64,000 bases of DNA from Hyaloraphidium curvatum SAG 235-1 (GCA_025558095.1 JAIVFI010000021.1:310001-374000), one strand, 5' to 3'. Shown: positions 1-64,000, counted from the first letter of the stretch. Translations and numbers: made by a program. The notes: generated by a model from the letters alone, not told the origin.

Positions 1-57
1 GCGGCCCTTCCCTTTAGTTCAGGGACCCTACTGACTCGATCACTCTTCGGCAATCAG

Positions 58-830
58 GAGTTCTACATCCCCTCCGAATCCACCTCCATCCACTTTCTCA
101 AAACGAAGCTCTGTGTGGGCTGCGCAAAGGGGTTCGAGATCGTCGACCTGGAATCCCTGAACACACAGGGTGCGCCGTCCCCCCGCGACCGCCGCGACCG
201 CGCTCATTTCCAATCACGCAGGACTCTTGGATCCGAAGGACGAGTCCCTCGAGTTTGTCATGAAGCGCGAGAACCTTCGGCCCATAGCCATCTATCGGCT
301 ACCCGACGGTTGCTTCCTTCTCTGCTACGACGGTGAGCCGCTGCGACAGTTATTCTCCGTCGGCCTTTTAACGCTCATGACGTTGTGTCCAGAGTTTGGT
401 TTCTACGTGGACAAATTCGGACGCCGGACGCGGCACGAGCAACTGATTCAATGGACGGGCTCGCCGTCGTCCTTTTGTGAGCACGAGCTGCCATCCTCGA
501 CCACTGCCGAGCCCTGATCCACCGTCCCTTCCAGCGCTCGTGTATCCCTACGTGATCGCGTTCGATTCGTCGCTGATAGAGATTCGGAACGCGGAGACGG
601 GCGACCTGCAGCAGGTGATCGCGACGACGAACCTGCGCAACGTCAGCACGGACCCCGAGCTCCTGCACTGCGTGATGGACTCGCCCGCCGGGGAGACGCA
701 GCAGCTTGTGAAGCTCAAGCCGTGCTATAGCGGCCCGGAGCAGGCTCCGGGTGGGCTAGATGGGGGCGATTTTGTGATGGGCCAGGCCGCGGGGCGCCAG
801 GCTCTGGCAGTGAACGGGACGGTGGAATGA
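58..830 (+). CDS. ROM2: 3' part of a ROM1/ROM2-type Rho GEF (C-terminal CNH domain); spliced, 5' end outside the window
   Basis: Joined exons read EFYIPSESTSIHFLKTKLCVGCAKGFEIVDLESLNTQGLLDPKDESLEFVMKRENLRPIAIYR...EFGFYVDKFGRR...YPYVIAFDSSLIEIRN, typical of the fungal Rom2 CNH domain; stop TGA at 828-830. Confidence 0.85.
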
Positions 831-859
831 GGGTTTCTTGCTTTCGTGTTGCAGGTTCA

Positions 860-2239
860 CTAATGACTGAGTCCGATCACCTTGCCCATGAAAGCCATGA
901 GCTGGAGCTGCTCGTCTGCGCCGTCCGTCAGACACTTGTCGATGTGCCCCAGGTGCTGCGTCAGAGCGGCCTTCTGTCGTGTCGTCAGCCTCGGGTCCGA
1001 GATCACAGAGTCATGCAGCTGCGGTGGTAAGCTTAGGGCGCGAAGGTCGTGCGACGTGAGCACGGGCGCACCTGGGAGACGATCTGCCCGACGGAGTATC
1101 CGGCCACGGTGGCCGCATTGACCGCAGCCATCATTTTGTCGAAAGAGTTGCTCCACATGGAGAGCAGCAGGGTCTCGAGGACCGGGGCGGGAACGACCTG
1201 CGATCTGATCTGAGAAGCTTTCGACGGGACGGCGGAGCCGAGACCTACGCCGGCAATCTCAAACAGTGAATCAGCAGTAATCATGTCGGAGCCGTGAAGG
1301 CGATGAGCACTCTGTAGGAAAGTGATGGCTTTGCGCAGATCGCCGTCGGCCACTTTGATCAGCACTTCGATCGCCTGTCAATCCGCGGGCAGCGTCAAGG
1401 CGACGTGGCTAGCTTAAGGTAGCAGCAGCCCACCTGCTCCTCGATGTTGACATTCTCGGACGAGATGACGTGTTTCAATCTCGCGATCATGCTGGCATCG
1501 TCGAGCGGCCGGAACCGGAACTTGGCGCAACGCGAAGCAAGAGGCTCAATGATGCTGGTCGGTGCAGGTTCGCTCAGACGTGGAGGTGCGAGATTTAGGA
1601 TCCCGCTACGCACCGGGAAACATAATTGCAGATGAGGCAGAATCGGGTGATCTTGGAGTAGGTCTCCATCGTTCGCCGCAACGCCGATTGTGCATCGCTG
1701 GTCATGGAGTCGGCTTCGTCAAGGATCACGATCTTGTACGGTGGGCAGGGGTGGCCCCCTTGCGACCTCTGGGTGACGGAGACGCGTGCAAAGTTCTTGA
1801 CCTTTTCGCGCACGATCTCGATTCCGCGCTCGTCGGAAGCATTGAGCTCGAGCACCCTGCTCCTGATCTGCTCGGGACTGAGGAGCAGCCTGGGCGGTGA
1901 GCTTGGAAACGAACTACATGCAGGGCAACGCACCCGTAGAGATCATGGGCGAGGGCCAAAATGGTCGACGTCTTTCCGGTGCCTGGAGGTCCGTAGAACA
2001 GCAGATGCGGTAGCTTCGCGCAAGCATGAGGCAGAAAAACGAACTCCGTGCCAGAGCATGCCCACATTCTCCGACTCTATCGTGCGCTTCAGAACCGCGA
2101 CGGTCTCTTCCTGTGACGAGACCTGGTCGATCTTCTTTGGCCGGTATTTTTCCACCCAGGGAATGGAGCGCTCCGGAGCGGCTCCAGTACGTTCCGGAGC
2201 GGCTCCAGTACGCTCCGGAGCGGCTCCAGTAACGCTCAT
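860..2239 (-). CDS. RFC2: Replication factor C small subunit (yeast Rfc2 / human RFC4 type), multi-exon
   Basis: PWVEKYRP, Walker [73 protein letters not shown]. Confidence 0.93.
2169..2231. repeat. 3 x 21-bp tandem repeat encoding (TGAAPER)3 at the RFC N-terminus
   Basis: CGCTCCGGAGCGGCTCCAGTA at 2169, 2190 (1 mismatch) and 2211. Confidence 0.95.
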
Positions 2240-2470
2240 CGCGATGCGGGACCACCGACCCCGGGGGTGTATGGGCAGTGGACGGCGCGTTTTCACGCGT
2301 CTCAGGCCCAGGGGAGCAAGTATCGCCTTTAGCGAATCGCTCCTTCCGGGGAGGAGTGACAAGGCTTCGAGAACGTGCTCGGAGGACGGCGGACGTCAGG
2401 TGTGGAGTGTACTGCCTGTACTTCGATCGTGATCGGCCCGCTTTGACGACTTTTTTCCGAGCGCACCGAG

Positions 2471-3468
2471 ATGGACGACTGGGGTCGGTAGCCCTGGGTG
2501 CTGATCCATTGATGATGCGGTGTTTCCTGAGCAACGATTTCGGCGGCAGAGAGCGAAGACGTGAACGAGATCCCGGCCCCAAAGGCTTCCGCGGCAGCAC
2601 CGCCGCCCAGACTCGCAGCACCTCCAAAGAAAGGAAAATGGGACGACGAAGACAAGGAGGAGGACGTCAAGGTCAGCCGAGGGAGGAGTGGGCGTTGTCA
2701 GCGGGCTCATGCTTTTCCGCAGGAATCCTGGGAGGAATCGGAAGATGAGGCACCAAAGCCGGCGGCGAAACCCGTCGGAGCGGGGGCTCCGAAGAAGGCT
2801 CCTGCAACTGCTGCTGCGAAGAAGGGTTCCGCCGCGGCCAAATCGGGGGCGAAAGCCGCCCCGCCGGACGAGCCCGAGGACGAGACGCCGGAGGAGCGGA
2901 AGCGACGTCTGCGGAAGCTCGAAACCGACGCGGACTTCGAGAACGTTCAGGATCTCTTCGCAAACGTGAAGTGTGGGCGTCGCCGTCTTGGTCCGTTCGT
3001 CTTCGGCGGCTTACTTAGCTGGACCAGTCACGAGCATCCTGGGGGAGGACGGCGAGCCTGTCGACCTTGGTTCCTACAAGCCGGCAGCCCGGGAGGAGTT
3101 TGATCTGCTGGCAAAGGCGGTGGTCCAGAGCTTTGCACGCTTCGAGAAGCACGGACTTTACGTGCACTTTGTCGAGACTCTGTCCCGGGAGCTGGCGACC
3201 ACGCTCGCGGATCCGCTTGACGTGAAGAAAGTCGCGAGCACCCTGACGGCACTTGCCAACGAGAAGCAGAAGGTGATCAAGGAAAAGGAGTCGAAGAAGA
3301 AGAAGGGTGAGATCGGGCGCGGTCCGCCTGCACCTGTGCCTCATCGCCTGTTTCTCTGCAGCGCCAGCCAAGAAGTCCCTGAACCGATCAGAGGACATCT
3401 ACGATGACGTGGCAACGGAAGGCGGGGGTGTCGGCGGGGCTTATGACGATGAATTTGACTTCATGTAG
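2471..3468 (+). CDS. HCR1: Translation initiation factor eIF3 subunit J (Hcr1), multi-exon
   Basis: ATG GAC GAC TGG G|GT intron gives MDDWESED; KGKWDDED; RLRKLETDADFENVQDLF; DVKKVASTLTALANEKQK; C-terminal DEFDFM*. Confidence 0.9.
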
Positions 3469-3608
3469 AGCTACCTTCTCAACAGAAGACGGAGAGGGCA
3501 CTTGATCCGAGGGGCGAGTCCGATCAAGGAGGGCCCGCGGGACGACCCCGCCGAATCACCGAACAGGTCGAATGGGCCGGCCTGCGGCGCCGAGCCACAG
3601 TAGTTCCG

Positions 3609-6600
3609 ATGCTCATTAAGCCGACCAAAGTCGATGCCTCGACGCCGCTGTGGTTCAACATCGAGCTCGATACCCGGGGGGGCGAAATCCCGAGCACCAA
3701 TGTCGGGGAAGGCGCGTCGAAGCCGGACCTGGTCCTGCAGAAATCGCAGGCGTCTGGCAACAGCGTGCTCCGCACCATAGTCAACGTGTTTGAAACGAAG
3801 TTGTCGCCATACCGGATTCTGATGTGCTTTCGCGGCGGTTCCGTGCCCCGATACTTCCAAGTCGCCGTGGCTGACAGTCTGGAGGAGCTCCAGCGCAATC
3901 TCCAGTACTTGAACGACAACATCGTTTCCGGATTGAAGGCCTTGGACGAGGCGGACCGGGAAACGTGGGCGCTGGACAAACTGAATGCCCTCCTGGCGAG
4001 CGGAAAGAACTCGTCTCACGCGGGCGAGGCTTCGGACGATGCCAAGGTGGACAGCATTCGCGAGCTCTACCGCTCGGGCTCCTGAAACGCGACCGTGCCA
4101 GGTCCGGGCCGCCAGCAGGGCGTTCCACTCGCACTTCCAGCTCCCCGAATCGGAGAAGCTGCTCTACTTCTGCTCAGCAGCCTACCAACGGGTCACGAAC
4201 CAGGGATGGCTCTACCTGTCGGCCAACCACCTTTGTTTCTATTCATTCATCCTCAACACCGAGACCAAGGTGGGACCCGAGTGTGGACCTGTCTGCCTTG
4301 TCCTCAACCCCGCGAATCAACCTACTAGGTCAAGATCGAGCTGAAGGATGTTGAGCATCTGAAGCGCGAAAAGTCAAAGGGCTTCTTTTCTGACTCGATC
4401 GTGGTGAGCACAAGGAACAACACGCAGCACTTCTTCAGCAACCTTTTGCGCCGCGACGAAACGTTCGACATCCTCGAGGACCTTACGAACCACGCAATGA
4501 CCAGGATGTTGAAGAGCAGCGCGAATCAGCAGTTGGAGGATTCCCCTGTGGCGTCGACCGCCGCGGACGTCGCCGGATCGTCCAGGAAGGAGTTGCTCGA
4601 GGAGCAGAGGCACAACCAACAGTTTCAGCTCGTCTTCAGTCTCCCAGCCGGGGAAGAGATGTTGGAGTCGACCTACGCCGTCCTCGGTGAGGGTTGGCGC
4701 TCCGCAGCCCATCCTCTGCTCATACAGCGCCTGCAGCTCTCCCGGACAATCCAACGGAAATGCAAGCACAAGGGCGGCTCTTTATTTCAACCGGGGGATT
4801 CTTGTGCTTCTTGGTGCGTGTGCTTCGTCCATTCATCGCACCGAGGCCAACACCCGGCGCAGTCATCCACCAAGTATCAAGCCCAGTTCACCCTTCCTCT
4901 TTTCGTTGTATCGGTGCGTTTAACAAGACCTCTGCTATCTCAAGCGCCAGCTTATGATCATTTGGTGCGCAGAAAATGGAGAGGCTGGTCGACTCTGGCA
5001 CTCCAACCATTTGCATCACGCTGTGAGTCTTCCCGGTGGTGGACACTCGGAGAAGGTTAATCAGCTAACGGTCGTGTGAGAAGGTGGCACAAGATGAAGA
5101 TCATTTTGCAGCTCTTGACGGATGCAAAAGGAGCCGACAATATCTGCAACGTTCTGAAAAGGATGCTTCAGGACCAGATTTCGCGAATGAAAATGGTCAA
5201 ATCGTTCACCAAGACATGCACGTCGGAGATGCTTCTGGCGGGGAACCAAGTGACCACGGGGGGGCTGAGTCTCACTTTCGGTGGCATTGAGGCTAAGGGG
5301 TGCGCTGCTTCCACCTTTCTCCCCTTCCGTGTACTCATCACGCGCACAGAGCAAAGCAACGAAACCGCCTAAAGCTTTGGCAGGTTGGGAGCAAGCACTC
5401 ACGTCGGGTCGCCCTTGTTAACTCCCCGCGCAGGCATATTTTAAGGACCACGGGCGCAACCTGACCTTGATTCGGAACCCCCAGCTGATCAAGCTCTGTC
5501 GGATCGGGATTCCGGAGAGCGTGCGCGGGGAGTTGTGGGAAGTGTGTTCGGGCGCGATATACCAGCGCTTTCTCCATCAAGGGTAGGTCGTTGCGTGGCC
5601 TCCCCGCCTGTTGGGAGCCCTCTTACCTTGCTTGCAAGGTACTATAAAGACATACTTCAAGCGAACGAAGGGAAGACCTCGGTAGCTACGGAAGAGATCG
5701 AAAAGGATCTAAACAGGTAGATTACTTACTAGCCTGCTTTTGTCGGATGGCTCATTCGCCCCTGAGATCACTTCCGGAGTATCCTGCATTCCACGCAGAA
5801 GAGGGCATCGGTGGTGAGCACACCACTGTGTTTTGACGCTTTCGCAGCTTACGCCACGCCCCACCCTCAGCCCTGCGGAGGGTCTTGTATGCATATGTGC
5901 GTGCACATGGCCCTGCCATCTTTGTCGGCACTGACATGGGACGCCGTTTTGTCTGCAGTCCTTTCACGACCCGACTCTTGGGTACTGCCAAGCCATGAAC
6001 ATTCTAGTCAGCGCCTTGCTTGTCTATCTTGAAGGCGAGTTGAGGCTGCATGTCTGGCATTGTGCATACTAACGGCGTCTGTGCAGAGGAGCAAGCTTTC
6101 TGGATTTTGACCGTTCTTTGCGATCGCTTGCTGCCCCGGTACTATACCCCAACGATGGTAGGCAAGTCTCTGGTGCACGGGAGTTCTTGCCAACAGCCTG
6201 CAGATTGGCGCCGTCGTGGATTCTCGCGTGTTGGAGTCCATGGTCGAGAAGTTCATGCCTCTCTTGGACTCGCACTTCAAAGGCCTGGATCTCCAGCTCT
6301 CCATTGTCGCCCTACCATGGTGAAGGACTCGATCGCGGGCTTTCTGTCCTCGACTGACGAAGAATTGCACCCGGGATCAGGTTCCTGTCCCTGTTCATCA
6401 ACGCCTTTCCGCTATCATTAGCATATCGGTGGGTCAATCTTGCACGGTAGGTTTGTGATCGACTCATTTCTCCTGGCAGGGTTGTGGACAACTTTTTTTT
6501 GGGTCAGAGCCCTGGCGCTCCAAACTCTTTTTGTAGGCCGCTAAAGCTCCCTGTTTCCCCACATTCTAGAAGGACCTCGCTTCTTGTTCCAGCTGGCTCT

Positions 6601-8204
6601 GGCAATCTTGAAAATCAATGGCAACGGTGAGTACGTTAGCTTTTGTGATGGTTTAGCTGATGCTAACCAGCGGTTGGACGTCACTGGTAGCTCTACTACA
6701 AGTAGGTTTCTAGTGGCTCGTTGCGCCGAGCTTGCACCGACGGGCTTCCCAGGCCAAGGAAGACGGAGAGGTCATGCAGATTCTCAAGGACTATTTTGCT
6801 ACGCTGGAGCGACCAAGCGTTGACTCGGGGCCGGGTGCACGTCCCGTGCAACGCTTTACCACCCTGCTGTTGTGCGCATACAAGGAGTTTCAGGGCGTCA
6901 CGAGCGATCTCGTTGCGGACATGCGTCGCAATCACCAGTACCGAGTCGTCCAGGCGTTGGATGTCTATTCGGTGGGCGATGGTGCTGGGCGTTACTGCCG
7001 CGACGCTACATTGTTCGAACCGCCCAGAAACGTTCCCGCATTCACGAGCTTTCAGAGTCGTCCAAGTTCTCGAAGCAGGAGGTAAGTCTGCCAAGGCTGC
7101 TTAGCCGTCGATTCTCATCCGTCGCACAGCTCTTCAGCATCTGTGACCTGTACTTTGACGCCATTTACCATGTTGGCAAGTTCAACGCAGCCGGCGGAAG
7201 CAAGATGGATTTGTCCGCTTTCCACAGGTTTCTTGGGAGGGTGGCCGCTTGGGCAGGTGAGATAAGTGCTCCTTGGGCGTCATAGTGCATCGTTGATCAT
7301 CGCCACGGTCAGATTTGGAGCCAGACCGCCTCAAGAGGCGGACGCGCGGCATCGACAGCGGCAGCGGCGAAGTGCCCGGGCAGCAGATCATCGAGCTCCT
7401 CTTCCGATACTTTAACCGAAATGTGCGTGGCGTACCGAACGGGTATCCAAACCTCACGAACCGTTTTCCCAGTCGGACGATCCGACCCACGTCACCCTCC
7501 AGGAGGTCGTTCGCGGCTTGGGTGAGATCATCTTCAGTGATGCATCCGGCAATGCCGACCTGCTCTTCGCGCTCTTTGATGAGAAGCGCAAAGGGTACTT
7601 GGACCGCGACGACATCGTCAGGCTGTCCGAGTCGCTGCTGTTTGTTCACCGCGACGCCAGCGGAGACGCGTATCTTACGGCCGTGTCGGACTTTATGCGC
7701 AAGAGCTTGGCAGTAGGAGCCGAACTCGCACAAACCCCGCCGGATGGTGCACAGCAGCAATCGGCCGATGGATCAGCCGGTGTGGATGTGGATGTGCGTT
7801 TGTCGAGGGACAAGTTTCGGGCCCTGTTGCTTGCGGAGGCTTTCTTGGGCGAGCAGATGTCGCAGTTCGGACCCAGTTTCGTCATCAGGCCCCCTGAAAA
7901 GCAGGAAGCTGAGGTCCGTTTCGTTGGCGCGGCTGTGGACCGCGTGATCAGCGAAGGCGTGCGTTGGGCAACGGGATTCCGGACGTCGTCAGACACCAGC
8001 CCGACGTCAGCCGATGCGCGTGTTTCGGAACGTGCGCCGGAAAGCCCCGGAGAGGACGACGTAACGTTAAAGGACCCGGCCGTGGACGGTGCTGAGGCAT
8101 TTCTGGAAAGCCTCGGGATCGATATCGATGGACCGGAAACCGCCTTGGACGAGGGTTCTTCAGACCTTGATGCCTTTCTCAACAGCCTCAATATTGAGCG
8201 ATAG
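3609..8204 (+). CDS. GRAM-GRAM-TBC-EF-hand Rab GTPase-activating protein (Mdr1/Gyp2, TBC1D8/9 family), many exons
   Basis: GRAM motif QGWLYLSANHLCFYSF; TBC motifs GIPESVRGELWEVCSG, EEIEKDLNRSLPEYPAF, GYCQAMNI, EEQAFWIL; EF-hand-like LFALFDEKRKGYLDRDDI. Confidence 0.88.
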
Positions 8205-8207
8205 CTA

Positions 8208-10759
8208 CTATCCGGTGAAGGCGCCAAAGGCAAGCGCGAGGTTGCGCCGGCTGAATGCCACGTGGAGGATCGGTGTCTTCTTTGTCGCATAGGCTCCGAG
8301 CTCGTTGGCGAACGCAGTCCTGGGCGAATCGCATTGGCCTCGTACCCGCGCCGTGCGCGAAACAAATAGACCTACCGTCCATTTAACCCGAGGCTCGAAT
8401 ACGCGGCGGCTTCCTTTGTTTCCGAATCCTTGGCGCTCCAGAAGCGGACCGTTCGGTCGGCTCCACCCGACATTAAGAGGTTGCCATCTTTGCTGAAGGC
8501 GAGGCAATTGATCGCATCGGTGTGCCCTCGCATCCGCTTTATGGGTTGCGCGCTGCCGAGGTCCCACAGCACGATGCTGGCATCATCACCTGCGACAAGC
8601 AGTTGCAACGGAATCTACCAGAAAGAGAATGACCGAGAACGCACCTCCGCTTGCCATAGTCCGTCCATCCGGCGAAATCGCGACAGATGACACGGGGCCC
8701 GAATGCTCCTTCATGATGCGAACACACTCCCCCTTCTGCACGTCCCACAGACGGCAGGTTTTATCACTCGATCCTGTGAGCACATAGTTCGAATTCGGGT
8801 GAAATCTGACGGTCTGTCGCAGAAGTGAGTTGAAAAAGCACGAGACACGCGGCGCAGAATCGCACATCAACGTCCGAGAGGTGCCCCACAAAGATGCGAA
8901 GCGGGTATATCTGGTCGCAGCTCCAAAGGCGGGCTGTTCGATCGTGGGAAGCTGTGGCGAAATAGAGGCCTTCGGGACCGAAATCGACGTCCCAGACAGG
9001 GTAGTTGTGACCCTTGTAGCACACAATGTTCGTTTGGGTCTCGAGGCTCCACAACCGTGCTGAGCGAAACGGAGGGAACGAGATCAATGGCAAACGAAAC
9101 CGTCGGGATGGACTTGCTCCTACCGGTGCGGTCCGCGGACGAGGAAACCAAGTACTTTGCGTCCTGGCTCAGAGCTAGTCCGTAGACCGGCCCTCCATGC
9201 CCGACCAATTGGATACTGCCCGGGGCAGCAGCTCTCTTGGGATTGGATCCTGTGCGGGACCACCTCAGCTTCCTCCCCCGCGAGAAACGCGCTGGGGTCT
9301 CACCACGCTGCTGCTCTGTGCCCAGATTCCATACGCGGATGGTAGAATCTTGGAAGCCACCGGCGATGACATGCGTATCGGACGAAGTCGTGAGAGAGTT
9401 CAAGCTTCGACGGCCATGGGTCAGACCTCCCATGCATTTGAACACAGGTCAACAACTCACTTGCCGTAGGTGTTGTGAAAGGTATAGCAGCACACTGAAG
9501 GGAGCGACTGCGGACCGGTGTTGACCGCTTTGCTGGCTTCCACAAGGGCGGCAATTTTGGTCGAGATGTCCGAAAACTTGCTGGAATGGAATGACCGATT
9601 GACATGTGAACTGCAGGTGCCGGACGCCGGCTGACTCGCACCTCGCTGGAAGCGGGATTCGATCTCTGCTCGGACTCCGCAAGGCGGCTTCCGTTGCCCC
9701 CCCGCCAGCCGCTTCAGACTGAAGCAAACGCTGCGGATCAATCTGCTTGACGCGGTCCAGTACCTGCACGGTCATCTCCCCGGCATCAAGCTGATCTTGC
9801 ATCAGATCGCGCACGCGCGGCCGTTTCCAGGACCCACTGCAGCCTGAACGCGCCTCTTCATCTCCTCGTGAACCGTTCGTTCAGGAGGCAGCTCCCCTAG
9901 CAACACGGCCTTCTGATTCGTGGTGCCAAACTGCAATGCAGTCTCCCCGATGAGTCCGTTGCCCACAGACGACGGCCCGAGGCTGGAATCGACATCCGCG
10001 ATCACTGGCAACACGTACGGTCTCAAATCATCGTTCGGCGATTACCAAGAAGGTGCACAAACCGCGGATGCTAAGGTGCTGCTGGGTCAAACGGGTCAGT
10101 TGGAAGAGATTCTGGTCCGTGAGGAACTGAACGAAGAGAGTGTAGGCCATCCTCGACATCTTCAACATGTAACGCGTGGAGAGGAACCGCTGGCAGAGGT
10201 CGTTTTCCCGGACGTGTTGAACGTCGTGCACCGCCGCGAGCACCTTCAGCTCGTGTTCGTGGACGGCCGCGTGGTCGCCGCGGTGCGACTCGAAGAACTT
10301 CCTCGCTGTTTACCGGGCATGATCAATTAGGCCGCTCATTTGTAGTGAACTCCAGGCAAGCCGTACCGGTATCGGTCGTCCCCGGGTTTGCCATGAGGGA
10401 GAGGAACATGTACACGAACAGAGGGAAGAGGAGCGACTCCAAGTCCCCCTACGCGTCCACGGGCGCTCAGCGATGGGTTCTAGCCTTACGGAGGCTACAC
10501 CGACCTTGTAAGCGTCAATGGAGCCGTCCACCCAGCGCCGTAATGCCATGTAGCTTTCATCGTACACTCGGAGGGACACCGAACCGTCTCCGTCGCCGTC
10601 CAGCAAGACAGCACGGGGAATCGGCAGTTCGCCATCAATGTCCAATTCGCTCCTGAGGCCTTCGATGGACTTGGTGCGCGCCTCCTTCCTGAGCGCTTCC
10701 TCGGCTTCGCTGAAGCCCCGCCGCCGAAGGTAACTCAGAACAGATTCCACGTCGGCCAT
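8208..10759 (-). CDS. TAF5: TFIID subunit TAF5 (LisH, NTD2, WD40 repeats), multi-exon
   Basis: N-terminal VLSYLRRRGFSEAEEALRKE; PSVCCYTFHNT; YKGHNYPVWDVDFGPEGLYFATASHDRTARLWS; FHPNSNYVLTGSSDKTCRLWD; C-terminal YATKKTPILHVAFSRRNL. Confidence 0.93.
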
Positions 10760-10917
10760 CGCGATCCGTGGACCGCGTCCGAAGGTGCCGGGACCTTAGG
10801 TCTCCTTCATTCTGTGCAAGCCATTCCGCTCGCCCCGCAGACAGCGCTGGACGTGTTTGACAAAACGGATCAGTCACGCGCGCGGTCGTCGCGTCTGCCG
10901 GCCGGCATCGCGACAAC

Positions 10918-11169
10918 ATGGCGCAAGGAGTCATCAGCCGTACGATGGCAAGCTGGTCGGTTACTTATGCTTCTGTAACCATTGACCGTCGAGATTGACG
11001 CGTTCCTGGGCCGGCCGATGCGGATTGAAGGTTCGCCATAACAGCGATCGGCTTCGGATTCCTGGTGGTTGCCAGGCGGGACATTGACCGACGACGGCGC
11101 GAGCATGATAAGCTGCGTCGCGAGCAGCTTCGGAAAGAGAGGGACAAGGAGCGCGGGAGGCTCGATTGA
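10918..11169 (+). CDS. Two-exon 58-aa single-TM microprotein, DUF4748-like; absent from the ORF track
   Basis: Exon 10918-10955, intron 10956-11030 (GTCGGT...GAAG), exon 11031-11169 give MAQGVISRTMASWFAITAIGFGFLVVARRDIDRRRREHDKLRREQLRKERDKERGRLD*. Confidence 0.7.
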
Positions 11170-11228
11170 GCCTCGCCGACGGATGGACCGGAACGCTGGT
11201 CATGGAGATACCCCGGATACTGTGTCTA

Positions 11229-13435
11229 TCAAGCGCGCCTCTGGCGCTTCCTAAACGATTCTGCGTCGCCGCGATCGGAGCTCCGTCGGCGGCCATCGTC
11301 GCGACTGCGTGCCCGAGGGCTGGGGCTGCGATTGCGGTCCGCATGCCTGCTACGGGATCGATCCTGGCCAAAGCCTCTGTCCCGACTGCGATCCCGCAGT
11401 CCGCGATAATCCCTGCTCTCGCCCCGCGGAGACCGTTCGCCCCGGGGAGTGCTCTCGCGCCGCGACCGCCTCGCCTGGCCCCGGCTGCGAGACGACTCGG
11501 ATCGGGAGTCCTCTGAGCTGTCGCTGGTGGAGCTCTCGCTGTCCGAATCGCTGTCCGAGTCGCTATCCGAATCGCTGGAATCATCCGAGCCCTCAATCTC
11601 CCTCTTCTGCTGGAGGATGAGCTTGGGCGCATTCCGCAGGTGCTCGCGCAGCTCGTCCGTCAGCCCTCCAAGACCGATGGAAGTAAAGTAGTTGATGGCG
11701 AATCGCGTGTCGCGCGGGTTCTCCTTCGGAAACAGGCCGTCAAACACACCGCGCGTGACGGTTCCGGTCGGCGTTTCGACCGCGATGACCATGTACGGGT
11801 CCTTGAGCCTCTCGTTCAGCTTCTGCAGGCCCAGAGCTTCCGCAAGCTCCTGGAACAGGATCTTGATGAAAATGCGCGAGGATGACGTGGTCGTCTGCTC
11901 CGTGAGCGTGATGAGGGACAGCACCTGCCACGACAGCGCGTCCGAGGCGAGCAGATGGGCGTAGTACTTCGCGACGTTGCGCAGACGGTTCGTTTCGAAC
12001 CGGTGGATCGTCTTGAAGGTCTCCTCGAAGTTGCTGGCGAAGCACTCTGCCCAGGTCCGGTTGATCTTGCAGAAGCGCTCCCCGAGCAGTCCGTAAAAGT
12101 TGACGTAGGTCCTCTCCTGCGTGCAGCACTCGACGATCATGTTTGCCAGCTCAATCTCCTGGCCCTCGGGAATGTTCAGCTTGAGGAGTTTGTGCGCGCA
12201 CTCCTCGAAGTTGAGCGACGACATGATGGTGAGGTAGATGACGCGCCGCAGCTCAACCACATCCCGGTTCGTCTTGTCCTGGATGGCTATTGCCTGCTGC
12301 GCCCGTTCGAGGCTCGCGGGTTGCTCATCGTCGTCGTCCGCGTCCTCGTCCGCGTCCTCGTCCCCGCCTTCTTCGTCGCTGCCCTCGTCATCCTCGTCGT
12401 CCCCGAGGATCTCCCTCTTGATCTCCTCGTATTTCCGCTCGTTCTCCAGAAAGTCCGTGTCAAACTGGAAGACGTTCAGCTTCTCCATCGGGTCCAGGCT
12501 TTCCTCGTCCAGGCTCAGGTAGTGCGTGATTTGGTCGTCCTCCTCCACCAGGTCCAGCTCCTCGGTGACGCTCGGATTGTCCTTGTACCGATCCTTTCGC
12601 ACCTGGAACAGCACCTCCACCATGTACTGCGTGCGCTTGTCGATCTGGCCTTCGTGGAGGATCGCGCGGAAGCGCTCGTAGATGGCGTTGTTTGCTTTTG
12701 GCGAAACATCCCCGAGCAGAGCGCCGACTTCGCGCATGAATCCGACTGCGACCTCGACCGAATCGTCCGTCGGCTTCTCCAGCAGCAGCGTGAGGATCTG
12801 CAGCGCGATGATCTCGTGTGCGACCTTCTGGTTGACCAGGTGCGCGAGGAACTTGACCACGGCGAGACAGACGGTCTTGTCGTTCCTCTTGTAGGCGCGC
12901 CGCAGCTGAACAATGAGGCGGCTGAGGAGGAGCTCCCCGATTTGCGGGAACTTTGTATTTACGACCGCAATCACCGCCGCGTAGACTGCACGTGAGGGGT
13001 TCGTTAGGGCTCGGCAACGCGGTCCGGATCGCGGCACGTCACCTGCAGAAAAGGTCGGCGACGCCGCCTGTGCCTTCATGATGCTGCGGCAAAGGAGTCC
13101 CCTGCCCCTGATCAGATTCTCGGCGAAAAGCTCGGGGACGATGTTCTTGATGTTGGAAGAGTTGGCCTTGTTGATGAGGCCGTTTATGCTCTTCTTCAGC
13201 GCCTCCCACGACATCCGCTGGTACGCCTCCGAAGATTTGTCGGTAATGGCCTGCTGCATGGCACGCAGCTTGGCCGGAGGAATGTACGCCCCGCCCGCGC
13301 GCCCGAGCACGCCGGCCTGGCCCATTTTGTCCCCGCTGGGGGCCAGCGTCGCCACGGGGCTGCTGCGGATCCCGGAGCAAGATGTAACGTCAGGAAATAG
13401 AGGACACGGCTGGGCGAGACCCACTTGCTGTCCAT
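11229..13435 (-). CDS. CWC22: Pre-mRNA splicing factor Cwc22 (MIF4G + MA3, RS-like tail)
   Basis: [76 protein letters not shown]. Likely start is ATG 13435 followed by a short intron. Confidence 0.95.
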
Positions 13436-13532
13436 TGCCGGTAGCTGCGCACTGCGAAAACAATGCGCGACGACGTACGCGGCCTCTAATCTCAGAGCGG
13501 GCTCCTACTACTGTCGCCGCTTCGCACCAATA

Positions 13533-16334
13533 ATGTCCCGCCCTAAGAGTTCGGGAAAGAGGAAGCGGGCGCGGGACGGGAGCGATGATGACGAGGTTTA
13601 CGAGGTGGAGACGCCGAAAGGTGGCTCTGCGCCGCTCGCGTGCATCGGCGTCGGACCTCGTCTGAGTGTGATCTGCTTCTCCCCCCGTTGCCAACGCAAC
13701 GTTTGGAGGCCGGGACGCGGTTCCGTTGCCGCGGCGGGCCAAGATGCGTGTCGAAGAGCTGGAGCCGCCGGTACAGCACAAGGACGTCGTCGTGGACGCC
13801 GCCACGCTGCTGTTCTCGGGCGATGCCGGGGCCGTGGACTACACCTACCTACCGCTCAAGGCCGACAGCGAAAGCCGGCCGCTTTGGGTCTGCGAGGATG
13901 GCAAGATCATCCTGGAGGCCTTCTCCCCGATCGCCAGCCAGGCCGAGGACTTTCTCGTGGCGATTTCGGAGCCCGTCACCCGGCCCCAGCATGTCCACGA
14001 GTACAAAATGACGCCCTACTCGCTGTACGCGGCCGTGTCGGTCGGATTGGAGACGCAGGACATCATCTCCACCCTGAATCGGCTGTCGAAAGTCCCCATC
14101 CCCGAAAACATCGTGCGCTTCATCGAGGAGTGCACCACCTCCTTCGGCAAAGTGAAGCTTGTTTTGAAGCACAACCGGTACTTCATTGAGAGCCAGCATG
14201 CGGATGTTTTGCGGATGCTCTTGCGGGATGAGATCATAGGGGCTGCCAGGGTGGTCAGCGGAGGCGATGATCGCTCGACCGTCCTGACCATCAGCAAAGC
14301 ACCGACCGGCAAAGATTTGCAAATCGCCGGGATCCGGCAACCAAACCAGGAGAAACAACCCGCACCGGCAGCAGCGGCGGTTGACGTGGCCCCTGATCCT
14401 GGGGCCGGGTCGGAGGGGGAGGGCAGCGAAAGAGCGGACCGTCTCATTGCGGAGAAGGCGGTCGATGTCGATCGAGGTGGGTCCGTCCGGCTCGTAGCGC
14501 TGTCGGCGCCGATCTCATGTCGTGCTGGCGCCGGCAGACGACGACGTGGCTTTGGACGAGGATGTCGTCCATTCGTTCGAGATCCACCGGGATCGCTTGG
14601 AAGCGGTTCGGCAGCGGTGCAACGAGCTCGACTACCCGCTCCAGGAGGAGTACGATTTCCGCAACGATACCGTGAACCCGAACTTGGAGATCGACCTGAA
14701 GCCGACCACTCTCATTCGGCCGTACCAGGAAAAGTCGCTGAGCAAAACGTTCGGCAACGGGAGGGCCAGATCCGGTATCATAGTGCTCCCGTGCGGCAGT
14801 GGGAAGACGTTGGTGGGCATCACCGCGGCCTGCACAATCAAGAAAAGCACGCTGGTCTTGTGCACGTCGGCCGTGTCCGTGGAGCAGTGGGCGCGGGAGT
14901 TCCGGCAGTGGTCGACGCTCAGGGAGAACCAGATTGCCAAGTTCACGTCCGACACCAAGGAGAAGTTCACGGGCGATGCCGGCGTCGTCATTTCAACCTA
15001 CACCATGGTCACGCATTCCGGAAAGCGTGCTTACGACACGAAGAAGATGATGGACTTTCTCGAGAGCCGCGAATGGGGCTTTTTGCTGCTGGATGAAGTG
15101 CACGTCGTGCCTGCCAACGTTTTCCGGAAGGTCCTCACGACCGTGTCGTCGCACTGCAAGCTCGGGCTCACGGCCACACTGGTGCGCGAGGACGACAAGA
15201 TCGACGATCTCAACTTCCTGATCGGGCCGAAGCTTTACGAGGCCAACTGGATGGACTTGGCCTCCAAAGGCCACATTGCCAACGTGCAGTGTGCGGAAGT
15301 GTGGTGCCCCATGACGGCCGCGTTTTACAAGGCGTACCTGGGCGAGCAATCGAGGTGAGCGGTCTCGTGGTGTCGGGGGAGCTGTGGTGACGGCGATTAT
15401 CCGTTGGACAGGAAACGGAGGCTTCTGTGCGTGATGAACCCGAGGAAGTTCCAGATATGCCAGTACTTGATTCACTACCACGAATCCCGCGGCGACAAGA
15501 TCATCGTCTTTTCGGACAACGTCTACGCGCTGCAGAGCTACGCAACGAAGCTGAAAAAGCCCTTTATCCACGGCGCAACGTCGCAGCAGGAGCGCCTGCG
15601 GGTCCTCCAGCAGTTCCAGCACAACCCCGTCATGAACACTCTCTTCCTGTCCAAAGTCGGCGATACATCCATAGATTTGCCCGAGGCCACGTGCCTCATC
15701 CAGATTTCGTCGCACTTTGGCAGCCGTCGCCAGGAAGCCCAGCGCTTGGGACGCATCCTGAGGGCAAAACGTCGGAACGACGAGGGCTTCAACGCCTTTT
15801 TCTACACGCTCGTGAGCAAGGATACGGAGGAAATGTACTACTCTACCAAGAGGCAGCAGTTCTTGATCGACCAGGGCTACTCTTTCAAGGTGCATTGGGC
15901 GGGCTCCGCTGCAAAAGCACGGTCGGTCTGACTCCTCTGCCCGCAGGTCATCACAAATCTCGAAGGCATGGATGCGACGCCGAACCTCGTCTACAACGAC
16001 CTCAACTCGCAGCTGGATCTTCTCACCGACGTCATGGCCCAGGGGCTGCAAACGGCCGAGGAGGAGGACTTGGACGGCGGGGACGACATCTCCGAGTTCC
16101 GCAAGAGGCCGGACAAGGGCTTTGCCGTGACGAAGCTCGCCACGAGCATGAAGTCGCTCAGTGGCGCGGACAATATGGTGCGGAGCTTTGGAGTGGCCCG
16201 TCCTGCGCGAGATTGGCTGACGTGTTCCCATGACGTGTTCCCAGGCGTACCTCGAGTACAGCAAATCGAGCGCCGTCGTGAAGCGCAAATCACACAACCC
16301 TCTATACCGGGCCGCCTTTCGCGGAAGGAAATAG
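13533..16334 (+). CDS. SSL2: TFIIH helicase Ssl2/XPB (ERCC3), multi-exon
   Basis: [79 protein letters not shown]. Confidence 0.96.
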
Positions 16335-16474
16335 AGGAGGTGCCCGCGTGTCGGCGCGTCCGCAACGACGTTGCCCCCGAAGAGATCGAAGCCCTGAACG
16401 GGCCGGGCGCACCATGGAAGCGCTTCTGCTCCATCCAGTCACCGATGCCATTTCAGTCCTGTTGTCCATTGCCT

Positions 16475-16788
16475 TCACTTTTTGGTGCCCTGGCCAAGGA
16501 AGGTTACCACAGCTAGCAACGGAAATGGACCGTGCCACGCACTTTGAATATTGCCGGCTTCTTCGTCGCCGCGAACTCGCCCAGCTTCCGGCCGACCATG
16601 TCCTCCGAAACCGTCAGCGGAATGTAGTTCTTTCCGTTGTGCACCAGGAACTTCTTGCCCACGAAGGCGGGCAGGATGGTGCACGATCGCGCGTCCGTCT
16701 TTATCGGCTCCACCGCAGCCCGAGCGAGCTGCTGTGGCGAGAACGCCACGAAAAAGGGTCCTTTCCAGACTGCACGCCGGCCAACCAT
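16475..16788 (-). CDS. RSM19: Mitochondrial ribosomal protein uS19m
   Basis: RAVWKGPF...[47 protein letters not shown]; short last exon GTKK*. Confidence 0.88.
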
Positions 16789-17098
16789 CGAGGGAAGAAG
16801 GTTCTCCGGCGAGTGTCTCCGGCGCAACCAGGCACGTGCCGACCCGAGAGCGCGATCAGAATCTCGCGCCCGCCGATTCTCGGGCAGATATGGAAGCGCC
16901 ACGAAGGCAGAACTCGGGAACTCGGGATCAGGCGGAGCTAGAGGCGTGTTCAAGGTATGTTTGTTTCAATCACTGGCGCCGTCTGCGTCGGTCTTCACGC
17001 TGCGCCTTTGGGCCAAGCGCGCGCTCTTTCCTCTTGCGGATCCGTGGCACCGGATACAACGCGATATCCCCCAAAAGCTCAGATGGCAACTTGAGACC

Positions 17099-20000
17099 AT
17101 GTCCGCTGGATCGGGAGGGGACGCGGCTCTGTCAAAGGGAAACGCGGGTGTGAACATGGATTTCGACTCGGCCGTGGACATGGAGCTGGATAACGTCGAG
17201 TTCTTTGAGATTCCGACGCCGTGGAGCACGCTCAAGGCCGGGCTCGCCGGCACTCCTCAACCGGTGGTCGCGAGGAGCACGGCCGCCGACTACTTTGACC
17301 GGCCTTCCGCGAAGCTCGTCGAGGACCGCGAGCTGAGCTACGTGATCCAAGTTTCCGACTCGGAAGACGAAGAACGTTCCGATCAGGCCTCGGAAGCGCC
17401 TTCGGCTGCGGCGACGGAAGCCTCGAGGTCGATGCCAGCAAAGGACGATGCCGCCTCTCGCCTCTCCAAGAAGAGAATCATTGAAATGGAGAAGAGACTC
17501 TTGGAGCAGAAAAGACTGGCGACGCTGAGCCTGCTCAACCTGGAGACCATGAAGCGGCAACGATCGCAGAAGGACGGGCAGAACGCGCGCAAGGAACCAG
17601 GACCCGTAGCGGCCGCGGGAAGTGCGCCAACGATCCGGAAGACTGCAGCTGGGAAGGGCAGTTCCGGTTCGAATTCCGGTGCCAAGCCCAAGATCGACAA
17701 ACGGACGGATGCTGCTGCTAGGATGTCTGCTTTGCGTGCGGAACTGGAAGCGGCCGACAACGCCGGACGTGAGCTCCAGAGCCTTTTGGCCTCTCTCAGG
17801 AAGCAAGTACTCGACTGCGAGGAAGCAATGAGGCAGCAGCGGGCGTGGAAAGAGGAAATCGCCCAGCTTCTCGCATCGCTGGATCAGCCTGCATTGCCAC
17901 GAGAGCCTCCAACCGCTATTCAGGGGACTTCCAGGAGCGGTGGCGCTTATCCCATGAACGTCGTCCCGGTCGGTGATGACGTACGCAGTGTCAAATTCCC
18001 TACGGACACAAGGAACCAAGATCGGGCCCGTGCTCAGCCTGTTCCGCTGCTGGCGGCTTTCGATGAGGCTTTGGCGGGCGCAGCCGGCCCAAGCGCCGGT
18101 GAGAAGGAGGAAGGACAGGCATTGATGCTTCAGCCACGCCCTGCGATCGTGCATGCTGTTCCCGACAAGGTTGACATTGAAGCGTTACGGGGCTTGGGCC
18201 TCGAGTTGAGCTTTGAGAATGTGCAAGACTCCCGATCCCCTGTTGTGAGCCAAGGCCGGGCTCGTTTCATCAATTCTTCTAACCGGGACAGGCCCTGCCC
18301 AACAAACAGGCTGATTTGATTAACCGATTTGCACCTTACGACCCGATCAGACCACCGTCAGCGAGGGCCGCTGCGCTATGGAAGATGGATCCGTTCCGGG
18401 CATGGTGCCCTTTTGAACAAGGAGGGACTTGCAGGGACACCTCCTGCAAGTTTCAGCACCAGAGAGACATTGCAGCTTCTGGTTGGAACGATGGTGCTCG
18501 CCCTATTGAGTTCGCCTGACCGTTGATTGATTTCAGATGACGCCGCACTGTTGGAGCATTTTCGACATCTAGAGGAGCGGATGCCTCCGCTGTCCCTTTC
18601 CGAAGTGCGGCACGAGCTGCACGGGCTGCGTGCGCGCAACTCGACCCCGCAGGCGATCGCTCGGATATTGCGACAAAGGATGCGACCCTGGGCGCAAGCT
18701 TCAGGAGTGTCAGCAACGGCTGCGGAGACCTTTTCGAGTCATGCCAAATCGTACCTCCTCTCAAGCCTCCAAAGCACCGGGACAAAGTCGCGCAGGAATG
18801 CCCGCTACTTCGAGGTTCGTCGACAGCGCTCCAGGCAACATGATCTCTCATGCCGAATACCAGAGTCGGCAGGATTCCGAGGAGTTTTTCGAGCAGGAGC
18901 TCGCCCGCAATCCGACAGACGAAGGCGCGTGGGTCGAATACGCGCTGAGCAAGATGCAATCAGCCGCAGTACCGGGCGACGCCGGCAGCGATCCTTCCAT
19001 GCCAATTGCCGCCACGCTCCACGTGCTAGCTCGAGCCCTTGAGAACGTCCCAGGATCCGAGGTCCTCTGGCTGCATTACGTCGAGCTCTACACCAGAGTT
19101 GCTGCCGAAGAGGACATAAGGGCTGTCTTCGAATACGCGAGGCCTTTTGTGGAGTCTTCTATGAAGATGTTGGTCATGAATCTTCGTTGGGAGCGTTCGG
19201 AACCGGCTGCAAGAACCCTGCTCGACGCTCTTTGGAACCTTTTGGCGCGCCAGTCTACCGCTGGTCGGTGGCCATGGCGCAATCGCGGGTTCTCTGTTCT
19301 GATTCCGCGTTCAAGATACCCGTTGGCGGTCGCAAGTGCTCGTGGACATCGTTCTGTGGGAACTTCGGTGCGGCAATCTGCACGCTTCGGAGGAGCTGGC
19401 ATCTCACCCTCCTCTGCGGCTGCAGACAACCGTTCGATCAACGCTTAGGCAACGTACTGCGACGCGTGTGGTCTCGACTGATGGCGCTGCTGCACCGCCC
19501 CAAGCGGGAGAACGGTGACGACGATGTTTTGCGAGGAGAAGGGCGGGAGTTTGACAAAGGGGCATTGTGCACTGAGGGCGATTTCGCCTTTCTCTTGCAG
19601 GTTTTCATGCACTGCCTGCTGTACCACAGCGCCCCCGAGGACCTTTTCTGCGACGCGCCAAGCAGCTTTGTTGCGACGCGGCAACCCATCCTCTTTGACC
19701 CCGTCGACGCCGATTATCTTCTTGGTGCATCTGGAACCGTTGAACCGTACTTGAGCGACATTGCGCAAGTTCTGTCCGACTGGAGCGCGTTGTCGTTGCA
19801 CCGATCCGAAGACTGTTCAAAGCTCGAATCTCGTCACCTCCTCTTCCTCGCCTTGAATGCGAAGCGTTTGATGGACGGGATGCGGAGATTGGATCTGATC
19901 GATAGCGTTCGGAGCTTTTCCTCCCATCTGCGCGACCGCAAGCTGGCATTCTCGGTGGATCTCGCAAAGGTAGGGTGTTGATTGCAGACGCCAATATTCT

Positions 20001-20169
20001 GGAACTGCGCCAAACCAACGCACAAATCCAGGACCCTCAGGTTTTCTTTAGGCACCGACAGCCACATCCGTACAACTTCTTGGACAGCACTCCTCTGGCG
20101 AGCTTCGTCTCTCTGTCTTTTCTATCCGCCGATCGTCCAACCGCCGAAACCTCCTCAGTCGACGATTAG
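17099..20169 (+). CDS. ZFC3H1/Red1-like protein (coiled coil, zf-C3H1, HAT/TPR-like region); 3' exon structure tentative
   Basis: MDPFRAWCPFEQGGTCRDTSCKFQHQRD (C3H1 finger); LHVLARALENVPGSEVLWLHYVELY (HAT-like, as in metazoan ZFC3H1). Confidence 0.72.
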
Positions 20170-20218
20170 CATTGATGTACAACTCGCTCTACATCGAGCT
20201 TCCTTCCTCCCTACGATG

Positions 20219-23200
20219 CTATCCAGTCAGCATAGTCGAATCCAACCCCAGCGGGTGGAGGAAGAGGTTAACGAGCTCTAAGTCCCTGTCCGATCCGGAT
20301 CGAGCGGCCTCGAGCACCTTTTCCCTGCATGGCAATCCATCCTAAGATACAGACCCGTGGTCCTCCCGCAAACACACGTACCTGACGTCCAGCACCAGCC
20401 CGCGCTGGTGCTCGACAGTCGAAGCCCCCATCGCCATCGCCGCCAAGAACTGCCAGACGGCAGCATCATCGCCTGCCTTCGCTTCCGCCGCTCGTCCGCC
20501 GCTCGTAGCAAAAAGAGTGGCAAGGTGCCCGCCCAGGGACGAAAAGACATAATCGTATAGTTCCGTCCAGGTTTGCTGATCCGCGTTGGCCGCAGATCCG
20601 TGCTCGGATTCTCCGGATGCGGGTTGCGACTTCATCAGCGCCGCGCCCCGGGCGAGCAGCATGGTCAGCACCGCCAGTCCGACGCGCGTCTTTGCAATCG
20701 ACAGCAGCGTGTTTCGCTCCAAGTAGACCCGCAAGAGAGCGCTGATGATCCGAAGCGGTACCTCCCTGACTACCGCAACGAGCGGAGGCACACAGCACTC
20801 CATGAACATGTCGGCCTCCGGGTGCTTCGACGGGTCCTTGACGGCGTCGAGCTCGCCCATCCGCGACAACAGGATAGTGAGTACTGCCAGAGCGCGCTCG
20901 CTGGAGAGCTGGCGCATGACCCGGGGGAAAACTTTCTTGCCCTTGCCAACCGACAAGAACTGTACGAGCGGATGCGGTTCCCTAGCCGAGTTGCGCGTCA
21001 ACAGCCTGCGGACGCATTCACGCGCCAGAAGCACCCACTCCGTGCCGACATCCGCGGTGACCTCCAGCTCATCCCAAAGACGCTGTCGGATCTCGTCGTT
21101 CCGTTCCCGGAAACTGACTTCGCTTTCGCCCTCACCCGGACCCAACCTCCGCCTCTGCTCGAGGTCGAGCACGTCGGCGTAGACGTTTTCGACCCGCCTC
21201 AAGACGCCGCGAGACGAAAGAGGCCCGACAAAAGTGCGCGTCCCAACAGGGCGGTCGCTGCTGGGAGACGTTGCGCCCTCCTGTTGACAAGTCAGCAATC
21301 CCGCTGACTGGGAGCAGGGGACGGTCGCACCCTGGTTGGCAACATGGAGGTAACCTGGAGGAGCTGGCGCGGTGTTTTGGAGGAGGAAAGCGAAACCCTG
21401 CCTAGCGCATGTTCCAACGGAGCTGAAGTCGTGTGGCGGTCAAAGGGAAATGAGACTCGCGCTGCTCTTGTCAAGACGAGCCATTCACCTGTCGCGGTCT
21501 TGGGCTTTGCCTGTCGTTCCTCGCGCTCCTTGATCCATTCAAGGACACGTCGCTGCATACTCTCTGTGACCTTGAAAGGTACGCCCCTTTTGCCACTACC
21601 CATGAGCATCTCCTGCTGCCACGTGAGGCCCTGCTCGTTCGAGTTCTCCTTCTCGACCACGTCCGTCGCTTCCTGTTTCTTGACGAGATTGTAGATTTGG
21701 CAGTAGAAGTCCGTGTTCATGGGGTCCGGCGTGTAGAGCTGCGATAGCTGGATCCTTGCGATGAGCTCCCTGTCGTGCGTGCTCATAATGTACCGGTAAC
21801 GCTCCTGAAACGCAGGCGTGAGTTGCGCCCGAGCACGACCGAACCTCCTACTCACATCGCGCCTCCGTCTCTCCCAGTCCCGTCGTTCCTCCTCGCTCGC
21901 AAAGTGCTCGGGTCTGTCCGGCGCCCTCGGTCCCAAGTCGTTTCGGTGGTCCCTTTGTCCGTACGGCGGCATTGGCCGCATTCCCGACATGGGTTGCAGA
22001 AAGCGATCCGGCCTGTTGTCGAACCCTTGGCGCGGCCCTCCTCCCCCTCCGCCGAAACCGAAGCTCATCTTCTGAGGTGGCCTTGGCATTATCTGCACCT
22101 CTCCCGGGCGCATCATCGGTCGCATCTCCCCCATCGATGGTGCGGCAGGCCTCCCAGCTTGAGCCATTCCTGGTCGGGCCTCGCTGGGCGCGGGCCGAGC
22201 ATTTGCAGCCAGTTCCAAGCGGGCCTGCTCTTGCTGCCGCAACGTCATGTCCGCTAGAGAACGCTGCATCATCTCCTTGGCGTACTCAGCCTCCTGCTGC
22301 GCGGCCCGGGCACGGTTGGCGAGATCCTGATCCACTTGGGCAAGCCTGGCCGCTTCGATCTGCCTCTGGACTTGCTGTTGCCGCATGGCGGCTTCGATCT
22401 GTTCCAGTGACATGACGGGCCCCATAGGCCCACCGGGCATGGGCCCGGTGGGGCCTAGTCCCATGCCCGGTGGGGGGCCTAACGTCGGGTAGAAGCCGGC
22501 GGGCATGACAGGAGGTCGCATCGCGACTCCCTGTGGCATTGGAGGGCGGGCAAGGAGTTGGGCTTCGACCTCAGCAGCCGAAAGCATTCGCGGCGCCTGA
22601 GAAACTCCGTGAAAGCTCGGGCCACTCTGCAGGAAGGGCCAGGGTGAGGCACGCGACGCAAGACGATATGAGCGCGGTGATCCACCTGCATCCTAGGCTC
22701 CGGTCCCCTCGCCGCATACTGGCTCGTATCGCGACCACGGTTATCGTCCCAAAGTGCCTTGATCGTGTTCTCGCGCGGCAAGGGCGATACCGATGTTCTG
22801 CCACTGAAGGCTCCGGGGCCGGCGGCTGCCGGCACGGGGGTTTCCCGTTGAACTTTGCGGTCGAATGTCTCATTTGCGGCCACGAAATCGAAATCCTTGC
22901 CTGGACTCGCCCGTCACTCTTGGAACCGCGCGGCGCGTTCGAGTCCAACGCACCGACTTTGGGGGCCGCCTCTGGCTTCCGCGACCAATCATCGCGGCCG
23001 CCAGAGGTGTCGGCCAATGTAGTTTCTCCGAAAGTGTCCGCGTTTGCAGCGTCCGCCTCCTGCTCCGTCTCGAGGAAATCCTGAACCTCTTCGTCTTCTC
23101 CACCAAAGCCCAGCTCGTCCTCGTACTCATAAGGTCCGAGCGAAGGTCCCTCGCGGAAAGCGTCATCGCCCGAAAGGCGCTCGCCCTTCGGCAACGCCGT

Positions 23201-23221
23201 GTCGAACCCGAAGAAGGACAT
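20219..23221 (-). CDS. PAT1: mRNA decapping activator Pat1, multi-exon
   Basis: MSFFGFDT, NADTFG, IMSTHDRELIARIQLSQL...DFYCQI, LEHALGRVS...KTPRQLLQV, HPLVQFLSVGKGKK, C-terminal VNLFLHPLGLD. Confidence 0.92.
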
Positions 23222-23390
23222 TGAAACACGGTCACGCACCGCGGCGGTCGCGGTTGGTGATCACCCCATCACCCTTCTTTGCGTAAGACAGTCTCTATTG
23301 TCATTCCGAAAGCAGGATGTCCAGATCATGAGTAACAATCCAATGAGGCGTACCGGGTTCGCGCCCGATCGCCAAGTGCTCAATGCTGGC

Positions 23391-25492
23391 TCACTCCCAG
23401 TTGAGACGACTGGGGCCGACCTCGAATCCCACGCAGCGCAGCACGCGCATGATGTTCGTGCTCTGCAAATGAAGATTAGTCTTTGCAATTCAAGCAGCTG
23501 TCGAGCTACGTACCCCTGTTTGCTCGTCGAGGACACCGCTGGTGACAACGACCGGGTCGCCCGCCTGCGCCATTCCCATCTTGACGCCCCAAAGCATGGC
23601 CTTGTAGATGATGTTGTCCGGGTCCGACATGTTGGAAGCAAGGAGCGGGTAAATGCCTCTCAGGCACTGGCACTGTCTCGCTGGTGTGACCGAATGCGTG
23701 TCAGTCGCCTGCGGAGCGCCCAACAGAGAGCATTTATTACTTACCGACTTGGTCGTTCGTAGTGATTGCCAATACCGGTGCGATCGGTCGGTATTTGGCA
23801 ATGTGCCGCGCGGTGTTCCCAGACTGCGACAGCACGATGATCAGAGCAGCGTGCACGTCCCACGACGTCTTGACTGCATTGGAAGGATAAATCAGTTCTC
23901 GTCGCAAGCGCCGGTGCCGTGCCCGTCTCAGTGATCGCACTCTCTATCCCCGGTCCATTATCCGAAAGGATCGCGCGGTGGGTATCAGCAATGCTGTCTC
24001 CCGCAGCGCACAGGACCTCCGAGGCTCCCTGGGCGATCCATCTCATCCCAGACAGGCGTCGATACCCAGATTGCGATGCATACCAGCACAGCTTGCAATT
24101 CCCTCCGTGATCGTCGTCGGAAGGCGGAGATGGCGCCGGAGAGTCGGGTACAGATCCGCGTAGTTGATGTCTGCCTCCGCCTCGCGGCAGATCTTGGCCA
24201 TCACGGCCACAGCCTCGACCGGATGCGAACCCTTCGCCGTCTCGCCGCTGAGCATGACGCAGTCCGTCCCGTCCAGCACGGCGTTTGCGACGTCGGTGGC
24301 CTCGGCGCGGGTCGGCCGCGGGTTCACAACCATCGACTCCAGCATCTGGGTCGCGGTTATCACGCACTTTCCCGCAAAGTTGCACTTCCGGATCATCATC
24401 TTCTGCGCCCTCGCCACCTGCTCCACGGGGATTTCGACCCCCAGATCTGGAAGCGCAACGCCTCATTCCGAGCTCGAGGCGCTATCGGAAGCAAGCAAAC
24501 CACGAACCTCCGCGGGCCACCATGATGCCGTCCGACACCTCGAGAATGTCATCGAAATTGTCCAGACCCTCTTGGTTCTCAATCTTGCTGATGATTTTGA
24601 TGTTTGTGCCCCGAAGGAGTTCGCGGATAGCCAACACATCCTGGGGTTTGCGGATGAAGGACGCGGCAATAAAGTCGACGCCCATATCGATGCCAAACTG
24701 GATGTCGGAGGCGTCCTTCTCAGTGATTGCCGGGAGTTGGACAATAACGTTCGGCAGGTTAACGCCCTTGGTTTCCCCAAGCCAGCCTGAAGGCCTCTAC
24801 AGCTCGCAAGATGGAAAGCGGGGGTCAAGAGCACCACACGCACCGTCGTTTTCTATCTTCGTCGTCACCTCGCCGGTCTTTTCGTTGACGTGGGTCACGG
24901 TAAAGCCGATAAGCCCGTCCCCCACAAGGATCCGATTTCCCGGTCGAACACTTTGCGACAAGGCCTTGTACGTGGTGCACACCTGGGTATCGTCGCCCAG
25001 CCGGCTCGTGTCGTTGTGGAAAGTAAAGACATTGCCAGCCTTGAGCTCCACCTCCTCCCCGTCCCGCAGCTTTCCCGTCCTGGAGAGCGAGCACCACGGC
25101 AGTAAATACATAGCGAAGGTCGCATCCGGGAATAGCTGCGGCTCACCGGATCTCGGGGCCTTTCGTGTCCAACAGGATAGCGACAAACTTGGGGTTCTTG
25201 GTCTCCGTCAAGTATTGGCGCAAGTTGTTGATGGTGCTGGCATGGAACTGGATTTCGGGTTGAGGGCACTTCACAGCGGCAAGCACAAGGAGCGAACCTC
25301 GTGCGTTCCGTGGGAAAAGTTCATGCGAACCACGTTCATCCCGGCCTCCACTAGCTTCCCGATATTCGCCACAGGCTGCGTCTTCGGGCCGATGGTACAG
25401 ACGATCTTGGTCTTGATCTGAATGTTGCGGTCTGATCCGCCACGAACTCCGTTAGCGATTGGTTGCGACAGGGACCGCACGGCTTTCACCAT
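23391..25492 (-). CDS. PYK: Pyruvate kinase, multi-exon
   Basis: [94 protein letters not shown]. Confidence 0.96.
23921..24057 (-). ncRNA. Candidate intronic box C/D snoRNA or K-turn element in the 210-nt pyruvate kinase intron
   Basis: 7-bp terminal stem GCCUGUC/GACGGGC, C-like box GGGAUGA (24049-24043), D box CUGA (23931-23928), a second internal CUGA, inner stem GAUCGC/GCGAUC. Confidence 0.35.
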
Positions 25493-26161
25493 CGCTGTTG
25501 ATGTAGATCGAGGGTTGGTTCGACAGATCGGCAGGGAACTTTGGATTCGAAGATGGTGAAGACGGCGACGTGGCAGGATGACCGAGATCGGCTGACGGAG
25601 ATTGCACGTGGCCGACAACGAAGGAGTCCCTGAGTGGAGGATTTAGGGAAACGGAGGGCGGAGCTTCGGGCCCGGTTGAACCTCGGAGTCGAAGGTCGCG
25701 GAGACAATGGCCGGACAGCGAGGTCAGAGAGCAACGATGACGAGAATGAGGCCTTTCGGCCGACTGAATCGTCCCGCGGGAAGGTGTCTAGATTAAGGGC
25801 TGGGAACGGGCTCATCGGGCCTGCGAAACACCCACGCGCGTCCATCGCGAGCGGAGATTGTCGGCAGCGCAATTCTATGGGCTACCGACGCGTGTCAAAA
25901 GTCCGATGAGGGTAAAACCAGGTTATCACCGCCGGTGATGACGGCGGGGCAGCCCGCGCGGGCGGGGAGCGCGCGTGCGCGCACAACCGCCTCCCGGTGC
26001 CCCGAAGACTCGCCCGTCCAGTGACTGAGCGGGCACGCGCCGCGAGTCGCGACCAGCCCTTGGTGCCGTCTTGTGGGCTGCTCGCCGGTGACCCTGAAGG
26101 GCTTCCGCCCCGCGCGTGCCATCCCGAACCGTCGAATCGGGTGCCCCCCCCGGTTCGGCCA

Positions 26162-28595
26162 ATGGAGGGATCGGCTGCGGCTCCAGCCGCGCCGCATTTG
26201 GGGGACAATTGCTGTGCGGACCCTGCGGTCTTGCCTGCGGTACAGGAAGTCGGAGCGGCACGGATCGCGAAGGCTGCGGCCACGAAGTCCGCAGTGGCCG
26301 CGGTCCTGGAGCAGGAGGGGATTCCGGAGGAAGAAATCCAAGCCGTCGAACAGCGTGTCTCGGCACTCCAGCAGCAGTGGGCGATATTCCGAATCCCCGT
26401 GCCGAAAGTCGTCTGACCCTCAGGAACCGAACCGAAGGTTCCAGGAGCACGTCGAACGCCAACGGCGCCGCAGGATTGATGCAATTCGTACGGTTTATCC
26501 GAACATTACAGATGCTGAAGCAGAGCTGGCTTTGACTGTGAGTGCGCCTGGGCAGCGATGTGTGCCGCTCTGACCGCCTTGACTGAAAGGCTTGCGGCAA
26601 CGACGACGCGGAGGTGCTGGCCCGCCTTGCTGGTCCGAATTCGGAGGCTCTCTGGCAGTTCATCTGCCCGGTATCAGCTGCCGAGAAGCTTACGGCTCGG
26701 AAACAGAACAACCGTTCTGGGAATCCAGAGGCAGGCGGAGGCGAGGGCAACGAGAGCCCGGCTTCCGGGACCGTTGCGGGCATGCGAACCAAAACACGGA
26801 AGAAGGCCAAAAGCGGAGCTGTCTCATCCGTTCGGCTCGGGATCACGCTCGACAAGGACGAGGACGAGTCACCTGCTCCGAGCCCAGTTACCACCACCAC
26901 CCCTATTCTGGCGGAACTGGGCGATCTCGACGCCATCACAGAGGTCCCACCATTCGGAGAGAGTGGCTCACGTTCGGATGTGGGCCGTGTTGGGCTTGAC
27001 GAGGGTCGCCGCCGCCCCCAAAAGAGAAAGAGGAATCTGGAGGACGACGCGACAGGAGGCTACGGTTCCAGTGGAGACTCCAATACGGCGGCAGCAGCGG
27101 ATCCGGAGGGCGACCTGGACAACATCACCTACCCCTTGGAGCTGCCGTCGTGCAATACCGTGATACTGTCGCTCGGACGGTTGCACAAGATCGCTGACAA
27201 CGATTGGTGGGCGAGCCCAACTAGGGTGAGTGAGCCAGCGGCCGTGGGCTTCCGACGTTCTCCAGCGACTTTGCACGACGCCAGAGCCTCTACTATCACC
27301 CATATCCGCTCGGATTTCACGCGCAAAAGATGGTGTGGGACAGGCTCTTTGACATGTTCATCGACGAGGTCAGCTGATTGCTGTTCTGGCGCTGCTTTCC
27401 TCACCGATAACATGCCCCAGTGTCCGCTCACGGGGAAGCCCGTCTTTCGCGTCGGGTTCGCCTCCACCGACAAGTGGTTTCAGGGATACACTCCGACCGA
27501 TCCCTGGACCAAATGGTGTCTCGAGCAGAGCAAGAACGGCAACTCGCGGGCCAGGTGCGAGCTGGACCTTGGTCGTCGTCTCCGTGCTTCCTTTGACTGG
27601 CTTGTTCCAGCGGTCCGGCGTTCTACGGGTTTTCGGACAAGGTGTTGCAGTACGCCCTCCGCCGCCTCGTTATCCGCACCGACGTGCACGAGTACCGGTA
27701 CCGCATGGGGGACTCGGGCATCACGGACTCGGAGTTTTCGCCGCCTTCCGTGAAGGTCGACGACTTTTCGCCCGACGAGCGCAGGATCCTCGTTGCGCAG
27801 GTCTCCCTGCTTGCCGCGGACTCAAAGGGACGCTTTCATTGGGGCGCCGTCGCTGCGGCGTTGCCCCGCCGGCCGGGCTATCTGTGCCAGCTGGAGTACA
27901 ACCGCCTATGCAGGACCCGGGAGGTGGCCGCCTCCTTGCCCGTTCCGGGGGTGAACGTGAAGGATCCGTACGTCCCCGCGGACCAGCTCACAAAGGGCCT
28001 CGGCAACAGCGGTGGGGGCAGGAAGAAGAAGGGAGAGGCTCGAACCGTTGACCAGTCGGCGTCAAAGAAGCGCTCTTCCCGGGGCCGACCGCCGGGAAGA
28101 GTCAAGGGCCGGGCCCGGACAGGGGACAGTGACGATGGCGACGAAAGCGGGGTCGCGGGAGACGGCGGGCCGGATTCCGAACCCGACCCCGACAATCCCT
28201 GCCCAGACAAGCGGGACTCCGTTACGTTCTCCAGGATGCGGGTGCCGACCGTTTGTCCCTGCGGTAAGGTCGCTGTCGCTCGAGCGGGGACGAACTCTGA
28301 GTCCCGTACAGGTTACGTCTGCGACTACTCGACTTGGTTGCGTGTGCTCTCGGGAGGCACGACGCTTAACGAGAACCTACTGTTCGCTGAAGATCGCGAG
28401 AACCAGCCTCCCGAGGTTTGTGAGCACCCAGATTCTGTCCAGCTCCGTTCCGTTGACCGCTCTCGTGTACCTTTGCGATCGCAGGGTCCCAAGGACACTT
28501 GCCCATTCACCAAGCAGCACCACACGCGTCGGATGCTGGTCAAGCTGACGATCGACAACTGGGCCGAATGGGAAGGCAAAATCCGCGATGTTTGA
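26162..28595 (+). CDS. Nuclear protein with CUE/UBA-like, FYRN-FYRC, Myb-like and C-terminal U-box/RING-like domains; start uncertain
   Basis: IRTVYPNITDAEAELAL (CUE-like); ILSLGRL..HPYPLGF..PVFRV..GYTPTDPW..SGPAFYGFSD (FYRN/FYRC); FSPDERRIL..HWGAVAAALPRRPGYLCQLEY (Myb); NPCPDKRDSVTF..GYVCDYSTWLRVL..CPFTK (U-box-like). Confidence 0.7.
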
Positions 28596-28636
28596 TGGAT
28601 TGGTTGCAGAAACAATACAGAATCTTTGACTGAAAG

Positions 28637-30295
28637 CTACACTGCGACCGCCGCCGTCTCCGGCTCCACCGAAGCCACGGCCTCCAACTCCGGCTCCACC
28701 GAGGCCAGGGGTTCTGCCGGCGCCGCAGCCTCCTGGGGCGGCGGGTCCGAGCTCGGGTACTCGGAAAGCGGGACCTCGCCCCCAGGCCCGGGAACAGGGT
28801 GGGCCCTCGCGCGGCCCACGTGCGCATAGGCGCCATAGGCCTGCTGGAACGAGGCGATGGCGGACAGCAGCCTCGCCATCAGATCGCGGCTGCCCTCCTC
28901 CCCGGGGTTCGCGGGGGGGGCCGGATCCTCGGCGGGATCCGGCACGTCCAGGCCGAGCAGGGGTATGTGGTTGAGCTGCATCCGATGGGCCCATTCGGTC
29001 AGCATGCGGACGCGCTTGCACATCTCCCCGAGCGAGGCCTTGCTGCTGGGTGTCTTGGGCTTCACAGCTGGCAGCTCGGCGATGTTGACCGGGGCGCCCG
29101 GCGGGTGCGAGTGGTCCACGACGTGACGCGCCTGCTGCTGCTGCTGCTGCTCCTTTGCCGCGTTGTGGTGGGCGGCTGCCTTTTTGCCAAAGTTGGCCCC
29201 GCGTCCGGGCCCGCCCGCGCCGCCGGCTGGAGAATGGAAGAAGGATGTCAGTGATCCTACTTTGCTGGACGACCCTCTCGCGAAACACCCACGTCGCTTT
29301 TCGGGAACCGGGCGCGGCTTGGGCGCGGGCTTCTCCCACTGCGAAGGCGGCGTGCTGTCGGTCTCCGAGTCGCCCGCGTCGCCGTTGGGCGGGCTCTCGC
29401 CGACGGCCGCTTCCCCGGCCGCCGAGGCGTCGCCGTCCGGGCCGCCGCTGGTGCCGCCGGCGCCGTGCGAGGGCTTGCCCGGCTTCTTTGGCCGGATCTC
29501 TCCCACCGATTCGGCCTCGCTGTCTGACTTGAACTCGCTCTCGGCGACGCGGGAGCCGACGTTGTCGCGGCCCCCGCGGCCGGGACCGCCGTAGCGGCCG
29601 CGCTTCGCGCCGCGGCCGCCGCCACCCGACGCGGGGCGGGGGGCGTACTCGTCCGCCTGGGACGAGTCCTCGTCCTCGGGGCTGGAGCCGTCGGCGTCGC
29701 GCTTCCTGGGACCCGTGCCGCGCTTCCGCTTGCGTGGCTTTGCCGATCCCGAGCCACCTCCGTCCGATTCGGCTTCCCGCGAGCCCTCATTTGTAGACAG
29801 CTGGAACAGTTCCGTGAAGGACTGCGACGCTTCCATCGAGTTCATTGTCTTGCGCTTGGACGGGGCCGCGCGGTCCGTTTTGAGGTTGGAGGCGCCCAAC
29901 CCTAGGAGGTCGCGAGACGGCTTGCGGCGCCAGGCAGTAGCGGCCAGCAGGTGTCTGTTGTAAGGGTGCAAGTCCGGGCGGCAGTTTGAGCAGTAGTAAT
30001 GCTTGGGAGTCAGCTGCACCACCACGGTCACCACATTGGGCCTGCCCCCAGCAGACGAGAAGCAACTCACAGACCGGGTCGGGATGTTCACACACTCTCC
30101 ATGCTGCCACGTAAGACATGTAGGTACTTCGCATTGAATCATGAAGCCCTCGGAGTCGGTCCTGCCGCAGACGCAGTTGACGGCGCCGTCGTCCGAGTGT
30201 TCGGAGAGTTCTGAGAGCGGCGCGCCCGACCCCGCGGGCGACGGCGGGCCGGGCGGCGCGTCCGCGTCAGATCCAACATGCTGCGCGTCCTCCAT
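28637..30295 (-). CDS. CTI6: PHD-finger Rpd3L HDAC complex subunit, Cti6-like
   Basis: VNCVCG..FMIQCEVPTCLTWQHGECV..YYCSNCRPDLH; KRKTMNS; KPKTPSSKASLGEMCKRV; DLMARLLSAIASFQQAYG, matching the Cti6 motif order. Confidence 0.8.
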   Translation of the reverse strand: MEDAQHVGSDADAPPGPPSPAGSGAPLSELSEHSDDGAVNCVCGRTDSEGFMIQCEVPTCLTWQHGECVNIPTRSVSCFSSAGGRPNVVTVVVQLTPKHYYCSNCRPDLHPYNRHLLAATAWRRKPSRDLLGLGASNLKTDRAAPSKRKTMNSMEASQSFTELFQLSTNEGSREAESDGGGSGSAKPRKRKRGTGPRKRDADGSSPEDEDSSQADEYAPRPASGGGGRGAKRGRYGGPGRGGRDNVGSRVAESEFKSDSEAESVGEIRPKKPGKPSHGAGGTSGGPDGDASAAGEAAVGESPPNGDAGDSETDSTPPSQWEKPAPKPRPVPEKRRGCFARGSSSKVGSLTSFFHSPAGGAGGPGRGANFGKKAAAHHNAAKEQQQQQQARHVVDHSHPPGAPVNIAELPAVKPKTPSSKASLGEMCKRVRMLTEWAHRMQLNHIPLLGLDVPDPAEDPAPPANPGEEGSRDLMARLLSAIASFQQAYGAYAHVGRARAHPVPGPGGEVPLSEYPSSDPPPQEAAAPAEPLASVEPELEAVASVEPETAAVAV

Positions 30296-30406
30296 TTAAG
30301 CGGAGGGCAGCGGAGCGGTGGGAGGGTGTGGGGGAAGTGGAAAAGGTGGTGCAAGCGGCGTGATGGGAGCACTTCCCCGCCGGCCCGTCCCCGCCCCGCC
30401 CCAAAG

Positions 30407-31487
30407 ATGGCCTCCGCGGACGCAGCGGCCGAGCACCTGCGCGGGCTGCTGCCGCCCGACCTGCGCGCGGTCGAGATCGGCGTGATCTGCGGAAGCGGGC
30501 TCGCGGGGCTCGCGGCGCTGGTCGACCCCGCCGCGCGCGTCGCGATCCCCTACGCCGACATCCCCGGCTTCGCGGTGCCGCGCGTCGCCGGCCACCCCGG
30601 CCAGCTGGTCGTCGGCCGCCTCGGCGACCGCGTGTGCGCGCTGCTCGTCGGCCGCTTCCACTGGTACGAGGGCCACCCGCTCGCCGTAAACACCTTCCCC
30701 GTGCGCGTGCTGCGGCGGCTGGGCGCGTCCACGCTGGTCGTCACGAACGCGGCAGGGGCTCTGAACCCGTCCTTCGCGCCCGGGACCCTCATGGTCATCA
30801 AGGACCACCTCAATCTGCCCGGGCTCGCTGGCGCCTCGCCGCTCACCGGCCCCAACGACGACTCGTTCGGGCCGCGATTCCCGGCAATGTCGGACGCGTA
30901 CGACCCGGAGCTGCGCAAGGCCTTCTTCCGGGCCGCGATCGGCTCGGAGCTCGCCGTCGAGGAGGGCACGTACGTCTTTGTCGCGGGACCTTCCTATGAG
31001 ACGCGCGCAGAGTGCAGGATGCTGCGGAGCATGGGTGCGGACGCCGTAGGTGGGCGCACATCTATTGCCGTGGCACGGGGGACGCGGCTCGAGCGCGCCG
31101 CCGCCAGGCATGAGCACCGTCCCCGAAGTGGTCGTCGCGCGGCACTGCGGCATGCGGGTCTTTGGGTACGCCATGCTGCCCGCGATCCGGTGGCCGCGTT
31201 TGACCGCGGCACCCCCAGGCTGTCTCTCCTCACGAACCCCGTCGACACTACCGAGGTGCCCGGAGTCAAGGAGCTGGTCCTCGCCGAGAGCAGGGGCCAG
31301 CCGGTGCCCGAGGAGCCCAAGCACCAGACCGTGAACCACGAGGAGGTCCTGGACACGGCCAACAAGGTGGCCGTCGCTCTGCAGGCGCTGATGAAAAAGG
31401 TACGCGGGTCGCGATCTGGTTCGGCCGATCGCCGCCTGACGTGACCATCCCGCGGAACAGGCGATCCTCGCGTTCCCCCGGCAATAG
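30407..31487 (+). CDS. PNP1: Purine nucleoside phosphorylase (trimeric PNP)
   Basis: [81 protein letters not shown]. Confidence 0.95.
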
Positions 31488-31499
31488 CGACTCGCGTGT

Positions 31500-31832
31500 T
31501 TACGTCGCCGAAAGGCCAATGTAGCGCCGAACGATCGCGGAGCACACAGATGCGATCGTGGCCACCAAAGCCGGCCTCACCGCGGTTCCGAGGACGAATC
31601 CCCGCCTGCGATCTGCCACGTCGTCCTCCGAAAGGCGCAGAAACGCGTCCTCCGCCATCCTTGCCGCGTGTATTGTCGTCCAGAAGGCCCCGAGAAAGAG
31701 CGGCGGGAGCGTCACTGCCGCGAGGGTCGACGTCGGGGTTGCGGCTCCCAAGAAGACGGCTGCGACGTCGAGCGCGGACTGGAAGGCACGGGTGGGAAGC
31801 GTAATGCTCCGCACTTGCTCAAACAAGGGCAT
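31500..31832 (-). CDS. Possible small hydrophobic hypothetical protein (110 aa)
   Basis: ATG-initiated ORF that fills the gap between the PNP stop and the TPR gene start; hydrophobic segments; no recognised family. Confidence 0.35.
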   Translation of the reverse strand: MPLFEQVRSITLPTRAFQSALDVAAVFLGAATPTSTLAAVTLPPLFLGAFWTTIHAARMAEDAFLRLSEDDVADRRRGFVLGTAVRPALVATIASVCSAIVRRYIGLSAT

Positions 31833-31912
31833 CGAAGGCCGTGCGACGACGAAGCTTGACCAACGAGAGTGATCGACCGCCGCCGACGACCAAGCAAAGA
31901 ATCGCGCGCCAG

Positions 31913-33218
31913 ATGGCGCTCGCGAGCAAGGTCAAGAGCCTTCCGGACAGCTACGATGAGCACGAGATCTGCGCGTGCTGCCGCAACTCGCTCAAGCGGA
32001 GCGGCGCGGTGCCGGCCGGGAGCGCAAACCGCGGCCGGCACGGCGCCGCCGAATCCTCCGCGACCCCCGCGGCGCCCCGGCTCGTTGTCCCGGCGTCGCC
32101 GACGCTGACGCCGACAGCGGACAAGGCGGAATCAAAGGCGGACCTGCAGAACCAATGGGTCCGGAGGGGGAACGACCTCAAGGACGTCGGCCGCTACGAG
32201 GATTCCATCGCGGCCTACTCCAACGCCATCGGGTGCGATCCCTCGAACCCTTTCCTCTACTATCTCCGCGCCGTGGCGTGCGAGAACCTGCCGGACTGGA
32301 AGGCCGCCACGGACGACCTGGAGACGCTCATGGGGCTCATCGAGACGGGCCAGGCCACGGCCCGGGTGTCGATGAGCTTCAAGGCCGCGGGGAGCCAGGG
32401 GGACATGCAGGTGTCCCAGGAGTACCTTTGGCTCATGTCGATGGGCTTCAGGGCAGTGTGCCGCGAGGAATGCGTCTCGGCGGCTCACAAGCGCGGGGAT
32501 CCGATCGACTACGCCATGGTCGAGAGCGCGCTCGAGGACGTCCGGCTGTTCCTCGCGGCCTTTCGCGCCCTGCCGGCCGAGGGCTCGAGCATCTTCAGCA
32601 CCTACCTGGGCGCGTACCGCCGGGGCCGCGTGCTGCTCTCGCGCCAGAAGCTGCGCGCCCTGTGCGGCAAGTACTCGGCTGCCCTGGACGACGCGCTCGA
32701 GGTGCTCAAGAAGGAGACCAGGGCCGATTTCTGCGAGGTCGCGGGGGACATGTACCGGATGTGCAACATGCCGGGGGACGCGAGCCGCATGTACGCGCTC
32801 GCGGCCTCCAAAACGAGGGCGTCGAACCAGCTCAGGTTCAAGCAGGCCGTCACGAGCGCGGCCGCGGAGAAATGGAGGGAAGCCTGGTGCGTCGGTGCCG
32901 CGCGGAACGGGTGGCTTGCGACTGACGCGACTTCACGTTAGGTACATCTACGAGGACATCCAGCGGCGGTACCTCCGCGGCGACTACGCCAAGGACCTGG
33001 CCGGGGAAATGGACGACTTTTATGAGTTTGTCGCCGATGCATACCCGGCCATCGACAGCTCGGCGAGCGTGGCCGACAGCCTGCAGATCATCATCGCCGA
33101 TCTGCACAAGAAGGTGAACGGGAGCGGGACCACGCTGGGTGAACCGGTGCAGCCTGCCGATAAGCCATCGGCGGGTAAGAAATCTAGGAAGAAGATTGCT
33201 GCTCCGTCGGAAGACTGA
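31913..33218 (+). CDS. TPR-repeat hypothetical protein (2 exons)
   Basis: WVRRGNDLKDVGRYEDSIAAYSNAIGCDPSNPFLYYLRAVAC is a TPR; intron at about 32888-32941; high GC3. Confidence 0.7.
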
Positions 33219-33319
33219 AATTGAGTGAGGAATGAACCGGCAGCATTTCCGCGCCTCACTCGGCCGATATCATCAGGGCCGGAGGGTCGTCTCCCACCTC
33301 TCGTCCGGCCACGACCATC

Positions 33320-34603
33320 ATGCAGCCCTCAGCGCCCGCGCTGAACAGAAAGAGCTCCCGGAATGCCGCAGTCCTCTCGCTGCTCCGGGACCGAGAACTT
33401 TCGTTGTCTCCGCCGCGCGGCCAGTTTGCGAACGCGTTCTTCCCGGACGTCGGGCGCCAGATCGCCGAGTTCGACAGCCGAGCGTACATCGGCTCGTTCT
33501 CCCATGACGGTGGCCTGTTCTATAGCGCAACACAGGACTGGCAGCTGCACGTCTTTGATGGCCACACGTTCGAGAAGAAGCTGGCGATTCGGGCCGTGCC
33601 TGGGCAATGGACGATCACCGACGCGGACCTCGAGTCGACGGGCACCTGGCTCGCGTACAGCTCCATCACGCCCATCGTCCACATCACGCGTTTGGACAGC
33701 CAGAGCGTGCAAATGCCCCTCAACTTTGACGAGACCGGCATGGGACGTTTCGGGCTGTGGTCACTGCGGTGGTCCAACGACGGCGGACAGCTCGCGGTCG
33801 GGACCTCGGATTATTCGATCCTGGTGATGGACGCCGTCACGGGGCAGCTGATCAATAGGGTAGCGGCCCATCAAGACGACGTCAACGCCGTGCAGTACGC
33901 CGACACCTCAACAAACGTCCTCTGTTCTGCGAGCGATGATTGTCTCATCAAGATCTGGGATCGGAGGGCGCTGTCCAACAGGCCGCAGGGGCTCCTGGTG
34001 GGCCACACGGAAGGAATTAGTTATCTCGCGGCAAAGGACGGCCGGCACCTGGCGTCGAACGGGAAGGACCAAGTGTTGAAGCTCTGGGACTTGCGGCGCA
34101 TGGCCCCGGCGGACATCCTGGGGAGCGCTCAAGCGGCCTGCAACCGCGTGCGCCAAGATTTTGACTACAGATTCCAAGCTTATCCTGCGATCCCAGGTCG
34201 GATCCGGCATCCCATGGACGCCTCCGTGCGGAGCTTCACTGGCCACTCGGTTCTCAAAACCCTCATCCGGTGCCATTTCTCGCCCCAACACGCCACGGGA
34301 CAGCGCTACGTGTACAGCGGTTCGGCCGACGGCATGATCCACATCTTCGACACGCTGGGCGACGACGTGAGGATCCTCGACGTGAACGACGTCCTGAGAA
34401 AGGCGCGGGGCCCCGGAGAAAGGGATCCGAATCAGGACGCCCTTTCACTATTTCTCATGCGCTACCTCGGCGGTCGCGGCATGGGCGAGATGAGCCGCAG
34501 GAGCGTGTGCGTCCGGGACGTCAGCTGGCATCCCCATGCGCCCGTGCTCGCATCAACTTCTTGGACCGCTGATGGAGGTGCGCTTGCAGTCCACGAGCGT
34601 TGA
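33320..34603 (+). CDS. DCAF11: WD40 protein DCAF11/WDR23 (LEC14B family), intronless
   Basis: WTITDADL, AHQDDVNAV, IKIWDRR, GHTEGISY, SNGKDQVLKLWDLR, DYR, GHSVLKTLIRCHFSP, TGQRYVYSGSADG, VRDVSWHP. Confidence 0.9.
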   Translation: MQPSAPALNRKSSRNAAVLSLLRDRELSLSPPRGQFANAFFPDVGRQIAEFDSRAYIGSFSHDGGLFYSATQDWQLHVFDGHTFEKKLAIRAVPGQWTITDADLESTGTWLAYSSITPIVHITRLDSQSVQMPLNFDETGMGRFGLWSLRWSNDGGQLAVGTSDYSILVMDAVTGQLINRVAAHQDDVNAVQYADTSTNVLCSASDDCLIKIWDRRALSNRPQGLLVGHTEGISYLAAKDGRHLASNGKDQVLKLWDLRRMAPADILGSAQAACNRVRQDFDYRFQAYPAIPGRIRHPMDASVRSFTGHSVLKTLIRCHFSPQHATGQRYVYSGSADGMIHIFDTLGDDVRILDVNDVLRKARGPGERDPNQDALSLFLMRYLGGRGMGEMSRRSVCVRDVSWHPHAPVLASTSWTADGGALAVHER

Positions 34604-35068
34604 GCCTCATCGCTGGAAAGCTGTCGAGAGCGCTTGCGGTCCGTCCGCTAAAAGCTATCATTGGAACGCGACCCCTCGCTTGACCGCTTGACTCTGCCCC
34701 ACGGAACTGAACCCGGTGCCCTCAGCGGATGCCAGCTTGATAATGCTCTTGTCTGCAGAGGGTTTTGCAGGTTCAGAGCGTTTGCTTGAACGGGGCCCGG
34801 TAGAAACCAACACGTGACGGAGCAGACAAAGCAAACACTGCCGCCGCTGATGAACTTGTCCATGCATTCGGAGCAGAGGACGTGCCCGCACGGCGAGAGC
34901 ACTGAAGGAAGGAATTCTAGCTTTCTGTGGCTGCACAAACAAGCACACGCACACGATATCTTGGAGCCATTTGTGAAAGATTTTGTGCAAGATGGGCATG
35001 AGTTCTACAGTCCCATCTCCACCATCGACAATGTTGAATTTGATGGCGGCCGGTTTCTTCACGCTGTG
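34506..35068. repeat. Direct duplication copy A (DCAF11 3' end plus NOSIP last exons)
   Basis: Aligns by eye along its length with 38178-38780, with scattered substitutions and small indels. Confidence 0.95.
34658..35068 (-). pseudogene. 5'-truncated, frameshifted copy of the NOSIP C-terminal RING exons
   Basis: Lacks the 8 nt AGGCTTCT present in the intact copy (about 38708-38715), which shifts the frame just before CPSC; no 5' exons. Confidence 0.85.
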
Positions 35069-35234
35069 CCGAGCGTGCCGAGCACACTTGTACGCCAGCA
35101 GTGAAATCGAAGCTGCAGTACACCGACCTGATCGCGGGGTGCAGCGGAGAGCCGCACCGTTTCCTTGTTGGCCTCTTTGGTTCCGTGCGACTTACGCGGT
35201 CAATGTTGTGCATCGACAAGAAGTTTGGCATCTT

Positions 35235-37459
35235 CTAATGCTTCAGAATCTCACCCAAACAGTCGCGTATAGTACCGAAGTCAGGTCTATCCTCCGCAAA
35301 GTGAGACCAACATCTCTCAACGAGGGCCCAGATCTTGTCGTCTACTCCTTCAGGCCTTTGCGGCCGGCGTTTCAGGGAGCCAACTTGGTAGATGAGGACG
35401 GCTGGATTAGGCACATCAACAAATGGGTACCGTCCCTTGCTCAAGACCTCGTAGCAGGTCATTGCAAAGGCATACACGTCTGCAGGCCGTTGTGGTGGAT
35501 CGCCATTTAGCAGTTCTGGGGCCATAAAGACGAGCGTTCCCGCCAGCCCATGTGTCGAACTTGTGGTCATGCCAATTTCCTGCCGAACCTTTGCAAGACC
35601 GAAATCGGCGATCAGGGCCTTATTCTCATCGACCATTACGTTGACTGCCTTCAGGTCACCATGTACGATTCCATGTGCATGCAAGTAGGCCATTCCAGAT
35701 GCAACATCATGAAGGAGCTTTAGACCAATACTCTGATCCCATGAGCGGCTATGCAGGTACTGCCTAAGATTGCCCTGTTCCATCAAGTCCGTAACCAACA
35801 TGGGCGGGTCAATGCAATATGCCATCAAGGGCAGCACTATAAAATGAGGTGCATATGTCAGACAGCTGTCGCACTGGCGCACGGTATGGACAAACCATTC
35901 TTTTGCACCAAGCCCTCCCAAGCTGTTACCTCCTTAGTAAAGGCTTTCAAAATGCATGCGTTGATTTCTGCCTTGAACTTCTTGACTGCCACTGGCACTG
36001 TCTTCCTGAAGAGCCCAACATAAACCACACCAAAGGAGCCTTCGCCAAGAGGTGGCTTTGTAGTATCAATCTCAATGTCAGAGGCACTGATGAGGAGCTT
36101 TGCCGAGGAAGTAGGTGACCGAAACAGCGAAGGACGTGCAGAACCAGGCTTTTGCAGAGAGTTGTCAGTGGCAATTGCCGTAGTGCCTGTGCTCTCGCCC
36201 TTAAGTCCAACAATTGTAACTGCTGGTGATGATGATATGTTACATGCTGCCACCATGGTTTCTGAGCCAGTTTGCATTGGTGGTGATAACATCAGTTCAT
36301 CCTCCAACACCGATAGTGGCTCTTCAATGGATGGAGCATTTGCGCCCAGACCTTGCTTCTCCAATTGTCCTGGTTCCAACGCCGCTTCAGATTCAATTTT
36401 CTTATTGCGGTTCCTACGTCGGAAAAGCAAGAAGCCACCACCAACAGCAAAAGCGAGGAACACAACTCCCCCAACAATGCTACCCACAATTACGCCGATG
36501 GGAACACTTGAGGAGACCTCAGAAGTTGGGGCAAAGGTAGGCACCCAGAGCTGTCCCTGTGTGTTGTTTCCAAAAGCAATGACAGTACCATTCTCAATGA
36601 GTGCTAAGGTATGTGTGTCTCCTGCTGCAACCTGAGCCACATTGTTGAGGCCAGGTGGTGCTGTGGCCTGGCCATTGCTATTGTCTCCCCAAATTTTGAC
36701 GGTTCCGTTGTTTAGAACAGCTAGACTGTGCATGTAGCCTGCTGCAATTTGCTTGACATTGGCCAAATCTTCAGGGACGCTTGCTTGACCATTACTGTTT
36801 AAACCCCATGCTCTAACAGTGCCGTCTTCAAGGAGCACTAAGGAATGTGAGCCTCCGGCAGCAATTTGTTTGGCCCTTGCAAGTCCGGTTGGCACGCTAG
36901 ATTGCTGAGATTGATCGGATCCCCAAGCCCGTACCGTACCATCATTCAGGAGAGCAAGGCTGTGCTTCTCTCCTGCTGCTACCTGCTTCACATTCGCGAG
37001 TCCAGTAGGAATCGCTGTCTGTCCGAATTGATTTTGGCCCCATGCCCTGACAGTTCCGTCGGAGAGCGCAGCGAGGCTATGCCAGCCACCCGCAGCTACT
37101 TGGTTGACGCTCCTGAGTCCAGAGGGCACCGAGGCCTGCCCGTCGCTGTTTGAACCAAATGCCACCACTGTTCCATCGTTTAGCAGTGCGAGACTGTGCC
37201 AGTAACCACCGGCAACTTGTTTGGCATTCACGAGGCCCGAGGGAACGCTTGTCTGGCCGTAGAAGTTGTAACCCCACGCGCGTATAGTGGCATCATCTAG
37301 GAGCGCCAGAGAGTGCCAATGTCCCGCCGCAACTTGTACAACCGCTGCTTCGGCCATTCCGCAGACGAGTAGTCCGAACAGCAGGAGAGGAACCGCAGCG
37401 CCAACGTGGACATCAGTAGCGCGTCCGGTAGAGGCTTTCGGCGGAAGAACGCTCATCAT
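35235..37459 (-). CDS. Receptor-like TKL kinase: signal peptide, 7 x RCC1/BLIP-II repeats, TM helix, kinase domain (one intron, 35895-35837)
   Basis: Signal AAVPLLLFGLLVCGMAEA; 39-aa repeats QVAAGxxHSLALLxDGTVxAWGxNxxGQxxVPxGL; TM VPIGVIVGSIVGGVVFLAFAVGGGFLLF followed by RRR; LGEGSFGVV, VAVK, HGDLKAVNV, DFG, MAPE, DVYAFAM. Confidence 0.9.
36530..37345 (-). repeat. Seven 117-bp coding repeats (RCC1_2/BLIP-II-type blades)
   Basis: Seven consecutive 39-aa units in the translated ORF. Confidence 0.9.
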
Positions 37460-38177
37460 CTCCCAATGATCGGACGTTGAAATGGAGGGAGGAAGCAAGG
37501 TCCCAATGGTGCTTGGGACTGGGACTGCACTGCGATGTAGTCAGCGCAAAGGGGCGCGCCACACTACTGCGCCACTCGGGACATTACTCATGTGCACGTG
37601 AAGTCTTGGGAGCGACCAAGCTTTATTCCCTGCTCCGTCCGCTTCTTTTCCCACTCAAATCCACGAAACTAGCCAGCATCCAAAGAATTGACAGCAATGG
37701 TAGGCTTCCAGCTGCCCCTTTAATGCTCGGCAGCAACTGTCAGGAGCGCTAAGCGAGGACGATCGATAACCATGTGCGCTCGTGCGCAACGGCATCACGA
37801 TGTCCCTTGTAAGACCACCGAAACTCGGGAATTTACTCTGGGTTGATTGGTGAACCGATGGGTGAAACGGAAAAGTTTCAGGGCGGACAGCTCGGTACTC
37901 GCTCTCGGAAGGAAAGGAGATGGCCATTCTGCTGTAGGCTTTAAGCAACATTTCACGAAACGGGATTGGTACTTGGAGACAAAACTTCCAATGCACAGCA
38001 AACGCGACAGCTGGTGTTAGAAGGACAGACTGCCGAGTGGACGACTCTATCCTGACGTTTGTAGCAATCACGACCAGCTAAGTCCTTTGCTTCCAAAGTG
38101 TGGAAGATTTGAGGCTCAATTGCGTAGCCCCAAATGCGAGCGGACCGTCGGCCACTAGCAAGACTCGTTGACGCCCC

Positions 38178-38780
38178 TGTGCATCCGGGACGTCAGCTGG
38201 CATCCCCACGCCCCCGTGCTCGCATCAACTTCTTGGACCGCTGACGGAGGAGCGCTCGCAGTCCACGAGCGTTGAGCCTCATCGCTGGAAAGCTGCGGCA
38301 GTGGACCGCTCGCTGGAAAGCTGCGGCAGAGAACGCTCGCGGTCCACAAGCGCTGCTCCCATCATTGGAACGCCACCCCTCGCTTGACCGCTTGACTCTG
38401 ACCAACGGAACTGAAGCCGGTGCCCTCGGCGGATGCCAGCTTGATAATGCTCTTGTCTGCAGAGGGGTTTGCAGGTTAAGAGTGTGTGCTTGAACGGGGC
38501 CCGGTAGAAACCAACACGTGACGGAGCAGACAAAGCAAACACTGCCGCCGCTGACGAACTTGTCCATGCATTCGGAGCAGAGGACGTGCCCGCACGGCGA
38601 GAGCACTGAAGGAAGGAATTCTAGCTTTCTGCGGCTGCACAAACAAGCACACGCACACGATATCTTGGAGCCATTTGTGAAAGATTTTGTGCAAGATGGG
38701 CATGAGTAGGCTTCTTCTGCAGTCCCATCTCCACCATCGACAACGTTGAATTTGACGGCAACCAATTTCTTGACGCTGTG
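38178..38780. repeat. Direct duplication copy B (orphan DCAF11 3' fragment plus the functional NOSIP 3' exons)
   Basis: Matches 34506-35068; has an internal tandem duplication of CGCTGGAAAGCTGCGGCAG (38283, 38311). Confidence 0.95.
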
Positions 38781-39629
38781 GTGAGCAGAATGTGAGTCAA
38801 CGATTCAATGGAAGCCGCGCAACATTACCTGACTGTGTGGTGCGGCTCCGCCGCGGTGCACACCACGTCCTTTTTGGCCTCCTTAACTGCTTCAGACTTT
38901 GCCGCGGGTGTCAAGCTCGGCTGCACGCCGAGAGAAGTTTAGCGCCAAGGAGAGGCGAGAGTAGTTCTCGCAACCGCACCAGCCAGAAGCTGGGCAAAGC
39001 TGCCCTGTCAGACGCAGGTCTCGCTTGTCCCGACGGTGACTCCTCCACTTCTCGTGAGATCTCGGAATCCAGCTTCCTTTTCTTCGACGCGGTCCGCCCG
39101 GGGTCGGAAACTAGCAGTTGTGCACGTTCAAAATCCTCCTTCTTCTTCTGCAGCGCGTGTTCGGCCTTCTGTGCCTCCTCGTCCAGTTGCCTCTGTTGGG
39201 CTCTCTTAACAGCCGCCTTTTGACGTTCAATCTCTTTCGTCTGAGCCAGGATCTGGGATCGGGGGCGTTGAGGAGGAGAACCCCGAGTTTCAACCTCACC
39301 CACGCTTTCGAGGACACATTCCTTGCAGCTAATGTGGCCTTTGGAACAGCACATGGGGTCTCTTGCGTTTTGAAGGCACAAGTAGCAATCATTGAAGCCC
39401 CGCAGGCTGTCGGCCCCGAGCCTCTGCTTGCGCGTGCCGTATTCTAGCTTTGCCCTTTCCGCCGATGTAAAGTGATGCAGGCTGCTGTTGTCTGATTCGG
39501 TAGGAACACGGCGACAAAGCACGAGACCGCGAAACGGGAGGTGACGGCGAGTAGGAACAGGAAGGCACAGTTGGCGTTCTGACGTGGTAGAGGACGGCAA
39601 GGCAGCCCACTCTTTGAGTGGCGGGCCAT
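38362..39629 (-). CDS. NOSIP: NOSIP (RING/U-box spliceosome-associated protein), multi-exon
   Basis: MARHSKN, YGTRKQRLGADS, CYLCLQNARDPMCCSKGHISCKECVLE, LPSFW, YSCPSCTKSF, PCGHVLC, EGTGFSS. Confidence 0.88.
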
Positions 39630-39799
39630 CTCGATCAAAGCAAGCGCGGTATTCGGATCCCTGTTTGATCCGACCCGGGCTGCTGTCTTGGTGCCCGGAG
39701 AGTGAGCGCGACGTGCTTGACTTGATGAGACCAGACCGCGAGACCGCGACAATCCAAAGGCACACTCCAGTGAACGCAGTGGGCCACGTTTGAGAAACG

Positions 39800-41519
39800 A
39801 TGGCGGCAGGCGAGGACACGGCTCGCCGGACGCGGGGAACCAAGCGGCGCGCCCAGGAGGCGGCCGACACCTCGGATCCCGAAGCTCTGCGCGACGTGGG
39901 TCCCTGAAGCGGCGCGCACGCGTTCGTCCTCACCAACGCCATTTTCTGAAGGAGGACGAAGAGCACGATACCCGGCCGACCAAGTACACGCGTGCCAGCG
40001 AACCTGAAGATGGGGGGCCTGCTCCTGCCCCGTCAGCGACCGAGACTCCTCCTGTTTATACCGAGCGCGAAGGGGCCGCAGACGACGCGTCTGGCGTGGA
40101 AGCGGAGGACGAGGACGCGAACGAGAGTGACCGAGGTGCCCGAGAACCAGAGGCTGGCAAGGCCCCGGCAGAAGCATCACTCGGGTCGGGCGAACCGGAG
40201 GAATCCGTGGCACCAGCAGCCGGGGATCTTGGGAAGGAAACGGATACATCCGTCCCTGGCGATCTGGAGAAGGAAGACGTGTCTGCGAAGGCCTTGGATT
40301 CCGGCGCTGAAGGAACGCCGGGCGCAAAGGACGATTTTGACACCGATGCACCGCAAACGAGCGGCGCCGAAAAGTCTGCAAGAGCGCTGTCGATGTTTGG
40401 CGCCGGAAAACGCGGCCAGGACGAACCTGAGGACGAAGAGGAAGAAGTGACACCTCCGCGCCAACCGGCACACAAGGCTGTCGCGGCCATTGGTTCGAAT
40501 CCGACGCCCGCAATGTCTCCATTGGCGAAGGTGAGTTGCACGGTGGCTTTCAGATGGCTGTGGCTGACAAAAGCGCCTCGCGACAGTCAATGACCGCAAA
40601 GCTTTCCACGCACGATCCACCTTCGACCTCTGCTGGTGGCTCGTCGGGTTTCACTTTCGGGGCTTCCTCGTCGAAGATGTCCTTCTCCAATTTCTCCGGT
40701 TCCGTGTTTGGCTCGGGTCTCGCGTCCGGCGCGGGTACCGGTGCTTCGTTCGGCACAATCGCCAGTTCCGCGTCGGCGACCGACTTTGCCTCCATGCTGT
40801 CGGCAAGCAAGTCGTCCAAAGGCAAGGCAAAGGAAGATGCTGGCAAGGGCGACGAGGACGAATCGGATGGCGACGAGGGCGCGGAGGAGGCGCAGCCCGA
40901 GTTTGACGCCGACGATTACAAGCCCAAGATACACCTAACGCCGCAGGAAGGTGGGTTGGGCTCGAAAGCAATCGCGCGGTCGCTGATCAGTGGGAGCAGT
41001 GGTGACGGGCGAGGAGGATGAGAATACCATCATGCAGGTGCTGCCAGCTTTCTGCCATTTGTTCGAAGCCGGCGCTGACGCATTTGCTAGCTCCGCGGGA
41101 AGTTGTTCGATTTTGACGAGGCAAAAGGCACCAAAGGCGATTGGCGGGAACGGGGCGTCGGACTATTGAGGCTGAACAAGAAAGTCGACGAGGAGACTGC
41201 GCGCCTCGGTGAGTGGTTCATCGCTTGCCCTGGGTGACACTAAGCTCTTGCACATGCAGTCATGAGAATGGACGGCGTCTTGCGGGTGATTCTAAACGTG
41301 AACCTCTTCAAGAACATGACCTGCACGCTGGTCCAGGAGAAGTTCCTGCGCTTTGTCGCATGCGAGACTCCGGGAAAGCTGACGACGTTCCTGCTCAAGG
41401 TGGGTGAAGATCTATCCAACAACTGCATCATTTAACGCTACTCCACTCCCGTGCTATAGACGTCGAACCCCGCGGGCGCCGCTGCCATGGCCGCCAAGAT
41501 CCAAGCCCTTTGTACCTAG
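39800..41519 (+). CDS. Ran-binding domain protein (Yrb2/RanBP3/Nup2-like) with acidic N-terminus and FG-like motifs
   Basis: GFTFG, SVFG, ASFG; VVTGEEDENT, RGKLF, WRERGVGLLRLN, VMRMDGVLRVILN. Confidence 0.85.
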
Positions 41520-41523
41520 CTCT

Positions 41524-42862
41524 TCATGCCTCCCCAAGTGCCTTCCGAATAGACTGGACGGCACGGCTGCTGATCGGGAAACAGTGCCCATCGCCCACCA
41601 GCGTGCTCACAGGCAGCCACTGGAGCCACGGATTCGGCCCCATGACCTGCCGAAAGTTTTCCCGCCAACCCAAATCGTAGATGTGGGTCGAAACGACGTT
41701 GACGAGCGGACCCTGGCCGTCTAGCCGGACCATTCGCTTCTCCTGGAAGCTCTAGACGGGGGGGGGATTGATGAGATGGCCACATCTCCCCGCCTGTGCG
41801 ACGGCTACCTCGATCGTGCTCTTGTTGGCCAGAAGCAGGGCGGTGTGCATGCTGGTAAACAGGAGGAGCGCAATAAAGAATATGCCGCTGATCAGCACCA
41901 GCATGGCCTCCTGGAGCTCGTCCACGCCGAGTCCCAGCTGCAAGGGACCAGTTGTTGGCGAGGGATGTCTCTCACTGGCGGATCACCCACCGGGCCCGGG
42001 GAGAACAGGGCCATGATGGCGGGGATGGTCGTGAGGCAGACGTAGACGGTGTATCCACACCCCCAGCAGATGAAGAGATAGAAGAACTTGTAGTTGGCGT
42101 AGCCCACGCAGTTGTTCAACCACGGACAATGGTGATCCATCTTGAGAATGCAGCGGTCGCAAATGGAGCAGTGGTGTGTCCGATCAGGCTTGTGTGCTTT
42201 GCACTTCTGGCAGAATCGCGGCCGTCCGTCGTTCTTGGTCTCGTGTGCCACGTAGGAGGGCGCCGTCTCCACTGGCGGAGCCTCCTGGGGCATGGAAAGA
42301 AGGACCTCGGAGGGAGGTTGCTCGCCGTTCGCCCCGCTGTCCTCTGAAACGACTTGCTGGTGCGCATTGTCCGCTTCCGGATCGAGGGACTGCGGTGCTT
42401 CCACGTCCGATCCGACCTGCACGCCCCAAGTTGAAACGCCGGAAACTGCGATACCCGCAGCAACACACCTTCACGGGTCTGCCAGGATCGGTGTAAATCA
42501 CGCGGACATAGCTGACAGTAAACACCCCAAAGAGGAAGAGAAAGGCAAAGAGCTGCAGGAGCCCGCGAGCCAGGTGGCCTTCGCTCAGGTACGTCTTCCC
42601 TGGAGAGAGAACGAGTTCAAAGGGCAAACAACTGCCAACGCCAACGATTCCAGTCGTACAGCAGACGATGTACGTGTAGACGTAGAATGACCAAAGAATG
42701 AGCGCCCAGACTGCTCGCGGGGTTACGGGAATAGCGGGAGGCAGCAGGGGGACACCCACTGAAGACCACCGGGACCCAGGCGAGAACACTGCAAGCTCCT
42801 TTCATCACTCGGGAGCACGAGGGCAGGCTGACCGTCACGGCCGGGCCCAGCCGGAGATGCAT
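41524..42862 (-). CDS. PFA3: DHHC palmitoyltransferase (Pfa3/ZDHHC2-15-20 type), multi-exon
   Basis: [77 protein letters not shown]. Confidence 0.9.
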
Positions 42863-42966
42863 CCCCAGGCGGGGTGGTCCGTTGGTAATCCTTTTCCGCT
42901 GACCTAGGATTTTATCTTGTGGCTAGCCATACACATCGCGCCAGCTCCCCCCGACAACACGCGACA

Positions 42967-46068
<3,102 letters not shown>

Positions 46069-46167
46069 CTGGCAAGGGACTGCGATTTTCCTGAACCCGG
46101 AGGGTCACCAAAAATCTGTTCCGTACCAGACAATCACGTTCGCTCGTTCCCGGCCCAACGCAACGAG

Positions 46168-46760
46168 ATGGTGCGTTCCTTCTCGAACACGGGGCTGCTC
46201 GGATTGTGGCATTGCTGGACGGGGCTTGCCGGGCTGAGGGAGTGGCCGCGACGCCGGACGGAGGCCTCTTGCGTCGCTGGAGTGGAGTGTCACGGCTGGC
46301 AGAGGCGGAGGCGGGACCCGACGTTGCGACAGCGGAAGAGCACATCTTGATGTGAACGGCGCCGTCGAGAGGGCACTCGGTGGACGTGGTTGGCGCGGAC
46401 AGACGCTCATTGGGATCTCCCGGCAGCCGAGCCACAAGAGTTTCAAGACCAAGAGAATTCTTGGCAAGGCCATGAAGCAGAACCGGCCAATTCCGCAGTG
46501 GATCCGCTTCCGGACAGACAACAAGATCCGGTGGGTAGCATTTCTGGGCTTTCGGTTGCGCCTTTCCACGGATGTGCCGGGTAGGCTGCCGGCCATCCCC
46601 TGCCCATCGGTGCTTGCCGGAGCGCTAGCCCGTCGGCGAAGCACATTGCGGACGTGTGCCAGGCGCGGGTGCGGAGTAGTTGTGGAGCTTCTAACCCATC
46701 TCCCACGTCAGGTATAACGCGAAGCGGAGGAACTGGCGGCGCACGAAGCTCAACATCTGA
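46168..46760 (+). CDS. RPL39: 60S ribosomal protein eL39
   Basis: ATG|intron, [35 protein letters not shown]|[15 protein letters not shown]. Confidence 0.96.
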
Positions 46761-47137
46761 GGACTCAATATCCGCGATTGTGCGATGCGCCTAGACTTCC
46801 TCAACCCTGGAGACATGTACAGCGGCCTAATGAAGCTCTGGACCTGATTTTCGCAGACCAGTTGTGTTCGCTGACCGACTAGGGCACGGGGACGGCGGAT
46901 GTCGACCCGGTCGCGATCTACTGATCCTGCCGTGTGATCTGTCACCATTCCTCCGCTATTTACAGACAGTAATCCTTTCCAGAATACCGCGTGGAGGAGA
47001 TCTAGTCCGGCGGGATTCCGCATTCATGCGCATGCGAAGTCGGATATCACACCCCATGCCGCCGCAACGCCGTGTCGGATGATGTGGAAGAAAGCGACTG
47101 CATGCCATCATGTATCGGTTCAATGTACAGATCGACC

Positions 47138-48042
47138 TCACTTCTCCTCCTCGCCGGTCGCCACAGCCTCCTTCTTCGCGGCAACGCGCTGCGCGCGGCG
47201 CTCGCGGGCAGCCTTGTTCTTGCTCCGAAGCGCCTCGGCCTGGTCGCTGCAGAGAACGTGAGGAGGCGATTCTGGGGTCCGCAACAAGAGCGACGTACGC
47301 GAGCAGCTTGGCGCGGGCCTTTTCGGCCTTGGCTTTGTGGATGAACTCCATCAGGACGCGCTTGTTCTTGAAGACGTTACCCTTGGACTTCATGTAGAGC
47401 TTGTGGTACCTGCCGCGCGCGGTCGCATGAGCCGAGGTGCAGGGCCATCCGGACGGCCCGCCCCACAGGTGCTTGTCGATCTTCCCAGCCTCCCGGTACT
47501 TCCGCAGCAGCCGCCTCAGCACCCTCTGTCTCCGCATCCACAGCACCGTCGTCGGCATGCGCGCCTCGGCGGTACCCCTCCGCTTGCCGGGCCCGGTGTG
47601 CCTTCCCTTGCGCTTCGCCTCGAGCTTCTGGCGCACCCGGTACCGCGAGTGGCTGACGGCCGGCAGCCTGATGATGAGACCATCGCGGTAGAGCTTCCTG
47701 ATGTTTTGCCCTGCAGCGACGGCGGCCGATGCCTGCGTCAGGCGGGCCGAGGGCGCGGGGGCCGGCCCATCGACCCACGCGAGTTGGCGTTGGAAATCTC
47801 GTTGATCTCGTTGGGGTCCAGCCACACTTTCCGCTTCCCGCAGTTCAGGACGGCTGCGGCAAGCCGCTTCTGCGTCCGGAGGTTGACCCTGTGAGGGGAG
47901 GGCGCGCGTGAGCTGGCGTCGCGCCGGGAGCCGCGCCCGCGCAGCCCCGGGGCACCGCCGCCGCAGACGCCCGTCCGCGGCCATCTCCGCGGCCGTTCGC
48001 AGCGGCCTGCTGCCCCCGGCAGACCGCATCTTCCACGTACAT
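47138..48042 (-). CDS. RPL19: 60S ribosomal protein eL19; start codon split AT|G by the first intron
   Basis: [80 protein letters not shown]. Confidence 0.96.
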
Positions 48043-48496
48043 CGCTGGGTCGCGCTCGCGAAGCGGGTGGTGTCGGGTTGCTTGTGGGTTAGAAAATGGC
48101 GAACCCAACTCCATCTAATCACTCATCAATCACTTGCCAAATACCCCCCTGCACTCGGACTCCCGAGCTGCTCGGCGCGGTAGAAGCGGTCGACGAGTGA
48201 GCGATCCATTCTAGCATTCAATGAGACATCGAATCGTGGGCAGATTTACGACCAGTGCATCCTCTTTCGCTTCCCCCCTCCCCCCCTTTTCTCTCCTCCT
48301 TTTCCCCCCCTAACGGGCAGAGGCGCCCTTGACCGATGCAAACCCACTCCGCGGTCGAGGTGTCGCAAATGACCTGCAGCGGCGCTTCCATGCGCAGCGC
48401 CAAGAGATCGGCCGAGTGCCCAATCCAAGAGCAATGGCTTTGGGCCAAGGATGGCCCGGAGACGCAGAAACCGCTGCCGACCGGCCAGATGCCAGC

Positions 48497-50527
48497 TCAT
48501 CCGGGTCCGCCTGCGACTTGTAGTCCCGCTCCAAGGGTCACACCAACGACCGCATCCGTGGCTTCCGGCTCGTCTTCGTCCGACGACGACACCCATCCTT
48601 CGTCCGAGCCTTCCTCGGACGGCTCCTCGCCGCCATTCGCCGCAGGCGCAGCGCCGTTGTCTCCGGTGGCCGGCCGGCGGTGCGTGGTGAGCGCCCACTT
48701 GAGCATCCGGATCAGGTCCGCGGTGTCGTAGAGAACCTGCGGCTTTGCCGCATCCCCGCCCGCGGCGGCATATGCCGGGTCCAAAGACGACTTGGAGCTT
48801 TGGGCCGCGGACCCGCGGCGCGCCCCCTCGCCTTCCTCCCCGCCAGAACGCTCCTTGGAAAACACCAGCGAGCCCGCGGGCCGCACCGTCTCGACCTGCA
48901 CGATCTTCTTGATGCCCATCCGCCGCAGCTCCAGCTCGTCCACCTCGATGGCGTCGCTGCCCCTGGGCACAAAGATGCAGTTGACGTAGCTCGACGGCGG
49001 GTTGTCGAGCCTGTATTCCGGGTCCAAGCTGTGCACCCGGTTCAGGTGGTCCGTCACAGCGCGGACGTAGTCGGTCGCGCGGTCCATGCCGTGGGTCTCG
49101 CGGTCGATGCAGCCGTTGAGGACGAGGATCTTGCGGCACCTCCGCCGCGCGATGGCCTCGCCGACGCCCTTGAGCACGAGGCTCGGGCAAATGCTGGTGA
49201 AGAAGGAGCCCATGGCGTAGATGATGCCGTCGGCCTCGTAGATGTTGCCGGGAACAGCCGAGTGCACGGGCGGGTAGATCTCGTAGGGCTTGGTGGGGTC
49301 CGCGGACGAGATGTCCGAGGAGGCGTAAAAGACGCGCTTTATCCGCGAGTGCAGGAAGGTCTGGGAGTCCTTTCGCACGACGAGGTTGCTGCTCGACGCG
49401 GCCGGGGAGGCGTAGGCCTGGGGTGAAGTGGTCCCGAGCGCGCCCGGGGCCGGCGGCGGGTGCGAGATGGCGTTCTGTCCGCGGATGATGGTGCCGTCCA
49501 CGAGCTCGGCTCCCAGGGTGAGGCGGTCCGCCGTGGCCACGGCCGGGGTGACCAGGGACTGCGGTGGTATGTGCGAGACCCTGCCGTCTTCGCGTCACAC
49601 AACGTCAAGCGGTTCGTTCCAGCTGTGCACGAATGTACCCACAAAGGAAGATCGCCGCGTCCATGCTCTTAAAGAAGGTGCGGGCGCCGGCTACGTGGGG
49701 AATCAGAAGGGTCCCCGGCGCGCCCGCCGATGGGGCATACCAAAGAAAAAGTTGCCCACGCTGCCGTTGCAGAAGTTGAAGAGCGTGGTGGGCTCGCGCA
49801 GGATCTCGTAGTTGAAGTGCAGCAGGAAGGCGCGGATGGTGTCGCGGTAGGGGGTGCCGATGCCCTTCCACAGCGCGTGGGTGCCGTCGACGATCTCTGC
49901 CCACTCGTGCTTGGCCGCCGCCGCGTTGGACGGGTGCAGGCGGTGGCCCAGGAGTGCCTTGACGGCCTGGCCCTCGTCGGTCGAGTCGTCCGAGAGCCGC
50001 AGGCAGCGCGAGCGGATGTCGCCGACGGCGGGGCCGCCGAGCACGCGCACGATCTCGGCGGTCGAGCCGCCGTCGTCCGACACGGGCAGCACGTGCGTGA
50101 CGCGCGTGGTGAGGCGCTTGCCCATCTCCTCCGCAGCCGAGTTGAAGCCCGAGCCGCCCGAGAACACCACGAGCGCGGGCTCACCGGCGCGCGGCTGGCG
50201 GTACGAACGGTACACCGAGGCGCGGCGGCGCGCGACGCCCGCGCCCTGCAGCGACGACTGCGGCGTGTACGAGCCGCGCGCGAGCGCGAGGTACGACGAC
50301 GACAGCGGCGCGTGGAGGCCGCCGGCGGGCACCGACGGCGACGACGACGGGCCGCGCGCGGGCGACGGCGGGGCGGGCGAGGAGCTGAACGCGATGCGCC
50401 GCAGCGGCCGCGGCCCCGGCGCCCCCGGCGGCGCGCTCTCGTCCAGAACGCGCGGCACTCGCGTCGGCCTGGGCGCAACGAGCTCGGAGAGTGCCGAGCG
50501 CGGCGCCGCGCGCGCCTCCTGCGACAT
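48497..50527 (-). CDS. UPF0052/CofD/YvcK(GlmR)-family protein (YNL011C/MEE18-like)
   Basis: LVVFSGGSGFNS, VLPVSDDGGSTAEIVRVLGGPAVGDIRSRCLRL, NGSVGNFFF, GQNAISHP, IIYAMGSFFTSICPSLVLKGVG, LNGCIDRET. Confidence 0.88.
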
Positions 50528-50627
50528 GCGCGCACGTGCTTTGTCTGGGCGTCGGTGGGCGGAGTTCAAGTCAAGCACAAACAACCCCAGGCAGACGTCC
50601 AAACACACCGCGGAGGCACACGCTGCC

Positions 50628-51455
50628 ATGCGTCCGCAGGCATCTGACAAGCACTCTCCGGGGAGTCCGCCGGATCCGTCCCCTGCCGTGCGTCCGCAAC
50701 CCCCCGCGGCCCAAACCTCGGCGGACACTCTGCTCGGGTCGCCCCCGGCCGACGGCCTGCCCACCCCCCCCGCCCCCGGTGTGCATCCCGCCCACCCACC
50801 ATACCCCGGCCCACCCCTCCCCCTGCACGACGGGATCAAAATCGGCGCGGCGCTCATCGCGGAACTGTTCGGCTGCGGGTCGTCGCCACCTTCCCCTCCC
50901 CCCTCGCCATCCGGTGCGCAGCCATCCCCGGGCCGCGCCGATGCCATGCCCCCCCTGGACGCTTTTATGGCCCGCATCATTGCCCGCACGCGCATCGACC
51001 CCGACACCGTGTGCCTGGCGCTGCTCTACTGCCGCCGGCTCAAGGACAAGCATCCGCAATGCAGGGGCTCGCACGGGACCGGGCACCGCCTGTTCCTGGC
51101 GGCCATCCTCACGGCATGCAAAGTCCTGCACGATGATGCATACGAGAACGCGGCGTGGGCAAAGGCCACAGCGGGCCTCTTTTCCAACGCGCAGGTCAAC
51201 GAGATCGAGTACGAGTTCCTCTACTACCTGGACTGGCAGCTGCACGTCGCCGCGGAGCAGTGGGAGGCGCATCTTGGAATGCTGAGCAAACGATCCGGTG
51301 CATCCCTCACGGACTCCAGGCTTGGTGGCGAATGCGCATCCGATCCAGCCCGGTCTTCCGCAAATCAAACTCTGACGAAAGGGACGAATGCGGTGCGGGA
51401 GAAGGGTCGCGTCGCCCGACGACAGCACGGCCGCCAGTTCCAGCCGGCCATGTAG
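50628..51455 (+). CDS. Pho85-type (PCL/Pho80 family) cyclin
   Basis: MPPLDAFMARII..LALLYCRRLK..HRLFLAAILTACKVLHDDAYENAAWA..VNEIEYEFLYYLDWQL. Confidence 0.88.
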   Translation: MRPQASDKHSPGSPPDPSPAVRPQPPAAQTSADTLLGSPPADGLPTPPAPGVHPAHPPYPGPPLPLHDGIKIGAALIAELFGCGSSPPSPPPSPSGAQPSPGRADAMPPLDAFMARIIARTRIDPDTVCLALLYCRRLKDKHPQCRGSHGTGHRLFLAAILTACKVLHDDAYENAAWAKATAGLFSNAQVNEIEYEFLYYLDWQLHVAAEQWEAHLGMLSKRSGASLTDSRLGGECASDPARSSANQTLTKGTNAVREKGRVARRQHGRQFQPAM

Positions 51456-52334
51456 CATTCGCAGAGAGGTGTTGTATTGCAGACCGCGGATCCCGTTCCA
51501 GCCTCTCGTCATCGCCCCCGATCGCGCCCACCCCGTTGGTCCTTCCACGAAAACATGGACGCGCTGCATCTTCTATATCACCTGGAACCGCCTGGTGCTC
51601 ACATCAGTTACCACCCCTGCGCCGTCCGCAGCGTTGTTCATCGGCGGTTTCGGGCGCGTGCGTTCCGACGCCGCTGCGAGGCTCCGCAAGACAAGGAGAT
51701 CGAGAAGCCATGCTCCTATCCACCGATCTTGTCACCGGCAACGTGGAATTACACCGCATTCCGTGATCCGCAAGCATGAGCAGCGAAAGGCGCACGCCGT
51801 GCCATTGCGGAGCGCTACCTTTTCGGGCGCGCTTCGTGCGATGTACATGTCCACCAGCGCAAGAGGTTGCGTGACGGTTGGGTCTAGTAGGATATACATC
51901 GTGCCCAGCATCTGGGAGACCCTCCACTTCAGCTTGATTCTCTGGCAGAAGATAGCTCTGGGATCAAGTTGTCTGGCTGACGAATGAGCGAGCGTCCCAA
52001 CATTAGTCCTTCAGATGCCAGTCAGATTCGTTGACTCGGTCCGCTCGTCTGGTCGAAAGACGGGCCTACCCCTCTCGAAGAGGCGGAGCCGGTTGTAAAC
52101 TGTCATCGCGTATCTGACTTCTTCGGGCTCTTGGCCTTTATTTGTCGCCCTCTGCTGGCCAGATTTTCTACCGTACAGTGTACAGTAGTTGGCAAGTCCA
52201 TACTCCGCGGCGGTTGACTATGCCCTGCGCTTGACTGCTTTCGTCCCGACCCGCGCACCGGCCTCAGGCCCTTACAACCCCAGTGTCGCATGTGAGCTTG
52301 CCTATAATCTAGAGCACCTTGTGTCAGTTCCGGA

Positions 52335-53303
52335 ATGCGGCTCTTTGGTGTTCCATCATGGACAATAGGTTTTGCGACTGTACTCGGCGTGGGCATCTTC
52401 GCGCTGCTGCACGCGGGACGGTCGCCCGAAACCGAGTCGTTTCGCCTAGCGCAATACGCTGCAGCCCCGTTTGCGTTCCCGCAGCTTTATCAGTGCCCCT
52501 CTGCCCCGCTGCCCGGACCATACAAGACCATGAATTCCCAGGCGAAAGAGGACGTCTTTCTGTGGGACAACTATTTCTCAAAAGTTCTACCTGCGAATTA
52601 CGAGGGCACTTTTGTCGAAATTGGAGCCCTTGACGGATTCAGGTATGCGAACACTTTGTTCTACGAGCACTACCTGAAGTGGCGAGGTCTGTTGTTTGAA
52701 GCTTTTCCACCAAGCACTCTAGCTTTTCAAGCAAGAAAGGCTGAACGCCCTCGTTCCCACTACTTTGCAATGAGCATCTGTGGAGTTGAGCCTCGCTGGG
52801 ATGGCAAGAAGCATACCATCAAGTTTCTGAATCAAAGTTATCACCCGGCAGTGGCAACGGCGCTCGAAGAGGGCTACAGCTCCAAAAAGTTCCTCGATTC
52901 CTGGCATGCGGATCGGGACAAAAGAACCAGCGTTTCCGTTGGATGCTTGCCCATGCAACCAGTATTGGAAATGACTGGAATTCTCGATATTGACTTATTC
53001 TCGCTCGATGTCGAAGGGGGAGAGTTGATGATAATTCGGACTATCGACTTCGCCATCACAAACATTCGAGTCATTGTCGTGGAAGCAGACGGGCATGATC
53101 CCAGCAAGGATGCGGCAGTGGGCAGATTCTTGTTGGACGCAGGTTTTGAAAGGGCCTTTCAAAACTATCGCAATCAGACGGGCAGTATGGACAATGACTT
53201 TTACATCAACCACCGATTTGATGAGATTCGACAGGCTAGGCGTGGAAAGTGGTCTTCTACTCAACACAGGTTCATCAGTGGGACTGGTTCGGTTTGCCCC
53301 TAA
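52335..53303 (+). CDS. FkbM/Methyltransf_21-family SAM methyltransferase with N-terminal signal anchor, intronless
   Basis: SQAKED, GTFVEIGALDGFRYANTLFYEHYLKWRGLLFEA, IDLFSLDVEGGEL, VIVVE; TM WTIGFATVLGVGIFALL. Confidence 0.88.
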   Translation: MRLFGVPSWTIGFATVLGVGIFALLHAGRSPETESFRLAQYAAAPFAFPQLYQCPSAPLPGPYKTMNSQAKEDVFLWDNYFSKVLPANYEGTFVEIGALDGFRYANTLFYEHYLKWRGLLFEAFPPSTLAFQARKAERPRSHYFAMSICGVEPRWDGKKHTIKFLNQSYHPAVATALEEGYSSKKFLDSWHADRDKRTSVSVGCLPMQPVLEMTGILDIDLFSLDVEGGELMIIRTIDFAITNIRVIVVEADGHDPSKDAAVGRFLLDAGFERAFQNYRNQTGSMDNDFYINHRFDEIRQARRGKWSSTQHRFISGTGSVCP

Positions 53304-53945
53304 GTCCCTAAGTCGTTCCGGATCGTGCTTTGCGGGCCCATTGCCTACAGTCTCTTCATGAGGACAGAGCCGTCACGACTAGAGCGGGACCAACCAGGAC
53401 TGAAGCATAAGCTAGCATTCTCTCTTGCCACACAAAACTTACAGCGTGAGGAGAGGAAAGCCAAAGAGAAGGCTAGCGAGGCAGCTATTTCCAATGACGG
53501 CTGGCCGAGATATGTAGATCGTGTCACGACGGGGCGCGGAAGCTCCGTGTAGACCTGTGTTGACGACGTTGAGGAGTCACTACACAGCGCTCCCCCTAGT
53601 CGTCCCTCGCCGGGGATCGCCGTCCCCCTTGCCCCGGCGCCGGCGCGTTACAGATCGCTGACGATGCAGTCCACTACCATCCGCCTTAAAATTAAAGTCC
53701 AAGAGACCAGCGCACCTTTTTGCGGCCTCAATAGAGCCGGAAGGTTTGCGTTTGCTTTCGGACGCGCTTGCTCTAGAGCATGCAGGCGGACATGCGCGAT
53801 GCTATTCCGTCGACACGGTTCTTGCGTCCCAAGCATTGTGTAATAAAAGCAAGGCGCATGCCACGCGAACCGACCGTTTGGCAAGATTTTTCTGGTTAAC
53901 GACCACGGACGCGAACGGCATTACTGAGCGAGGGCCAACCGCGAC

Positions 53946-54959
53946 ATGCTTGGTCGCGCGCACGCATCGGCAGCGGGAGCAGCAGCTCTTTTCCTGTTTC
54001 TCCTTCTCACGTGGAGGAAACAAGAGCCCGTTCGCGGTGGACGCTGCGGTCTGCAGAGCACGCGCATTAGCAACTCGACTTACGTGCAGCTCGGGCTCCA
54101 CAACGTGCCAGCTCAACCGGGATTCAGCCTTGTGGACGCCTGGGTTTTGAAATCCGAGGCAGCGCGATACTCTTCGCCGCCACGGGAGATCCCACCTGTG
54201 CTTCTGGATGACTTTACAATGCAGGGAAGGATTCCCGTAAGCTATACCTATTACGACAACGCGTACCTGGGCGGGAAGGCCCTCGTCTGGAACTGGACGC
54301 GAGAAGTGGTGGAGACATACCTGAAGGAAGCGCGGGCCCGGACCTCAAAAGGCTTCAACTACCCCATGAGCGAAATATACCAGGCGTTGGATCTGCACGC
54401 CAGCGGTTTCGTCGCTGGGAAGCGCGGCGTGGTGATCGGCTCTGAAAACCCGTGGGCGGAGGCGGTCTTGCTCGAGTACGGCGCTACACACGTGACAACT
54501 ATCGAGTTCGGCAAGATCGTCAGTGAACACCCCCAGCTGTCGACGTACACCGCGACAGAGTTCACGGCGGCCTTTCTAACGGGGTCGATTGAACCGTTCG
54601 ACTTCGCATTCACTTTCTCCAGCTTAGAACACGACGGCTTGGGACGCTACGGAGATAGCATTAACCCTCGCGGGGACTTCTATTCGGTCTCCCGCCTTCT
54701 CTCTGTGGTTCGGCCCGGCGGTGCTCTCTTCCTCGGCGTGCCGTGCTGCTACGATGCTCTCAACTGGAACGGACACCGTGTATACGGCTCCATCAGACTT
54801 GCGCAGTTGTTTGCTGGATGGTTTCCTGTGGATGTCATCGGCAAGTATCCGACAACAAGTGGCGACTATGGTCAGCCCCTTTGGTTTCTCCAAAATCGCT
54901 ACGCGTGTGAGGAAGGAAACAGCGCAATCAAGATGCCTGGTATCTTGAAGGGACTCTGA
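53946..54959 (+). CDS. DUF268-family putative SAM methyltransferase with N-terminal anchor, intronless
   Basis: VVIGSENPWAEAVLLEYGA..TTIEF, FDFAFTFSSLEHDGLGRYGDSINPRGD, RPGGALFLGVP..DALNWNGHRVYGSIRL..LFAGW. Confidence 0.87.
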   Translation: MLGRAHASAAGAAALFLFLLLTWRKQEPVRGGRCGLQSTRISNSTYVQLGLHNVPAQPGFSLVDAWVLKSEAARYSSPPREIPPVLLDDFTMQGRIPVSYTYYDNAYLGGKALVWNWTREVVETYLKEARARTSKGFNYPMSEIYQALDLHASGFVAGKRGVVIGSENPWAEAVLLEYGATHVTTIEFGKIVSEHPQLSTYTATEFTAAFLTGSIEPFDFAFTFSSLEHDGLGRYGDSINPRGDFYSVSRLLSVVRPGGALFLGVPCCYDALNWNGHRVYGSIRLAQLFAGWFPVDVIGKYPTTSGDYGQPLWFLQNRYACEEGNSAIKMPGILKGL

Positions 54960-55208
54960 GATGACGTCGGCATTTGTGTGGAGCATTTTGCCACCAGCTT
55001 CGACCCAGGAAGATTCTGTGCTGGAATTCCTGCCATTAACCGCCGTTTTAATCTTGGATGCCAAGGGAGCCGGGAGGCAACTCGTGTTGATGGCGAAGGC
55101 GAAACGCCATCCTTGCAGGTTCACCTCATCTGCGCAATGTGTTCTCGGTCTTCTCGGCCCGAAAAATGCCCGGTGAATCATAGGAGCTACAGTAACATCT
55201 TACACCTA

Positions 55209-56531
55209 TCACCTCGGATTCCTGTGGCGCATGACGCGGTCGACGGAAGCAATGACCCTGGATGCGAGAATGGAGGCGGAGAAAGTTCTTGCAGCGAAGC
55301 GAGAACCGCGTTCCCGAATCGGTTCGTAAGCTTCGTAGTTCTCTAGGATCTGATGGATCTGCTGCACGATGGCATCTGGCTCCTCGCTTTTGAGAAAGAC
55401 GCAATCTTCCATGTCCCTCAAGGGCCCATCAACTGTGCGATCAACTAGCAGAAGACCCCCGCTGCCCAAGATCTCGGTGTTTCGCGCGTTTGCGTACCAG
55501 CCACCGTACCCGTCCACGACATGGAAGTTGAGGCTGATCTTTGCGCTGGACCAGACTTTCCGGTTATCCTCGTACCTTATCCTACCCTTATAGAACTCTG
55601 GAAAGGGCGTCCCAACCTGGTCCGAGCCATAGATTGCCAGCCTCAGTCCAGTTTTGCGCGAGTCCTCCACGAGTGCATGGAATATGAGCGTCCTGTTTCG
55701 TGGAAAGCCGCGCTCGCTGTAGGAACGGCTCGCTACGAAGGCGACGTCCGCGAGATACTCCGGATCCGGATCGTTGTAGTGGGTCGAGTCGATCATGGGG
55801 ACAAAGGCGTGGGCTTCTGTTGCGCCGGCGAGCAGATAGGTGGGGAGGGCAGCACTGCCACTGCTGAACACGATGTCAAACACGTCCTTAATGGCGTGCA
55901 TATTGCCGGCCGAGAAGAGCGAGAAGGGATCGTCCCAGTTGATGAGCACCCAGATTTGCCCGGGATAGACCGTCCGTGCGGCAAGCAGCTTCGCAGGGTC
56001 GTGGGACCAATGCCACCAAATCACAACGTCGATGCTTTTCAGCTCCTCTGTGAAGTCAAGCGCCTTTCCCGCCAGCTGCCGGCTCAGGGAGCCAAAAGTC
56101 GTCACGTTTGCGCCTGCGAGTGCCACGAACGCATCTGCAAAGGTCCGCAGTGGCTCCACCAAGTTGTCCCACCATCCGACGAGTGCTACGCGCTTGCCGC
56201 GCAACAGCATGGAGGGCTCTGCCTCGCGACTGTGGAAGTAACGAGGGTCCCAGCGCTCGGCAGCAGATTCACTGTCGTCTGCGGTGAAGGCAACCCTGGC
56301 GAGAGGTCTCCGGGTTGTATCATTTAGCATGGGGGCATCTGCAGGTTCCAGGGACGCGAACTGCCTGCCGAATGCGGCATTCGGCGTGGGCATGCGCCCG
56401 TCAACAGGGGCATGGCTCCCAAATCCTCCCCCATTCCAAAGAATCGCCACGACAAAGCCCAGGGCAAAAGGGAGGATTGTTACGACGGGGAAACCCTTGA
56501 GATGCAGGGATGGAGAAAGGGAAAGAGCCAT
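55209..56531 (-). CDS. GT-B glycosyltransferase (Glyco_trans_1_2, CgeB/YkvP-like) with N-terminal anchor, intronless
   Basis: NWDDP, DVAFVAS, LAIYGS, SSAKISLNFH..YANARNTEILGSGGLLLVD, IRERG; TM VVTILPFALGFVVAILW. Confidence 0.8.
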   Translation of the reverse strand: MALSLSPSLHLKGFPVVTILPFALGFVVAILWNGGGFGSHAPVDGRMPTPNAAFGRQFASLEPADAPMLNDTTRRPLARVAFTADDSESAAERWDPRYFHSREAEPSMLLRGKRVALVGWWDNLVEPLRTFADAFVALAGANVTTFGSLSRQLAGKALDFTEELKSIDVVIWWHWSHDPAKLLAARTVYPGQIWVLINWDDPFSLFSAGNMHAIKDVFDIVFSSGSAALPTYLLAGATEAHAFVPMIDSTHYNDPDPEYLADVAFVASRSYSERGFPRNRTLIFHALVEDSRKTGLRLAIYGSDQVGTPFPEFYKGRIRYEDNRKVWSSAKISLNFHVVDGYGGWYANARNTEILGSGGLLLVDRTVDGPLRDMEDCVFLKSEEPDAIVQQIHQILENYEAYEPIRERGSRFAARTFSASILASRVIASVDRVMRHRNPR

Positions 56532-56711
56532 AACCAGCGGTCTTCATCGGCATCGGAGTGAACGAGGCATGACGGACGGTTAGCGGCGCGTGATCGTCAA
56601 CAACCGGTTATTACGACTCTATCGAAGCCTGTAGATCGTCTTGCAGCGATAAGACGGAACTCTATTGTCGCCACCACCTCGTTTACAAGCAGGGAGCGGC
56701 CTTACCTGGAT

Positions 56712-58325
56712 TCAAATGCCACATCCCGCAAAAATCATGCGTCTTGTTAGTTCGTCCATCACCCCTTGCAGGCTTCCCAGGTGGGCGTTGTCGGCGGAGG
56801 CATCCACTAGAGGGAGAGCGAGGTCGTACATTGACACCATAGAGAAAGCATTTGGTAGCTTTGCAAGAGCTCGGTCGATCACTCCCTGGTACAGACGAAG
56901 TCTGTGGTTTGTTCGCCAATCCCCGTACCAATGGACCCATTCATCATTTCGAATGCAGAGTGGAACTGTTTCCATCCATACTGGGCTGACTACTGAACGT
57001 GCCAGCTCCGTAAAGTTTATCTGAACAGCCTCTTGGTACTGTGCGACTGGAGTCCGGGCTCCTGCCGCATAGTGCTGTCCAAAATTGACAGCCACAAAAC
57101 TTGCGTTCGTGTTGTTCAAAGACAAACGCGTCCCAAAGTTATCGGGCTCGTAACAGAGGTGAAACCCGGGACAAGATGGGTTCTCCCTGCAGACTCGCGT
57201 TTCCGTCGGTGCCGTTGCATGTCTCACATGGCACAGTCTCGAAAATAGGCGATCAAACAAGGTTCTTGTGTGGGAGTCGCCTTGTAGTATCCACGTCTTG
57301 TTGGAAACACAGCGAGATAGTGTTTCGGCGTCCAGGGCTCTCCAACGGCAAGAATAAGGGACCCACGTCAGATCCGCGTGAAGATTCGTGTAGTAGCGTA
57401 ATCCAGGACCATATGGCCATTGGCGGGGCAAATATGGTGCTTCCTGGGCCGCAAACATTCCCTTGGTTGAATGTCGTCGAATCCAGCGGCCTAATGGCGA
57501 TGGATTCAAACACTCTGTTGCCAAAGAATGGTGGAGCATCCTTTGCCTGACTTCATCTGTTGCATCTGTGTCACCCAAACCTACAAACAAATGATTGCCA
57601 AGGACGTTATCCAAAGTGAGTCTCGGGTATCCTTGAATTGTTTCGTTTATCGCCCTCCATTCCGAGCGGATTACCGTTGCACGTATGCGAAATTTACCTG
57701 GAATTGTTGCCCGGAATGGGAACACGTACACACAGCTTCCCAAGTGTCTTCCCTTAAGCTGAAGGAATTCGGGTCCCTCCAAAAGGATTTCAATGTCATC
57801 GGGACCCAGGTTTTGAGCATCCTGGACAACGTCGTGATCGGCCATTGCAAGCGGCGGCTCACTGCAACGCGCCTTTTCAAGCTCAGATGCATCAACCACT
57901 GGCCCTGGTTTTGATCCACATGCGGCAGCCGAAGGGGGACAATTTCGCAGACGTTCCAAGCGAATGTAGCCCTCGCATTTAGTTCCACATTGTTCCCCGT
58001 GGCCCAAGTGCCACTGCGAGGGCCGAGATTTTCGAAAGAAATCTATCGTCGCATCTGTCCACAAATCAGAGGGTAGTCCTGCCAGATCGCCGAAACAGAG
58101 CGTGGAACGCCAATGGAGTGCAACAGGTAGAGGAGAGACGCGAGGCACTGTCCCGTTGGCGTCAAACGGCTCCGAAAAGACGACCGCCCCTGCTGTCGCC
58201 GAAAGGGGCTTGCACTCAAAAGTGGGAGTATTGCGAGGGAGCGCCAGAATCACTAGGTTGGCGGCCAGGAACATCCCGGCAAGCACGTGCAATGGTTTCC
58301 TCGTGCAGGATGATAGGTGTTCCAT
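56712..58325 (-). CDS. SGNH-fold O-acyl esterase/transferase (PC-esterase/NXPE/TBL/Cas1 N-domain-like) with N-terminal anchor, intronless
   Basis: WVPYSC..LSRCVSNKTWILQGDSHTRTLF (GDS nucleophile), VNFGQH, C-terminal DNAH (DxxH); TM LHVLAGMFLAANLVILAL. Confidence 0.8.
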   Translation of the reverse strand: MEHLSSCTRKPLHVLAGMFLAANLVILALPRNTPTFECKPLSATAGAVVFSEPFDANGTVPRVSPLPVALHWRSTLCFGDLAGLPSDLWTDATIDFFRKSRPSQWHLGHGEQCGTKCEGYIRLERLRNCPPSAAACGSKPGPVVDASELEKARCSEPPLAMADHDVVQDAQNLGPDDIEILLEGPEFLQLKGRHLGSCVYVFPFRATIPGKFRIRATVIRSEWRAINETIQGYPRLTLDNVLGNHLFVGLGDTDATDEVRQRMLHHSLATECLNPSPLGRWIRRHSTKGMFAAQEAPYLPRQWPYGPGLRYYTNLHADLTWVPYSCRWRALDAETLSRCVSNKTWILQGDSHTRTLFDRLFSRLCHVRHATAPTETRVCRENPSCPGFHLCYEPDNFGTRLSLNNTNASFVAVNFGQHYAAGARTPVAQYQEAVQINFTELARSVVSPVWMETVPLCIRNDEWVHWYGDWRTNHRLRLYQGVIDRALAKLPNAFSMVSMYDLALPLVDASADNAHLGSLQGVMDELTRRMIFAGCGI

Positions 58326-58467
58326 GAATCCTTTGATTGCGGGTGCTGGTTGACACGTCCGCTCCGGCTGGCGATGACGGGGATGTCCGCAACTCAGAAT
58401 GTAGTAGGCATAGGGCAAACGCTTGGACAACATCCTTTACAGGCGGCGACACTCCATCTCCCCCTCA

Positions 58468-59850
58468 ATGGCATGGCTAAACGATTTGGCACATAGAATA
58501 CGGACATCGTGGCGACTGGGCGGCCTGGCATTTTTCGCAGGACTTCTTTGTGCTCGGCTCCTCATAGGAAGTTCGGACGCGCCCTTTCCAACTCCAAAGT
58601 TGTGCCGGGCGGCTTTGACCGAATTCGAGGAATGTTTACTGCGAGAACGAAATGAATCGAGCATTGAAGCCCTGTTGCCCCCTCCGCCGGTTCTGAAAGC
58701 AGGAGGAGCTTCGAAAGCCGACATTGAGACCATTGTCTCGCACATCCTGGCGTACTCCAAAGCGATGCGCAGCCTTGAATCAGGCTCGCATGCCTGTCGT
58801 CAACGGACATTGCTCTATAGGTGCACTGAGGAGGGCTGCGGGGGCCTAGGGGATCGCATCCGAGGCATGATCCTTGTCTTCTACTGGGCTCTCCTAAGCG
58901 GTTCACGATTTGGGCTTTCGTTTGAGTTCCCTGTCAGCCTCTCAGCGTATTTCGAGGCTCCGTTTCCCGAATCTCTTCCTTTGTTCGGGGTGTCTCCAAA
59001 CTCTACAGACGAGAAGCATCTCAATTTCATCTACCATTTTCCAAGTTTCGGATCGCGTGGTCTGAACCAATTACTGGGCAACGAAGCCGTTGTGGATGTC
59101 GTGACAAATGGCCAGGTGTGGCGCCACCTGCTGGAGAATGCTGAGTACGAAGGAAGGGGTCGGGCATTCTTCCCGTACTTGTATTCACTCAACAAGCTGC
59201 AAATGGCGCACGTGGCGCTGATCCTCTTGGTCAGCAAACCGACGCAGTACTTGCAATCCGCCGTCAATCAATATTTGGGGCGCCGTGCAAGCTCTGGTTC
59301 AACAGCAAAAGTTGGCCTCCAGCTTCGGCACGGAGATCATGCGATACTCCCTGAACAAGCTGCGTTCTGGAACGCGACGCAGGTCTCCAGGAGGCGTCTA
59401 GTGAAGCGAGTAGGCGACGCGTCACTTTCCTGCTTTGCAAAAAAGGCCGCCTCCATTTGCTTAGAGCTAACCGACAAGAAATCGTGCTCCTTCTTCATTA
59501 CCAGCGACAGCAAGCGCGCTTTTTCTTTTCTGCAGCACAGACTTGCTACTCTGCTTGAGGGCAAGAAACAACACTCGGTCTTCCAGACGGATGGACATGC
59601 TGTTCACATTGACAAGCCGCCAAAATCAAGCTTAGCCGCTCAAGATCGGCGCATTGTGTTCTTGAAGTCCTTCGTTGACTGGACGCTGTTGTCCCGTATG
59701 GATGTGCTTCTGATAAGCCCCAGCGGTTTTGGCAAAACTCCGGCTTGGTTGTCCTATGTGGAGACCTACATGATCGATGCCACTCCGGCAGGACAGGAGA
59801 ACTGCGTCTGGCACAGTTACTTTGAGCACGTGCAAGGTGATGCATGGTAA
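58468..59850 (+). CDS. Fucosyltransferase of the alpha-1,2/alpha-1,6 superfamily (GT11/GT23/GT37/NodZ-like) with N-terminal anchor, intronless
   Basis: GGLGDRIRG, motif I VGLQLRHGD, motif II FFITSDS, HID, motif III DWTLLSRMDVLLISPSGFG; TM LGGLAFFAGLLCARLLI. Confidence 0.85.
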   Translation: MAWLNDLAHRIRTSWRLGGLAFFAGLLCARLLIGSSDAPFPTPKLCRAALTEFEECLLRERNESSIEALLPPPPVLKAGGASKADIETIVSHILAYSKAMRSLESGSHACRQRTLLYRCTEEGCGGLGDRIRGMILVFYWALLSGSRFGLSFEFPVSLSAYFEAPFPESLPLFGVSPNSTDEKHLNFIYHFPSFGSRGLNQLLGNEAVVDVVTNGQVWRHLLENAEYEGRGRAFFPYLYSLNKLQMAHVALILLVSKPTQYLQSAVNQYLGRRASSGSTAKVGLQLRHGDHAILPEQAAFWNATQVSRRRLVKRVGDASLSCFAKKAASICLELTDKKSCSFFITSDSKRAFSFLQHRLATLLEGKKQHSVFQTDGHAVHIDKPPKSSLAAQDRRIVFLKSFVDWTLLSRMDVLLISPSGFGKTPAWLSYVETYMIDATPAGQENCVWHSYFEHVQGDAW

Positions 59851-59854
59851 AACA

Positions 59855-60908
59855 TCATTGCAATAGTTCAGCAATACGAATAGCGCGACACCAGCGCCGC
59901 CGTCGTGGGCCCTTAATGCAACGTATTCCACGCACCCCGCATCGTTCGTTATTTTCCCGATGAGCCAACACGTAGCCGATGTCCACAAGTTGGCGATAAG
60001 AGTGTTTGAGATGTGCTGCAGACAGCGTCCTGTTCTCGCACGGGACTCCGATTCCCCTGTTCTGTTCAGGAGGACAAATTCTGAGTTGACCGGAGCGGAT
60101 CCCGTCAAGACCGACTCATTGTTGAGAAATGCAATTCGAAAAGAACTTGGAAAGGAAGGATAACTGGGCCAGGTGCATGCCCTCCAGCGACGGCCAAAAT
60201 CTGTTTCGCCCACGATTCGACGAGGGCATATTCGTGTCCCTCAATGTCGATCTTGAGCAGATCGATTTTCGAATGGCCAAGTCTTTGCGCTATCACGGCG
60301 AGCGATTCGAATGGCCCGAATTGTCCCTCTTTCCCTTGGGCGACGTCCTTCTCCGTCCCCAAACAAGACAAGAGGTACTTCACACGGGGCTTGTCGCGGG
60401 GAGCGAATCGTGCGGGATCAACCGTGCAGTCCAAAGTCACAATCTCGCACGGAGTATGCTTCAGTATGTCCATCTCAAAGTCCGTGTTTGCGTTGCTGCT
60501 GACGCTGTAGACGACGCAACCGCTCTGAAGAGCGTGCGGCTCGCAAACCCATTTGGCGCCGTCCGAATAGGTGCCCGCCGTCCCGCCGAAATAGCTCTTT
60601 TCGGGGCGTTTGTGGATTATGGGGTTGACGTTGAAACGCACGTGAGAGTACGAAGGCTCTCCCAAGGATTCGTTCAAGGGGCACGATTCCAGCGCGCGAA
60701 CGAAGCCGTCGAGCATATAATCAATAGAAGTCCCGCGGACTGAATCGAAGGTTGATTTGGTCCAGCTCCCGAGATACGGGTTGGCGACGCAATCTGACGC
60801 CGTGGTGACAGAGACGAAGGGTGGACTACGTGAGTCGGAGCACAACGCGAAGATGTCACTCCCAGCACAACTGCCCTGCTCTCCGGTGCCATTTGCAGTT
60901 AGACCAGG
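59855..60908 (-). CDS. Methyltransf_22 (METTL24-like) methyltransferase; 5' and 3' ends unresolved, possibly degraded
   Basis: DGAKWVC, CVVYSVSSNANTDFE, CEIVTLD, LGHSKIDLLKIDIEGHEY, QVLFELH; C-terminal motifs GYVLAHRENN and CVEYVALR lie in two other frames; no in-frame ATG upstream. Confidence 0.7.
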
Positions 60909-61658
60909 CTAGGCCAGCCCAGCTCAAATCTCGGTGAGTCCTGACTCGTGTGTGGCAAGTACCCAAGCTTTGGTCCAAGCAATCACACGCCAAGATACTC
61001 GGCGTTCCACGCGAAAGGTCCCTAGGCCTTTCTCGGAAGGACGTTTGCCGATAAACACACCTACCGGAGCAGGTGCCCGGGCCGACCACGAACTCGTTGC
61101 GCGCCGAAAGAACTCTTGGCACACCTCTCCCTACCCTTGTTGACGCCAATCGAGTACTTACCTAGCCGTCGAAAGTTGAGAGCGGGTTCCCCGCGAGCAG
61201 TGTTGACGAGCAAACAGAGGTTGCAGGGGAGGAGGGAGCGGCAGGTCGGTGAGCGACGTCTCAAGGGGTTCGATAGCCTAGATCGTCCAACAGGGGCCGT
61301 CCCATCTCAGCTGCACCAGCCCGATCCCCGAGTCTATACGCCAGGCGCTCTTGGCTGCCAAGGGGCCAGAAGTATTGTTCGATCGGAAATTTGTGGGCCA
61401 CTACCCTTTCCCGCACATCCGGACAGTAAGTTGTGGTACATACCATGATGTGGTAGACGATTGTTCCTGGACCCCTCGAGAGAAACACTGTTGGATCCGT
61501 AAAGCCTAGGTGGCCATAGGACCTGGCAACGGAGGCGAGACAGCGGCGCGGGCTGTACAGTGATCGCGGTGTGAAGTGTGTGAGCCTCGCGGTTACAGCC
61601 GTTGAGCGCGGGGCGCACGAACAAGTCGTCTTGGCCCCCATTCCCCGGCTGATAACTG

Positions 61659-63215
61659 ATGACCGCCGCGCTCCGGCGGACTGTCTTGCCCCTGAGTGTT
61701 CTCGCAATCTCTTTGTGGAGCCTTGTGACCGCCTGGAGCATCCTCGGAGTTCGTCCCCGTCAACTTCGTCCCGCGACGGCCCCGAAAGATGGAGCCGGGG
61801 ACGCCGATGGACCTTCCTGGGATCCACTCTGGAGCGGTTCCGACTCTGGCAACTCCCCGGACCCGACATGGAGCGAGGCTGACACCGCGGAATACTCGAG
61901 CCTGCTTCGGCGGCTCGGGAACGGGACGTTGTCTTTCTCATCGAACGAGCCCGAGTTGGACTGGCGGTCTTGGATCGCCGCAACAGGATGGAACGGGTCG
62001 GCGGGAGCCTTGCAGCAGCACGCGTGCGACGGGTCCAATTTCGCGGACGGACGGCTCGCGGACTACCAGTTCGGATCGTGGGCCAACTTCCGGACTGCGC
62101 CGAAACGCCTCAGGCAGCAGCTGTTTCGGTCTACCTTGGTAGACAACGTCGACCTGGAAATCTTTCGCGTCGTGAACGGCTCGCTCTCGGTAAAGAACTG
62201 CCACGTCGATTCGGGGTGCCTGCGCGGCCTCAACGGCGGGCGACTCTACCTACCCCTGCTGCAATTCATCCTGGACACCGCACGGCACGCAGGTGTACGG
62301 CTGCCGGACGTCCGCATCATGTTCTTCAGCACCGACGGGGTCGGTAGCGTCGGCCAGACGCACCCCATCGCCACTGCCTCCAAAGTGCAGGGAAGCAAGT
62401 TCCTCCTGTTCCCCAACTGGGAGCACGCGGAAAAGCTCCTGAAGGCGCGCGATCGGAACGCGTGGGTAGCGACTTCGGCGTGGGAGGAGCGTGCCCCGGT
62501 GGCGGTCTTTCGCGGAGGGTTGACGGGGCACGATTTTGGGCCCGCGGGGTTCGTCCCCCTGCAGCAAATACGAGTCAGCGTGGTGCGACAAGGCGCGCTG
62601 TATCCGGATCTGATCGACGCCGCGTGCGACTGGAACTCCCCCGGGCTGCCGGCCAGGGGCTTTACGCCGGAGATGAGGGCCAACATCCTTGACAAGTACT
62701 GCAAAAACGGCACTTTTCTATCCATGCAGGATGCCGCGAACCGCTACAGGTTCCAGGTGAGCACGGACGGATTCGGCGCCGCCTTCCGGACCTTTGCCGT
62801 CCTCTCCTCCGGCGCTGTTCCCATGCTGCCGCGGGACGGGGCCTTCAGCGAGCACTACTACCCTCTGTTGAAGCCGTGGGTGCACTACGTGCCCACAGAG
62901 TCTTTCCGGCTGCACGAGGCCGTGTCGTTCCTCAGATTGCACGACGGGCTCGCCCGGCGGATCGCAAAGGCCGCCCTGGCCTTTTCGCTGAGCAACCTGA
63001 CGCTCAAGGGCACGTTCTGCTACGTCCTCCAGATCTGGATGAGGCTGGCCGAGCTCCAGGAGGGCCTGGACTGGGAGGCCATCGAGCTCGAGTTCGCGGC
63101 GGAGATGCAAGACCGCCGCTGGCCTCCCATGGCGAACGCGACCGCGGATACCGGAGGCGCCGATGCGCGCGCCTTTGTGCCGTACTCTGTGTGGAAGCAG
63201 ATCATGAAGGAATAG
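61659..63215 (+). CDS. Glycosyltransferase family 90 (CAP10/POGLUT-like xylosyl/glucosyltransferase) with N-terminal anchor, intronless
   Basis: LPDV, WEERAPVAVFRGGLTG, YRFQVSTDG..FR..LSSG, EHYYPLLKPWVHYVP, LRLHDGLARRIA; TM VLPLSVLAISLWSLVTAWSIL. Confidence 0.88.
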   Translation: MTAALRRTVLPLSVLAISLWSLVTAWSILGVRPRQLRPATAPKDGAGDADGPSWDPLWSGSDSGNSPDPTWSEADTAEYSSLLRRLGNGTLSFSSNEPELDWRSWIAATGWNGSAGALQQHACDGSNFADGRLADYQFGSWANFRTAPKRLRQQLFRSTLVDNVDLEIFRVVNGSLSVKNCHVDSGCLRGLNGGRLYLPLLQFILDTARHAGVRLPDVRIMFFSTDGVGSVGQTHPIATASKVQGSKFLLFPNWEHAEKLLKARDRNAWVATSAWEERAPVAVFRGGLTGHDFGPAGFVPLQQIRVSVVRQGALYPDLIDAACDWNSPGLPARGFTPEMRANILDKYCKNGTFLSMQDAANRYRFQVSTDGFGAAFRTFAVLSSGAVPMLPRDGAFSEHYYPLLKPWVHYVPTESFRLHEAVSFLRLHDGLARRIAKAALAFSLSNLTLKGTFCYVLQIWMRLAELQEGLDWEAIELEFAAEMQDRRWPPMANATADTGGADARAFVPYSVWKQIMKE

Positions 63216-63345
63216 ACTCCGTCCCCTCGGGACCGCACGGCTCGCGCATTCCCCCCCCCCAAAGAGGCATCGCAACTGTATTTACAATCGTGGGTATCGG
63301 GACATCGAAGCAACTCCGCCCAAGCAAACCAGCACCGCACCGCCT

Positions 63346-64000
63346 TCACTGCACCGGCGTCTGCGGATAGGGCGACGTCGACAGCCCCGAGAGGGGCCAC
63401 GTCGGCGTCGCTGGCGGCGACATGATCGCCGAAGAACCCCGCGAAAGGGAGCTCTTGCTGCTGTACGACGACGAGGTCCGGGAAAGCGAGGCCATCGAGC
63501 CGTTGGGCGGCCGGTCGCCCGGCGACAGCCACGGGTGCTGCCAGATGGCCTGGGACGTCAGCCTCCGCGAGGGATTGGGGGCCAGGATCTTGCGCACGAG
63601 ATCGCGCGCGGCTTCCGAGATCCTGGCCGGCTCCCTGGGGGGCGTCTGCTGCGGGGCCGCGGGGTCACCCGGGTCCGTCAGGGACCTCGCCAGCAGCCGC
63701 GGCGGCCGCTCGTCGGGGAAACGAAAGTCCGCGCGGCAGATTTTGGAGTAGAGCGACTTTGGCTTCTGGTTTGGGAGCAGCTGGAAAGGCAGCTGCCCGG
63801 TGAGGATGGCGAAACTGGGAAGCGGGGTCGGGATTGTGAGCGAAAGGGCTGCCGCGAAAGGTCGTCCGACCCACAGGATGACGCCGCACGCCCAGATGTC
63901 GACGCCGCGGGGATCGTACTCCTGTCCGAGGATCATTTCCGGTGCCGCGTACTCTTCGGACCCGCATCGCGTCGTCAGCCGCACGCCGGGCTCGAAGAAC
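63346..64000 (-). CDS. 3' part of a CAMK-group Ser/Thr kinase (Prr1-like); 5' end outside the window
   Basis: LTTRCGSEEYAAPEMILGQEYD..DIWACGVIL|FAILTGQLPF..ARDLVRKIL..PSRR..HPWL. Confidence 0.85.
   Translation of the reverse strand, partial: FFEPGVRLTTRCGSEEYAAPEMILGQEYDPRGVDIWACGVILWVGRPFAAALSLTIPTPLPSFAILTGQLPFQLLPNQKPKSLYSKICRADFRFPDERPPRLLARSLTDPGDPAAPQQTPPREPARISEAARDLVRKILAPNPSRRLTSQAIWQHPWLSPGDRPPNGSMASLSRTSSSYSSKSSLSRGSSAIMSPPATPTWPLSGLSTSPYPQTPVQ

What the first reader, a model, noticed from the sequence alone, without database searches (positions are those of the whole stretch)
52335..63215. Seven-gene, mostly intronless cluster of membrane-anchored glycan-building and glycan-decorating enzymes: candidate eukaryotic polysaccharide biosynthesis gene cluster
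Seen: between a PCL cyclin and a kinase lie seven consecutive genes from seven different families, with no recognisable unrelated gene among them. They are an FkbM methyltransferase, a DUF268 methyltransferase, a CgeB-like GT-B glycosyltransferase, an SGNH O-acyl enzyme, a fucosyltransferase, a Methyltransf_22 and a GT90. Six have a short N-terminus plus one hydrophobic helix and are single-exon over 1-1.6 kb, whereas flanking housekeeping genes mostly carry many introns. The central genes look less GC-rich. Known: this topology is typical of Golgi glycan enzymes; GT90 (Cap10/Cxt1) and SGNH/Cas1-type proteins xylosylate and O-acetylate the Cryptococcus capsule; FkbM-type enzymes can O-methylate sugars. 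Inference: because the genes are not tandem paralogues, this resembles a co-inherited pathway, analogous to a bacterial capsule locus. It may make a fucosylated, xylosylated, O-methylated and O-acylated wall, mucilage or glycoprotein glycan, possibly acquired horizontally from an algal or protist donor. It has no PKS/NRPS core, so standard BGC finders would likely miss it.
Basis: partly seen in the sequence, partly recalled or inferred. Interest (0 to 1): 0.9.

Follow-up and report, generated by a model that had tools for sequence, protein, structure and literature searches.

The report
Fungal glycan-tailoring enzyme gene cluster
Seven neighbouring genes in an early-diverging, fungus-type genome all encode Golgi-type enzymes that add sugars, methyl groups or acetyl groups; the clustering is real and far beyond chance, and the genes probably decorate one fucose-type surface glycan, but no expression or chemical data exist yet.

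Summary
Window 52335-63215 carries seven consecutive genes, 142-750 bp apart, from seven glycan-enzyme families.
- Five pass Pfam cut-offs: FkbM, DUF268, Glyco_trans_1_2, Methyltransf_22 and GT90.
- The 537-aa gene is an SGNH/PC-esterase. It has invariant GDS, N-G and DxxH motifs, and its AF2 model best matches plant xylan O-acetyltransferase XOAT1.
- The 460-aa gene is only a probable member of the fucosyltransferase superfamily.
- Six have one N-terminal anchor helix. The Methyltransf_22 gene has no ATG and no anchor, so it may be defective.

Chance is excluded: about 1e-12 such clumps are expected.

Linkage recurs elsewhere. A second locus on contig C2 holds the closest FkbM paralogue (65%), the only SGNH paralogue (46%) and another Methyltransf_22. 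In three chytrid genomes and in unnamed eukaryotic contigs, DUF268 lies beside FkbM or Methyltransf_22, relatives of the putative fucosyltransferase, or relatives of the SGNH gene. The immediate neighbours of DUF268 are rich in fucose genes (GT11 in 14 of 59 giant-virus neighbours).

Transfer from an algal or protist donor is not supported. No RNA data exist, and the locus has no sugar-nucleotide, polymerase or export genes. It is therefore a tailoring cluster, not a capsule-like locus. Other readers of this scan noted similar clusters elsewhere in this genome.

The parts
49851..51452 (+). Upstream boundary gene: PHO80/PCL-type cyclin (exon ORF). Not part of the cluster.
   Evidence: Pfam Cyclin_N 1.6e-9 and Cyclin PF08613 6.4e-9. 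GC3 is 0.85.
52335..53303 (+). g1: type II membrane FkbM-family (Methyltransf_21) methyltransferase, 322 aa, one exon.
   Evidence: PF05050 E 2.5e-11 over the whole domain. Anchor helix at residues 10-28. A 65%-identical paralogue lies in the C2 cluster.
53946..54959 (+). g2: DUF268 protein, 337 aa, one exon. It is the only copy in the genome. Candidate SAM-dependent glycan O-methyltransferase coupled to fucosylation.
   Evidence: PF03269 E 1e-34. Single genomic copy. Anchor helix at residues 5-23. Neighbour census. Tree.
55209..56531 (-). g3: type II membrane GT-B glycosyltransferase with a Glyco_trans_1_2 (CgeB-like) C-terminal domain, 440 aa, one exon.
   Evidence: PF13524 E 6.3e-12. Anchor helix at residues 13-31. 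No sequence relative in the PDB.
56712..58325 (-). g4: type II membrane protein with a beta-rich N-terminal domain and an SGNH/PC-esterase domain, 537 aa from Met37 of the 573-aa ORF. Probable glycan O-acetyltransferase or esterase.
   Evidence: 277 relatives. Invariant GDS, R354, N414, G416 and near-invariant D512, H515. AF2 pLDDT 86.8. Foldseek top hit XOAT1 6cci, E 2.8e-6. One paralogue only, on C2.
58326..58467 (.). 142-bp head-to-head spacer between the start codons of g4 and g5. Candidate shared bidirectional promoter.
   Evidence: Coordinates. No shared k-mers with the other upstream regions. The function is inferred only.
58468..59850 (+). g5: type II membrane protein, 460 aa, one exon, single copy. 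Probable glycosyltransferase of the fucosyltransferase superfamily (GT11/23/37/65-like).
   Evidence: XG_FTase E 0.004, below the cut-off. Atlas feature neighbours are FUT8_N_cat, O-FucT, XG_FTase and GT11. Motifs GGLGD, VGLQLRHGD, FFITSDS and SPSGFG were read. Relatives lie beside DUF268 in Geranomyces and in contig L099.
59858..60908 (-). g6: Methyltransf_22 gene. The main open frame is 60108-60908. A probable 100-nt GT..AG intron spans 60016-60115, and a C-terminal exon runs to about 59858. There is no in-frame ATG and no anchor helix, so it is possibly truncated or mis-modelled.
   Evidence: PF13383 E 2.9e-15, covering model positions 65-196 of 252. Frames. Splice signals read. No hydrophobic segment upstream. 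The joined exon model was not searched.
60667..60853 (.). 187-bp segment inside the 5' part of g6 that is 91% identical to C21:390617-390803, in the next glycan sub-cluster.
   Evidence: blastn, tblastn, and a branch point of the contig graph in run X1 at 60667-60724.
61659..63215 (+). g7: type II membrane GT90 glycosyltransferase, 518 aa, one exon, divergent from g6.
   Evidence: PF05686 E 6e-16. Matches POGLUT2, POGLUT1 and Rumi in the PDB. Anchor helix at residues 13-31. It is one of 12 GT90 loci, with paralogues of 52% and 44% identity on the same contig. GC3 is 0.81.
63346..64000 (-). Downstream boundary gene: protein kinase, which continues beyond the window. Not part of the cluster.
   Evidence: Pkinase E 4e-25 on L014:3-1607. 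ORF 63346-63984.

Best explanation
This is a genuine, selectively maintained cluster of secretory-pathway (ER/Golgi lumen) glycan-tailoring enzymes in a zoosporic-fungus-type genome.

Contents:
- Three glycosyltransferases: a CgeB-like GT-B enzyme, a fucosyltransferase-superfamily-like enzyme, and a GT90.
- Two or three methyltransferase-type proteins: FkbM, DUF268, and a possibly defective Methyltransf_22.
- One XOAT1-like SGNH O-acetyltransferase.

Proposed mechanism (inferred):
1. The glycosyltransferases add a short side chain that contains a 6-deoxyhexose, probably fucose.
2. That side chain is then O-methylated. DUF268 is the enzyme coupled to the fucosylation step.
3. The chain is also O-acetylated by g4, which takes acetyl groups from the Cas1-type membrane acyltransferase encoded elsewhere.

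The product would be a decorated wall, mucilage or glycoprotein glycan. Activated sugars, transporters and any backbone synthase are supplied from other loci. The locus is one of several mix-and-match glycan-enzyme clusters in this genome.

Shown: gene content, protein topology, non-random clustering, and recurrence of parts of the set.
Inferred: a common substrate, the identity of the sugars, and co-regulation.
For: Gene content:
- Family assignments.
- Six N-terminal anchors.
- The seven genes are consecutive, with gaps of 142-750 bp, and g4 and g5 lie head to head.

Chance is excluded: 1e-12 clumps are expected.

Recurrence within the genome:
- g4's only paralogue (46%) and g1's 65% paralogue lie 14 kb apart on C2, together with a Methyltransf_22, a GT61 and a GT77. 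The chance that two given single loci fall that close is about 1e-3.
- About 14-19 kb past the window's end there is a second sub-cluster: a fucosyltransferase-like gene, a Methyltransf_22 gene and a GNAT-DegT fusion.

Recurrence across lineages:
- Fimicolochytrium: STELLO, FkbM, DUF268, TPT, UDP-glucose dehydrogenase, epimerase and Nucleotid_trans.
- Geranomyces: two NTP-transferases, DUF268, Methyltransf_22-like sequences, a g5 relative and GT17.
- Synchytrium: Methyltransf_21, DUF268 and Methyltransf_22.
- A 360-kb eukaryotic contig: a g4 relative 2.8 kb from DUF268.
- L099: a GT32-like gene, a g5 relative, DUF268 and GT8. L101: a FUT8-like gene, a transporter-GT2 fusion and DUF268.

Link between DUF268 and fucose, from its immediate neighbours:
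- 31 metagenome contigs (56 ORFs): GDP-mannose dehydratase x4, NodZ x3, XG_FTase x3, GT10 x2, FkbM x3.
- Giant-virus contigs (59 ORFs): GT11 x14, GT10 x1.

Supply genes exist elsewhere in the genome: two GMD loci and one Cas1_AcylT.
Against: - There is no RNA evidence at all. The only run is genomic DNA.
- The upstream regions share no motif.
- The locus has no sugar-nucleotide, transporter, synthase or export gene.
- g5's family assignment is below the Pfam threshold, and profile comparisons with a FUT8-like ORF were inconclusive.
- g6 lacks a start codon and an anchor.
- The FkbM neighbours of DUF268 in chytrids show no BLAST similarity to g1, so the recurrence is at family level, not orthologue level.
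- DUF268 is not in a glycan neighbourhood in Ceratobasidium, Plasmodiophora or Picochlorum.
- FkbM, GT90 and Methyltransf_22 are multi-copy here (at least 19, 12 and 10 loci), so members could act on different substrates.
- g7 differs in composition (GC3 0.81) and may merely be adjacent.
Confidence: 0.55

Rival explanations
1. Glycogene island without a common pathway. Intron-poor, low-GC3 glycan-enzyme genes accumulate in permissive regions through local duplication, rearrangement and birth-and-death turnover. The seven enzymes act on different substrates, and the linkage has no functional meaning beyond shared chromatin or regulation.
For: - Several families are expanded: GT90 12 loci, FkbM at least 19, Methyltransf_22 10.
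- Most members genome-wide sit in long open frames, so being intron-poor is a trait of these families, not of this cluster.
- There are signs of local rearrangement: the 187-bp duplicated piece of g6, transposon remnants (GCR1_C, Tf2) beside the C2 cluster, and a probably truncated g6.
- Other first-stage notes list many further glycan clusters in this genome.
- There is no shared promoter motif.
Against: - The seven genes are from seven different families, not tandem copies.
- The same family combinations recur in unrelated genomes, viruses and a second locus. Neutral accumulation does not predict this.
Confidence: 0.3
2. Horizontally acquired island. The block, or its core g1-g6, entered from an algal, protist, bacterial or giant-virus donor. 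This would explain the lower GC3, the lack of introns and the patchy taxonomic distribution.
For: - GC3 is 0.51-0.68 against mostly 0.63-0.85 in the flanking genes.
- The genes are intronless, while GMD and Cas1 in the same genome are split into several exons.
- DUF268 is patchily distributed: chytrids, a tardigrade, rotifers, diatoms, plasmodiophorids and Chlamydiae. It is also common in giant-virus contigs, with 68 loci.
Against: - The window's DUF268 lies in a 96%-supported eukaryotic clade with three chytrids, while 63 of 65 viral sequences form a separate clade.
- A clade of the window copy with the three chytrids is not rejected (AU p 0.10).
- None of g3-g7 has a relative within 10 kb of viral DUF268 genes.
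- The g4 family was not found in viral contigs.
- g1, g4 and g7 have diverged paralogues in the genome (65%, 46%, 52%), so they have been resident for a long time.
- The best outside identity is only about 40-52%, so there is no recent donor.
- Low GC3 is shared by an RCC1-like ORF (window 35861-37540) with no link to glycans.
Confidence: 0.12
3. Chance run: the families are so abundant that seven in a row is expected.
For: Three of the families have 10-19 or more loci.
Against: - The expected number of seven-in-11-kb clumps is 1e-12 for the 50 loci found, and 6e-5 even if 600 glycan genes are assumed.
- In 20,000 simulations the maximum clump was 4, and that occurred with a frequency of 5e-5.
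- DUF268 and g5 are single-copy, and g4 has two copies.
Confidence: 0.01

Closest known systems
Galactosaminogalactan (GAG) five-gene cluster of Aspergillus, Metarhizium and Neurospora (PMC8224951, PMC11356417)
   Same: A fungal chromosomal cluster of non-homologous genes that together make and modify one extracellular polysaccharide.
   Different: The GAG cluster contains an epimerase, a processive synthase, a deacetylase and hydrolases, and it is shown by experiment to be co-regulated. The present locus has no sugar-nucleotide enzyme and no synthase. It consists of type II Golgi-type transferases, methyltransferases and an O-acetyltransferase, sits in an early-diverging lineage, and has no functional data.
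Clusters of putative Golgi glycosylation genes in Caenorhabditis elegans (C13A2, K06H6, T15D6; PMC7614267)
   Same: Eukaryotic clusters that mix glycosyltransferases of different CAZy families, methyltransferases and DUF268 proteins. Whether the clustering has functional meaning is explicitly unknown.
   Different: The nematode clusters contain many paralogues of one family. Here there are seven different families in seven genes, and parts of the set recur in fungi, viruses and prokaryote-like contigs.
Bacterial O-antigen and capsule loci
   Same: Co-localised glycosyltransferases plus O-methyl and O-acetyl tailoring enzymes. Content is modular and differs between loci.
   Different: There is no operon, no Wzx/Wzy or ABC export system, no sugar-nucleotide genes and no initiating transferase. 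The proteins carry eukaryotic type II anchors.
Plant TBL/XOAT1 xylan O-acetyltransferases (PC-esterase family; PDB 6cci)
   Same: g4 shares the SGNH fold, the GDS and DxxH motifs and the type II topology. XOAT1 is its best structural match.
   Different: Sequence identity is only about 12%. g4 has a different, beta-rich N-terminal domain, as in NXPE-like proteins. Its substrate is unknown.
Cryptococcus Cxt1/Cap10 and animal POGLUT1/Rumi (GT90)
   Same: g7 carries the GT90 domain.
   Different: Only the C-terminal half aligns. Sugar and acceptor specificity cannot be inferred. Cryptococcus capsule genes are not clustered (from my own knowledge).
Giant-virus glycosylation gene clusters (Mimivirus, chloroviruses)
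   Same: DUF268, FkbM, GT11 and sugar-nucleotide genes are co-localised in many giant-virus contigs.
   Different: The window's copy is not in the viral clade. The other six genes have no viral counterparts next to DUF268, apart from FkbM in 6 of 68 loci.

Membership tests
Eukaryotic functional (metabolic-type) gene cluster | Physically adjacent, non-homologous genes, more tightly grouped than chance allows | tested here: met
   Seven families in seven consecutive genes, with an expected 1e-12 clumps.
Eukaryotic functional (metabolic-type) gene cluster | The members act in one pathway | not testable with these tools
   Inferred only, from enzyme classes and from recurring neighbourhoods.
Eukaryotic functional (metabolic-type) gene cluster | Co-expression | not testable with these tools
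   The only public run holding the locus is genomic DNA.
Eukaryotic functional (metabolic-type) gene cluster | Linkage conserved or recurring in other genomes | tested here: inconclusive
   Sub-sets recur in three chytrids, in unnamed eukaryotic contigs and in a second locus of this genome. The recurrence is at family level, and three other named eukaryotes lack it. Close relatives were not available.
Bacterial capsule or O-antigen-type locus | Sugar-nucleotide synthesis genes inside the locus | tested here: not met
   None among the seven genes. The GMD loci lie on other contigs.
Bacterial capsule or O-antigen-type locus | Polymerase, flippase or export genes, and operon organisation | tested here: not met
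   No such Pfam families are present. The strand pattern is + + - - + - +.
SGNH / PC-esterase (g4) | Block I GDS, block III N/G and block V DxxH are conserved | tested here: met
   G349, D350, S351, N414 and G416 are invariant. D512 and H515 are at least 90% conserved in 31 sequences and invariant in 11.
SGNH / PC-esterase (g4) | SGNH alpha/beta fold | tested here: met
   AF2 pLDDT 86.8. Foldseek finds XOAT1 at E 2.8e-6, then GDSL esterases and PatB. The Pfam NXPE4_C hit is below its cut-off.
Fucosyltransferase superfamily GT11/23/37/65/68 (g5) | A significant profile match | tested here: not met
   XG_FTase scores 16 bits against a cut-off of 23.4. There is no PDB sequence hit. hhalign against one FUT8-like ORF gives E 0.17.
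Fucosyltransferase superfamily GT11/23/37/65/68 (g5) | The conserved Arg-containing motif I plus motifs II and III, in order | tested here: inconclusive
   VGLQLRHGD, FFITSDS and SPSGFG were read by eye. The same order is seen in the downstream FT-like ORF. Language-model neighbours agree. No usable structure was obtained.
GT90 (g7) | A Pfam GT90 domain above its cut-off | tested here: met
   58.8 bits against a cut-off of 24. POGLUT2 scores E 2e-14.
Class I SAM methyltransferase (g2, DUF268) | A SAM-binding Rossmann fold with motif I | tested here: inconclusive
   The profile search of the PDB gives only 3opn at E 0.85, over the VIGS..PW.E region. Some source annotations say 'SAM-dependent methyltransferase'.
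Horizontally transferred island | Phylogenetic placement away from the host lineage | tested here: not met
   Only DUF268 could be tested. It lies in a clade with chytrids, and the AU test gives p 0.10.
Horizontally transferred island | Deviant base composition | tested here: met
   GC3 is lower in g1-g6. The same holds for the C2 cluster and for an unrelated RCC1-like ORF.

The most novel reading that the evidence does not exclude
Two linked claims.
1. DUF268 proteins are the still-unidentified Golgi or luminal O-methyltransferases that act on fucose (6-deoxyhexose) residues. This would explain why they lie next to fucosyltransferases and GDP-mannose dehydratase in fungi, unnamed eukaryotes, prokaryote-like contigs and giant viruses.
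2. Zoosporic fungi organise their surface-glycan decoration as several interchangeable clusters, each combining an FkbM, Methyltransf_22 and SGNH core with different glycosyltransferases. This would be a eukaryotic counterpart of O-antigen locus diversity.
Probability: 0.3. Interest if true: 0.75.

Novelty: new variant of a known kind. Interest (0 to 1): 0.58.

Why it matters
Glycan biosynthesis genes in eukaryotes are usually scattered. That is one reason why the enzymes behind many modifications are unknown, for example the O-methylation of fucose and mannose in nematodes, molluscs and fungi. PMC7614267 states that the fucose methyltransferase is unidentified.

This locus is a compact set of seven families. 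Sub-sets of it recur in a second locus of the same genome, in chytrids, in unnamed eukaryotes and in giant viruses. That gives gene-neighbourhood evidence of the kind used in bacteria, and it assigns testable roles to DUF268, to an uncharacterised relative of NXPE and TBL O-acetyltransferases, and to an orphan fucosyltransferase-like family. It also suggests that early-diverging fungi build unusual decorated wall or mucilage glycans, which standard biosynthetic-cluster finders do not detect.

Tried and rejected
- Word-index homologue searches found nothing for g4 and only the query itself for g5. g4 was rescued by the exhaustive search.
- The single-sequence AF2 model of g5 was unusable, with pLDDT 36, so no fold search was run on it.
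- Local profile iteration and hhalign could not link g5 to FUT8- or NodZ-like ORFs. BLASTP of g5 against the downstream FT-like ORF was not significant.
- Expression could not be assessed. The one run holding the locus consists of genomic contigs at uniform depth, so there are no splice or transcript data.
- No 7- to 9-mer is shared by the upstream regions.
- Giant-virus origin of the block is rejected. Only FkbM co-occurs with viral DUF268, in 6 of 68 loci, and none of g3-g7 does. The g4 family was not found in viral contigs.
- Scans with g4 alignments failed or were empty.
- Synteny in close relatives (cyclin next to kinase without the block) could not be tested, because no near relative is served by the tools. 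The best outside DUF268 identity is 52%.
- A hydrophobic 5' exon for g6 was sought in all frames of the 750-bp spacer and not found.
Its putative 3' piece alone gave no Pfam hit.
- The organism name (Hyaloraphidium curvatum) comes only from other agents' notes. It was not verified here.

Full report
WHAT IS THERE

The window is G000:C21:310001-374000 of a 31.9-Mb, 55-contig genome. Between a PHO80/PCL-type cyclin (49851-51452 +) and a protein kinase (63346 to the window's end and beyond) lie seven open reading frames. The gaps between them are only 642, 249, 180, 142, 254 and 750 bp. There is no room for another gene of ordinary size.

Pfam places five of the seven above the curated cut-offs:
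- g1: FkbM/Methyltransf_21.
- g2: DUF268.
- g3: Glyco_trans_1_2.
- g6: Methyltransf_22.
- g7: GT90. It also matches POGLUT1/2 and Rumi in the PDB.

g4 has only a sub-threshold NXPE4_C hit in Pfam, and the word-index search found nothing.
- The exhaustive HMMER search found 277 relatives, the best at 39-42% identity.
- In their alignment the SGNH signature is fixed. G349-D350-S351, R354, N414 and G416 are invariant, and D512 and H515 are nearly invariant.
- An AF2 model built on that alignment is confident, with pLDDT 86.8.
- Its best PDB match is the plant xylan O-acetyltransferase XOAT1 (6cci, E 2.8e-6). GDSL esterases and the peptidoglycan O-acetyltransferase PatB follow.
- Language-model neighbours are uncharacterised Mucoromycota and Zoopagomycota proteins and animal NXPE proteins.
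- g4 is therefore an SGNH/PC-esterase-type enzyme, most like known glycan O-acetyltransferases.

g5 is the least secure assignment.
- The XG_FTase hit is below the cut-off (E 0.004).
- There is no PDB sequence hit, and the single-sequence fold failed.
- Its language-model neighbours are all fucosyltransferase-superfamily clusters: FUT8_N_cat, O-FucT, XG_FTase and GT11.
- It carries, in the right order, a GGLGD box and motifs resembling the three fucosyltransferase motifs: VGLQLRHGD, FFITSDS and SPSGFG. These were read, and the motif definitions come from my own knowledge of the GT11/23/65/68 superfamily.
- I rate 'fucosyltransferase-superfamily glycosyltransferase' at about 70%. Sugar specificity is open.

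Topology and gene structure:
- Six proteins have one N-terminal hydrophobic helix within residues 5-35 and no other. This is the type II anchor typical of Golgi enzymes.
- All six are uninterrupted ORFs that span their whole domains.
- g6 is the exception. Its open frame (60108-60908) has no in-frame ATG before the domain, and there is no hydrophobic segment in any frame of the 750-bp spacer.
- g6 probably has a 100-nt GT..AG intron (60016-60115) that restores a C-terminal exon in phase.
- A 187-bp piece of its 5' part is duplicated at 91% identity 30 kb downstream.
- g6 may therefore be truncated or rearranged.

Composition: g1-g6 have GC3 of 0.51-0.68, against mostly 0.63-0.85 in the flanking genes. 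g7 (0.81) looks like the flanks. The same low GC3 is also seen in the C2 cluster and in an RCC1-like ORF with no link to glycans.

IS IT MORE THAN CHANCE?

Whole-genome six-frame searches gave these counts:
- GT90: 12 loci.
- FkbM: at least 19.
- Methyltransf_22: 10.
- Glyco_trans_1_2: 7.
- g4 family: 2.
- DUF268: 1.
- g5 family: 1.

After merging overlaps this makes 50 loci. Random placement gives an expected 1e-12 clumps of seven within 11 kb. The figure is still only 6e-5 if the genome held 600 glycan genes. Simulated maxima never exceeded four.

RECURRENCE, THE MAIN EVIDENCE FOR FUNCTION

Within the genome:
- g4's only paralogue (46% identity) lies at C2:636.5-638.1 kb, and g1's closest paralogue (65%) lies at C2:622.6-623.8 kb.
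- Between and beside them are a Methyltransf_22, a 1061-aa Nucleotid_trans (GT77-type) gene, a GT61 and two unknown ORFs. All have low GC3, and the locus is bordered by transposon remnants.
- The same trio of FkbM, Methyltransf_22 and SGNH is thus linked twice, each time with different glycosyltransferases.
- About 14-19 kb beyond the window's end there is a further sub-cluster. It holds a fucosyltransferase-like ORF with the same four motifs, a Methyltransf_22 and a GNAT-DegT (WecD-WecE-like) fusion.

Across lineages, around DUF268:
- Fimicolochytrium jonesii: STELLO, FkbM, a TPT transporter, UDP-glucose dehydrogenase, an epimerase and Nucleotid_trans.
- Geranomyces: two NTP-transferases, a HAD hydrolase, two Methyltransf_22-like sequences, a g5 relative (E 1e-13) and GT17.
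- Synchytrium: Methyltransf_21 and Methyltransf_22.
- Hypsibius (a tardigrade): GT8 and Fringe.
- A g4 relative on a 360-kb eukaryotic metagenome contig lies 2.8 kb from a DUF268 gene.
- Contig L099 carries a GT32-like gene, a g5 relative (E 2e-10), DUF268 and GT8. L101 carries a FUT8-like gene, a transporter-GT2 fusion and DUF268.

A census of the immediate neighbours of DUF268:
- In 31 metagenome contigs (56 ORFs): GDP-mannose dehydratase x4, NodZ x3, XG_FTase x3, GT10 x2, FkbM x3 and Methyltransf_24 x3.
- In giant-virus contigs (59 ORFs): GT11 alpha-1,2-fucosyltransferase x14, plus GT10 and GDP-mannose-dehydratase-type enzymes.

DUF268 is thus habitually coupled to fucose supply and fucosyl transfer. 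This fits its position beside g5 here.

Counter-examples: DUF268 has no glycan neighbours in Ceratobasidium, Plasmodiophora or Picochlorum. The chytrid FkbM neighbours are not detectably orthologous to g1.

ORIGIN

- DUF268 is patchily distributed and is frequent in giant-virus contigs, with 68 loci.
- In a 176-row tree the window's protein lies in a 96%-supported clade with three chytrids, Ceratobasidium, Hypsibius and Picochlorum. By contrast, 63 of 65 viral sequences form a separate clade.
- Holding the window's copy with the three chytrids is not rejected (AU p 0.10).
- None of g3-g7 occurs next to viral DUF268 genes.
- g1, g4 and g7 have old paralogues within the genome.
- A recent transfer, and specifically an algal or protist donor, therefore has no support. 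Ancient transfers cannot be excluded.
- Other agents of this scan name the organism Hyaloraphidium curvatum, a monoblepharid chytrid. I could not verify this, but it agrees with the chytrid affinity seen here.

HOW IT PROBABLY WORKS

Shown: the gene content, the protein topology and the linkage.

Inferred:
1. The enzymes sit in the ER/Golgi lumen and decorate one acceptor.
2. The three glycosyltransferases add a short side chain that includes a 6-deoxyhexose.
3. DUF268 and FkbM (and Methyltransf_22, if it is functional) O-methylate the chain.
4. g4 O-acetylates it, using acetyl groups delivered by the single Cas1-type acyltransferase at C13:601.7-602.9 kb.
5. GDP-fucose can be made, because there are two GMD loci.

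The 142-bp head-to-head arrangement of g4 and g5 suggests a shared promoter, but no common motif was found. No RNA data exist.

The locus lacks sugar-nucleotide, transporter, synthase and export genes. It is therefore a tailoring cluster, not a self-contained capsule-like locus.

COMPARISON AND NOVELTY

- Fungal polysaccharide clusters are known, for example the galactosaminogalactan five-gene cluster (PMC8224951, PMC11356417).
- Mixed clusters of Golgi glycosylation genes that include DUF268 have been remarked on in C. elegans, without functional interpretation (PMC7614267).
- The same paper states that the fucose-modifying methyltransferase is unidentified.
- I found no paper on such clusters in early-diverging fungi.
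- This is a new variant of a known kind. Its main value is the cross-kingdom neighbourhood evidence, which gives DUF268, the g4 family and the g5 family testable roles.

VERDICT

The cluster is real and probably functional. Fucose, O-methyl and O-acetyl decoration are plausible. Xylose, the capsule analogy and horizontal origin are unsupported.
- Interest is moderate to high (0.58).

Noticed in passing
G000:C2:618800-638150 (loci L091-L093): A second heterogeneous glycan-enzyme cluster: GT61, an FkbM (65% identical to g1), a 1061-aa Nucleotid_trans/GT77-type protein, a Methyltransf_22, two unknown ORFs (406 and 844 aa) and the only paralogue of g4. GC3 is 0.51-0.58. GCR1_C and Tf2-type transposon remnants lie at 638-642 kb.
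   Followed up: partly
G000:C21:387880-393160 (L015:3880-9160): A downstream sub-cluster: a type II fucosyltransferase-like ORF (GLGNN, GVHLR, FLATDS and SESTFS motifs; XG_FTase E 3e-5), a Methyltransf_22 and a GNAT-DegT/WecE-type aminotransferase fusion. A weak FkbM-like ORF (L014:6228-7283, E 0.004) lies between this sub-cluster and the window.
   Followed up: partly
window 60667-60853 and L015:6617-6803: A 187-bp stretch of the 5' coding part of g6 is duplicated at 91% DNA identity between the two sub-clusters. It lies in the spacer upstream of the GNAT-DegT fusion. This is a sign of recent local rearrangement or of a pseudogene fragment.
   Followed up: partly
window 60695-61149: In the only public run (X1, genomic contigs), the contig that covers the g6-g7 spacer has k-mer depth 164, against about 707 for the rest of the locus. 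The cause could be a polymorphic or heterozygous region, or an artefact of the assembly graph at the repeat.
   Followed up: no
window 35861-37540 (-): An intronless 560-aa RCC1-repeat ORF has unusually low GC (0.53) and GC3 (0.48) for this genome. Low GC3 is therefore not specific to the glycan genes.
   Followed up: no
L010 (Fimicolochytrium jonesii JAHLJU010000035.1, 11.7-33.0 kb): A fuller glycan biosynthesis cluster in a chytrid: STELLO-type glycosyltransferase, FkbM, DUF268, TPT nucleotide-sugar transporter, UDP-glucose dehydrogenase, NAD-dependent epimerase/dehydratase and Nucleotid_trans, in about 13 kb.
   Followed up: partly
L117:8219-17413, L107:6654-11405, L106:5090-9097: In some metagenome contigs the DUF268 domain is embedded in very large single ORFs of 1300-3000 aa. 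These may be multi-domain glycan-modifying proteins.
   Followed up: no
G000:C18:323759-325065 and C24:228139-229243: There are two GDP-mannose 4,6-dehydratase loci. The C18 copy is split into at least four exons, whereas the glycan-tailoring genes are intronless.
   Followed up: no
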